In this document: one piece after another, positions 1-64,000 of the stretch | Layout of the letters: every line of letters begins with the position of its first letter | Numbering within the stretch: position 1 is the stretch's first letter | Origin: Botryllus schlosseri | Taxonomy: Eukaryota | Assembly (NCBI GenBank): GCA_051294905.1 | Contig: CM119371.1 | Span: forward strand, 24,554,001-24,618,000 | Reading direction: 5' to 3' | Length of the DNA: 64,000 nt | Program-made: the position numbers and the translations under genes | Notes under the pieces: model-generated | Seen by the model: the letters and a program-made list of their open reading frames with translations, nothing else | Databases searched by the model: none | What the model was told of the DNA's origin: nothing

Positions 1-591
1 AGTGAATTCGTTCAAAGCTTTCAGAAGTTTTGGGCCATTCGCGATACTGACGATCAGGCGCTTTCATTACCTTACGGCAAGCGTCGCAACTCTTAACGAG
101 ATTCTCAATGTCGCGATTAATGGAAGGCCATGCGATGTAACGTCGAGCCATCTGCTTCATTTTCGCGATACCCCAATGTCCTTCGTGCAACAATGAGAAG
201 ACTCGCGAGCGAAGTGACTGCGGAATTACTACGCGCTGAAAACCATCAATATCGAGCATGACTATGTCTTCGTGCAAAGAAAGCGAATGTTTGCGAGTCG
301 AAAACCAAGAAAAATCATCAATGTGTACCTTTGGGTTCCAATTACCATGAGTGACAGATAGTTTTACTAGTTTCATGGTTTTGTCCTTCAGCGTCGCGTC
401 GCGAATTTCATTGCGAGTTAACGGCAAACCATCGAATGCCATATTAATAGCGTGAACGATCTCCGCGTTTTCACGAATTTCCAGTTCGTCAAACTCAGGG
501 TCTGGACCCTTTGGTAGGCGAGATAAACCGTCGGCGTTTCCGTGCTGATTGGTCGGTTTATAGCGAATATCGTATTGGTAAGCCATGAGCG
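1..591 (-). pseudogene. Gypsy pol: RNase H C-terminus/linker and integrase HHCC zinc finger (frameshifted)
   Basis: Manual translation gives QRWALTLMAYQYDIRYKPTNQHGNADGLSRLP and HEGHWGIAKMKQMARRYIAWPSINRDIENLVKSCDAC. Confidence 0.85.
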
Positions 592-1327
592 TTAGTGCCC
601 ATCGCTGTACCGTTGCGCTGTAACCACGGGAATTTTCTTGTCCGGCGAGAAAATAGCTAAAAGCGGTTTGTGGTCCGTCACGAGCGTAAATTTTCTACCA
701 TACAAGAACTGACGAAATTTAGTGACTCCGTAAATGATTGACAGAGCTTCCTTCTCTATTTGAGAGTAGGATTTTTGCGAATCAGAAAGTGTTTTCGACG
801 CGTGCGCGATCGGTCTCTCTTCGCCATTGTGCTCGATTGAGAGGACAGCGCCGATTCCGAATTGAGAAGCATCAGTTGACAAAATGGGCTGCTTGTTTAC
901 ATCATAACGAGCTAACTGCGTAGCGTCGATTACGTCGTTTTTGAGAACGCAAAAAGCTGCGTCACAGTCCGTATTCCAAATGAATTTCGCGTCTTTTTGA
1001 AGAAGACGGTACAAGGCAGCGGCTTTATTCGTGAAATTAGGAATAAACGCACGATAATAATTGACTTTGCCCAGGAATGCCTGTAGCTGGCGAACATCCT
1101 GAGATTTAGGCAACTGTTTGATTGCTTCAACGGATTTGTGAGACGGGCGTTTGCCGTCCTTGTCGATTATGTGACCAAGGTACTCGATACTACTTTTGAA
1201 AAATTCACATTTAGCGAAGTTGACGGTGAAACCGTATTCGGTGAGGCGCTCAAAGAGTAGCGATAAGTTGCGAAAATGGTCGCGTTCATCAATGCCAGTA
1301 ACGATTATGTCATCGATAAAACTAGCA

Positions 1328-1330
<3 letters not shown>
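592..1330 (-). pseudogene. Gypsy RT C-terminal half plus RNase H
   Basis: ORF 592..1359: FIDDII, YLGHII, TDASQFGIGAVL, YSQIEKEAL, TDHKPL; its first residues derive from the LINE (GACA)n tail. Confidence 0.93.
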
Positions 1331-1358
<28 letters not shown>

Positions 1359-2822
1359 TTTTATTGCTTCGTCAAACAAAAAAGTTGACTGGAGGTGACG
1401 ATATGGCCTATAAAGGCCTTGTTACTCGTCACCTCCATGGCAGTGAAATAATCAAGTGTACTCATCCCAATAAATATAACAGTGGACAGTCTGCAACATG
1501 AAAAAAAATAATAATCACAAATAGAAGACAATAATACACACAAATATATAACAAAGACAGTAGCCATGGCAACATACTAGGTAAAGCAATATGAAGTCAA
1601 TAAATAGATGTATAATTTATAAATCAACGGGTACTAGATAGTAGATACTCTCATTTCTGATTATAATTTGAAAAAAGGTAATCCTGGTATTGGGTTTTAA
1701 ATTCATGCTGAGGTAGCTCTTTGATACTGTCGGGCACGTCATTCCAAATATTTGGGCCCATATATTCAATGGACTGTTGGGTCAGTCTGGAGTTCATACG
1801 GTGAACATAAAGATGACCAGATTCCGATGATCTAGTAGAATACCCATGCACAGTGGAAGATTGCTCAAACAAGCTATTAAAGTAAGGGGAGATATTACCG
1901 TTTGTGAATTTATGCATCAGGTTGGCTATTTCATAATTATACAAATCGGGTAGCTTAAGTATCCTGAGAGCTAAATAACCAGGAGTAGCAGATGACCTAG
2001 AATCTATGCCACATATATTTCTTATGGCTCGATTTTGGATGACACAGATTCTGTTTAAATCCGTCTGATTGGCCTTCCCCCATACACATAATCCATAAAG
2101 CAGATGAGGGTGAAATAATGAGAAATATATGGTTCTCAAGGTCTGTCTAGGGAGAGAATGTCTCAGTCTCGCTAGAATTCCGGCCGTAGCAGATAGCTTT
2201 TTACATAGATTGAAAATGTGGGTCTTCCATTTAAGATTCGAGTCAATGATAATTCCCAGATATCTTGTATGGGTTGGGGGTGCAATAATGACATCAGATA
2301 CCCTTAGTGAAAAAGTTGAGGTAGCTTTACAATTGAAGACCAGTACCTGAGTCTTAATTGGATTAATGGTTAGTCGGTTGGTTTTCATCCAAGCAGTCAT
2401 CTTACAAATCTCGGAATTAGCTTTGGTTTGTAGAGAGGTCAAGTCTGTAGCAGATATAAGTACACAAGTATCATCAGCAAATAGGACCGAGGTCTCCGAG
2501 ATACATGCAGCAACATCATTGATATAAAGACTGAATAATAGGGGTCCTAAAACGGAGCCCTGTGGTACACCACACAATATGTCACCCTTTTCAGAAGGTA
2601 GATGATCCTTACTGTAAACATATTGACATCGATTGGTAAGATAGCTTGTAATCAAATCCAAGGCTACACCTCTGATTCCATAGCACGAGAGTTTACTTAT
2701 AAGTATTGAATGATTGACAGTGTCGAAAGCTTTTTTTATATCAAGAAAAACAACACATGAAATCATACCAGAGTTGTGTCTCTGATAAATTTTGGAAGTA
2801 AGGGCAAGAATTGCTTGATTAG
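1331..2822 (-). mobile_element. 5'-truncated non-LTR retrotransposon, CR1/L2 group
   Basis: RT ORF open from the insertion edge to the stop at 1651; 3' UTR with AATAAA and (TGTC)n tail at 1331-1358; AACA on both sides (1327-1330, 2823-2826). Confidence 0.9.
1651..2766 (-). CDS. LINE reverse transcriptase, C-terminal part (371 aa, uninterrupted)
   Basis: FLDIKKAFDTVNH, GVPQGSVLGPLLF, FADDT, YLGIIIDSNLKW. Confidence 0.9.
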   Translation of the reverse strand: MISCVVFLDIKKAFDTVNHSILISKLSCYGIRGVALDLITSYLTNRCQYVYSKDHLPSEKGDILCGVPQGSVLGPLLFSLYINDVAACISETSVLFADDTCVLISATDLTSLQTKANSEICKMTAWMKTNRLTINPIKTQVLVFNCKATSTFSLRVSDVIIAPPTHTRYLGIIIDSNLKWKTHIFNLCKKLSATAGILARLRHSLPRQTLRTIYFSLFHPHLLYGLCVWGKANQTDLNRICVIQNRAIRNICGIDSRSSATPGYLALRILKLPDLYNYEIANLMHKFTNGNISPYFNSLFEQSSTVHGYSTRSSESGHLYVHRMNSRLTQQSIEYMGPNIWNDVPDSIKELPQHEFKTQYQDYLFSNYNQK

Positions 2823-3278
2823 AACACCGGGTAAGCCGGCGATCATGGCATCAATAGAGCGTTGAAAATTTGCGGGACTAGATGCGACTCCGAAACACAT
2901 GCGTCGGTAACGGAAAAGACCGAATTGCGTGTTGATGACACACAAATTCTTCGCATCATCATCTAATTCTAGCTGAAAATAAGCATCGGCAAGATCAATT
3001 TTCGTGAAAATACAACCACCCTGTAACTTGTGAAGGATTTCATCCAAGGAGGGCAGGGGATGTTGATCTATCTGAATCTGTTGATTCAATGCTTTGAAAT
3101 CACCACAAGTGCGTACTGATCCATTTGATTTAGTGACGGCAACAATTGGTGCTGCCCAATCACTGTAATTGATTGGTTCGAGAATACCTTGATTGACTAA
3201 ATCTATCCAATTCGGTTTGGACAGCGATTTGCCTTGCGAAAGGAAACGGGCGTGGCTTGTTAAATACAGGCTTGGCAT
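2823..3278 (-). pseudogene. Gypsy RT N-terminal half
   Basis: SDWAAPIV, CGDFKALN, KIDLADAYFQL, RMCFGVASSPANFQR; joins VASFIDD after LINE removal. Confidence 0.92.
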
Positions 3279-4110
3279 TAGGTTTCAAGTGAATAGTCAC
3301 CTTTGTCTTGGTGCATCGTCCTAATACATTAGAGAAAACGGAGGGAAATTTGGACTGAAAAGATACCAATTCGTCGTTTGAATCACAAATGTCAATAGTA
3401 TTACATGATTGCGATTTGACCATCTGCGAGGAAATTGCATCCAAAGCAGATGTTCCCTTAGCGGGCATGGAGAAAGCATCGCTCCAATCGAGACCAAAAA
3501 TGTTTTGCCCACGGTGTTCGTCGAGAACCACCAATTTTAAGCCAACTCGAACTTCAGAACCCACCTGCACGCTTACAGTGCAAATACCTTTCACTTTCAG
3601 TGGCTTGTCGCCATACACTACGAAAGAGCAATGGTATGCGGAGAGTTTCGGAGAGCCCAAAGTTTGGTACCCAGTCAATCCCACCATGGCGGAGGGTGCA
3701 CCAGTGTCCCACTGTGTCGGCAACGGAATGCCGTTGATGCTGGAGTTGATCCAGAGCTGGTTTCCCACGCGTCGATATAGTTGATCGATGTCGAAGGAGA
3801 GGAGTGGCACTGAGCAGAAATTGACGGATGTGACCTGTTGCGTGATACTAGGTTTGGTAGACATGCACACAGGTTTGATATGACCTTTACGACCACATTT
3901 CTGACATACTGCATGTCGATACTGACAGTCTTTTCTCTGGTGATCGATGAAACAGCGGCTGCAGGATTTCAATCTTTCCGGGAAGTTGCCTTGGATGGAT
4001 TTGGAAGGTTTTCTCCCCTTCTGATAACTTCCCGTCATTTTGTTAACGATGGAAGTGTCTTTTCCGCTACTCTCGCCCTGGATAACCCTATCGGTTTCCA
4101 GCGTTCTCAC
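3160..4110 (-). pseudogene. Gypsy gag zinc knuckles plus aspartic protease
   Basis: CSRCFIDHQRKDC and CQKCGRKGHIKPVC knuckles; WDTGA protease motif; GLDW. Confidence 0.88.
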
Positions 4111-4138
4111 GTGTGTTGCGGCTACTTTGAGAACGTCG

Positions 4139-4867
4139 TCAAGGGATGGATTGGTTTGTGTTTAGACAATGCGGTCTCACATCCGCGTGCGGCGTTTCTT
4201 TAATGATGAGATCGCGCATTAGCTCATCAACGTAGCTCTGATCACAGCCATCTCTTGAGCATATGAAGTTGCAATCTTTGGAGATTCCGCGTAGAGTAGC
4301 GATCCAATCGGCGTACGATTGTCCCGGTTGCATTTTGCAATTGTAAAATTCGTACCTGGCAGCTTGCACATGAATTGAGTCCTTGAAGTGTGTAGACAAC
4401 TTCTCAGTCAACGCGTCGAAAGTTTGAGCACTGACATCAGCAGCACCAAACAAATTACGTAGGAGCGAGTACGTTTCAGGTCCAACCCATGAGAGTAGAC
4501 ACGCTCTTTTTTTCTCCATGTTGGAAATGCCGTAAATTGCCAGGTGATGGTTGAATCGTTGCAGATATTGGTCCCATTTCTCCTTTGATTTTACAAATGA
4601 ATCAAACTTGGGAGCCGCTGCTTCAGATGTTGACGCACCCGGATTCAACCTCTGCGTCAATTGCGCCATTTCTGTCATGACTTTTGCCATTGCTTCGTCA
4701 TGCTTTGCTTGTTGTTGCACCATCATCTCTTGCTGCTTCGCTTGTTGTTGCGCCACAATCTCTTGCTGCTTCGCTTGTTGTTGCGCCATAATCTCTTGCT
4801 GCTTCGCTTGTTGTTGCACCATCATCTCTTGCTGCTTCTCGAGAATTTTCAATATACTTGCTTCCAT
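4139..4867 (-). pseudogene. Gypsy gag N-terminal part with Gln-rich repeat
   Basis: MEASILKILEKQQEMMV..., WDQYLQRF, LLSWVGPETYSLL, QPGQSYADWIATLR; frameshift before the knuckles. Confidence 0.85.
4703..4836 (-). repeat. 33-bp tandem repeat, ~4 copies (KQQE[M/I][M/V][V/A]QQQA)
   Basis: Repeated atctcttgctgcttcgcttgttgttgc. Confidence 0.9.
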
Positions 4868-4894
4868 GATGTATCTCGTCGCAGAAAAAACTTT

Positions 4895-4945
4895 GAATCC
4901 GACTTCTGACACCAATTGTGGGTTCGAATCCCACTTCTGACACCA
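4895..4945 (-). promoter_or_regulatory. Tandem double primer-binding site (tRNA-Leu)
   Basis: Minus strand TGGTGTCAGAAGTGGGATTCGAACCCAC-AAT-TGGTGTCAGAAGTCGGATTC, 2 nt after the LTR's CA. Confidence 0.9.
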
Positions 4946-4947
4946 AT

Positions 4948-5202
4948 TGTTATGTTCTAGATCTTGTTTGAACAATAACTCAATGCGACGAGGTTGCAAT
5001 ACGAAATCAGTATATTATCAGCAGTATGACTTCAAGACAAGCGACACGATCCAGAGTGCAGTTAAACGAAAGACCATGAGACAACAGAACACAGGGTATA
5101 AATACAAGCACGACACACGAGGAAATAATGATTGGCTGTAATTACTAATCCTATAGAAAGAAAGAGTTGTACGACAACGAACGTAAATGCCCGAACATAA
5201 CA
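4948..5202 (-). repeat. 5' LTR of Gypsy 1 (255 bp)
   Basis: 10-bp inverted termini TGTTATGTTC...GAACATAACA; adjacent PBS. Confidence 0.85.
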
Positions 5203-5408
5203 GTTGAAAACACAGTTCATCTTACCGCTGACAACGAACCAGGTCGGCTCATGAATTCGAACATAAACATCGAATTCACACTTGCCGAACTAAATCAAGC
5301 TTTGCGTAGCCGAAAATCCACTTCACCCGGGGAGGACTCCATAGGGTATGCGATGTTGAGAAATCTATCATCCTCAAACTATACAATTCATCCTGGGAGA
5401 CGGGGAAA

Positions 5409-5921
5409 TTGCCAGTCTCGTGGAAAAATGCTATAGTCTGCCCAATTGCCCAAAAGGGCAAAGATCCTACCTCGGCGGACTCGTACCGACCTATATCTCT
5501 CACGAGTCACATTTGTAAAGTCATGGAAGTAATGGTAACCAATCGCTTAAGATGGAATTTGGAGTCAAAGAATCTGATACATCCCTCACAGTCCGGCTTC
5601 CGGCGTGGTCGAAGCACCCTGGACCACATACTACGTCTCCACGACACGATTTACAAGAATATCCATCATCGGCGATCGGTGGTAGCGGTCTTCTTAGACA
5701 TAAGTCGAGCCTACGATATGGTGTGGCGTCACGCACTTCTGTATAAACTATACCAGCTCGGAATACGCAGACACATGCACCGATGGATTAAAAATTTCCT
5801 TTCTGACAGAACTTTCCAGGTGACCGTAGAGAACACTCTTTCCGACAGTTACGTACTGCAGAACGGTATACCCCAGGGAAGCGTTCTCAGCCCTTTGCTG
5901 TTTGCGGTCATGATCAAATGA
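5409..5921 (+). pseudogene. LINE A reverse transcriptase fragment
   Basis: RT motifs in the ORF track; premature stop. Confidence 0.88.
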
Positions 5922-6080
5922 TTTACCGAGCTCGTTACGTCATCGGTCTGAACATGTGGTGTTCGCAGATGACTGCGCTGTTTGGGATAGCGGTTTTCTT
6001 ATCAAGCCCCTCTTGTCTTCCATTCAATCATCACTCGATGTAATAAGCGACTGGTGTTCCAGATGGGGGTTTACCATCAG

Positions 6081-8678
6081 CAGGGCATGGTAGGGTATGG
6101 TATGGAACGTGGATTTTCCATACTCCATACTTGCCTTACTCTCTCCATACCATACTTGCAATTTTCCATACCATACCAACATTGTTCCATACCATACTTG
6201 ATACATATTCCATACTTTCAAATACTGCAATATCATAGTAAAGTACCTTTTCTAGCACCTGTTTTATGATATTTCGGGTGTAATTATTGCTTAAACCAGC
6301 CATGATGCGAATCTAATTCCTGGTAATAGTTCTACAGAGTGTGTTTTGGTGAGGTTTAGTTCACGGTGATTTGCCGTGTACGTCTACAGCTTCCGCGAGC
6401 AAAATGAGATAGTCAGCGGATTGTTATCCAGTAGCAGGGTTGTAATGACTCGAGTCACGAATTTTTGGTGACTCGACTTGACTCGAGTCATTCTCTTGAC
6501 TCGAGTCATTCTCTCTCGCCACTGCTTTCGTTACACTCGTCTGATATCAGATATGCCGCAGTAAAAACAACAGACAATGGCACATATAGTAGCAATGCAT
6601 TGTACAAAATCATCCAGTGATGAAGAGGTAATAGATCCTCCGCAATCAAAGTACTCGAGACTTTTCAATTATACAAGCAAACAATCGAAGCAAAGTTCAA
6701 TTAGATTAGAGGCAATGAAATGACTCAGATGGTCAAGTACTTGGAAGAGACTGATAAGCTCATGTGTAGATTTGAAGGCGATGATTCTTGTATTATTGGG
6801 CGACCAGAAATAATGAGTATCCAATGCTCTTCAATGTGGTTCAAAAATGCTTGTCAATTCCTGTATCTAGTGCACCAGTTGAACGTGTTTCAGTAGATGT
6901 GGATTTATTGTAAGGCCATGCATCTATAACATGTATGAGGATCTTCTTTCCACTTTAGTATTTTTGAATTGTAACTCATAATTGATTTGATCTGCTGTCA
7001 GTGAAAACACACAATACACTCCGTCCATTTGACGTTTTGTTAGGTATGTGCATTGTGCACGTGAGTAATAATGAATGACTAATGTTGTGTGATGTTTGTA
7101 CAATAGGGTTGTTAAAAAATAACTTCTTATTTATTTTACTAGGTGGCTACTTGGTAAAATTGTTATGTTGCATAAAAAGAACACTGAATCAGGCTTAATT
7201 TTAAAAAGTAGAATCAATGATATGAGAGGAGAAAATTTTATATTTGAAAATAAAGGGAGTGTTTTTGGTGAGAAATTATTTTATATAATATAATTGCATG
7301 CTAGTAGTAAGCCGACTATTTTTTCATATCCAATATATTCCACTCTAATAAATTCGCTTTTTCCAGTTGGAATTGAGCCAAATTTGCTATGAATCATATT
7401 TTTACACAATATAACAATATCATGAGGTCGCCGGTAAAATTCGAAAATCTCTATTTGTAGTTAATCCAAAATTTCCTCTCATATTAGTAACGCTCCGGCG
7501 GCTATTTCGGGAGCTGAGCAGGAAAGCTGACCTTTTTTTAGTCAACCACCATTATAATGTGAAAGAAAAACTACGTCCACATAAACATGCATCTGTTGAT
7601 TCTCTATCAGCTGGTATATAGACCTGAATTCGTTGGTTCTATATCAGATAGTAAGTAGAATGAATTCGTTGATTCTCTATAAGCTATAAGCTAATTCATG
7701 ATTGAAACATGAGTTGAACATGACTTCGATACTGTGACTTGGACTCGACTCGAGTCATAACACTATGACTCGGACTTGACCCTTTAAACGGTGACTTGGT
7801 CTCGGACTCGACTCGGTGATGAATTGAAAATGACTCGACTTGACTCGAGTCAAAAGCACAAAAGTAAGATTGACTCGTGACTCGGAACAATGTGACTTGG
7901 TTACAACCCTGTCTAGTAGGACCCTCCTTAAGAATATCATCGCATTTCCGATACATTGGCATTAGGCACATGCAAGTTTGAAGTAAATATTCGCACAATA
8001 ATTTATAATATAGGCGCACCCACAAAATATCCCATCTGCAGGTGATGAATGCTGCAGCGATCTGCGCGATTATTAGTACAGTATTTGGTTGAGGTTAGCG
8101 TGGCAAGAATTTCAAACTATATCTACCCCACTCTCTGATCTATAATCCAAATGCGAGAGCGTTTGAAATATGACCAATAAGATATCTCGGTATGTAAATA
8201 GTGTAAATGTGGCGGACAATGTTTCAGAAGAAATATAATTATCAATCACATTGAGCTATTTGTACATTGCAGCATGATTGCTCGTAAGCTGTCGTCACTC
8301 AAGGAATGAGGTAATTGGAGTAGCCTACATTACCAATTATTGCGTCACATGATAGACTATGCTTGAAGACGCCGTGTCTCAGCAGAATATCGGATCAACA
8401 TTACTGTTGTCATCATTGCATCACAAACTCATGTCATTCCAGGTGTTCCTAAAACCGTTGCATAAGCATAAGCGTGTATTATGTATTGTATTTGTTCCTA
8501 CACAGCGTTTAATAGTTCACACATCACAAAAGCGATCGTATTCCGTGAACAGCGAACAACGTACGCTTGATGAAGCTTGCACAGATCACGATAAAATGTA
8601 TAAAATATCAAAGTATGGAAGTATGGAAATGTCGTTCCATACCATAGAATAAAATCTTCCATACCATACCATGCCCTG
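6081..8678. mobile_element. Non-autonomous hAT-type element with GGTAT/ATACC subterminal repeats
   Basis: TIR CAGGGCATGGTA...TACCATGCCCTG; perfect 8-bp TSD ACCATCAG (6073-6080, 8679-8686). Confidence 0.9.
6435..7911 (+). mobile_element. Nested hAT deletion derivative with dimerisation-domain remnant
   Basis: TIR CAGGGTTGTAA...TTACAACCCTG; TSD TCCAGTAG/TCTAGTAG; GACTCGAGTC repeats; ~6790-6900 encodes YYWATRNNEYPMLFNVVQKCLSIPVSSAPVERV. Confidence 0.88.
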
Positions 8679-8705
8679 ACCATCAGTAAGGTCAAGACCG
8701 TAGGC

Positions 8706-9530
8706 ATGCTGTTCACGAAGAAAAAGAAAATTCCTCCACTCGTCTTGAAAACTGGTGACCATGAACTTGAAGTTGTCGACACCTACAAATATTTGGGTAT
8801 CACGTTTGACAAATTGCTTGACTATAAGCAACATATCGATACGATTTCCAAAAAGTGTTCGAACAGACTGAATCTAATCAGAGTCGTGACTGGTACCACA
8901 TGGGGAGCGAGTAAAAAACCATTGCTGCAGCTTTTCAGGGCGCTGATACGCTCACTGATTGACTATGGGTTACCAGCATATTACTTCGCCCCAAAAAAGT
9001 ATCTGGACAAGTTACGCATCATACGAGATCAAGCTCTCCGACTCTGCTGCGGAGCAATGCGCAGCGCCCCCATTTGTGCACTGGAAGCATCATGTGACGA
9101 ACTTCCTCTCCATCTACGCCATAAACAGCTTAGCCTTAACTATCGCTGCCACCTTAGACGTTACCAGGCTCACGAACACCCAACATTAGGAGTTCTTGAA
9201 GACTCTTGGCAGGAGATATATAGCCTCATGAACCCAAAATTCATTACTTTCAACATCGCCACCAATGTCGAGCCTCTGAATAACCTTGTCCTGGAAAGAA
9301 AAACTCTTCCAGATTTGCCTCCATTGCTGATGCAATCACCTAATATTGATTTAGACCTTGCAAAAATCATTAAAAAATACATCGCACCTCTGTCACATAA
9401 ACCCATAGTCCTGGACTTCATATTCGAACGATATAACGATGGCACTGAAATATACACTGACGGCTCTAAATCAGCAGAGGGAGTAGGTTTTGCATTTACC
9501 ATCCCGTCGCTGATGATAAACTTTTCCTAG
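8706..9530 (+). pseudogene. LINE A RT C-terminus and start of RNase H
   Basis: YKYLGITFDKLL, WGASKKPLLQL, IYTDGSK. Confidence 0.85.
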
Positions 9531-10799
9531 CCGTGTTCCACACTTAAGTCAATCTTCTCCATAGAAGCACAAGCCATTCTCCACGCTCTAAAATGGATCT
9601 GCCAGAATGGCTCATACCATCAAACATATCTGATTCTCTCGGACAGTTTGAGCGTGCTATCCAACTTGCAGGCTCAGCAAACGCAGAATGTTATATTTGA
9701 ATGTGGTCGCTTGCTGGACCAAGCGGTTCAGAAAGGCGCCGTCTTTGTCCTGGCCTGGGTACCGGGGTATGCTGATATCGCTGGTGATGAGTTAGCGGAC
9801 TGCATTCGATATGATTTTCATCGGAACTTTTTATTCGAGAGGGCGCGCGAACTCAAAATCACTGCAACACTCGAAAATCTACTGATCAACCCCGAAATGT
9901 TATCCCATGTTGCAAAATTTGTTATATCTTGTGGTACTTACTTGTAAATCGGTTCTTGCCCATATTTTGGTATATCGATCGCTCATTCTAGTCCGTGACG
10001 CACCTGGCCTCACAGGCGAAAAGCGTCACTCATCTTTTCATCAATAATAATAATAAATAACATTCAACCAACCAATCATCGTATTGTTGCTAATTCCATT
10101 GTTCGCGAATAAAACCCCTATGGTCCGTGATACGGTGTGACATTGTTTATATATGCTTGATAATGAAGTATTCAATTGAAAAGCAGGGGCATGTGGAAAC
10201 ATGTTCGAATCAGTTGACTGGTGCGGCCCGTGAACGTTTTGACGGTTTTAATCCGGCCCGCGGAGTAATTTGCGTTTGACACCCCGGACTAGGCCATCGA
10301 GTGTCTCGTTAAAAAGGCAATTCTTTTCTCTCGTTACGATTTCAAGTATTTCACGAAAACGCTTCTCGGTTAAGCTATTGTTGTTTGAGTTTGTCCAAGA
10401 ACGACACAAAGGTCCCGGGGACTCCAGTTCGTCGACAGGGTCAAAAACCAACATGTTTGTGTTGAGGCTTTTGATGCCTCATCATATCAGTCGTATGTTA
10501 TCCAAAACTTCACCTCTTCATGTTGCCCTGCGCAGAAGGGGTAGCCTCTAAATGTATGAGTCTCAGAGGCCCAAATCCGCTCGTTGCACACCCCTACACT
10601 ATCTCATCCCAACGGTATTTGACCATGTTTTCCAAAGAAAAAGATGAAACCAGTCGGACAAATCGCATCATCAATTCAAACCAAAGGTTTACACATTTTC
10701 ATGATGATGCCATATTTCTGATTGGCTCAATTATCGGCAATCATACCAACGTACAGTTACCTTGGACATGTAAAAACTATAGATGGATATTTGTGCAAT

Positions 10800-11432
10800 A
10801 AATTCAAGAAATATTACATACATATTAACAGATAGCTCTGGCACCGTGTCGACCCAAAATTTTACCCTTTGCGACCCATACTTTAATAATCCTTGACGGG
10901 TAAAAATTTGCATTACAGTAACTTGAAAAATTGAGTCCGTAATGATGGTACTTACTACTATCCTCGTTCCTCGCGCTGATCTACCTGTTATTACAAAAAT
11001 ATCATAATTGTGCAGAAAAAGACAGCAGAAAGACAATTTGACGTCATTATTTCAGTCTGTCGCCGGCTGAGATGGGCTGATACATTGTATGTCTGCCACT
11101 ACACCTGCTTTCGAAACAGACTTTTGGTTACCTAATAATTATCCTCTAAGGCTTGTGAGAGACAAAATAATTCTCAAAGCTACAGTTAGTGGTGCATCGT
11201 AAGTCAAACAAGTTTTTAAAATTGCGTCACAACCACAAAAGTTAAGCGGACAGTGTATTTATATTTCCTATCAGGTTTATTTGAATTATTCCACGTCAGA
11301 AAAATTAACAATCATTTACGATTTTTATGCGGATCCGGATTTTCATTGGCACCGTTCGCATCACCGTCTTCATTCGCACTGCCTTTTTTTCATTCGCACA
11401 AGTAATTATCATTCCACGGGTTGAAAAGAACT
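10800..11432 (+). mobile_element. Diverged right part of the CAGTGCTTTTCAACC family (cf. 52811-56921)
   Basis: Colinear with 54730-55091 plus 56613-56921 (accgtgtcgacccaaaatt, cattcgcac repeats, ggttgaaaag). Confidence 0.7.
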
Positions 11433-11473
11433 ACTGTATCCTGATGTGGATCTGGACAGTTTAATCTCATCAT

Positions 11474-12212
11474 TAGGGGAACTATTTTGAAATGACAAAA
11501 TAAGTCAAAAATTTTTGGACCCCTGCATTTCGTTTGTGTCGAAAATTTTGCACTGATGGTGAACTTATCATTTGATATTTTACAGCCTGTAGCCTTTTTT
11601 ATGGGCCTACCGTTGTTAACGGAACATTGTCTGCTGATTGTGAATCATAAATGGTCAAATGACACAAATAAGTTGACATGGTGTTATGGTCAACGTACCG
11701 CGACATCCTACCTAAAGATAAACTGCTTGGGCATCGCATGGTTCTTATATCAAGAAGCGCACCATGAACGATTTTGATGTAGAGAACATTGTCAGAATGA
11801 AGCAACACGGTGTGTCACCAGCAGTGTACGCACAACTTCAGTGTTGTCAGCCAACAACTGCTGCTGTTGAACGTGCTTTCTCGATTTTTTTTCAAGCTAC
11901 TTAGTAAGGACAGACTGTTTCTACCCGAGTATATAGGAAAGTATCATTCGTTGTACCATCGCAAATTTTAATTATTTCTTCCATAATACGTGATGTAAAT
12001 ACTGTAATTCTTCATAGGGCCAGATTTCGTCAAAATACAAGTTTATTCATGTAAAATAATGTCAGTTTTTTAGTCAAAAACTTTTTTTCAGGCCAGTACA
12101 ATTTTACCATTATGTGCTTAAACAGCTAAATTCCATACGTGAGGTCAAAAAGCCTAAATTTTGATTTTTCAGGTCAACATCTTCCTATTTTTAGGTCAAA
12201 AAAACAGCCCTA
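11474..12212 (+). mobile_element. Old hAT-like deletion derivative
   Basis: TAGGG...CCCTA termini; flanks CTCATCAT/CTCAACAC; remnant QPTTAAVERAFS...KLLSKDR near 11850-11915. Confidence 0.55.
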
Positions 12213-15200
12213 CTCAACACACATGTAATCTACGTGCTGGGTAGGCTATTTCTGTTATGTCCGTGATTTATTTATCAGTTTGACAAGTGAAATACAAAAT
12301 ATAGATGGAAATGAGGTTTTCGTATAGCTTCACCGGCGCCTACGATATTCATATCGTAGGCCTCGGCTTCCCTTTATTATGAAAATTGGAGATCATGATA
12401 AAGACTGGGAATTTCATGTTGTCTGTGGAACACGCCGATGAAATTTTGATGGTTGGCTCATGATTTCACTCAATGCCAACAGGTGGAAACGGAGTTATTG
12501 CCGTCGAAAAATTCCGATTCGAATAAAATAGTATTCACGGTGGCCACAACTATAATAAATAATTGAAGAATTGGCCACCGTAAATACTATTTTATTAAAA
12601 TCCAAATTTGACAGCTATAGTTTGTTCAATTATTTTCACCTTGGGATTCGCGTATATGCTACTAAGCTGTTACGACTTCGGAACGCGCACATGCGAGTGA
12701 TTTGTTTCCGTAGCTCCGAACTTGAGAATCGCTTGCCTGCGTCTAATGAAAATAGGTCGTAAAATGTCGAGCCTGCAGAGACCGTAACTTGTATACATAA
12801 AATCAAGTTTAAAAATATGGACGGATGACTTATCTCTGACCAATAGAATGATCTAACCGCCTATAGTTTAGTGGGGTATTGCTATATAATGTATATCCAA
12901 ACAATCGTTGCAGACTCTGAATGTTACCAAGGTCCTTATCACAAAAAAATCATGCATCAGAGCGTAGGGATTAATATTATCAAGTCGCAGCGCTCAAAAT
13001 CGCATTTTATATTAAATAATTAGTGACGATGTGTAGAATTTTGATATATCATCATAAAACTACACCTAGTTCAGCGTTACTCATATTATCCGTGAAAATT
13101 TTAATTATAACACAACATAATTGTGCGCCTGCGGCTATAGTCCGTTGGCGTTTTAGTGCTGATTAAATTATTCTTATACTCGACATGCAAAGTAAATTTG
13201 CGGGTATTCGAATGAAGCCCTATTCAGTTGTAGTACGCGTTCATATTAGGTCGTGAAATGCGGAGAACTCGGGAATCGAAACCGCGATCCGTCTGCACTC
13301 AAATTCGCATTTTATATTAATTAATTAGTGACGATGTGTAGAATCGTATCTGTTCTGTATTTGTCGCTCGCATGTCGTCAAATGAAACGACTTGATCGTT
13401 AAGTCAAATCGAACATGTTTCCAGCCCTGATGTTACCTCACGAAGTTATGAATCAGTTTAAAATTTGATGTTTTATTTATTTTATCGATGGACCAGCCTT
13501 CAACATTGCATCTTGAAATTAAAGTATGAAATTGTAATATACCTGGCGGCGGTTGAGAACCACTGCTTTATGTGATATTAAAAATGTCAGCATATACTTC
13601 AGCATTGTGGCATAAGGTAGCCCAAGTCGTCGTTAGTTATCATATATTTCGCAGAAACGTAAGGTTAAAATTAGAAATATCACGTAACGTGACATCATTG
13701 GCGAACGTACGCGTTCACATGAACCAGAAACTTTCAAAGGTTCGCGCGATCCCTAATATCAATGACAATTCATGATTCCCGAGTTTTATTATGCAAGAAA
13801 ATAGATCATCCCCAATCTAATTTAAATGACATCTGTAAATCAATCGGCTATGGTCAAAAATTGTTTTACAGCTCTCCAATCTGGAAATACATGATGTCAA
13901 AATGCCAGCCGAAAATTACCCCGAAATTGCAACTATACTCAAGTCCGTCGAATGCAAAAATATAATGTTTGATAACTGCAAATTGACGAGAAGGAAACTA
14001 TCTGAATTTTACACTGGATGCAAAGACAACCGTCTATTGGTAAGTTCAATTAATGCACCCGAAACGTGCATTTTTGGGATTGGAAATCGTTGTTGTTTGT
14101 GGTATTCATGGTTTTCATCGACTACAATGGTCAATTAAACCAACCCGACATTTCTTATTCTTGATTCCGAAACTGTAGACTTGTAGCACGGCTTCATTCA
14201 CGGCTTGGCTTGTTAAGACACTGCCTACGCGGATGAGATGGCGACCGGCAGTCAATGTCATATGATAGGGTAACCATAGTTTGTGCTTCAAATTCCGGAC
14301 ACTCTTTAGCGCCTACTAGCTGGTTTTTAAATGAGATATGAACACTTTGTATGTCAATATGACGTGACACTAGCAAAGCATCGCCTTTCAGCTGCAAACA
14401 GGAGAGTAACATATGCTGATTGCTGTATTTGTATTGTATTCCCATTTGGTCTGCGGCAGATTCATACACGGGCCCGATGAAATAGTCGGTCGTGTAGTTA
14501 ACAGCCCTGCTACAATGTTAGATAGCTGCATGGATGTGGTTGTATCTTGTAATAGGGACCTAAACAACATTTCTTTCATAACCTTCGCTGATCCAGTAAC
14601 CTTGAGCCCACCACACTTCATCTGAAATTACTGAAATCGCAAATGAAAATTGTAGTTAAATTATGGAATTTTTACGAATTGATATATGCTTATGAAAATA
14701 CAATGTTTAGAATATTATTTATTTTAGTGGTTCACCGTACAAATAATTAAGATTTAGATTGAAAAAGGAACTATCGAATACCAATTTCATAGGATTGCTA
14801 GTACACATATGTTTAAACTGAGATACATTTCTATCCATGTCTCCCAACACCGCCCCTGAGCCCAGCGCCAGCCCCATGAGCTTTCCCGCTCCCCATAGTG
14901 AGCGCTGACATCACCGAGATTTAAAAAAGCCATCCTCAATCTATTCGTCCAACTTAGTTATGAACGTAAGACTGTGCCGATTCGCAAGACAGAATGAAAT
15001 TTCATTATCTGAGCAACGATAGGCTTATGAACATGTGGATTCTGCGCTTTGTCAAGCTTCAGAACACACATTGTTGACAGCTTCATAATCAGCATGGCCG
15101 ACATCAACATAATTTATTACTGTTACAAACATTTTTAACTTGATGTTTTAATATAAAATTACAATTTTGCTCCTAACCAAGATATTTCCGTTTTTATTTT

Positions 15201-15373
15201 CTTAGTTGTTTACCAAACGAAGTGTTTAAAAAAATGCGAATAATCATCTGATTCCTTGAATTCATCATTCCATCTTTCCTCACAGTGTTTGACGATTTGC
15301 GATCGTACTTCCTTGATTGACAACGAGATTTGTTCGATCTCACGAGCTGGAGTTCGGCACGCAGCGCTTCTGG

Positions 15374-15702
15374 CTATAGCTGATCAGCCTGCTCGTTTTG
15401 ACCCACTCCTATGTGCCCAGGAATCCATATAATGTGCGTCATTATGTTGCTCCGCGACAGATTTCGGCAAGACAGAATAATTTCAGTAATTAAAAAATTC
15501 TCATACTGACGGTTGGCTATGGCCCAAATGGCACCCAGACTGTCTGAAAAAATAGCTAATTCACACTGTGGGCGAAGATTGTTTTCAGCCCATAAAAGAC
15601 CCTTTAATATCCCGACAAGCTCCGCAGTAAATACGGACACTTGTTGTGGGAGAGCGACATTAAAAGAATACTTAACACTCTCGACGAAGAATCCTGCGCC
15701 CC
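15374..15702 (-). pseudogene. LINE B RNase H domain
   Basis: SVFTAELVGI, IFSDSL, WIPGHIGVGQNEQADQL. Confidence 0.85.
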
Positions 15703-15710
15703 ATCCGTGG

Positions 15711-17837
15711 CACTGGCGTAGCAGCATGTGCTGCCGCCCCTGGCTCTCGCTAAAATGCCGCCCCCTAAGTAGACCGCAGCAAATTTCGACATAGATTCAT
15801 GCTCAAGCAATCTTTTCAATGAAAATTAATACAAATAATATCCCGCGTCTCAGCCTCACCGTCTCAACGTTAATAAGGCAAAAAATATTAAAGACGTAGC
15901 GAACGAATGTGTTCCATTTTCGAGTCCTAATTCAAGTCCTGTATAAATTTAAGCACACTCTGTCTATCTGACAATTATTACTAACTTAAACAGTTCCTAG
16001 GACCGGTTTACCTTCACAGCTATCTCGGTCTGATGTACCAAATCATAACCCAGAGTAGAGATCACTAGCATACGGATAGATTGGCAAGGGGTGTTAAAAA
16101 AATTTCTTCAAATTTTATTGGTTTAGTTGTCAAATCGTCAGGTTACCTGAAAAAGGCTGCACACCAAATTTGACTCAATTCCAACCATCAGCAGCCGAGG
16201 TCAGTCAAATTGAAATTTCGGTCATTTTGAAAATAATAGTATTTACGGTGACCAATTTCGTCACGGCGACATGACTAAAAACTGTGTTCCAGGTATACCT
16301 GAAGACCCAGGGATGTCTTTTCCACTTGTTTTGATCTTGACAAGGGCCTTTGGTAGAGTTTGGATGAAAACATCGCCAATAAACGAAAAAGAGATATGAC
16401 ACGGATTAGCTGGAAATTAGTCCTCTTCATTGAAACAGCCACGTTAAAAGACTGGTGAGACAGTTTTCAAATAGAGTACTTTACGCACTGAAATTGCCGA
16501 CCACGAAATAAAATGAAGTGACAAGCAGCTGAAATGCGGATAAATATATTTCTCAAGTGATATTCTTATCTAAGAGTATTTTTGTCGGACCAATTTAGCT
16601 GCAGGGAAACTCAATGGTAACCCACTGAGCTTATAAAGAACATTAGTCATTTCTGGTCTTTAAATATCATCTGAACACCCCCCCCCCTTCCTGTCATAGA
16701 GTAATAATTAGTCATATAATTTGCCTGAGTGAGTACTATAGGAGTGCTGCAGAGCCAATAATAGAATATCATATAGTATCAAATTGTGTCGTGAAGAAAT
16801 CTACATTGGACCGACAAACAATATAGATATTGACTATCACTTGATAAATATATTCACCCGTATTTTGCGTGCTTATTATCAGTTCATTTCCATTTCGTGG
16901 TCGTGAATTTCAGTAAGTAAAGTACTCGTGAAAATCATCCCACCATCGTTTTGACATGTCTATTTCAGTGAAGTGGATTAATTTCCAGCTCATCCGTTTC
17001 ATATCTTTTTCTCGTTCACTGGCTATGTCTTCATCCAAACTCCACCATACGCCCTTGTCAAGATCAAAACATGTGGAAAAGAAACCCCTGCATTTTCAGG
17101 CATAACTGTAAAATGAATTTGGTCATGTCGGCCATTGGTCACCGTAAAAACAAATATTTCAAACATCACTGAAATTTCAATTTGACTGATCTCGGGCTCT
17201 ACTGGCTGGAGTTGAGTCAAATTTGGTGTGCAACGTTTTGTTAGGTAACCTGACGACTTGACAACCAAGCCGATGAAATTTGAAAAAAAAAGTTTTTTTT
17301 ACACCCCTAATGGGCAAATTAGTTGTCACACTTGAATTCCCAGACAAGTCTCATGCTGCGACAGCTAAAAGCAGCATAATTGGTCATGGTCATCCTATAG
17401 TTGACCATGCCCTCCGAGCGCTTGAACTTAACAATACTGATCTTAATCGAAAGCTATGGTTGCCCTGATGCCGGAAATACTGTTTGAATGCTGGTCTAAA
17501 AATCGGCGTTATTCCGAATAATCGCTCGATATTATTTCTACTATCATGGGCGATTGGTCAACCTGTTGCGGCGCTCCGATTGTTAGGAACAATCGGCCTT
17601 GATGGCGATTTTGGAGTGGTTCGATTGCCATGTTATTATACTCGGAATCAGCGCGACACTAGCTTTCGATTGAGACCAGTCCGATTAAGTAATTGCTCAT
17701 GAGACGCCAGCTATAGAACTAGCAATTACGCTGCTTTTAGCCGGCTGTGAACACTGTGCAGCCTCATTTTGCCGCCCCCTTGGAGCCTGCCGCCCCTGGC
17801 GCAGAGCCAGAATCGCCAGGTGGCTGCTATGCCACTG
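15711..17837. mobile_element. Non-autonomous hAT-type element
   Basis: TIR CACTGGCGTAGCAGC / GCTGCTATGCCACTG; TSD ATCCGTGG (15703-15710, 17838-17845). Confidence 0.85.
16088..17307. mobile_element. Nested long-TIR MITE (possibly PIF/Harbinger)
   Basis: ~500-bp diverged inverted arms, GGGGTGT...ACACCCC; flanks CAA/TAA. Confidence 0.65.
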
Positions 17838-18156
17838 ATCCGTGGTCGTTTTTAGAGCCGTCATTGTAGATTCTTGTGTGGTTCCTACATTTTTCATTAA
17901 GGTACTGGTTACAAGTTAGTTCAATTACAGTAGGGTGGTGAAAATTGACAATTTTGGAATACAAACTGTCGTCCACACATATATAAATATCATCCCACGG
18001 GGGAATAGGCAGGGATTGTATCCGATGAACATGTAGCTCATCCAGCCACCGAAGTCTACTCAACATGTTGAATGTAATGAATCGCTGAGAGTCCGGAAAA
18101 ATTTCATGCCATGATTGTATTATCAAGTTGCGGCAGGGGTGATTGTCTCTTGCTCT

Positions 18157-18332
18157 TGTTTCTTGCTGTACATTTATTATGGCTTCCATGTGCCATCAAC
18201 CAGAGATGATATAAGAGATAAAGCGGTCAAGCACGAGTGATGCGGTCATGCACAGTTGGGTAAGGCATGACGTCATACCTTGCTACTTTACAGGGAAGCA
18301 TCATCATAATACATACAATAACCCACGTAACA
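18157..18332 (-). repeat. 3' LTR of Gypsy 2
   Basis: TG...CA; identical by eye to 22483-22658. Confidence 0.95.
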
Positions 18333-18405
18333 TCCCCGTCTCAAAACATCACAAAATAATAGAAAACGAAGCGAACCGATTAACGATATAAATTACAGCA
18401 ACGAA

Positions 18406-20137
18406 TCAAGTTGTAACATAGTCTTGCAAGTATGCTGGTCGAATTACTGTACGGCTTGGTCTGCTGCTACTGGAACCAGATAACGACCCATTAGTGTCGC
18501 TGTTCACTACTGCTGGTCTGGCAATCGAAATGTCGTCAAAGTCAAATGCAACATGCGGGCGAGTTACAGTAGCTCGAATAAACTTTCTGTTGCGTCGGTA
18601 GATCGTTCCATCTGTCGCCTTAACAATGTACGATCGATCATTCAGTTGCTTAATCACCACCGCTTCGAGCCACAAGCCATTTTCTGTCCTTTTGAATCGA
18701 ACCTGTTGACCAGGACTCAACAGGGCGAGGTCTTTTGCACCACGATTGTAATACTTTGCCTGTTTTCTTTTTCGATCCATAAGCGATGGAATGACATCAG
18801 AAACAATTTTCGGCTCAAGCAGTTTAGTTGCTATTGGTAACAAGGTCTTGGTGCGCCTTCCAAATAGCCTCTGTGCTGGAGAGCCAGGAACAGTCTCGCC
18901 TGGAGTGTTCCTCCAATCCAATAGTACAATACTTATGTCTTTTTTTGTCAGTTGTCGCTTTACGAAGTAACGATTTGAAGATTTTGACAGCTGATTCCGC
19001 CTTTCCATTCGATTGGCTGTGTCCTGGAGAGCTAGTCACATGTTCAAACTCATATTCCTTTGCAAATGCCTCGAAGTCATGAGCAGCATAGCATGGAACA
19101 TTGTCAGTAATCAATTTGTCGCAGATTCCATGACGTGCCATATGTGATTTTAAGCGGCGAATAACTGCTGTAGAAGTCTGTGAGGTTAGCCGATCTACCT
19201 CAAAATAATCCGAGTAGTGATCAACTGTAATCAAATAATGTTGTCCGTCAAATTCACATAAATCGCTACTGAGTATTTGCCAAGGACGTCCTGGTACCGG
19301 ATGTGAAATCAGACTTTCCTTCTGTTGGTTGGGTTGGTGTAAGCCACATGTGGGACAGCTTGATACGAAGTCCGTAATATCGTTAACCATGTTGGGCCAA
19401 TACAAACATTCACGAGCCCGGCGTACACAACCTTGAATTCCAACATGACTTGCATGAAGTCGCTTGAGAATAGTGCCTTTTATGGACGACGGTATGACAA
19501 TACGATCACCCTTCAGAACGATTTGATCCTGAAATGTCAACTCCTCTTTAAAACAGTAGAAATTTCGAATTGATTGGGGTACCAGCTTGGCTTCATTCGG
19601 CCACCCATGTTTTATAAAAGAGATTAACGTGTTCATGACAGAATCAGAGATTGTTGCTCTGCTGACCATGCCGAGCGTTGAGCTTGATACCGGTATATCA
19701 TTCAACATGTCGATATGTTCAATCTGTTGAAAGATATCAAACACATCAGCAGTTTCTGCGTCTTTGGGTGACTTCGGAATGTACGCACGCCTCAACGTAT
19801 CCGCCACAAATAATTGTGATCCAGGCTTGTATATCACCTCGAAGTCATACTTTTGGAGCTGAAGTAACATGCGCTGTAACCGTTTTGGTGCATTAACCAG
19901 ACTTTTCTTTGTGATCACTTTCAGAGGTTTGTGATCGCTTTCTACTGTTACAAATCTGCCATAGACATATAGCTCAAATTTTTCCATGGCAAAGAGAATA
20001 GCAAGCAATTCTTTTCCGATTTGCGCATAGTTGCACTCCGTTGTTGTCAACGCCCGTGAAGCATAGGCAACAGGGTGAGAGTTTTGCAATACACAGCATC
20101 CTAGCCCCTTTGAACTGGCATCACATTGCAGTACCAT
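18406..20137 (-). pseudogene. Gypsy 2 RNase H plus integrase (frameshift near 18950)
   Basis: CDASSKGLG, SDHKPL, HASHVG...CPTC, VDHYSDY, TDN, SNGKAESAV. Confidence 0.92.
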
Positions 20138-20186
20138 AGGTGCGTGTCGAAGTATTGTAAAACTGGCGCGTTGATCAAGGTTTGTT

Positions 20187-21403
20187 TTATTTTCTCAAAC
20201 CATGTCCCATGTAGGATTGGATCCCATATGAACGCGTTGTCTTTTTTAGGAGTTCGCGGATGGGAGCGGTTATATCTGAAAGCTTTGGGGCAAAACGCTG
20301 CAGAAAATTTGTCATCGCTAAAATTCTCTGGACGCCCTGCTTATCCGTTGGAGGGGGCATTTTTATGATGCCTTCAATTTTGCTCGATGAGGGTTTTAGA
20401 CCATCTTTTGAGATGGTATGGCCTAAGTAGGGCACTTAAGTCTGCAGATAGCGTAGTTTCGCTTTATTCAGTTTAATACCAGTTTGTTGACAGCGTTTCA
20501 ACAGTTCAAAGAACTTTTTCTTATTGTCCATAGTCGCCTCTTCAACAGTATCGCCCACACCATAAATCAAGATGTCATCCGCGACGGGCGTGATTCCTTC
20601 CAGGCCGTCCAGCGCTATCTTCAGTCTTCTCATGAACTCCTCCGGTGCTGGGCTGATTCCGGAAGGCAGTCGGAGCCATCTGTAACGACCATATGGAGTA
20701 CCGAATGTAGTTAGATAACTACTAGTATCATCAAGTTCTACATGCCAAAATCCATTTTTTACATCACACAGTGTAAATACTTTGGCATTGTGCATATATG
20801 GTAACATATCATCAACTGTCGGCGTTTTAGAGCTTTGTTCAGCGCCAGGGGATCCAGGCACAAGCGGGTATCTCCAGATTGCTTTTTTACAGTGACCAGA
20901 TTAGATATCCAGGGAGTATGGCAATCCACGGGAGCTATTATGTCAGCATCAACCAAACTAACAATTTTCTCCTTCACTTGTGCTTCAAGTGCCAGGGGTA
21001 TTTTGCGAACAGGCATCTGTACAGGATTGATAGTGTCATCAATTTCCAGATGAAGTTTACCCTCTATCTTTCCCGTACCATTGAAAACATCCGAAAATTG
21101 TTCACATATTTGATCAAACTCCAGTGTAGCAAAATTGGCGAATTCAGGATCCTTCGCTGTAAGAGCTTGTACTGAAGGTTCCTCGATCATTATGTTTTCA
21201 AAATTGATCGTAATTAGTTTCATCCTTTGAGCATCGGCGGAACCAATGATGAAAGTGTTCGGATTCTCAACCACTACAAATTCTAGCAAGTAGTTTTCAC
21301 CATTCTTTTTATTGGTGATTTCCAACGTTGTTATTCCGAGAGGCCTTATCACTTCCTTATTATATACAACCAGTCTCATAGAAGTAGGTTTCAAGTTGAG
21401 CAT
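20187..21403 (-). pseudogene. Gypsy 2 protease C-terminus and RT (three frames)
   Basis: PWISNLV, RLCLDP, DVKNGFWHV, VADDIL, YLGH. Confidence 0.9.
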
Positions 21404-22401
21404 TTTGTGTCACCGGTTACATTCAAGTAATCTCGCCATGAAAGAACATTTACGGTTGCGCCACAATCAATTTGGAATTTTACATACATGTTAACCAGGT
21501 ATAACAGAGCAAATATTTCCTTAACATAGGATTCCTCCGTAGCACTCACATGTTCAAACGAAAGAACTTCGTCATCCTCTTCTTCATCCGACTCAATGCG
21601 ATCAGCTGATATCATCATCACAGTTGCCTGACATGCCACGGCAAAATGGTCTTTTCCGTTACAGCGTGAACAAGTTTTGCCGTTAGCCGGGCAATATCGC
21701 CGACCAAAAACATGCACCTTTCTACAAAACTTGCAGATTTTGGGGAGCTCTTCCGATTGAGGTGTACTACCATCATATCCTCGATGCATTTTAGAGTCCC
21801 TTTCAGCAGCTGGCCATTTCCTTTGCTTGTACTTATTTTGTATCGCATGAATTGCAACGTCATCTGACGTTAGAGTCATCTTTTCCATTTGCAGAGCAGT
21901 TGACTCAAACAATCTGCAGCTCGAAATACAGGAGTCCAATGTAAGTCCTGTCTCTTGTAGTTTTCTTCTCAGCACAACATCGGATATGCCACACACAATT
22001 TTGTCTCGGAGAAGCTCATCCTCCAAGGTTTTAAAATCACAGGTTTTTATCAGCCTTCGCAGCTGTTCGTAGTACGTGTTGAATGATTCATTTGAAGCTT
22101 GACTACGACTGAAAAAACAGTACCTCTCGTATATAATGTTGATCTTCCCAACACAGCGCTCCTCCATTTTCTTCAATACGACTGGGTAACTCTTGGCGTC
22201 ATCTTCTGATAAAGTAATGCCATCATAGACATCACACCCAGCTGGTCCAAGAGCCGCAATACGAATGGAATGTTCCTCTTTATTGAGTTTTGTAGCCACT
22301 TCATAATTCTCATAATGGCGCTTCCAGTTCTTCCAGTTGGTGGCCAAATCACCAGAGACAGTTAAAGGATCCGGATGGGGTATCACATATCTGAGATCCA
22401 T
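21391..22401 (-). pseudogene. Gypsy 2 gag plus protease start
   Basis: NWKNWKRHYENY, LRDKIVCGI, CKFC...H...C and CSRCNGKDHFAVAC, IDCGA. Confidence 0.9.
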
Positions 22402-22482
22402 ATAGTTGGATAAGATGATAAATCTTTATGCCGAGCTAATGACAGATTTAGAGCTCGCGAGTTCAGTTATCTTCTGACACCA

Positions 22483-22658
22483 TGTTTCTTGCTGTACATT
22501 TATTATGGCTTCCATGTGCCATCAACCAGAGATGATATAAGAGATAAAGCGGTCAAGCACGAGTGATGCGGTCATGCACAGTTGGGTAAGGCATGACGTC
22601 ATACCTTGCTACTTTACAGGGAAGCATCATCATAATACATACAATAACCCACGTAACA
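22483..22658 (-). repeat. 5' LTR of Gypsy 2
   Basis: TG...CA; PBS adjacent. Confidence 0.95.
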
Positions 22659-23872
22659 GCTCTAATGTTACACCGATATTTTAGGCAGGAATTCAAGTGT
22701 CTAATTTTTACGGGTGGTTCCCTGCAGGAGTGCTGTAGCGCATAAATGGGGGTGCTACGCATAGCACCGCTGCAAATCCTGAGTGCAGCATTCTGGATCG
22801 TTTGTATAGACTCCATTACGTAATTTGGCGAGAACAAATAAGATTCCTGTCCGTATTCAATAACTGATCTAATCAAGGACATGTAAAGAGCTAACAGGCA
22901 CTGTTTTGAATCACCCCAGGACGTACCTGCTAAGGAACGAAGAAGGTTTAGACGCGTAGTGCATTTTTCAACCACCATTCGGGAATGGCTTCGGTAATTA
23001 AGTTTGGAGTCAAAGATTACCCCCAAGTATTTATATCCCGCTTTAACTTGTACGGGAGAGTCGCATAGCCGTAAATTTATTTCAGGGTTTTTTCTCCGCC
23101 GGGTGAAAAGGACTGCCGCTGATTTCTTAATGTTAACTTTGAAACCCCACCGTATGCACCATTCCGAAACGTCGTCAAGTGAAATTTGAATTTTGCTAGT
23201 GAGTTCCGAGATTTGTAAATCTGACTCCCATAAATAGACGTCGTCGGCAAACAAGTTGACCCTCGATGCAATAACGTCAGGAATATCGTTTATCATGATT
23301 GTGAACAGCAACGGACAAATTACGCTTCCTTGAGCCGTGCCATTTTCTAATTCAAACGTATCCGACAACGAGGTACCAACGCGAACTTGGAAAGTGCGTC
23401 TGCTAAGGAACGAGTGTATCCAATTAATTATGTTACCAGACAGCCCAAGCCTTTGCAATTTGAAAATCACTCCTTCCCTCCAAACCATATCGTACGCCTT
23501 CCCAAAGTCGACAAAGACAGCTAATACTGATCTCTTGTTCAAAATGGACTTGTATACCTCGTCGTGAAGAAACATAATGCAGTCAGTGGTGGATCTTCCT
23601 GGTCGGAAACCACTTTGGTTGATGCTGAAAAGATTTCTATCTGTGAGCCACCAATTTAACCTATTTGTTACAAGTCTTTCCATAATTTTGCAAAGGTTGC
23701 TGGTAAGGTAGATTGGTCGGTAGGACGACGCAGCGTTGGTTGGTGTACCCTGTTTTGGCAGTGGAATGATTATGGAATGCATCCAAGAGTCTGGGCACCG
23801 TTGAGATGCCCAACATTTGTTTATTGATTCGAGCAGTTTAACTAAGCAATCTGTGTCCAAATTCAATATCAT
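22659..23872 (-). pseudogene. LINE B reverse transcriptase
   Basis: YRPIYLTS, QSGFRPGRST, DFGKAYD, GTAQGSVICPLLF, FADD, YKYLGVIFD. Confidence 0.9.
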
Positions 23873-24580
23873 CTTAGAGCATAGTCTGTCTTGGCCTGGA
23901 GATGTGTTTTTTCTAGGCTTGACTTGTCTTATACATCGAAATTAGAAAATTAGCTGGATGATAATGATTACCTTGGAATATGAGCTGTTTGATAACGATC
24001 CTTCACTGTTTAACCGCATACGCTTCCACCGTTAAATGCAACGTCGATTTGGTCGAAATTCCCTGATATTAGCTTGTATAGCAGCATCCTAAAATTGAAA
24101 AAATAACCATGAGGCTTAAACGTTTAGTTGACAATTTGGATTGGATTCGGAACGCCGAAGACATCCGAAACGTTTACTGATGTTGTATCCTTGACTTGCT
24201 TTATGCTTGCAAATAAGCGAGTTAAAATACAATTTAGCTACTCTCCTACGCATAATATATTACTCGCCAACAACATTTTTGATTTCACATTCACAGAGTA
24301 AGAGTCTGCCACTAATAGCAATCAGTCCTTGAATCTAACAAGAAGCAGATTTGTACATAGCCTATGACCAGGGGTCTTTAAATTGTACTTGAGTACAATT
24401 TAGCAAAAATAGCTTATTTTATACTCAACCACAATTTTAAATTATACTAAATTATACTCTTATGAAAAATGGCTTTCCTGGCGTAGGAGCGTACCATACT
24501 GAGACTTTCATGTGAAAACAAGCTCGTGTTATGCGTTACTCCACCTGCCGGTGTTTCAAGTTTAATGATCTAACCAAAAA

Positions 24581-25213
24581 TCACACAAGTTTCTGCAGCT
24601 CTTGAAACTGTTTTGCAGGAAGGCAGCCTTCGAGCGAGAAATCGGTCAGGCTCTCTCGGTAGTCATCCTTTTCAATTCCGATAGCGGAAAAATCTCCCTC
24701 CACTGGTGCCGTCGTTGGAGACACGGTCAAGAGCGTTCCGCAGAAGTCCTTTAAGGTGCGCAGGTGGATGTTCATACCCTCGAGGACACCCCAAGCGTCC
24801 CTGAAGCTGCTGTCAGGGCCCTCTTCCTCCAACGTAATGCGGAAATTGTCATGGTCTCTGTAAAAGTCCCGCAGTTGAGCGTGCTCCGTCTCGACATCCT
24901 AGAGGTTTTCTTCGGCCCACCCAGCTGCTCGAAGCCGTCCTGACTGTTCGCGAACCAAGTCAGAGACAGGTGAACGACGCAACTTAACCAGTTCCTTCGG
25001 GAGCGTCGGGGGTATCTCGTTGTTTTTGATGTCCGCGTTGTTTGCCAGGAGATCACAGACGCCATGAAGTAGGGTGCAAACCAGAAGGCCGGCTCCCCTC
25101 TGAACAGTTTTCCTTGTAGCCTCCGAGATGTCATCAAGTTTGGCCTGCACAAAAAGTTCCAAGTCGAGGATGAACTCCTGAACATTTGTCATGGAAACAG
25201 AAACTGATTCCAC
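24581..25213 (-). pseudogene. Transposase C-terminal region (hAT-like)
   Basis: PPTLPKELVKL; LKDFCGTLLTVSPTTAPVEGDFSAIGIEKDDYRESLTDFSLEG. Confidence 0.7.
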
Positions 25214-25229
25214 TCTGACGTATTCTAAT

Positions 25230-27830
25230 CAGACATGGGGTGATCGCGATTAGTAATCGTAATCGATTACGACGATTACAGCATTTTGAAGTAATCGTAA
25301 TCGCAATCGATTACATTCGAAAAAAAACCTAAGTAATCGTAATCGTAATCGACTACTTCCCATATCTAATCGATTTTTTTGTGAAAGAACGATTAATTTT
25401 TGTTTGTACAAGGACTATGACATAAACTGAATATTCGTGAACAACAATGAGATAATACACCACGTTAGCGATAGCACAAACGTCTGTTTTCAAACGCCAC
25501 TGACTCATTATTACGTCAGAAGTATTAGCTCCGCTCGTCATTGCGTAACAAGTATCCACACATAGTAAACAGACATGCGATGGACATTGTAGTGTGATTG
25601 TAAGAACACCTCCCGTGGTGTATATCAGGTTATCAATACACTACAAAAGCCGCTACCTCGCAGCAGGATATTGATCACCCCTCTGCCTATAGGTTCAAAT
25701 AGTAACTTATGTATTAATGTTTGGATGTGCTTAGTTAAACGCAGTTTACCATTGCTGCTTGGCGAGCAGGATGCCTACGTACGCATGTGCACCTGACGAG
25801 GATTCGGAATTTTGTACTCGTCGAATAAGACATTGCAGTATCCACAACGAAGCATTACAAATAAACAGCTGCTGATATATATCATAACCGAGCCGTGCTT
25901 AGCCGTTTCTCGTAACAGCAGCTCGCTGTATATGTATTAAGTTGAAGGCAGAATTTTTATGTTAAGTATATCTTATTCTCATATAACTACTTGAAACGGG
26001 CGTCAATTGTTATTTCACAGTTCGTTACTTAGCATTTGGACCTGCCGCCATAACCATCCGCTTATATAGCCTGACATGTTAGCGTGGGTTGTAGCTAGAA
26101 TCAGTAATTCAGCCAAAACAGCAATTCCCCTATCCAACCGTTGGTCAATTTTCAAAACTGAATTTCGTCAATAATATTGGTAATTACTAATTACATTATA
26201 TTACTATCCATTTATAACCTCTCTGAGCCCCGAGTGTCAGATTTACCTGTAAAGCTGTGGCACGTAATTTATATTCATAGCATCTGGTATGTTGTTATAA
26301 TTACTGTATGTTGTTAATTCACGACCTCCAGTCAGTTGTATAATCACAACATATTGTACTCGCCCAAACGTAGCAGACTAAAAGAATATCTTTTGTGAGA
26401 CGCACACACAAATTGTCATAGCTTTATTCCTTTGTGGATGCGCCGGGTGACATTGGCATTGTGGGCCCAGATTGGAAGGGCATGAGTTATTAATCACGCC
26501 CACTCAGCGCGGCTATTGATAATGGACGAATACCCTAAGTTTCGGTCAAGGTATTTCTTTGGTATCACATCCCGTGGAGTTGCGTGTTGGCCGAAACTGC
26601 ATATGTCTTTTGGTGTGTTGTGGGATCGTGGCGCGGTAATGACCGGCTCCGAAATGCCTGTTCCCATAAAATATAGCCTATGTATGTTTTTTCTTGAGGG
26701 GAAGAGGTATGCATTTCAAACCCAGCTATCTACTGGAGCATGGGTCACCAACTGTTTTGAAACAAAAAGCTACTTCTTGTGTAGTGTGTACTGATTATTG
26801 CGACGACCGACGGGTTACCACGTACTCCCGTCGTTTATCCAAGTTCAGTTGTATTTCTTCACTTAGAGTAAGACAATCTGAGCACTGGGCCGGGTTTCCG
26901 CCCTTTACCAAGAAAAAAAACGACAGACCCCTCTTTCGCATCTGTTATTATTATCTATCTATCAAGGTTTGGCCAGGTGCTTGATTCGGCCAGGTCTATT
27001 TTTGCATGTGTGCAAGGATAGACTACATCAAAACTAAGTAATTCTACCGCATGCAGAGACGTGATGATTATCGGGATATGGTACTTTTCTAACAAATGCA
27101 GAGATTTGATGATGATTGACACATCTGTACGGAATCCTATTCTTGCTTTACACCGATTTCCATGTTTATTCGTTATTATCCTTGAAAAAAGCGCATAATC
27201 TAAATAGGGGAGCCCTTCGACCAGCTCCCCCCCAGGCGACCGCCCACCTCGCCCACCCCAAAAGCCACCACTACTACAGCGACCGCGGGCGACTCATTTG
27301 GTCCTCGTTGGTGACCCCTGTACTAGAGACATTTGAATCGCAAAGCTCGAAAAACATTTTCAAGAATTAATTAAATTCTCGAAAATACTCTATAATATAT
27401 GTTGGTTTACGAAATACTTTTGAGTCCCCTTCGTGCACGCTCCCCAGCACTCTATTAGGGAATTTGGGGTGCGGAAAGTAAAGACCTGGCAATAATGCAA
27501 ATCGTTGGATGCGATAAATCATCCACTATAAAGTTGGGCAATTGATATATTATGACGTAATAAGCAAATGACGCATGATGTAAGAAGAAAGTTGATATCT
27601 CATTAAGCCTTTTCATCGCAATCCTTGTATTGTCTTCCCATATATCATTTAAGATTATAGTCCTAAGCAAAACAAATGTAATCGTGAGTAATCGTGATTA
27701 CTTTTTCAATGTAATCGTAATCGTAATCGACTACTGTCTAATTTTGCTGTAATCGTAATCGTAATCGCGTGATTCCGAAGTAATCGTAATCGCAATCGAT
27801 TACATTCATAAAGTAATCACCCCATGTCTG
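25230..27830. mobile_element. Non-autonomous hAT element, (GATTAC)n family, copy A
   Basis: TIR CAGACATGGGG; TSD ATTCTAAT; GTAATC arrays at both ends; inverted diverged copy at 47803-50845. Confidence 0.92.
26739..27320. mobile_element. Nested hAT MITE (CAGGGGTCACCAAC family) inside copy A
   Basis: Termini CATGGGTCACCAAC / GTTGGTGACCCCTG; flanks TACTGGAG/TACTAGAG. Confidence 0.75.
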
Positions 27831-28567
27831 ATTCTAATTTACTCTGGAAGCCATCCTCCTCACGAAACTCTGTAGTTGCTGAACACAAATCCTTCAGGTT
27901 GTCACGCAACTTCATCAGCTTGGCGTGCTGCTCGGTGACCAGAGTTTTCTTGCCATGCAGGGACTTGACCACTTTCAGGACCTCTCCGGCAACCTACTGC
28001 CGGTATATACACGGCAACAGTATATTCCGGTCTTGCCCAATTCAGCAGGAATCGTCAGCCGTGCCGAGTTACAACATATAGTTGAGATAATTCACTCACT
28101 CACTAGAGTTTAGATTATAGCGAGCGATAAATATGAAATATGGAAGCCTACTATGACAATTTAATTTGAGCTGCGATAGATCACAAAACATAGAAAAATG
28201 AACAAAGGAAGAGAAAGATGAGCTGAGCTGAGCGTGGAATGGAATGAAGCGGAAATCAATCCCGCCGTGCGAGCAAAGCCACACACACAGCGCTGCGCAG
28301 GAAGAACCCCAGTGCGGTGCGGCATCTGCACCCCCGCCGCTGCCTGTCTTTCCACCCAACCGCCAGGCAGCACCTGTTGGAGTCAGCAGGGCCCGAACGG
28401 AAGCGATAAACCCACCAATGCGTTTCTTAGAGACTCCAGTGAACTGGCAAACACCGAAAAACGGTAAACAAAAAAAAATCCTTATTTTATACTCGACAGA
28501 AATTTTATTTTATACCTAATTGTACTTTTGAGAACCAAAAGTACAATTTAAAGACCCCTGCCTATGA

Positions 28568-30453
28568 CAGTGGCGGCTCTTCCTATAGAGCAACTGGAGC
28601 ATTGCCCCACCCAATATTCTGTTCAATAACAATTCTTTACCAGTTATAGACGCACACCAATCTATATATACCGAAATCAGAGCGAAAATCGTATTCTTCT
28701 TGTCCTTTCGCTTGTAAATGCCCATATATAGCGAAGTCTCGGCAGAAATCGAATTCTCTTCCGTGTTTTCGCTTTGCGAATGCCTAGCCGGGGCATGCCC
28801 CGGTAGCGCTCATAACAAGCTTTTACTGTCTATTCTCTCAAAGCCGCGCACAATAAAGAAACGGTGATTTACTCTCTCCTATTCGTAAAATGGCCGAGCA
28901 AGCGTGGCAAATATGCCTGGTCGCCCCTAAGGTGTGATGTAACAATCGTATCTATATCTGAGCTCGATTACCGTAATATGCGTTTAGTCGACCTTTGCTC
29001 GTATAGGTCGACTTTGATGGTGTTTCACACCATGAAAACTCTTGAAACTTGGTATGTCATGTCGTGATGGTGATATTTAACACTGTCCCAAGTTACAGGG
29101 TTTCTACTTAAAGTCTAGGGTAGTAATTCCGTTTCCGAAGTTGAGTGTGTGCTGATCCGTCATGTATCGCAAACAGATTTTACTTAAAAGCCGGTATTGG
29201 TATCCATTGATTTTGACGATGTTCAATACTGAGATCGGCTATGAAATTTAGCACGGTAAGTCTTAATGTTAGTATCGAACGCTGTGCCAAGTTTGAAGTT
29301 TGTCACTGAACTGTCTTAGTGGTGATTTGGTTTCCTAATTCGAGTGAGAGCTGACTCGTCATTTATCGCTAACAGATTATACGATGCTACTTACCTAGAT
29401 CCGTCATAAGCTTTTGCACAGTATGTCTTGGTTTTAGTATCGAACGCTGTGCCAAGTCTCAAGGTCGACACTCAGTGATTAGGGCAGTAATTTCGTTATC
29501 AAGGTCGAGTATGGTAGATATGTGCTCCGATCTGACACTTTAGCATACAACGCATTGCGGATTTCACGCAAAAGCCGGTGTACCTGCGGTAACGTTAACT
29601 GAGATGATGATATCATTTTCAGTTTGCATTCAAATATTTACTTTGATATTATATTCTCCAATGTCAATTTCACCGTGAAATTGTGGCCTTCAAGCCATTT
29701 GCTCACAACCCCCTGCTGTCAAGCGCGATAGCTATTTCGTTTTCGATGGCAGCTAACAGCTGATCACTTGATCAGCCTATTCCTCAGTAAATTTTGCGCA
29801 AAATTCGGTGTTGGTCTGTTCGCATTAATTTTGACAGTGTACCATACCGAAAAGGGCCATGAGACCACTTCTCGATGATGTCATGTAACAGTGTACTAAG
29901 TTTAAAGCTTTCATCCACGTATTTATTCGGTAATATATATTTCCAAAGGCGATTTCGCAGCAGACCTGTAGACAGTAATAAAGCCATATGTGTCGTGTTA
30001 CAGTCCCCAGTTTCAAAGCCAAAATCTCCTATGCTGTACCGAGACCGAATTTCCGAGGCTGCTATTCTTAGTTCTTCAGAATGATGTTTTGGATTCAATA
30101 CGACAGGTCCAATCTATGAGATAACAATTGCGTATCTGTCCGAACTCGTTGACCTTTCCAGTTAGGCTTACGTTATCTCTCGAGTTATAGTCATTTCCAG
30201 GTCTAGTGCGAACATGAACCGTGTTGAATCTTTGTTCCGTACGCCGTTTACGCAGTTACCACACTTCAAGTCACAGCTCACCGGCGGACCTCTCGTGGCA
30301 CATACGTTAAAATCACTGTTGCCGGCAAATTCATGTTACCGTACCATCATTAAGTTACTTGTTTACGTTGGAAAACGCCACTGTGACGTCATCTTAATAA
30401 AAGTCGCTTGCAGCCCTTGCCCCACCACCCGTAATTGTCACGAGCCGCCACTG
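28568..30453. mobile_element. TIR element CAGTGGCGGCTC family, copy 1
   Basis: CAGTGGCGGCTC...GAGCCGCCACTG; direct copy at 37914-40954; no clean TSD seen. Confidence 0.75.
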
Positions 30454-30576
30454 CGCGTTTTACCAAATTTAATGCTCGGCAAGCCGGTCAAAATGACCAT
30501 CAAATTGCCTGTAGCCAAATGGAAATTGTGACGTGATACAATTTCACTGAGGCGAGAGATTTGCCTGTGTCGACAC

Positions 30577-32265
30577 TAGAGCCCGACCGATATTGGATTT
30601 CTGAGCCGATACCGATAAGACCGATATCCAGTACCTCCACCGATAACCCCGATATATTCAGCCGATATTCAAAAGATATGGAATCTAGCTCAAGGCCCGA
30701 TTTTAACATCGACATAGGCTTTACGAACGAATAATATTTCGGCTTCGTTCAGGCCATTGCCGCCTGAATGCGCATTTATATAAAATTGGATGTAGCGACA
30801 CCGACCTATGCGACCATTGTACAGTACCTGATACAGTCGAGCATTTTTTGCTGCACTGCAATCGATATGATTTTCATCGGAACTTTTTAATCGACAGGGC
30901 GCGCGAGCTCAAAATCACTGCAACACTCGAAAATCTACTGATCATCCCCGAAATGTTATCCCATGTTGCAGAATTTGTTATATCTTGTGGTACTTACTTG
31001 TAAATCGGTTATTGATCATATTTTGGTAAATCGCTCATTCTAGTCCGTGACGCACCTGGCCTTACAGGCGAAAAGCGTCACTCATCTTTTCATCAATAAT
31101 AATAATAAAACAACTCAGAGCATTTATTTCAACAACTTTACAGCCATTGATATGCTTGAACATGAAATAAATGATCTAGGGGCTATGAAAATATATCAAA
31201 AGCACCAATCCAGCAGTTGCAGATTACAGTTCACGAAGCACAATTTCTCGGCTCTTTCTCCAAGTAATGAACTTCTGTGGTCTTCCATAAATGATGTATA
31301 AGTACTAAACATAGTGAGCAGTCTTTCGCTTGGTACCATAGTTAGTGGCACAGCAAGAATTGGAAATCTTTCTTCATTTCGGTTCCACCGCTCCCTTGCA
31401 GCGGATCTTTTCTTCAACGGTTTCACCGAATATTGATATTATTATTGATATTCTTCTGGCAGTGCACCTGGAGCCTTCAGCACATCGTTACCAAATAGAT
31501 GAAGAGAATGTGCAAAACAACTGAAATTGTCCACGTCTGCAACTGCTCCACCCATCCCCCTTGGGCCTTGACCATGACCAGCATTCAAACAATCAATTGA
31601 TCAATATTTTACGCTCTGTTGTCAGAATTGGTCTATGTCATCAAGTAATTAAAAATTTTCGTATCAATTATTGGCTTTACTCCACGTTTGCTTGATTTTC
31701 TTGCCCTCTATGCTCGCATATTTCCTATCATGGTGGCCCCGAAGGCCTCCGTCAGACGACTTCATACATTACTGGTAGCTATGTTGGTACCGAACCAATA
31801 GCACTATCTTCCGAGAAATGTTTCGACAAGACTCTTTTCTCTATCATCACGAGGGTCAGTCCAGCATGATTGATGTTCTCATTTCTCTTACTGATTGAAA
31901 TCTTCTGCAAACAACTATCCAATCCACCCAGCTGCTCTCTGTCTTTTTGGTGATGGTTTACTGAAGAGGGATTCCCACAAAGTCAGTGGGGCATAACGGT
32001 GGTCAGTAATCCATAATATTTTTCAGATAGGCACGCCTACTGCCTGTATGGAGTATGCACTATGTGCAGCATGGCCATTTATTTTTTATAATTTACCGTC
32101 CTCACGTCTTCTATCGACTTCTCCGACTCCCTGCCACCATGTTGTGACGTCACGAAAATGGCCGATATTTTTTTACCTTCAACGGCCGATACCGATATCG
32201 ATATTTCTCTCCAAGCGTGATATCGACTCGATATTATCGGCGAGCCGATAATCGGTCGGGCTCTA
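30577..32265 (-). mobile_element. hAT deletion derivative with CCGATA subterminal repeats
   Basis: TIR TAGAGCCCGACCGAT; TSD GTCGACAC; remnant W...RFPIL...VPSERL...RSSLLGERAEKLCFVNCN at 31196-31426. Confidence 0.9.
30715..31108 (+). mobile_element. Short 3'-end copy of the LINE A family
   Basis: RLRSGHCRLNAHLYKIG and CDHCTVPDTVEHFLLHC zinc finger; 3' part close to 9801-10055; (TAA)n tail. Confidence 0.85.
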
Positions 32266-33103
32266 GTCGACACCATATAGGACACTATGATGCTATAATT
32301 GAATTATCGGAAATATGGATTTGATAGTTGTGAAGCTGCAGATTACTTCATAATAGGCTTAAAGGTCAACTGCATGTTCGGAAAGACTTTTGCTCATTTC
32401 GTAGATTATGTGGTTAGGAATAAGGAAAAAATGCTGAAAATGAAAATTACGTGATAGTTTTCAAGTAATTCAAATTACAAATCGAAATTCCGAAAAACGG
32501 ACCCTAAGTCATCCAGCCGTGAAATGACGTCAAGTAGTTGACACAACAAAAATCCTTGTTATTCCTTTTGGCTGTTAGGTGGGATTCATTGCTTAGATTT
32601 GCTGTGGATTTGGGTCATTGAGTGAGATCATGAAGGCTGTGAAGGAGATGATTCATAGAGTCAGATGTTATGCCGCGTATGGTTGCTCCAATACGCAATA
32701 TGCCGTGCCTACAATGTCTTTACATCGCTGCCAAAATCCATCCATATACCGTCAGGCGACCGGACGCCGTTAAGACCAAAAGTGCGGACTTATAGACAAC
32801 CAAAGGCAGACACATTTTCAATGACGTATCCGAGATACGCAACGCGCAATAAAGTTGACTACTGAACACGGGGAACTCTCACACGTAGTGCCGACCTACT
32901 GCAGTAGTGCCGTTCATACTGTCATTTCACGCACCAGTGAAATTGTGGTCATGGCAGAGGAACACACTTCTAAAGCTATACAATGTGTCCAAAATCGGTA
33001 AGTGAAAATGTACTGTGTCAGCTAGTATTGTAGGAGTGTAGCTAACCTTTTATAGTAGTATTGACTGTGGTACGGTAGTCATCAAAGTAGGTATTGTTTA
33101 CAC

Positions 33104-35279
33104 CAAGGGTCGGCAACCTACGGCCCGCGGGCCGGATCCGGCCCGCCCAGCGAAATCGTCCGGCCCGCGACATGATAATTAGTTATCATAAGAATACGGC
33201 CCGCCGCTTCATAATGAGTTTCAATCTGCAGTGCAGCGCTGCATGGAAAAAATGCGGCATTGCTACGATATAATTATAGAAATTAAACATGGAACGGCAA
33301 CGACCGATTTTGCAGCTTCGTTCCGCTCCGCCGAGGCTGGAGTGGAGAGTGGTTTTGCGTAAGCGACTGTAGGATTTCTGGCAATCCAAAAGCTATCTTC
33401 CCGAGCACAGAAATTATTGAATCTGGTCTTGATCGAAAGCCACTGTTGCACCGATTCCGAAAATATCAATTAAAATAATGATCAGGCACTGATCCACCTA
33501 GAATCCGTCCTCCAAGTCGAAATATCGGCATTGTTCGAACAATCGGAGAGTCGCAACGGGTCATTGTTATGGTCATTGTGTTGCGGTTACCCGATTGTTC
33601 TGAACAATGCCGATATTTCAGACTTGGAGGACAGATTCTAGCTGGATCAGTGCATGATCATTATTTAAATTTATATTTTCGGAATCGGTGCAACAGTAGC
33701 TTTCGATCAAGACCAGATTCAATAATTTCTGTGCTCGGGAAGATAGCTTTTGGATTGCCAGAAATCCTACAGTCGCTTACGCAAAACAATTCTCCTCTCC
33801 AGCCTCTGCGAAGCGGAACGAAGCTGCAAAATCGGTCGTTGCCGTTCCATGTTTAATTTCTATAATATAATAGTAGCCTACATCGTATTAGTCTATTGTT
33901 ACGCCATAAAACGAAGGTGGTTGAAGTAGGAGATGGAGATAGACTAGACTGGATCAGTGCTCATCAATCGGGTGTATCCCGCAGCCAAAGGTGTTCCATG
34001 CCTTTTAGAGGGCTGATCACTCTAACGGGGTGTGACAATAAAGGTGTTCTTCCTTAGCTTCAAAAGCGCTTGGAGCATCTCAGACGCAATGACGGAATCT
34101 CAAACTATTCAATTATAGATAACTAGCCTCCGTATGTCGGTTAGCCTGTCCATAGTTTGATTTTCCAGAAGGCATTGTGTGCCAAGACAAAAAACCTGAA
34201 TAGTGTTTTGGCCACAATGGTGAAAACTGTTAATATGATTTTTGTCTCATCAACTGTATCAGTTACGTCATATATCACTGCAGAGAATCAATATGGCGAT
34301 GTCATGTAGGCCTATATCTGTCATGTTCGCTCATTGAGTCGAGCAGCTATGCTTACACGAGTGTATGATCTGCGAAATGAAATAGCAACTTTCCTCGAAA
34401 ATACAAATATCGCCGACTCATAATCTTGTAATCGAAAATGGGTATCTCATCTTGCTTCCCTGGTACATTTAACGTCACATCTGAACAAATTGAACTTGCA
34501 ACTTCAGGGGGAAAACAACTACATGCATGAGATGTTAAGGCGCATTCAAAACAAATCTGTGACTCTGGAAATGTCAACAGTACAACGAAAATTATGCTCA
34601 CTTTCCTATACTGGAGGAGAGAAAACCTAGTACCAACACTACATTTGTAACTGTGATACGAAATTTAACTACTGAATATTCACCCGCTTTTCCGACATTC
34701 CTTGTCTACAAAATGAATTCTGACTATTCAGTACTCTGTTTGATATGGACGCCAATACCATTGCTTGAAAATTTCAAATGGGCCTTTCTGAAATGCGATG
34801 CAGTTGAATTGAATGACAAATTTCATACAAAGAGCATATCGCTGCATGACTTTGACAAAGAGTACGTTCTTGAAATTGGTCTTTATCCCAGTTTGACCAG
34901 CAATGCAAAAAAATTGCATCGATTTTTGAAAGCACGTACGCATGTCAACAATAGTTTTGAACAATGAAATTCACGAAGAGCAAGCTAAAATCACGTATTT
35001 CGGTCGTCCATTTTGAATAGGGTCTGATTCTTGTTTCATCTGACTTGTTACCAGAAGTTGAAAACCGTTCACAAAGCAAGCTGCGTCAATTGTCACAATC
35101 ATTCTGTGTCGTTGAAGTGTAAATACATGTGTCTTCGGATTGGTATGGTTGAGATTGCAGCAATGTAGGATAATATACCTAAGTGAGCGTAAAATATAGT
35201 ACTAAGAAAAAATCCGGCCCGCCGAAAGGTTGTACACCCGAAATTTGGCCCGCGACTAGCAAAAGGTTGCCGACCCCTG
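33104..35279 (+). mobile_element. Charlie/Buster-type hAT element with decayed transposase
   Basis: TIR CAAGGGTCGGCAACC / GGTTGCCGACCCCTG; TSD GTTTACAC; GGCCCG repeats; HLNKLNLQLQG, STYACQQ, MKFTKSKLKSRIS remnants. Confidence 0.88.
33273..33866. repeat. ~590-bp palindromic MITE-like insert
   Basis: Arms ~285 bp: ATTATAGAAATTAAACATGGAACGG...CCGTTCCATGTTTAATTTCTATAAT. Confidence 0.88.
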
Positions 35280-36335
35280 GTTTACACTCATGTGCATGTG
35301 CGAATAACTGAAATAAGTATGCCTTGAAAAACTTTGAGTAGAAGTGTGCGTAGTCTGAAATAAAGCCACTTAAAATCAATCAAGAAAAAATATGTATAAA
35401 GGAATTAGGTAATAGGAGTCTGTAACCTGCTGACTTCAAGATCTATAATGGTTATGTCACAGACCTCATTTTATTGAAAGAGTTGCTATTACTTTTGAAA
35501 ATACATGGGCAGTCATATAATCATATTAGTTACTTAAGTTACTGGATGAGGAGTGTCAGATATCAGTGACTAAACCTCCCAAGATATTGACAGCTCAGTA
35601 GAAGATGAAAACGTATCACTATCATCATAACAGTCCAATAAGTTAGGTGGGATGCAGTTGGCAAACCTTCATTTTTATGATACTTCGGAACAGCATTTGG
35701 TATACTGCCTTTGATTCGACTTTGTTATAAAACTCTGCAATGTTTTGACACCTGCTCTAGATTCCTGCAATGAAGAAGTTGGCGCATGCATTCAAGCAAG
35801 ACCAGATACGGCGTAGTGGACCAAGTCTATTGCGATGGCTCATCCTCATTCAACTAGCGGCATCGTAAAAATTAGTTGAAGCTATTGCCGGACAAAAGAA
35901 GCTATTGTTGGACACAAAACTCTATATTTCTCTCCCTGATACAGTAGTACTGTTGATGGATTGGTTACGTTGCATTCATTATTTTCAATACAATTATTCG
36001 TTCGCGAAGCATTGCGAAATTGAAATCCTTTGAATGTAATAGATGTGAATTTTGATCGGATGCACAAACAGGATTTCTCGTTGGTTTTGGTTGCAGAATC
36101 CCAATGACCAGCAAACAAAGTTTCTGTACACAGTTTTCCTCAGCTTTCTGAAAAGCATAATTATTGTGTTACTGACGGGTAATTACTTGGCACCCGACTC
36201 AACATTTCGTGTGAATGAGACTCATTCGCTCATGCATCGAATTAGATGGTATATTTATATGACAATATTCCTGTTGATATCTATAGTGGGTCTAATAATT
36301 CGTTAGTTGCTTTACCGCTAATAGTTTGCATAAGT

Positions 36336-36745
36336 TAGGCTTACCATATTTTGGAAATCTAAACAGAGGACACTTTTTCAGAAATTTCAGACTTGCAAAA
36401 ACCCGGTGAATTTTTCCCACTTTGTGATCGGTTGACTAAAAAAAATGTCATCTTTTCCGCTCAGAGCTCAAAATATCGTTTTTCACTCCACGTTGCCAGG
36501 TGGATGACTAAAAAAAGGTCATATTCTCGCTCAGAGCTAAAATCACCGTTTTTCACTCTAAAATACCCGCCGGAGCATCACTTCTGTGCTAATTTGCGGC
36601 ATATCACTCGCAATTTGCTCTGAATATGACCTAAATTTTCAAAAAAGAGGACAAAATCTCTAAAAAGAGGACAAAAGGGCGTCCTCCGAGGACACTTTCA
36701 AAAACGAGGACAAATGCTCTTAAAAGAGGGCGTATGGTAAGCCTA
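36336..36745. mobile_element. hAT MITE with GAGGACA repeats
   Basis: TIR TAGGCTTACCATA; TSD GCATAAGT. Confidence 0.88.
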
Positions 36746-37913
36746 GCATAAGTTGGCAATAACCTCCATCCTCTATCTTGTAATTGATAATACCAAGATT
36801 AAAAACAGAAACGAGGTACTCCATCAAAATACACATACCGATGTATTTCATTTGCTCTAGACAAGCGGCTTAAGCTGAACAAGCTAGGCTGATCATACTA
36901 TAGATATATATTACTAACCTCCATCGGTTATTCATCAATAATCATACTCAAATGACCCCTCGTTTTCGGAGCAGCAAGGAGTTACACTGATATGGGATTG
37001 AGCACATCAACACTTGATACTAGTCCAGTTTAAACATTACTGTCGTAAGTAAGGGCAAAAAGCATACTTATATTCGTCATCTGAGTACTCGGACTCACTT
37101 GGTGAATCCATTACGAGCGAAACCTCCGCGATAACTAACTAATATAATCGCCCTGCTACTGCAAAAGCACCAGCCCTATAGCATACATCCGCAGCGGCCA
37201 GAAGAGATGTCAACTACATGACGTCACAATGAACACTTCGATTTTTCTGTAAACATACCAATATTGGGACTTTCTGAACATGATTAGGCGAAGTTGTCTA
37301 TAAGATGCAATCGACCTTTAAAAAAGTCTTGCAGTACTAGATTTATCTTGATACATCGAACTATCGATACGAACCGAAAGCTGTATGCGAATTGCCGGTT
37401 AGGCTTACTGTACAATTCATAAAGCTGCCAAATAGTAAATAACACAACAATATAGATATGAAAATAAACAGGAAACTTTGCCCCAATTTAGGCCTCATTT
37501 CGCCCGATTCAATGATTGTTCAATGACGTAACCTCGTGCCCCACTCTAATTTGAATTCTTGCTACGCCCATAATGTATACTACTCACGTAGGTTTGTGAC
37601 TGAAATTTAAATCATTCCAATATTCCCAGCTCTAAATACCTTAATACAGTGGTTCTTATAACCTTTTTTCCTCCAGCGCCCCCTTTCAAAAATTATCGTG
37701 CTCCAGCGCCCCCCCCCCCAACCGCATATTGTAAGGAATGTAATAAAGACAATGAGTAAGAGGGAGGGCCGTAACAGCACTTCATCATCCCCCCTAAAAA
37801 TGATTGCCTTGCGCACCCATAGTGTGATAAACCAAACTTCCGAGGGCTTCGCCCTCAAGAACCCCGTAGCGTGATTTCGATGGTCAGCAAATTTTGTGTG
37901 GCATGGTCGCCCT

Positions 37914-40900
37914 CAGTGGCGGCTCGTCCTATAGGGCAACTGGGGCATTGCCCCACCTAAAATTCTGTTCAATAACAATTTAACCATTTATAGACGCACA
38001 GCAATCAATATATACCGAGATCACAGCGAAACCCGCGTTCTTCTTGTGCTTTCGCTTGCAAACGCCCATACATAGCGAAGTCTCTGCGAAAATCGAATTC
38101 TCTTCTGTGTTTTCGCTTTGTGAATGCCTAGCCGGGGCTTGCCCCGGTAGCGCTCATAACAAGCTTTTACTGTCTATTCTCTCAAAGCCGCGCACAATAA
38201 AGAAACGGTGATTTGCTCTCTCCTATTCGTAAAATGGCCGAGCAACCGGGGCAAATATGCCTACTCGCCCCTAAGGTGTGATGTAACAATCGTATCTATA
38301 TCTGAACTCGGTTACCGTAATATGCGTTGAGTCGACCTTTGCTGGTATAGGTCGATTTTGACGGTGTTTCGCACCATGATAATTCTTGAAACTTGGTATG
38401 ATATGTCGTGAAGGTAGTATTTAACACTGCTCCAAGTTTCAGGCTTGCTACTTAAAGATAATGGTAGTAATTCCGTTTCCAAAGTTCAGTGTGTGCTGAT
38501 CTATCATGTACAATGTACATAGTACAGCAAACAGATTTTACTCAAAAGCCGGTATTGATCTCCATTGATTTTGACGATGTTCTATACCGAGATCGGTCAT
38601 GACATTTGGCACGGTAAGTGTTAGTATCGACCGCTGTAACAAGTTTTAAGTTTGTCACTGAACTATGTGGGTGGTAATTTCGTTTCCAAAGTCGAGTAAG
38701 AGCTGACTCTTCATTTATCGCCAACAAATTTACGCAAAAGCCGTTATTGGTCTCTATTGATTTTAACGATGTTCCATACCTAGATCTGTCATGAGCTTTC
38801 ACACGGTATGTCTTGATTTTAGTATCGAACGCGGTGCCAAGTCTTAAAGATGACACTCAATGATTGAGGCAGTTATTTCGTTTTCGAGGCCGAGTATGGT
38901 AGAGATGCGCGCTGATCTGATACTTGGCCTACCTACGTCATTGCGGATCTCACGCAAAAGCCGGTGTCGGTCTGTGCTAATCTATAGTCTGCGTTCCATA
39001 ACGAGATCGGTGATGATATTTCCAATGGTATATCTCGATGATCGCATGAAACAGCTAACCAAGATCCTCGGTTTGCATTCAAATATTCACATAATTTTAT
39101 GTTCGCCAATGTCCATTTCACTGTGAAATTGTGGCCTTCAAACCATTTGCTTACAATCCCCTGTCAATTGCGATAGCTATTTCATTTTCGATGTCGGCTA
39201 ACAGCTGATCATTCGATCAGCCTATTCCTCGATCTATTTTACTCAAAGTTCGGTGTTCGTCTGTTTGCATTGATTTTGACAGTGTACCATACCGGAATGG
39301 GTTATGAGATTGCGTATGCTACTTCTCGATGATTTCTTGTAACAGTATACTAAGTTACGGCTTTTATTCATGTATTTATATATTAATATATTTTCCCACG
39401 GCGATTTCGCAGCAGACTTATAGACAGTAAGCCGTATGTGTTGTGTCACAGTCTCCAGTTTCAAGGCCAAAATGTCCTACGTTGTTCCGAGACCGAAGTT
39501 CCGAGGCTGCTGTCCTTAGTTCTTCAAAGACCATTCAAATTGATGTTCTGGATTCAATATGACAGGCCCAATCTATGAGATAACAATTGCGTATGTGTCC
39601 GAACCAGTGGTGCCACTCCTAGTGTTTTAACACTAGATCTAGTGTTTTTTCGGTCGTCCTAGTGTTCTAGTGTTTTTTTTCGCAAAATTTTGCTAATCTA
39701 GTGTTTTTCTGCCAATATGCAAACAATGAATATTCTAACGTTAGACTACTAAATTATACGCTAAATTTATCGCTAATAAGGCGATTTGGTGTCTCTGGCT
39801 GTGTTTGTTTTCAACAATTCTGTGTGGTGGTGCAGTAACAAGCAATTAAGACGTAACAGGGGGCGCTGTGAGTCCGTACTTATGAGCGAAAGTCTCTGAA
39901 AAAATGAAGAGCGATTTCGCTCTGATGCTCTGTCGTTTCTTGTTGAACTCAGTGTGCATGCATGCAGATTTAGGCAAGATTTTCATTTGCCCAGACAGAC
40001 AGACGACAGTTTTTTTGAACAAAATTACAATAAAAATATAATACATGCAGCGGCGATGCGATCCTTCGGGATTCCCGCGGATCACCCAGTCAGCTGCATT
40101 GATGGAGTACTAATTAAGCATCGTTCAATTAGAGTCTCGCGCCATAAATACATGTAAGCAGGCCGAAGAATAGTAAGAAGAAAAATAGTAAAATCAATCA
40201 TTCCTCTTAGCTGTGCAATTTCCCTCTGTGATATTTTTCAAAAGAATGGGCTGCTTTGGCAAAATCGAAAAATGAGCTGCAGGTTATCAGTCAATGCCCG
40301 CCAACAAATTTTTGCAAAAATTGAAATCTGTGCAATGTGGATTCGGTGAATCAAAATTCCCTTTACTGGGGAAGCTCATGACGAATCTCTTTGGCATTGC
40401 CACATTCCACTGCATTCGTGGAATTGAAGTATGCTGCACATGGAAACCTCCCCATGCCCATTGTTTGGTTGTAGATGTACGGTAGTGAGCAAGATGCCAA
40501 ACCAAAGATATTTGTGTTTGATGGATGGTGTACAATCGAAAGATAATTTTTATGATGCCGTACAATTCGAAAGCGACAATATTTGATTTTTTTGCGCTAT
40601 TGAATTCGTTTCGTTAATTTTCGTTGAATAATCATGCAGTATATGTATCGAATTCATGTGTGGAACACTTCTTATCTATGGATTTGTACCTTGGTCATCA
40701 TGATTACTTGGCAAAGGCAAACGTTTCCTGCAATTTACTGATCTAGTGTTTTTTTCGCCAATCTAGTGTTTTTTCACGACATAATCTTGTGTTTTTTCGG
40801 GAACCTAGAGTGGCAACACTGGTCCGAACTCGTTGACCTTTCCAGTTAGGCTTACGTAATCTCTCGAGTTCTAGTCATTGGAATTAGTCAGGTCAAGTCA

Positions 40901-40954
40901 AGTGCGAACATGAAGCGTATTGAATCTTTATTCCGTACGTAGTTTACGCAGTTG
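37914..40954. mobile_element. CAGTGGCGGCTC family, copy 2 (right end missing)
   Basis: Colinear with 28568-30260; interrupted at 39605-40821. Confidence 0.8.
39605..40821. mobile_element. hAT-type element with CTAGTGTT repeats
   Basis: TIR CAGTGGTGCCACTC / GAGTGGCAACACTG; TSD GTCCGAAC; empty site at 30138-30145. Confidence 0.9.
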
Positions 40955-42717
40955 CCTTTAGAGCGAAAATGAGAGGCCTAGAAGTTGTCCAGTCTATTGA
41001 TCCAATCGTACGCCGGGTGCCTCAGTAGTGAGGGTACCTGGATTATACGCAGGCCAATCAGAGAGCGCCACGTCATCCTAATTGCCACGCCCATTTTCAT
41101 ACCCTAAGGGTACATTCATCTGCTACGTCATCTGTGCCACATCATCAAGCGCCACGCTATAGTGCCACATCATCCATCCATTGCTATATCATCGCTGCAT
41201 TGATTGCCGCATCTTGATACTTTTCTCAGATATTGTATTATGTGTATTTAGGACTAATATCATCCGTCCATATTTTTTAAACTTGATTTTATGTGTATAA
41301 GTTACGGTTTCTGCAGTTTCCACATCTTACGACTCATGATTGCCGCGTCAAAACTTACCTTGGCTAGAATCGACAGATTTTCTATTATGTGTAAATTAAT
41401 TACTTAAATGCGACTTGATAATAATAATCCCTAGAATAATATAAAATGCGATTTTGAGTGCAGGCAGATCGCGGTTTCGATTTCCGAGGTCTCCACATTT
41501 TAAGCCTTATTATCAGCTCGCAGTACAACCGCTACCCGTATGATGTTTGCATGTCGAGTATAAGGGTATTTAACTCAGCACTAAAATGCCAACGGACTAG
41601 CCGCAGGGGTCCGGTTCTCGTCGCTATAATTAAACGAACACCTTCGCCGCAGGTACGCGATCCCCGACGTTATAATGATAGGACCAAATTAGCCGCATGA
41701 AAGCGAGTCTAATGAATATAACGGCAGACACCAAGTTAGTTGAAAAGTAAAACTAATCGTGACCGATGCAAGACGGCTTGAAACAGCGCTTTCGCTCGAT
41801 TCTTGTAGTGACCACATTTCATACGATTCAGTCCTTTTCGTGTCACTAGAATAAGGGTGATTAAACCGGCAGTATGAAACGCCGCCCGCGTCTTATAACG
41901 TAATAATGTAAGCTGCGCCGGGTGCCCGAATAGTCTTGTAGAATTTTCTAAAGTCGTAACAGCTTAGTAGCATATCCGCGAATCCCAAGGCAAAAATAAT
42001 CAAACGAACTATAGCCGCCGCCGTGCGAAGCTTCAGTAGCATATACGCAAATCCCAAGGCGAAAATAATCGAACGAAGTATAGCCGCAGGCGCGAGATTC
42101 GCCGGGCTCTAATTATACAAACACTATCTCTGCCTGTACGCGAACCGTAGCGTTATAACGACATGGTCTAATTAGCGCATTCTGAAGCCATAAATTTATT
42201 CAACTTCATTGAGATAGCCACGATTTAAAGATGGTAATCGAGTGAGACAATAGCACTCGTCAAGGTTATACAAACATAACCTTAAACTAATCTTTACTTC
42301 ATAACATATAAGGTTATAAAAGTAAGCAGATTTGTATGAAAGCACGCTACATAGAAGTGAAAGTAGTCTAGAAACATAACTACTTACTGAAAAATCGTTA
42401 CGTAGAAGTGTACTTGTATTGGAGCAGAATTGTGATCGATACATTAATGATTTTAATACTCTGTATTTTTAATTACCCACACCTATGAGTCGAAATGTTC
42501 TTAAGTAACTCATGTTTACAATATCACCTAAACGCAAAGTTCCAAAATTTCCATGTTGATCAAATACCACAAACTTTGCTTGCTTTCAGAGTAAGTAACA
42601 AAGCGCATAACAGATTTCACCTAAATAAGTCGGTACTCCGAAAATTTTGTTAATTTTGACCACTATGTTTTGATGATAACTTGCTTCCGAGAAATAAATA
42701 ACATTCATTATACGTTA

Positions 42718-44508
42718 GATGATACTTTTCCTTGATATTCTATTTTGTGTATTTAGGGCTAATTCGACATCACTATGTGGCGACAGGCCTGATTTGAACA
42801 CACTAATTTTGCGAATTAAACTTATCGCCCAACACGGACACTCAATGAAGAGCACCCTGGAGACATACATAAATGCTCCACAATTCTTGACATATATTAT
42901 AATGAGCATATAATAAGCTGACAAAACCTATACTTGAGTACTCCGAAATGTACAAGTACTTAACCTTTACACGACGTTTTTGTAAAATGAATACTAATTT
43001 TAATGAAAAATAAAAATTATGTACTCAAGTAGGTTTTTGTCTACACGCACCAACTACTCAAGTGTTTATGACACAGGAATGATTCATTAAGTATAGCGCA
43101 AGCAGGCCAAACCTATACTTGAGTCCTCCAAAATGTACAAGTACTTCGCTATGTACTCCCTCCACGTAAAAAGTGACTAGGTTTTAGACTACTTTATCGA
43201 TCTTCGATGTTGCGCAAATACCACAAACTTTGCTTGCTTTCAGAGCTGGCAACTAAATGCAAGACATACTTTACGCAAAAGTCTCTATTCTGAAAATTTT
43301 ATCAAGTTAATACTTTAAAAAGTTTTACTTGAGCACTACGGAATGTACAAGTACTTTACCTTTACAGGACGTGTTTTGTAAAATGAATACTAATTTTATT
43401 GAAAAAATAAAAAATAAATAAGGGCGAAAAATTACATTTTATCCCGGAACGCAACAAGATAAATCGTATGAATTTGTAAACTACTTATTCACGACATAAT
43501 AATTCTACTTGTATACTTTTTCATATTTTGTAACAATTTTAGTATTACTTAAATAAAATACGGAAAATATACTAATAGAAAAATTCGGTAACCAATTTCG
43601 CAATGATGATACTTTTCCTTGATATTCTATTATGTGTATTTAGAGCTAATGCGTCATCACTATGTTGGCGACAGGCCTGATTTGAACACACTAATTTTGC
43701 GAATTAAACTTATCGCCCAACACGGACACTCAATGAAGAGCACCCTGGAGACCCACATAAATGCTCCACAATTCTTGACATATAATATACTGAGCATATA
43801 ATAAGCTGACAAAACCTATAGTTGAGTACTCCGAAATGTACAAGTACTTTACCTTTGCACGACGTTTTTGTAAAATGAATACTAATTTTATCGAAAAATA
43901 AAAATTATGTACTCAAGTAGGTTTTTGTCTACACACACCAACTACTCAAGTGTTTATGACACAGGAATGATTTATTAAGTATAGCGAGAGCAGGCCAAAC
44001 GTATACTTGAGTACTCCAAAATGTACAAGTACTTCGCTATGTCTACTCCCTCCACGTACAAATTGAGTAGGTTTTAGACTACTTTATCGATTTTCGATGT
44101 TGCGCAAATACCACAAACTTTGCTTGCTTTCGGGGCTGGCAACTAAATGCAAGTCAGACTTTACGCAAAAGTCTCTATTCTGAAAATTTTATCAAGGTAA
44201 TAGTTTAAAAACTTATACTTGAGCACTACGAAATGTGCAAGTACTTTACCTTTACACGACGTTTTTTGTAAAATGAATACTAATTTTATTGAAACAATAA
44301 AACATAAAAAGAGCGTAAAATTACATTTTATCCCGGAACGCAACAAGAAAAATCGTATGAATTCGTAAACTACTTATTCATGACATAATAATAATTCTAC
44401 TTGTACACTTTTTCACATTTTATAACACTTTAAGTAGTACTTAACAGTTTCAGTTTTAAATAAAATACGGAATATTAATATATAAGAAAAATTAGGTAAC
44501 CAATTTCG
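42718..44508. repeat. ~890-bp tandem duplication within the arm (mirror ~60626-62416)
   Basis: cgacaggcctgatttgaacac at 42781 and 43669. Confidence 0.9.
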
Positions 44509-44650
44509 CGTAGACTATGCATACAAATGAGGAAAGCTACATCAACGCGTGTTAACTAGTAGTATCGAGTTATCGAATGATTTTTTCCTTGCATCAAAAC
44601 AACTAGAATGTGTAACTACATTAAAAACGTATCTAAATGAGCTCCGGGGC

Positions 44651-46200
44651 ATTGTGATTATGCACCATATCAAATTTCATCACACATTTCATGATGGAAC
44701 AACTTTAAAACTAACGCAGTTCTATAGCAACTTTTGCCTAAATCTGTTTTCGGTAGCGTCTGCACATACATAGTCTGCTTTAATAACAGAATTACCATGG
44801 TAATATGTGACTCCTCACGTTGAAACTTGGTACGTAGTTGTAGGACATTGTGATTATGCAGCATACCAAATTTCCTCGCGCATTTCATAATGAAGCAACT
44901 TTAAAACTAACGCAGCTCTACATCGACTTTTTGCGTACATCTGTTTTGCGGGAGCGTATAGCACGTACCTATACATAGTCAACTTTAATAACGGAATTAC
45001 CATGCTTAACATTGAATCCCAACTCTAAACTTGATACGTAGATGTAGGACATTATGGCAATGCACCATGCTAAATTTAATCACACATCTAATGATGGAAC
45101 ACCTTCAAAACTAACGCAGTCGATTACCGACTTTTACGCATATCTGTTTTGCGTGAACATAGCATATACCTATACATAGTCAATTTTAATAACAGATTTA
45201 CTGTGTTAAACATTGAATTCCTACCTTTATAGCTGGTACGCGGTTATAGGACATACCAAATCCAAATCCACCATACCACATCCCATCACACATTTCATGA
45301 TGGAACAACTTTAAAACGAACGCGGCTCTACATCGACTTTTTGCGTACATCTGTTTTGCGGGAGCGTATAGCACGTACCCATACATAGCCAACTATAATA
45401 ACGGAATTACCATGCTTAACATTGAATCCCAACTCTAAACTTGATACGTAGTTGTAGGACATTATGGTAATGCACCATGCTAAATTTCATCATACATCTA
45501 ATGATGGAACACCTTTGAAACTATCGCAGTCGAATACCGACTTTTACGCATATCTATTTTTCGTGAACATAGCATATACCCATACACAGTCAATTTTAAT
45601 AACAGAATTAGCATGCTAAACATTAAATTCTCACCTTGAACGTTGGTACGCAGTTGTAGGACATAATAACAATGGACCATACCAAATTTCGTCAGATATT
45701 TCATGATGTAACACCTTTAAAACCAACGCAGTTCTATACAGACTTTTGGCTAAATCTGTTTTTCCGTAGCGTAGCACGTACCTATACATAGTGAACTTTA
45801 ATAACGGAATTACCATGTTAATAATCGACTCCCCACCTTGAAACTCGCTACGCAGTTGTAAGACATTATGACAATGCACCATGTCAAATTTTGTTACGCA
45901 TTTCATGATTGAACAACTTTAAAACTAACGCAGTTCCATACCGACTTTCGCAGGAGCGTAGCACGTACCTATGCATACTCAACTTTAATAACGGAATTAC
46001 CGAGCTAAACATTGAATGCGCAACTTGAAGATTGGTTCACGGGTGTAAGACATTATGACAATGGAACATATCAAATTTCATCACACATTTCATGATGAAA
46101 CACCTTTAAAACTAACGCAGTTCTATACCAACTTCGCGTGAATCTGTTTGCGGGAGCGTAGCACGTACCTATGCGTGATCAACTTTAGTGATGGAATTAC
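44651..46200. repeat. ~200-bp diverged tandem array, ~7-8 units
   Basis: Recurrent aaatttcatcacacatttcatgatggaacaactttaaaactaacgcag at ~200-bp spacing. Confidence 0.9.
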
Positions 46201-46755
46201 AGATGTAATTAAGTTTCAACACTTTTACAATGATTCGTCTTGCTTCCTATAACATTCCACTTGATGCCCTCGTTATTAGGCTGCAATCTCAGGCTGGGCT
46301 ATGTCTTGAAGCCTACGGGACTCTGCAAATTGTTTCGATTTATTCTGTCCGTTTCAATTTAAGATAAGGAAGCCCATTTCACTCAATGTATCGATGCCTA
46401 CGGTACTCTACAAAATTTTCTGATTAATTCTCCCTATGCTTATTTATCATAAAAAAGATGATTTGACACCTAAGGTACGAAATACTTCTTCGCTTGAGCT
46501 AAGCCGCAGCGCTTGGAGTGGAATTTTACGGGGTATGTAGACTCATTTCGTAGGGCTCTATGCCATAGGAGCATAGTTTACGCTCCAATTCGATTCCCAC
46601 ACATTCCATATAATTACTAACAGAACCATTGAGTACCAGCCTTGACATTTTCCGTAGTACTAGATGGGATGTATACAATTTCATGACATCCGACAGTACG
46701 ACGGAGACTATAAAAATATCGAAAGAAGCCCTCTATTCTTTTCTGAAATAATCAA

Positions 46756-46881
46756 GGTTTTATCAGGACTTCCCTTCATATAAACTCCTGCAGAATCACT
46801 AATAACCTCTCAAGTTTAGGTTTTATCAGGACTTGCCTTCATATAAACTCCAGCAGAATCACTAATAACCTCTTAAGTTTA
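46756..46881. repeat. ~63-bp tandem duplication (mirror ~58253-58378)
   Basis: ggttttatcaggactt...aataacctct twice. Confidence 0.85.
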
Positions 46882-48319
46882 CTCACCTCGTTTAATCTGA
46901 TACTCGTGTACCAAATCCCTATTTTCCGCAAGTATGATAGAGGCTATCGCTCGACACTCAACGATTCGTAATTTTGCTGGAATACAAGTACAATTAGGGT
47001 TGAAAAGTAACTGATATAGGTGGTTATGTTTGTAGGATATTTACACTTCTACTTACCGCTTTTTCATGAGAAACTACCTACTTTTAGGACTTTATATTTC
47101 AAAGTAGTTTGAGGTTACGTTTGAATCACCTTGATAAGTGCTATTATCAAAAACTGCTTCTGCTAAACTCTTACACTTTCACTGAACTTCAACACTGAAT
47201 CTTGTAAAGTAGATAGAAAAGGAACACTATTAACATAAGGTAAGTGAGAAGCACGCAAATTTCGATTGCATACAAACAAACTGCGCTAACTTTCAGAGTT
47301 GTTAAGTATAGAAGTACTCGTACTTCTTGAGAATACTCAAGTAGGTTTTTTGCCTACATGCACCACATAGTCTCAAGTCCTTATGATATTGGAGTACATC
47401 AACTTCATGATAGCTAGAGTATTAAACAGTAATAGACCTAGAGTACTAACGTTTTACTTACTCGGAAATGACTACTTCTACCTTATTTTAAAGGGTACCT
47501 CGTTCGAAGCGAAAATGTATGTGGTTTTGGATAACATCCAAGATGTAGGCTCACTTTGACGGTTACTTCATAAAACTCAAATATTGCGCAGTGAGAGTTC
47601 GCAAATTCTCGAAGTATTTTTGTTATTTTTATTGCGATAAGTCATTCTGCAGCGCGAAAATGCGTCGTTGGATATAGATGAAACTAGCACCACTCATCAA
47701 GACCGCTGAAAACAGTACGTTTCAACATTTAGTAGCAGTAAATTTCTAGTAAAGTACAAGACGTGATGATTTCCGACTGAGTTAAAAAGTAAGTATTGCA
47801 GGCAGACATGGGGTGATTACTTCATGAATGTAATCGATTGCGATTACGATTACTTCAGAATCACGCGATTACGATTACGATTACGATTACAGCAAAATCA
47901 GGAAGTAGTCGATTACGATTACGATTACATTGGAAAAGTAATCACGATTACTCACGATTACATTTGTTTTACTTGTATTAGGACTATAATCTTAAAGGAT
48001 ATATTGGAAGACAATACAAGGATTGCGATGAAAGGGCTTAGTGAAATATCAACACTCTTCATACATCATGCGTCATTTGCTTATTACGTCATAGTATACC
48101 AATTTCCCAACTTTATTGAGATGATTTATCGCACCCAACGATTTGCATTATCGCCAGGTCTTTACCTGCCACACCCCAAATTCCTTAATAGGGTGGGGAG
48201 CGTGCTCGAAGGGGACTCAAAAGTATTTCGTAAACCAACAGAAATTATAGAGCATTTTCGAGAATTTAATTAATTCTTGAAAATGTTCTTCGAGCTTCGC
48301 GATTCAAATGTCTGTAGTA

Positions 48320-48806
48320 CAGGGGTCACCAACGCGGACCAAATGAGTCGCCCGCGGTCGCTGCAGCAAATATTCAAATGAAAGATTTGAAAGTAGAAGC
48401 TGGTTTCATATGAGCATGAGCAGCAGTTGAACATGGGTCGGCCGACCCCAAGGAACATACGAACGCAGTCGTTCAGGGCATTGCTCGTCTTCGCCCACGC
48501 GGCGGCTCAACGGGAATCTATAGTTAATATTTCCGAGTTCCGACGCGGAGATTAGTGCTTTGGCGCGCACTGCAGCAACGCAACTGAGCTCGGAGGAGCT
48601 GGTGTGAGTCCCGGCGAGTGAGTGTTTTTTGTTCTTGGTAAGGGGCGGAAACCCGGACCAGTGCTTTGATTGTCTTACTCTAAGTGATGAAATCCAACTA
48701 GCACGGATGAACGGCGGGATTAAGTGGTAACCCTTCGGTCGTCGCAATAATCAGTACACACTACACAAGAAGTAGTTTTTTGTTTCAATACGGTTGGTGA
48801 CCCATG
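48320..48806. mobile_element. Nested hAT MITE carrying a 28S rRNA fragment
   Basis: TIR CAGGGGTCACCAAC / GTTGGTGACCCATG; flanks CTGTAGTA/CTCCAGTA. Confidence 0.78.
48365..48644 (+). pseudogene. Degenerate 28S rRNA fragment
   Basis: AGCAAATATTCAAA, CAGCAGTTGAACATGGGTC, GGGAATC...GTTAATATT, AACGCAACTGAGCTCGGAG match conserved LSU blocks in the right order. Confidence 0.82.
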
Positions 48807-49605
48807 CTCCAGTAGATAACTGGGCTTGAAATGCATACCTCTCCCCCTCAAGAAAAAACATGCATAGGCTATTTTATGGGAACAGACATTTCGGAGCCGG
48901 TCATTACCGCGTCACGATCCCACAACACACCAAAAGACATATGCAGTTTCAGCCAACACGCAACTTCACGGGATGTGATACCAAAGAAATACCTTGGCCC
49001 AAACTTAGGGTATTCGTCCATTGTCAATAGCCGCGCTGGGTGGGCGTGACTAATAATAGTGCTGTCTTTCTAATCTGAGCCCACAATGCAAATGCCACCC
49101 GGCGCATCCACATAGGAATAAAGCAATGACAATTTACGTGTGCGTCTCACGAAAGATATTCTTTTAGTCTGCTACGTTTGGGCGAGTACAATATCTTTTG
49201 ATTAATCAACAGACTGGAGGTCACGAATTAACAACATACAATAAAGTAATTATAACAACATACCAGATGCTATAAATATGAATTACGTGCCCCAGCTCTA
49301 CTGGTAAATCTGACACTCGAGGCTGAGAGAGGTTAAAAATGAATAGTAATCTAATGCAATGACCAATATTATTGACGAAATTCAGTTTTGAAAATTGACC
49401 AACGGTTGGACTGGGGGACGAATTGCTGTTGGTTCTGATTCTAGCTACAACCCACGCTAACATGTCAGGCTATATAAGGGGATGGTTATGGCGGCAGGTC
49501 CAAATGCTGAGCAACGAACTGTGAAATAACGATTGGTGCCCGTTTCAAGTAGCCATATGAGAATAAGATATAGTGAACATAATAATTCTGCCTTCAACTT
49601 AATAC

Positions 49606-50122
49606 TAGGGCTGGGCACAATGATTCGAGTACTCGAATCTGAATCGAGTATTAATTTTGATGATTCGAGTCGAGTAGTAAAAGATGATTTTTTCGAGTAC
49701 TGAAATTTCGCGCTTCTAGCCGCTGGAAGTTAATTTGCCCCTGAGAATTATACTTCCGATACTAATTTTCATTGTTGAAGCAGTGGAACCTTGATTGAGG
49801 GTATCGCAGCATACGAAACATATAGTACAAACACACGAAGGTTACTGGACGTAGCACATTTCCGAAATCATGAAAATCTCACAACATTGTCACCAAGTGG
49901 AATGAAATCGATATGGTCCGAAAAATACCAAAGTATGATTTATGAGTTGGATAACAGGCATTATACTCTTTGTGGTGGCATAAACGGTACATATCTGAAC
50001 TTAGACGTATTACACTATGTTATGACGTCATAATTGTTGGTACTCGATTACTCGACTCGACTCGAAGCATCTTTCGTGATTCAGAATCGAATCACTCAGG
50101 TACTCGATTTTGCCCAGCCCTA
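49606..50122. mobile_element. hAT MITE with CTCGA/TCGAG repeats
   Basis: TIR TAGGGCTGGGCA; TSD CTTAATAC; empty site in copy A at 25934-25941. Confidence 0.92.
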
Positions 50123-53100
50123 CTTAATACAGATACTGCGAGCTGCTGTTACGAGAAACGGCTAAGCACGGCTCGGTTATGATATATATCAGCAGCTGTT
50201 TATTTGTAATGCTTCGTTGTGGTAACTGCAATGTGTTATTCGACGAGTACAAAATTCCGAAATTTTGTCAGGTGTACGACTGTACGTGCCTACGTAGGCC
50301 TACTGCTCGCCGAGCAGCAACGTTGAAACTGCGTTTAACTAAGCACGATCAAACATCAATACATAAGTTACTATTTGAAACTATAGGCAGAGTGGTGATC
50401 AATATCCTGCTGCGAGGTAGGGGCTTCTGTAGTGTATTGATAACCTGATATACACCACGGGGGGTGTTCATACAATCACAATACAATGTCCATCGCATGT
50501 CTGTTTACTATGTGTGGATACTTCTTACGCAATGACGAGCGGAGCTAATACTTCTGACGTAATAATGAGTATAGTTGCGTTTGAAAATCAGACGTTTGTG
50601 CTATCGCTAACGTGATATATTATCTCATTCTTGTTCACGAATATTCAGTTTATGTCATAGTCCTTGTACAAACAAAAAGTAATCGTTCTTTAACAAAGAA
50701 ATCGATTAAATATGGGAAGTAGTCGATTACGATTACGATTACTTCGGATTTTTTTCGAATGTAATCGATTGCGATTACGATTACTTCAAAACGCTGTAAT
50801 CGTCGTAATCGATTACGATTACTAATCGCGATTACCCCATGTCTGATTGCAGGTATAGTTTACCTGAAAACCGAATACTCTGAAATAGAAGTAGCTGCAG
50901 TGTAAATAGTTAATCACTTGATTAAGTTTAGTGCAAGCAGATAAAACCTATACTTGAGCAGTACAAAATGCACGAGTACTTCGCTATCGCCTCCCTCCAC
51001 GTAATAAGTGACTACGGTTTAAGACTGCTTTTACCGATACTCGTCGGTTTCAGTTTTAGATAGAATTCGGAAACCACATAATTTCATAAACATAAGCTAA
51101 TTTAATGAATTTACTCGAATGTACTATGCCGCGCTGATAAGATTAATTATAATATACTTATCATGTTACAGCGATTTTTCTAGCGTGGAAAATCTTTAAA
51201 ATGTAGTAAGCAGGCCAAATGAAGATATTCGTTGAGCTGAATAAACATAAAAAATACTCTAGACTACTTTATCGATACTTTACAGTTTCAGTTTTAGATA
51301 AATTTGTCCCTTTCACCTATAATTACAACTTCTCGCTATCTAAACATGTTTAGAATATATTATTTGCGATGATACGAACCCGTGAAGTACTCAAGTAGCT
51401 TTTCGTAGGATATAGATGAAACTGACAACACTCACCAAGACCGCTGGTCCACTGAAAAAAGTACATTGTAACAGTAAAGTCCTACTAAAGTACAAGAAGT
51501 AATGATTTCCCAGTTAGTTGAAAAGTAAGTATTGAGGTATAGTTTGCTCGAAAAAACGAAAAACTCTGAAATAGAAGTAGATGCAGTGTAAATAGGTAAT
51601 CACTTCATTAAGTATAGCGCAAGCAGGCCAAACCTATACTTGAGTACTGCAAAATGTACAAGTACTTCGCTATGTTCTCCCTCCACGTAAAAAGTGACTA
51701 GGTTTTAGACTACTTTATCGGTACTCGACAGTTTCAGTTTTAGATAAAATTTGGTAAGACTTTAAATTTTAAAGTAGTTTGAGCTTACGTTTGTATCACC
51801 TTGACAAGTAACATTATCAGACATGAAAATGATACTATCACCTAATATAGAAGTTAACACGCGTCAATGTGCTTCGGAATTCACGAGAAATTGCTAACTA
51901 AGAGAAGTATATTCTTGTATACACAATAGTGGAGAGAATCTTTAAAATGTAGTGAGCAGGCCGATGGGTATTCGTTCAGTTGTATAGGCATAAAAAACAT
52001 TCCCGCGCGCGCGCCTTAGTATTAGGTGGTAGGGTTAGGAAGTATTTTGTTTAAGAGCGCGCGGGAATGTTTTTTATGCCTATACAACTAAACGAATACC
52101 CATCGGCCTGCTCACTACATTTTAAAGATTCTCTCCACTATTGTGTATACAAGAATATACTTCTCTTAGTAAGCAATTTCTCGTGAATTCCGAAGCACAT
52201 TGACGCGTGTTAACTTCTATATTAGGTGATAGTATCATTTTCATGTCTGATAATGTTACTTGTCAAGGTGATACAAACGTAAGCTCAAACTACTTTAAAA
52301 TTTAAAGTCTTACCAAATTTTATCTAAAACTGAAACTGTCGAGTACCGATAAAGTAGTCTAAAACCTAGTCACTTTTTACGTGGAGGGAGAACATAGCGA
52401 AGTACTTGTACATTTTGCAGTACTCAAGTATAGGTTTGGCCTGCTTGCGCTATACTTAATGAAGTGATTACCTATTTACACTGCATCTACTTCTATTTCA
52501 GAGTTTTTCGTTTTTTCGAGCAAACTATACCTCAATACTTACTTTTCAACTAACTGGGAAATCATTACTTCTTGTACTTTAGTAGGACTTTACTGTTACA
52601 ATGTACTTTTTTCAGTGGACCAGCGGTCTTGGTGAGTGTTGTCAGTTTCATCTATATCCTACGAAAAGCTACTTGAGTACTTCACGGGTTCGTATCATCG
52701 CAAATAATATATTCTAAACATGTTTAGATAGCGAGAAGTTGTAATTATAGGTGAAAGGGACAAATTTATCTAAAACTGAAACTGTAAAGTATCGATAAAG
52801 TAGTCTAGAGCAGTGCTTTTCAACCTTTTTGAGCTTCATTCGCACTTTTTTTGTAAAATAAATTTCATTCGCACAAACTTACCGAATATTGAAAAACCAC
52901 CATTTATTTGCTCAGATGTGCAACAAATTGGCTACTATGTATCTTAAGCTATCAAGTGTCCCATTAAAAAGGCTACTATTTTTGCTCGTTTTGATTTCAA
53001 CTATTTCACTAAAACCCTTCTATACTAGTGCTTGGATGGCCAGGTCTCAAAGCAGGGGTCACCAACACAGCCGCGGGCCGCATGAGGCCTGTGAGGTCAT

Positions 53101-53928
53101 ATTTTGCGGCCCGTGATAAGATTTCAGAAGAACACCCGGTACTGAAATCTATTTCAGTTTGAAAATATTTTTGACGTTGTTCAAAATATGCTATTCTCCT
53201 GTGCCGAACACCACTATATTCTTCGCCAGCTGATACGGCCTTGGTGATGGTATAATAACATTCCATGGAGGAACAATTAGCTGATATAAATGGGCAATTA
53301 GCATATTGCCTTGGCGCACAATTGTTGTGACACCGTCAAGACCGAAACAATTAGAAAACGACTCAGGGCCTCGCCACAATAGCAATCTTCACGGGAAGAT
53401 AGTTTACCAGCCAACACCGTGTCTAGCTAACACCAATATCGATTTGTGGTTGAAAATGTGGTCAGCGGTATCGTGCACAGATCATAGTTCAAAATCGAAT
53501 GAAAGTGATGATCAAGATATTTTTGTTGCTTTTGTATTAGTTATAAAATATGTTTTTCGATATCCCATTTACTGTCTCGCGAGTATGTGGGAAGAGCAAA
53601 TATACTCATGATACTGTGTGTTTTGCTCTTTAGCTCAATCTAAGTTGATAATTTCATGAGAGTTTACTAACGTTAAAGCAGCTTTTTAGACTACCACCAA
53701 AATCTGAGATTTTGTGGCATCCCGCGACCCGAGCCTCACCCAAGAATAGGAATTCATTTTTTATAATAATAGTAGTATGCTATGATTTTATGGGCATGCA
53801 TAACACACAGAACGCGCACACCACATTTCTATCCAACACAGCTCTACAGGTCTGACACACGCGATTTCAAATTGGGGTGAATTAAATTCATTTTCGTGTC
53901 GCAGTTGTAGGCCTACTACTGTCTATAC

Positions 53929-54279
53929 CAGTGGTTTCCAACCTTTTTCGACCCATCGCCCTCTTTTCAAGCTCAACACCGATCATCGCCCCCCAAATTT
54001 TGTGTACCGAAAATTGGGCATACAAACTGTAATCACCGGCGGGTTGACTAAAAAAAGGACAACTTTACGGCTCACAGCCTTAATTTGACACTTTTGTAAC
54101 TAAATTTCCGTGGGTTGACTAAAAAATAATAATAAAAACAAGGTCAGCTGATTTGACGCGTCATCGCCCCCCTATCGCCGCCCCCGTCGCCCCCTTTGTC
54201 CATTTTCGCCCTCCTATCGCCTCCTTCGTCAATTGCGCCCCCCCCTAGGACGCCAAATCGCCCACGTTGGGAACCACTG
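53929..54279. mobile_element. Nested hAT MITE with ATCGCCC repeats
   Basis: CAGTGGTTTCCAAC / GTTGGGAACCACTG; TSD GTCTATAC. Confidence 0.9.
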
Positions 54280-55091
54280 GTCTATACACAGATTGCAAGT
54301 ACGGGACTATGCCGTGCCGACAATGGAGCATAGCCATTTCGAATGGTTTGTCCATCCAGTATCGGTCAGTTTTGGCCAAGGTTTTGTTGACGCTTATTCT
54401 ATGGCACCGCATTTTATCCGCCGTTTGTTAGCCAAAACTTTCCGTCTTCATGTGGCTGGACAGTAGGACACAGAAGGGGTTGGCCTCAAAATGAATGAGT
54501 ATCATAGACCTGAAGTCGCTCGTTGCACATACCTAGTCCATAAAGTAGTTCATGCCAACGGTTTTCGGCCATGTTTTCCAGAAAAAACAATCGGACAAAT
54601 CTTATCACGAATTCTCATGATAAAGACATATTTTCCGCGTGTCTCGCTTATTCGTTCCAGTACCCAACACCGTGACCTTAGATTTGTAAACACGAGCGCA
54701 GAATTTTGCCATAAATTGAACAAATATTACATACATATTAACAGACACGACAGTTCTGTTACCGTGTCGACCCAAAATTATACAGTTTGCGGTTTATACT
54801 TTAAAACCCTTGAAAGGTATAATTTGCGTTACAGTAACTTGCATATGGGAGTCTGAAATGATGGTATTTACTACTATCCTTGTGCCTCGCACTAATCGAA
54901 TAGTTATTACGGAAGTATGATGATCATTTAGCGAAAGTAAGCAGAAAGTCAATTTAACGTCATTTCCCAGCCTATTGCATGCTCAGACGGGCTGATATAC
55001 TGTATGTCTGCCACTACACCAGCTTCCAAACCAGACTTTTGGTTACATAATAATTATAGTGCGAAAATATTAATTGACTACGGCTTGTGAG

Positions 55092-56604
55092 CAATGTTCC
55101 CTCTAATTTTTCAAGAGTCTGCGCATACACGCCAACTCACTGCGCAGGCCCTCGGACAACAGTGCGCAACCGCCATCCAATAGGGTGATAAAACTAACTA
55201 TAGTGGGGGGCTTCGCCCCCAGACCCCCCTACGGCTAATAGGCTTCTTCCAGTACATATCATGTACATAGGGTGCCCATTTAGTAGTAGCGTCACTAAAC
55301 GCGCGAAGCGCGAAAAATTTCTATAATTCATGATTGCACCGGCCAATATGATCGGGAATTGCATATATATTGCTATCAATTTTTATCCTCTCCCTGCTCA
55401 CATAATCAGATTTACCGGTAGAGCTGATCCAGTGAGGTGTGTTGGAATAGATAGGCCCTGTAAATAATAATAATACATCTTCGGGCGTACCCGTTCATAT
55501 AATGACTTCGTTACGTAATGCTATTTCGTGACCCCCTATCTGCTATGTCAAAAGATATTGAAATCGCCAAAACGTACTAAAGTAAAAGACGTATACGATT
55601 TCAAATTGGTATTTCTTAACTGGAAAATAATGTTCCCTCGATATGGCATTTGTCTTGTTGTGGGACACGGATCGCAAGGACAGGAAAATTCGGCGCCAGC
55701 CATTTAGGCGCCCATGGACATGGACAATTACACATATATTTGTAGATATCGAAGTTTTCGGTCAGCACGGGGGCAGTCTTTTTCGCCCAAGGTGTTCTCG
55801 CTGCTGATCGTTCTGGCGCACTTATTGGATTCGCATGTTACGTAGCCTTTAACTTCATATGTCTTGCCGCGTCATGGTGCGGTAATGGCCGACGACCAAC
55901 TGCCCATTTCTATAAATCATGCCTAATTTTTGTTCGGAAAGGGTACCAAATAATCAGATATCTTACAGCAATAAACCGCGCGTAGCGTGAAAATCCTGAA
56001 AAATTTCAAAAAATACACCATGATTTATGTTAATCCTCGAAATAATTTTGGACCCCTTTCGAGCTCGGCCCCTCCAATTGGGGGGTTTGGGTGCGAAAGT
56101 TACGGTTCTGAGTAAATCTTACGCAATGTTCATGCCACGCGAAGAAGACTATCATTCGTTAGTTTCTCGTAGATTAGCTTCGAGCTAGCCCATTGCTATT
56201 TATAACTTTGGTAAACCATGTTATTTCGCCATTCCCAGAAAATAATGCGCTATTGAAATGATATCAGTATCGCTCACGTGTACGAGGCCATACTAAAAAA
56301 ATATCTTCCGTGAGGCGCAGGTGATTGTGAACTCTAATTTCTTCACGGAGCGCAATAGTTACCTTTGCGGGGTGCACCTGTACCTCGGTTTCAGACTTCC
56401 GTGATAACACTATTTGGGCCTGGCAATGTTCCATCTCAATTTTCACGAATCTGCGCGCCTGCGTGGTCCATTGGACAACAATGCGCAACAACTTTAAAAA
56501 AAAACATCACTTCTGATTTTTTGTGCGCAGCGTAGATTGTCTGTGCGCAGAGACCCTTTCAGCACTGCGCATTTGCGCACGTACGCAGCTTAGAGGGAAC
56601 ATTG
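55092..56604. mobile_element. Nested hAT element with TGCGCA repeats
   Basis: TIR CAATGTTCCCTCTAA; TSD CTTGTGAG. Confidence 0.92.
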
Positions 56605-58933
56605 CTTGTGAGAGCTACGACTAGTGGTGCGTCGTAAGTTCAACAAGATTTTACAATTGCGTCGCAACAACAAAAGTTACACTGCCCTTGAGTTTCCTAT
56701 TAGGTTTATTTGAATTATTCCAGGTCAGAAAAATTAACAATTATTATTCACTATTTTCATTCGCACCTATCCGGGATTTTCATTCGCACCGTTCGCACAA
56801 CCTTCGTCATTCGCACTCATCCGGGATTTTCATTCGCACCGTTCGCACCATGTTCGTCATTCGCACTGCAATTTTTTTCATTCGCACAAGTGCGAACCGT
56901 CACACAGGTTGAAAAGCACTGGTCTAGAGTATTTTTTATGTTTATTCAGCTCAACGAATATCTTCATTTGGCCTGCTTACTACATTTTAAAGATTTTCCA
57001 CGCTAGAAAAATCGCTGTAACATGATAAGTATATTATAATTAATCTTATCAGCGCGGCATAGTACATTCGAGTAAATTCATTAAATTAGCTTATGTTTAT
57101 GAAATTATGTGGTTTCCGAATTCTATCTAAAACTGAAACCGACGAGTATCGGTAAAAGCAGTCTTAAACCGTAGTCACTTATTACGTGGAGGGAGGCGAT
57201 AGCGAAGTACTCGTGCATTTTGTACTGCTCAAGTATAGGTTTATCTGCTTGCACTAAACTTAATCAAGTGATTAACTATTTACACTGCAGCTACTTCTAT
57301 TTCAGAGTATTCGGTTTTCAGGTAAACTATACCTGCAATACTTACTTTTTAACTCAGTCGGAAATCATCACGTCTTGTACTTTACTAGAAATTTACTGCT
57401 ACTAAATGTTGAAACGTACTGTTTTCAGCGGTCTTGATGAGTGGTGCTAGTTTCATCTATATCCAACGACGCATTTTCGCGCTGCAGAATGACTTATCGC
57501 AATAAAAATAACAAAAATACTTCGAGAATTTGCGAACTCTCACTGCGCAATATTTGAGTTTTATGAAGTAACCGTCAAAGTGAGCCTACATCTTGGATGT
57601 TATCCAAAACCACATACATTTTCGCTTCGAACGAGGTACCCTTTAAAATAAGGTAGAAGTAGTCATTTCCGAGTAAGTAAAACGTTAGTACTCTAGGTCT
57701 ATTACTGTTTAATACTCTAGCTATCATGAAGTTGATGTACTCCAATATCATAAGGACTTGAGACTATGTGGTGCATGTAGGCAAAAAACCTACTTGAGTA
57801 TTCTCAAGAAGTACGAGTACTTCTATACTTAACAACTCTGAAAGTTAGCGCAGTTTGTTTGTATGCAATCGAAATTTGCGTGCTTCTCACTTACCTTATG
57901 TTAATAGTGTTCCTTTTCTATCTACTTTACAAGATTCAGTGTTGAAGTTCAGTGAAAGTGTAAGAGTTTAGCAGAAGCAGTTTTTGATAATAGCACTTAT
58001 CAAGGTGATTCAAACGTAACCTCAAACTACTTTGAAATATAAAGTCCTAAAAGTAGGTAGTTTCTCATGAAAAAGCGGTAAGTAGAAGTGTAAATATCCT
58101 ACAAACATAACCACCTATATCAGTTACTTTTCAACCCTAATTGTACTTGTATTCCAGCAAAATTACGAATCGTTGAGTGTCGAGCGATAGCCTCTATCAT
58201 ACTTGCGGAAAATAGGGATTTGGTACACGAGTATCAGATTAAACGAGGTGAGTAAACTTAAGAGGTTATTAGTGATTCTGCTGGAGTTTATATGAAGGCA
58301 AGTCCTGATAAAACCTAAACTTGAGAGGTTATTAGTGATTCTGCAGGAGTTTATATGAAGGGAAGTCCTGATAAAACCTTGATTATTTCAGAAAAGAATA
58401 GAGGGCTTCTTTCGATATTTTTATAGTCTCCGTCGTACTGTCGGATGTCATGAAATTGTATACATCCCATCTAGTACTACGGAAAATGTCAAGGCTGGTA
58501 CTCAATGGTTCTGTTAGTAATTATATGGAATGTGTGGGAATCGAATTGGAGCGTAAACTATGCTCCTATGGCATAGAGCCCTACGAAATGAGTCTACATA
58601 CCCCGTAAAATTCCACTCCAAGCGCTGCGGCTTAGCTCAAGCGAAGAAGTATTTCGTACCTTAGGTGTCAAATCATCTTTTTTATGATAAATAAGCATAG
58701 GGAGAATTAATCAGAAAATTTTGTAGAGTACCGTAGGCATCGATACATTGAGTGAAATGGGCTTCCTTATCTTAAATTGAAACGGACAGAATAAATCGAA
58801 ACAATTTGCAGAGTCCCGTAGGCTTCAAGACATAGCCCAGCCTGAGATTGCAGCCTAATAACGAGGGCATCAAGTGGAATGTTATAGGAAGCAAGACGAA
58901 TCATTGTAAAAGTGTTGAAACTTAATTACATCT

Positions 58934-60483
58934 GTAATTCCATCACTAAAGTTGATCACGCATAGGTACGTGCTACGCTCCCGCAAACAGATTCACGCGA
59001 AGTTGGTATAGAACTGCGTTAGTTTTAAAGGTGTTTCATCATGAAATGTGTGATGAAATTTGATATGTTCCATTGTCATAATGTCTTACACCCGTGAACC
59101 AATCTTCAAGTTGCGCATTCAATGTTTAGCTCGGTAATTCCGTTATTAAAGTTGAGTATGCATAGGTACGTGCTACGCTCCTGCGAAAGTCGGTATGGAA
59201 CTGCGTTAGTTTTAAAGTTGTTCAATCATGAAATGCGTAACAAAATTTGACATGGTGCATTGTCATAATGTCTTACAACTGCGTAGCGAGTTTCAAGGTG
59301 GGGAGTCGATTATTAACATGGTAATTCCGTTATTAAAGTTCACTATGTATAGGTACGTGCTACGCTACGGAAAAACAGATTTAGCCAAAAGTCTGTATAG
59401 AACTGCGTTGGTTTTAAAGGTGTTACATCATGAAATATCTGACGAAATTTGGTATGGTCCATTGTTATTATGTCCTACAACTGCGTACCAACGTTCAAGG
59501 TGAGAATTTAATGTTTAGCATGCTAATTCTGTTATTAAAATTGACTGTGTATGGGTATATGCTATGTTCACGAAAAATAGATATGCGTAAAAGTCGGTAT
59601 TCGACTGCGATAGTTTCAAAGGTGTTCCATCATTAGATGTATGATGAAATTTAGCATGGTGCATTACCATAATGTCCTACAACTACGTATCAAGTTTAGA
59701 GTTGGGATTCAATGTTAAGCATGGTAATTCCGTTATTATAGTTGGCTATGTATGGGTACGTGCTATACGCTCCCGCAAAACAGATGTACGCAAAAAGTCG
59801 ATGTAGAGCCGCGTTCGTTTTAAAGTTGTTCCATCATGAAATGTGTGATGGGATGTGGTATGGTGGATTTGGATTTGGTATGTCCTATAACCGCGTACCA
59901 GCTATAAAGGTAGGAATTCAATGTTTAACACAGTAAATCTGTTATTAAAATTGACTATGTATAGGTATATGCTATGTTCACGCAAAACAGATATGCGTAA
60001 AAGTCGGTAATCGACTGCGTTAGTTTTAAAGGTGTTCCATCATTAGATGTGTGATTAAATTTAGCATGGTGCATTGCCATAATGTCCTACATCTACGTAT
60101 CAAGTTTAGAGTTGGGATTCAATGTTAAGCATGGTAATTCCGTTATTAAAGTTGACTATGTATAGGTACGTGCTATACGCTCCCGCAAAACAGATGTACG
60201 CAAAAAGTCGATGTAGAGCTGCGTTAGTTTTAAAGTTGCTTCATTATGAAATGCGCGAGGAAATTTGGTATGCTGCATAATCACAATGTCCTACAACTAC
60301 GTACCAAGTTTCAACGTGAGGAGTCACATATTACCATGGTAATTCTGTTATTAAAGCAGACTATGTATGTGCAGACGCTACCGAAAACAGATTTAGGCAA
60401 AAGTTGCTATAGAACTGCGTTAGTTTTAAAGTTGTTCCATCATGAAATGTGTGATGAAATTTGATATGGTGCATAATCACAAT
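58934..60483. repeat. Mirror copy of the ~200-bp array
   Basis: Reverse complement of 44651-46200. Confidence 0.9.
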
Positions 60484-62421
60484 GCCCCGGAGCTCATTTA
60501 GATACGTTTTTAATGTAGTTACACATTCTAGTTGTTTTGATGCAAGGAAAAAATCATTCGATAACTCGATACTACTAGTTAACACGCGTTGATGTAGCTT
60601 TCCTCATTTGTATGCATAGTCTACGCGAAATTGGTTACCTAATTTTTCTTATATATTAATATTCCGTATTTTATTTAAAACTGAAACTGTTAAGTACTAC
60701 TTAAAGTGTTATAAAATGTGAAAAAGTGTACAAGTAGAATTATTATTATGTCATGAATAAGTAGTTTACGAATTCATACGATTTTTCTTGTTGCGTTCCG
60801 GGATAAAATGTAATTTTACGCTCTTTTTATGTTTTATTGTTTCAATAAAATTAGTATTCATTTTACAAAAAACGTCGTGTAAAGGTAAAGTACTTGCACA
60901 TTTCGTAGTGCTCAAGTATAAGTTTTTAAACTATTACCTTGATAAAATTTTCAGAATAGAGACTTTTGCGTAAAGTCTGACTTGCATTTAGTTGCCAGCC
61001 CCGAAAGCAAGCAAAGTTTGTGGTATTTGCGCAACATCGAAAATCGATAAAGTAGTCTAAAACCTACTCAATTTGTACGTGGAGGGAGTAGACATAGCGA
61101 AGTACTTGTACATTTTGGAGTACTCAAGTATACGTTTGGCCTGCTCTCGCTATACTTAATAAATCATTCCTGTGTCATAAACACTTGAGTAGTTGGTGTG
61201 TGTAGACAAAAACCTACTTGAGTACATAATTTTTATTTTTCGATAAAATTAGTATTCATTTTACAAAAACGTCGTGCAAAGGTAAAGTACTTGTACATTT
61301 CGGAGTACTCAACTATAGGTTTTGTCAGCTTATTATATGCTCAGTATATTATATGTCAAGAATTGTGGAGCATTTATGTGGGTCTCCAGGGTGCTCTTCA
61401 TTGAGTGTCCGTGTTGGGCGATAAGTTTAATTCGCAAAATTAGTGTGTTCAAATCAGGCCTGTCGCCAACATAGTGATGACGCATTAGCTCTAAATACAC
61501 ATAATAGAATATCAAGGAAAAGTATCATCATTGCGAAATTGGTTACCGAATTTTTCTATTAGTATATTTTCCGTATTTTATTTAAGTAATACTAAAATTG
61601 TTACAAAATATGAAAAAGTATACAAGTAGAATTATTATGTCGTGAATAAGTAGTTTACAAATTCATACGATTTATCTTGTTGCGTTCCGGGATAAAATGT
61701 AATTTTTCGCCCTTATTTATTTTTTATTTTTTCAATAAAATTAGTATTCATTTTACAAAACACGTCCTGTAAAGGTAAAGTACTTGTACATTCCGTAGTG
61801 CTCAAGTAAAACTTTTTAAAGTATTAACTTGATAAAATTTTCAGAATAGAGACTTTTGCGTAAAGTATGTCTTGCATTTAGTTGCCAGCTCTGAAAGCAA
61901 GCAAAGTTTGTGGTATTTGCGCAACATCGAAGATCGATAAAGTAGTCTAAAACCTAGTCACTTTTTACGTGGAGGGAGTACATAGCGAAGTACTTGTACA
62001 TTTTGGAGGACTCAAGTATAGGTTTGGCCTGCTTGCGCTATACTTAATGAATCATTCCTGTGTCATAAACACTTGAGTAGTTGGTGCGTGTAGACAAAAA
62101 CCTACTTGAGTACATAATTTTTATTTTTCAATAAAATTAGTATTCATTTTACAAAAACGTCGTGTAAAGGTTAAGTACTTGTACATTTCGGAGTACTCAA
62201 GTATAGGTTTTGTCAGCTTATTATATGCTCATTATAATATATGTCAAGAATTGTGGAGCATTTATGTATGTCTCCAGGGTGCTCTTCATTGAGTGTCCGT
62301 GTTGGGCGATAACTTTAATTCGCAAAATTAGTGTGTTCAAATCAGGCCTGTCGCCACATAGTGATGTCGAATTAGCCCTAAATACACAAAATAGAATATC
62401 AAGGAAAAGTATCATCTAACG

Positions 62422-64000
62422 CAGTGCTTTTCAACCTTTTTGAGCTTCATTCGCACTTTTTTTGTAAAATAAATTTCATTCGCACAAACTAACCGAATAT
62501 TGATATACAAAAAGAAGTTTAAAATACAACATTTATTTGCTCAGATGTGCAACAAATTGGCTACTATGTATCTTTAGCTTTCAAGTGTCTCATGAAAAAT
62601 TATACTTTTTTCGCTTGTTTTGATTTCAGCTATTTCACTTCAACCCTTATATACTAGTTAACTAGTGCTTGGATGGTCAGGTATTAAAGCAGGGGTCACC
62701 AACACTCGGCCCGCGGGTCGCATGAGGCCCGCGATGTCATATTTCGCGGCCCGGGATCTGTTTTCAGAAGAACGCCCAGTACTGAAATTCATGTCTGTTT
62801 AAAAATATTGTCGACGTTGTTCAAAATGTGCTATTCTCCCTTTAGAAACGCGAAACCCCCTTCTTAAACTTGAAACCCCCTCCTTTTGAAATGGCCCTTC
62901 AGGCCCTAATACTCGGTTGCAATTCACCAGGGCCGTAACAGCACCTCGTCAGGCCCTTAAAAAACTTTGGTCTTGGGCCCCCATAGGGTTATAGACCGAA
63001 CTTCTGCGAGGCTTCGCCCCCCAGACCCCCCTCCGGCGATACACTGTTTACCGCTATTTATCATATCCATTGGGAGTTTGTTTAGTGAATCAGCTCTTGT
63101 CGCCTAAGCGCGCGAAGCGCGGGAAATTTTTAGAATTCATGATTGAATCGGTCAGTATGATCGGGAATTGCATATATTGTTATCGGTTTTTATCTTCTCT
63201 CTGCTCACGTAATCAGATTTGCCGGTAGAGCTGAGTGAAGTGTCTTGAAAACGGGAGGGCCCGTAAATAATAATTAAACATCTTCGGGCGGGCGGACCCG
63301 TTGATATGACTTCGTTACATGATGTTATTTCGTGACTTCCAGTCTGCTATATCAACAAATATAGAATCGCCCAAACGTAGGCTTCTAAACTAAGAGACGC
63401 ACAATCGCATCTGCAATAGGCCTAGTATACGAAAGATATCGCTAGCCTAACTATACCGCGTCTTGGGCCTACCATACTTTGGCCGGGCTACGTAAGACGC
63501 ATTGGTCAGCGCGCGTATTTTATTGTTCGATGCCTTGATAAGCGCAGGTATTCAATTGTTCACGACAGATCAGGGAGTCGCTAATTAACAGCTCTTTCGG
63601 ACTCGTCGACAAGCTTATCATACGCGTATAATCGTCAACACGAGGATGTTGTATAATCGTTATTTACGTATCTACTTAACCCTAATGAATTGATGCTATA
63701 TTACCAGGGCCGTAACTGCCGCACCCCAAACCCAATTTATGCAATATTTTCAAAAATATTTCGCGCTAGGCGCAGTTTCAAGTCGCCAAATATCTTGATT
63801 ATTGGGTGCTCTTCCTCAAAGAAAAAATACGCAAGATTTATAGAAATGGGTATATCGGCGTTGGCCATTACCGCGGCACGAAGCACAAAGACATATAACG
63901 TTTTAGGCCATGAAACATGCGACTCCAAGAGGAAAAAATATATGCCAGTGAAGAAATACCAATCCGAAACCATGTGATCTTTCAGTCTAGTACGTTTGAG
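62422..64000. mobile_element. Second CAGTGCTTTTCAACC element (composite), runs off window end
   Basis: First ~70 bp identical to 52811, then diverged; inserted after ATCTAACG where arm symmetry stops. Confidence 0.85.

Follow-up and report, generated by a model that had tools for sequence, protein, structure and literature searches.

A palindromic element with nested inserts

The analysed window, a 64,000-nt stretch of the Botryllus schlosseri contig CM119371.1, carries a palindromic element that spans positions 41024-66747 (25,724 bp, or 15,917 bp without later inserts). The left arm runs from 41024 to 52010 and the right arm from 52057 to 66747, extending 2.7 kb beyond the end of the window (Table 1). 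With three nested inserts cut out, the arms measured 7,936 and 7,935 bp, and their global alignment revealed seven substitutions and one 1-nt indel. Repeat finder and self-BLAST analyses paired 42713-47802 with the reverse complement of 57332-62421 (5,090 nt, three mismatches), 50944-51264 with 56922-57242, and 51257-52010 with 52057-52810, the last two segments being separated by a 46-nt spacer. The outer right arm was traced in 20 kb of sequence to the right of the window, where 41024-42712, past the third insert, pairs with 66747-65059 (1,689 nt, two mismatches). A mirror match this long is far beyond chance. The arms stop sharply at 41024 and 66747, and the flanks beyond are unrelated to each other.

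Table 1. Features of the palindromic element in window coordinates
Feature	Position	Strand	Evidence or remark
Target-site duplication TGCCTC, left copy	41018..41023	.	Right copy beyond the window, 66748-66753
Left arm, outer 6,779 bp	41024..47802	.	Repeat finder, self-BLAST, arm alignment
Terminal hexamer AGTAGT, invariant	41024..41029	+	43/43 ends
Hypervariable 24-bp terminal block ("barcode"), bases 7-30 of each end	41030..41053	+	
Conserved subterminal region, begins CCAATCAGAGAGCGCCACGTCATC	41054..41400	+	95-100% identity in 40 places
Two direct repeats, each ~0.9 kb, 92% alike	42718-44509		Left arm, outer part
Tandem array, 7.7 units x 202 bp	44660-46200		Left arm, outer part
Non-autonomous hAT-like insert, left arm only	47803..50845	.	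Duplication ATTGCAGG at 47795-47802 and 50846-50853
Left arm, inner 1,157 bp	50854..52010	.	Repeat finder, self-BLAST, arm alignment
Central spacer, 46 bp, non-palindromic	52011..52056	+	Arm alignment
Right arm, inner 754 bp	52057..52810	.	Repeat finder, arm alignment
hAT-like insert R1, right arm only	52811..56921	.	Duplication GTCTAGAG at 52803-52810 and 56922-56929
Right arm, middle 5,492 bp	56930..62421	.	Repeat finder, self-BLAST, arm alignment
hAT-like insert R2, right arm	62422..64000, to 65050 beyond the window	.	8-bp duplication ATCTAACG
Right arm, last 1,689 bp	65059-66747		Outside the window

A preliminary description, made from the sequence of the window, had placed a palindrome at 42713-62421. 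The palindrome and its 46-bp spacer proved real within wider limits, and the surmise that the arms may be longer was borne out, extension past the window having yielded both full arm lengths together with the ends and the duplication. The symmetry does not stop at 62421 as described: insert R2 merely interrupts it, and pairing resumes at 65059. Nor is there one insert per arm, since the left arm holds one and the right arm two. The list of five substitutions and one 1-bp indel is complete for 42713-62421 (42821, 43003, 45106, 51896 and 51977; indel at 50943), with the position given as ~51897 corrected to 51896.

The spacer is bordered on either side by (CG)n, contains degenerate TTAGGG-like hexamers and is conserved in 19 of 19 centres inspected. 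As described earlier, the element is non-coding: its insert-free form contained no open frame of at least 110 aa, and the 47 frames of at least 45 aa from one arm matched no Pfam family above the cut-off.

Each of the three private inserts is flanked by its own 8-bp duplication, the criterion of the hAT superfamily, and their tips begin with CAG; these two features make the inserts hAT-like, which the palindrome, with its 6-bp duplication, is not. The left-arm insert has the terminal inverted repeat CAGACATGGGG and a relative at 25227-27830, and R1 has the terminal inverted repeat CAGTGCTTTTCAACC, to whose family that of R2 belongs. A sister copy elsewhere in the genome (L002) lacks both the left-arm insert and R1. 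All three elements landed in the arms after insertion of the palindrome.

Termini, empty site and sister copies

The element begins with AGTAGT and ends with ACTACT between two copies of TGCCTC; at the position of the terminal hexamer a few genomic copies carry AGTAGTAGT. One contig each from X4 and X7 follows the left flank to 41023 and continues with CGCTTTGGTTGCCTATTATCACCTGGTC, which is the exact right flank past 66753, and TGCCTC is present only once in these contigs, revealing a precise empty site. The site is therefore unoccupied both in another sample bearing an identical organism label and in a related organism. The window copy is a recent insertion.

The 24-bp block next to the hexamer is near-unique to each family copy, yet the same at both ends of one copy. 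No second copy of it was found within its own element (five elements, up to six mismatches allowed), and no base-pair covariation was found inside the block. Further inward, four same-strand ACRTCATC repeats cluster at 41070-41174 (four of the eight sites in the window within 105 nt), which we regard as putative transposase-binding sites.

Other palindromic copies, for which the preliminary description had proposed a genome-wide search, were indeed found. The central 501 bp matched 40 places at 97-100% identity, and the terminal 377 bp likewise matched 40 places at 95-100%, mostly as plus/minus pairs. Exact matches to the terminal pattern numbered 94 forward and 96 reverse (190 in total; control, 0 and 0), and among the 100 matches listed were at least 38 terminus pairs 7.0-25.7 kb apart (median ~15.5 kb), with element sizes clustering at 12-18 kb. 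About a hundred sister elements, typically ~15.5 kb long, are thus spread over the chromosomes. The 6-bp duplication was perfect in 37 of 45 pairs checked, and of the eight pairs without a perfect duplication four were one mismatch off; the flanks of each of the 37 positive pairs matched over 6 bp and no further. The 60-nt ends were identical to each other in 37 of the 45 pairs.

The copies vary in state. Arm divergence ranged from 0.1% to ~0.7%, and up to 4% in the C1:23.4 Mb copy, whose arms are merely 96-99% alike and whose ends differ. The 20.2-kb non-coding copy at C1:40.1 Mb (L109/L110) has one nested insert of 4.4 kb, confined to one arm, and a 7.0-kb non-coding copy (L048) derives from a central deletion and contains a 904-bp single-copy module. 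A 149-aa open frame that recurs in this module lacks a start codon and matches no Pfam family.

Considering that the arms make up all but 46 bp of a dispersed element, that its ends are defined and flanked by a duplication of the target site, and that an empty site exists, we identify window 41024-66747, with a probability of about 0.85, as a single insertion of a non-coding, non-autonomous, wholly palindromic DNA transposon of foldback type, the class that the preliminary description had offered first. Several observations weigh against this reading. Neither a transposase gene nor an autonomous element with these termini was found among ~12 copies inspected whole or in part, and eight of the 45 pairs lack a perfect duplication. 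The contigs examined were short, and none spans the centre and both private inserts. In addition, a 100-N gap lies at or inside the element in five of the seven other loci inspected, at the element edge in one of them (C8:8.07 Mb). In the other four (C5:26.37 Mb, C5:21.05 Mb, C13:14.0 Mb and C11:23.47 Mb) the centre is duplicated; nested palindromes were considered for these copies and rejected, since the gap sits exactly at the junction, and we read the double centres as overlapping contig ends rather than biology. The present assembly evidently breaks or duplicates sequence at these elements, which creates false double structures and gaps.

Coupled arms and a possible copying mechanism

To compare the arms between copies, the inner 1,600 bp of both arms were aligned with five sister copies and the differences were counted. 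The numbers of mirrored, other-copy-only and window-only differences were 29/0/2, 30/2/2, 190/0/2, 163/2/2 and 42/1/2, and kb-scale replaced segments were likewise mirrored in both arms. Because between-copy differences appear in both arms, the arms must be regenerated from, or corrected against, each other, and we infer that they do not evolve independently. The C1:23.4 Mb copy, with its dissimilar arms and ends, runs against this mirrored pattern.

A transposase or integrase supplied in trans would probably recognise the AGTAGT tip and the subterminal ACRTCATC repeats, and its cuts in the target would be staggered by 6 bp. In the route we prefer, at roughly even odds, one strand or one arm alone would give rise to each new copy: the strand would snap back at the centre and be completed or corrected against itself before integration, and the copy would for that reason be born as a perfect palindrome. 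The 0.1% arm difference and the one-arm inserts of the window copy could then serve as a clock since insertion. A published Polinton model similarly has the transposon loop out single-stranded on a stem of its inverted repeats (PMC4046053, excerpt). Mirrored point differences would equally be produced by conversion in place.

That alternative, in which arm-to-arm conversion in place keeps the arms alike while the whole double-stranded palindrome moves by ordinary cut-and-paste or copy-and-paste, contests the mechanism step only and not the transposon reading. The varying arm divergence among copies is what would be expected if conversion competes with mutation. We nevertheless find it rather doubtful, since the identity extends to the last bases, including the 24-bp block, which conversion tracts should rarely reach and outside which only 6 bp of homology remain, and since the kb-scale replacements are mirrored as well. 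Moreover, all nested inserts seen (three in the window and the one at C1:40.1 Mb) stay one-armed, indicating that conversion has not acted there, and the C1:23.4 Mb copy remains unhomogenised.

Compatible with the transposon reading, and naming its helper, is the proposal that the family is a non-autonomous derivative of Polinton/Maverick type or borrows such an integrase. On this view Polinton machinery, for which a stem-forming single-strand model exists (PMC4046053, excerpt), would account for the prevalent 6-bp duplication, the AG...CT tips with their AGT AGT repeat at the terminus, the length of the inverted repeats and the ~15 kb size, with its clustering at 12-18 kb. We judge the proposal unlikely, given that Polinton genes were absent from every copy inspected and that PF03175 (protein-primed polymerase B) and PF00770 (adenain-type protease) each gave 0 matches genome-wide, although these are weak tests that do not prove absence. 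The terminal motif also had 0 matches in viral contigs and 0 in metagenome contigs. Subterminal short repeats, furthermore, are more typical of cut-and-paste transposons, which counts against a Polinton.

It is very improbable that the palindrome is a structural locus, that the host maintains it as a source of hairpin or small RNA, or that it was left behind by breakage-fusion or fold-back repair, as the preliminary description had also entertained. A transcript through the element would fold as a perfect long hairpin, and promoter-like boxes (CCAAT, CACGTCA and a GC-box, read by eye) occur at the ends. Nevertheless, the element is multi-copy and insertion polymorphic with target-site duplications, positions 40000-64000 gave 0 Rfam matches, no RNA record was listed for the centre, and in the single-cell RNA run X24 a 667-bp bin of the arms received 0 to 2.7 reads versus up to 21 on the nested inserts (~3% of the run read; a weak test). 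A repair relic would be single-copy and without a duplication, with symmetry continuing into the flanks, and none of this holds. An assembly artefact, be it a fold-back chimeric read or the head-to-head joining of two haplotypes raised in the preliminary description, is hardly conceivable: the assembler does struggle with this family, as the gaps show, and no spanning read was seen among the short contigs examined, but the window and 30 kb of extensions contain no N, the unrelated flanks share the 6-bp duplication, the three inserts with their own 8-bp duplications sit at non-mirrored places, the arms differ at eight places, and dozens of gap-free sister palindromes have duplications of their own.

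A further proposition, advanced here tentatively and more likely wrong than right, is that the family represents a new gene-less eukaryotic DNA transposon of superfamily rank, with a self-templating hairpin, a 24-bp tip barcode and a borrowed integrase. Snap-back synthesis from one arm would rebuild each new copy as a perfect 16-kb palindrome, patchy repair of the hairpin intermediate, or template switching within it, might produce the fast-changing mosaic barcode, and the borrowed integrase might derive from a Polinton-like virus or transposon that the assembly does not contain.

Few known DNA structures are as unstable as long perfect palindromes with short spacers. Yet about a hundred such palindromes, each of 16 kb, are tolerated in this genome, which goes on making new ones. 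The family thus offers a natural system for how giant hairpin-forming DNA is replicated and tolerated, and it allows a test of single-strand or snap-back models of transposition, so far only proposed for large inverted-repeat elements. The per-copy terminal block is a built-in lineage marker that could trace parent and daughter copies, and the 6-bp duplication together with the AG tips may point to an integrase-type helper enzyme.

Relation to known systems

What defines a Polinton is that it encodes a protein-primed polymerase B and a retroviral-type integrase, or demonstrably descends from an element that does; Polintons are said, by Kapitonov and Jurka in 2006, to end in 5'-AG. The palindrome resembles Polinton/Maverick elements in its 6-bp duplication, a size within 13-25 kb, long inverted repeats and, by that rule, the AG tips present at 43 of 43 ends. 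It differs in that it encodes nothing, no protein family having been found in the element, and in that its arms exceed the repeats of Polintons 5- to 80-fold in length. For Polintons one source states a 6-bp duplication (PMC10045372, excerpt), and another a duplication of 5-8 bp, inverted repeats measuring 100-1,500 bp and an overall length of 13-25 kb (PMC10748475, excerpt). IS3EU/GingerRoot, with tips TA..TA or sometimes TG..CA (PMC10045372, excerpt), and Ginger2, with TGTNR tips and the AT-rich target RTATAY (PMC2836005, excerpt), likewise make 6-bp duplications; the palindrome, in contrast, has AGTAGT tips (AG..CT) and 37 duplications without such a consensus.

Like Drosophila FB and the Mutator-related Tm1 of root-knot nematodes, the palindrome is a class II element whose inverted repeats form most or all of its length, and, as in those elements, tandem repeats occur internally, many copies are non-coding and the arms vary in length. 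Drosophila FB makes a 9-bp duplication. Tm1 has duplications of 9 bp (8-10 bp) and repeats that average 93% identity and are identical in 5 of 61 cases (PMC3169594, excerpt). The palindrome, by contrast, combines a 6-bp rather than a 9-bp duplication and AGTAGT tips with mostly unique arms of 7.9 kb that are 99.9% alike, and no copy coding for a transposase related to those of FB and Tm1 (MULE-type) was present among ~12 inspected.

Galileo, of the P-element superfamily in Drosophila, has 7-bp duplications, and its inverted repeats are long and internally repetitive, measuring 18-1,250 bp; its first copies consisted of repeats only, and it displays structural dynamism (PMC3573991, excerpt). 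Its chimeric copies with non-matching duplications resemble the C1:23.4 Mb copy, and the available text of the same source describes no counterpart of the per-copy terminal block (PMC3573991, excerpt). The palindrome departs from Galileo in its 6-bp duplication, set against the 7-8 bp of Galileo/P, and in arms six times as long as Galileo's longest.

Finally, the palindromes of primate sex chromosomes, on a scale of kb or more, have arms kept by conversion at >99.9% identity. Those palindromes are single-locus, immobile and gene-bearing with long spacers, whereas the palindrome described here belongs to a dispersed mobile family with a 46-bp spacer.

The palindrome and its insertion site

The mirror symmetry claimed in the preliminary description was recovered by a repeat finder and by self-BLAST of the window, and the structure proved to be bigger than claimed (see table). 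After addition of 20 kb of sequence on the right of the window and 10 kb on the left, the mirror was found to pick up again past the transposon starting at 62422, bearing out the earlier guess that the arms extend beyond 62421, and to end abruptly at 41024 and 66747. One insert per arm had been proposed; the inserts are there, but number three, each with an 8-bp duplication. Their removal reduces the whole block of 25.7 kb to a cleaned element of 15.9 kb, whose aligned arms of 7,936 and 7,935 bp show 7 substitutions and a single 1-nt indel between them. All five substitutions and the indel listed before are among these; the other two substitutions belong to the part of the outer arm not recognised before.

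Features of the locus and assembly gaps at sister copies (plain numbers: window numbering, continued rightward beyond 64000)
Feature	Position	Details
Mirror segments	42713-47802 and 57332-62421	5,090 nt, 3 mismatches
Mirror segments	50944-51264 and 56922-57242	
Mirror segments	51257-52010 and 52057-52810	46-nt spacer between
Mirror segments	41024-42712 and 66747-65059	1,689 nt, 2 mismatches
Nested insert	47803-50845	8-bp target-site duplication ATTGCAGG, CAG... inverted termini
Nested insert	52811-56921	8-bp target-site duplication GTCTAGAG, CAG... inverted termini
Nested insert	62422-65050	8-bp target-site duplication ATCTAACG, CAG... inverted termini
Additional hAT-like elements	25227-27830; 10789-11380	
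Inverted-repeat structure	33262-33877	257-nt arms, 94% alike, 102-nt spacer
Inverted-repeat structure	16087-17308	arms ~510 nt, 79% alike, ~200 nt apart
Broken retrotransposon frames	592-5921; 18406-23941	minus strand; RVT_1, RNase H, integrase zinc-binding, rve
Perfect direct repeat	18157-18332 and 22483-22658	176 bp
100-N gap	C5:26384264-26384363	
100-N gap	C5:21064207-21064306	
100-N gap	C13:14016366-14016465	
100-N gap	C11:23477112-23477211	
100-N gap	C8:8071544-8071643	

Read inward from either end, the element begins with AGTAGTGAGGG..., and TGCCTC lies directly outside both ends, the flanks being otherwise unrelated to each other. Public contigs aligned to 40701-60700 were searched for an empty site. 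A contig from another sample and study under the same organism label (X4) and a contig under another organism label (X7) both follow the left flank to 41023 and then continue with CGCTTTGGTTGCCTATTATCACCTGGTC, the exact sequence found from 66754 on, behind the right-hand TGCCTC. The left flank therefore joins the right flank at an empty site with a single TGCCTC, which indicates that the 25.7-kb block is an insertion and is not fixed. These contigs exclude both a relic of fold-back repair and a head-to-head mis-join of alleles, as raised earlier, and a mirrored chimeric read is excluded because of the three one-arm inserts and eight arm differences. Among the public records aligned to the locus, none was a long read spanning the centre. 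The palindrome is real and is well explained as a transposon, which makes it less mysterious than it seemed from sequence alone: the window copy is a palindromic mobile element of non-coding sequence, whose tips are fixed and whose target was cut with a 6-bp stagger; it inserted recently and was then struck by three hAT-like elements. Contigs of X7 also match the arms at 97-100%, including a 205-nt piece at 52136-52340 without difference; the family is therefore either common to close relatives or was recently exchanged between them.

The cleaned element holds no open frame of at least 110 aa, none of 47 stop-to-stop frames of at least 45 aa from one arm matched a Pfam family above the cut-off (best E-values 0.015-0.055), and Rfam gave no match in 40000-64000. 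From the tip, each arm consists of an invariant AGTAGT, a 24-bp variable block, a conserved subterminal region of ~340 bp, two direct repeats of ~0.9 kb (92% alike), 7.7 tandem units of 202 bp and ~3 kb of unique sequence. The motif ACRTCATC, expected 4.6 times per 64 kb, has 4 of its 8 window sites in a 105-nt stretch of the subterminal region, on one strand. The 46-bp spacer (52011-52056) was kept in 19/19 centres inspected, sister copies L002-L008 and regions C1b to C8 included, and is flanked on both sides by (CG)n tracts whose length differs between copies. It holds degenerate telomere-like hexamers (TTAGTA TTAGGT GGTAGGG TTAGGA).

The hAT-like non-autonomous elements in the window belong to two families, with 8-bp duplications and inverted termini CAGACATGGGG and CAGTGCTTTTCAACC. 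They have been active recently enough for a polymorphic palindrome insertion to be struck three times. Reads of a single-cell RNA run are present on the hAT-like inserts. The two inverted-repeat structures in the table could represent other families of small foldback or MITE-like elements.

A dispersed family

Genome-wide searches with the arm end and the centre uncovered dispersed sister copies. The central 501 bp has at least 40 matching places, 97-100% identical on the better strand (of 819 first-look candidates, 40 were scored), and the terminal 377 bp at least 40 places at 95-100% (40 of 921 candidates scored), mostly as +/- pairs 12-17 kb apart. The family terminus takes the spaced form AGTAGT-N24-CCAATCAG; the search pattern AGTAGT-N20-28-CCAATCAGAGAGCGCCACGTCATC had 94 forward and 96 reverse matches and its reversed control none on either strand, and the 100 matches listed include at least 38 +/- terminus pairs 7.0-25.7 kb apart (median ~15.5 kb). 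The family thus numbers roughly 95 elements. Among the matches listed, the members at C5:2024722 and C7:13138585 carry AGTAGTAGT in place of the initial AGTAGT, which shows that terminal trinucleotide repeats vary in number; protein-primed replicons use short terminal repeats in slide-back initiation.

For comparison of ends we took 45 pairs, namely the window copy, 4 earlier copies, 10 from the terminal-377-bp search and 30 of the 32 remaining pattern-list pairs (two C7 pairs were left out); they were chosen from match lists, not at random, and copy counts are lower bounds. About 220 kb of genome sequence was read directly. A perfect 6-bp duplication was found in 37/45 pairs and one with a single mismatch in 4 more; the match never reaches 7 bp, and the duplicated hexamers have no consensus. 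None of the three inserts is present in the sister copy at C1:23406948-23422040, 1.19 Mb away, which runs collinear with the cleaned window copy at 98.7%.

Whole modules differ between sister copies. At C8:8.07 Mb both arms have a 2.5-kb segment where the window copy has 1.2 kb of other sequence, and C3:15.16 Mb and L048 are central-deletion derivatives with an asymmetric middle. Scaffold gaps of 100 N lie at or inside family copies at 5 of the 7 other loci inspected in depth (see table), and at four of the five the same element centre was assembled twice, once per side. The double palindromes at these four loci are false, made by the assembler breaking at these elements.

Mirrored arms and a terminal barcode

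Sister copies were aligned with the innermost 1,600 bp of both window-copy arms. In the five informative comparisons, differences between copies are nearly all mirrored in both arms (29, 30, 190, 163 and 42), with 0, 2, 0, 2 and 1 confined to one arm of the other copy and 2 each time to one arm of the window copy. C3:15.16 Mb was left out, one arm being truncated in that stretch. Duplication-bearing copies diverge by 0.1-0.7% from arm to arm, and by 1.3-10% from copy to copy. The C1:23.4 Mb comparison gave 7 mirrored versus 6 one-arm differences; this copy has no duplication and its two ends differ, and we therefore interpret it as the product of recombination between two elements, similar to the chimeric Galileo copies described in an excerpt of PMC3573991.

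Bases 7-30 of the element ends form what we term a barcode: 43 elements carry 42 distinct 24-nt blocks, whose pairwise difference averages 0.525 (the count omits the chimeric C1:23.4 Mb copy and an element bearing a 1-nt indel). Bases 1-6 do not vary, and for bases 31-60 the difference is 0.016, a low value partly built in by the search pattern, which fixed bases 31-54 for 30/43 elements. Two results independent of that pattern show the same effect: it is seen in ten pairs from the terminal-377-bp BLAST list, and of the 111 columns (among 7,936) at which an arm of the window copy differs from one of C1:23.4 Mb, 13 fall in bases 6-29. A further 21 lie at arm positions 1287-1310. The two ends of one element share their block, with 60 nt identical in 37/45 pairs. 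Blocks have a mosaic look, as if short cassettes (at bases 7-13, 14-20, 21-24 and 25-30) had been combined in many ways. T21 and C27 never vary, only adjacent columns share high mutual information, and no base-pair covariation was found within the blocks. No second block copy was detected within its own element (5 elements, up to 6 mismatches). A few blocks are common to two or three elements at separate loci, for example C3:22368025 with C13:24817999 and C2:37884274 with C1:10991819, indicating that they are heritable, yet turn over fast. We know of no described mechanism for per-copy terminal barcodes.

An enzyme acting in trans would mobilise the element, presumably by recognising the tip and subterminal repeats. 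For the arm identity we prefer regeneration off one strand or one arm, to which we give a probability of about one half. The arms are identical to the last barcode base with just 6 bp of homology outside, kb-scale module replacements are mirrored, nested inserts remain one-armed after insertion, and a single strand of a perfect palindrome must snap back when copied or excised, all of which argue for regeneration over its main rival, in-place arm-to-arm gene conversion, which would likewise keep the arms alike and which we consider less likely. For Polintons, a published proposal has a single strand loop out as an intermediate that is held by the inverted repeats (excerpt of PMC4046053). Alongside regeneration, we speculate that recombination between copies followed by patchy mismatch repair in the hairpin might yield mosaic barcodes that are the same at both ends.

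Relation to known transposons

Neither a fully palindromic family of 16 kb making 6-bp duplications nor terminal barcodes specific to each copy came up in keyword searches of an open-access subset of the literature, which do not prove that none has been described. What merits specialist attention is how large and how perfect the palindromes are, the mirrored evolution of their arms, and the terminal barcode. Polintons reportedly have AG tips, a rule attributed to Kapitonov and Jurka in 2006, and by this rule the AG tips here fit Polinton alone among three groups with 6-bp duplications. The excerpted PMC10045372 gives such duplications for Polinton and, with TA..TA tips, for IS3EU/GingerRoot, and they are also made by Ginger2, which has TGTNR tips and inserts at AT-rich targets (PMC2836005). 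Element size and long inverted repeats agree with Polinton as well, according to parts of PMC10748475. Despite this agreement, a helper or family of Polinton type appears improbable: no Polinton gene is present in the element, searches of the genome with PF03175 (protein-primed polymerase B) and PF00770 (adenain-type protease) were empty, these being weak tests whose blanks do not prove absence, and the terminal motif occurs in no viral or metagenome contig. For these reasons the family was not placed under Polinton.

By structure the family is a foldback-type transposon, and the earlier reading to that effect now has defined ends, a 6-bp duplication, an empty site and dispersed copies behind it. 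Transposons of the hAT superfamily make 8-bp duplications, as seen in the nested inserts, in contrast to the 6 bp of the palindrome. FB/Tm1 of the Mutator-related group makes 9-bp duplications (excerpt of PMC3169594) and Galileo of the P superfamily 7-bp ones (excerpt of PMC3573991), so that the 6-bp duplication sets the family apart from FB/Tm1, Galileo and hAT, all of which it excludes.
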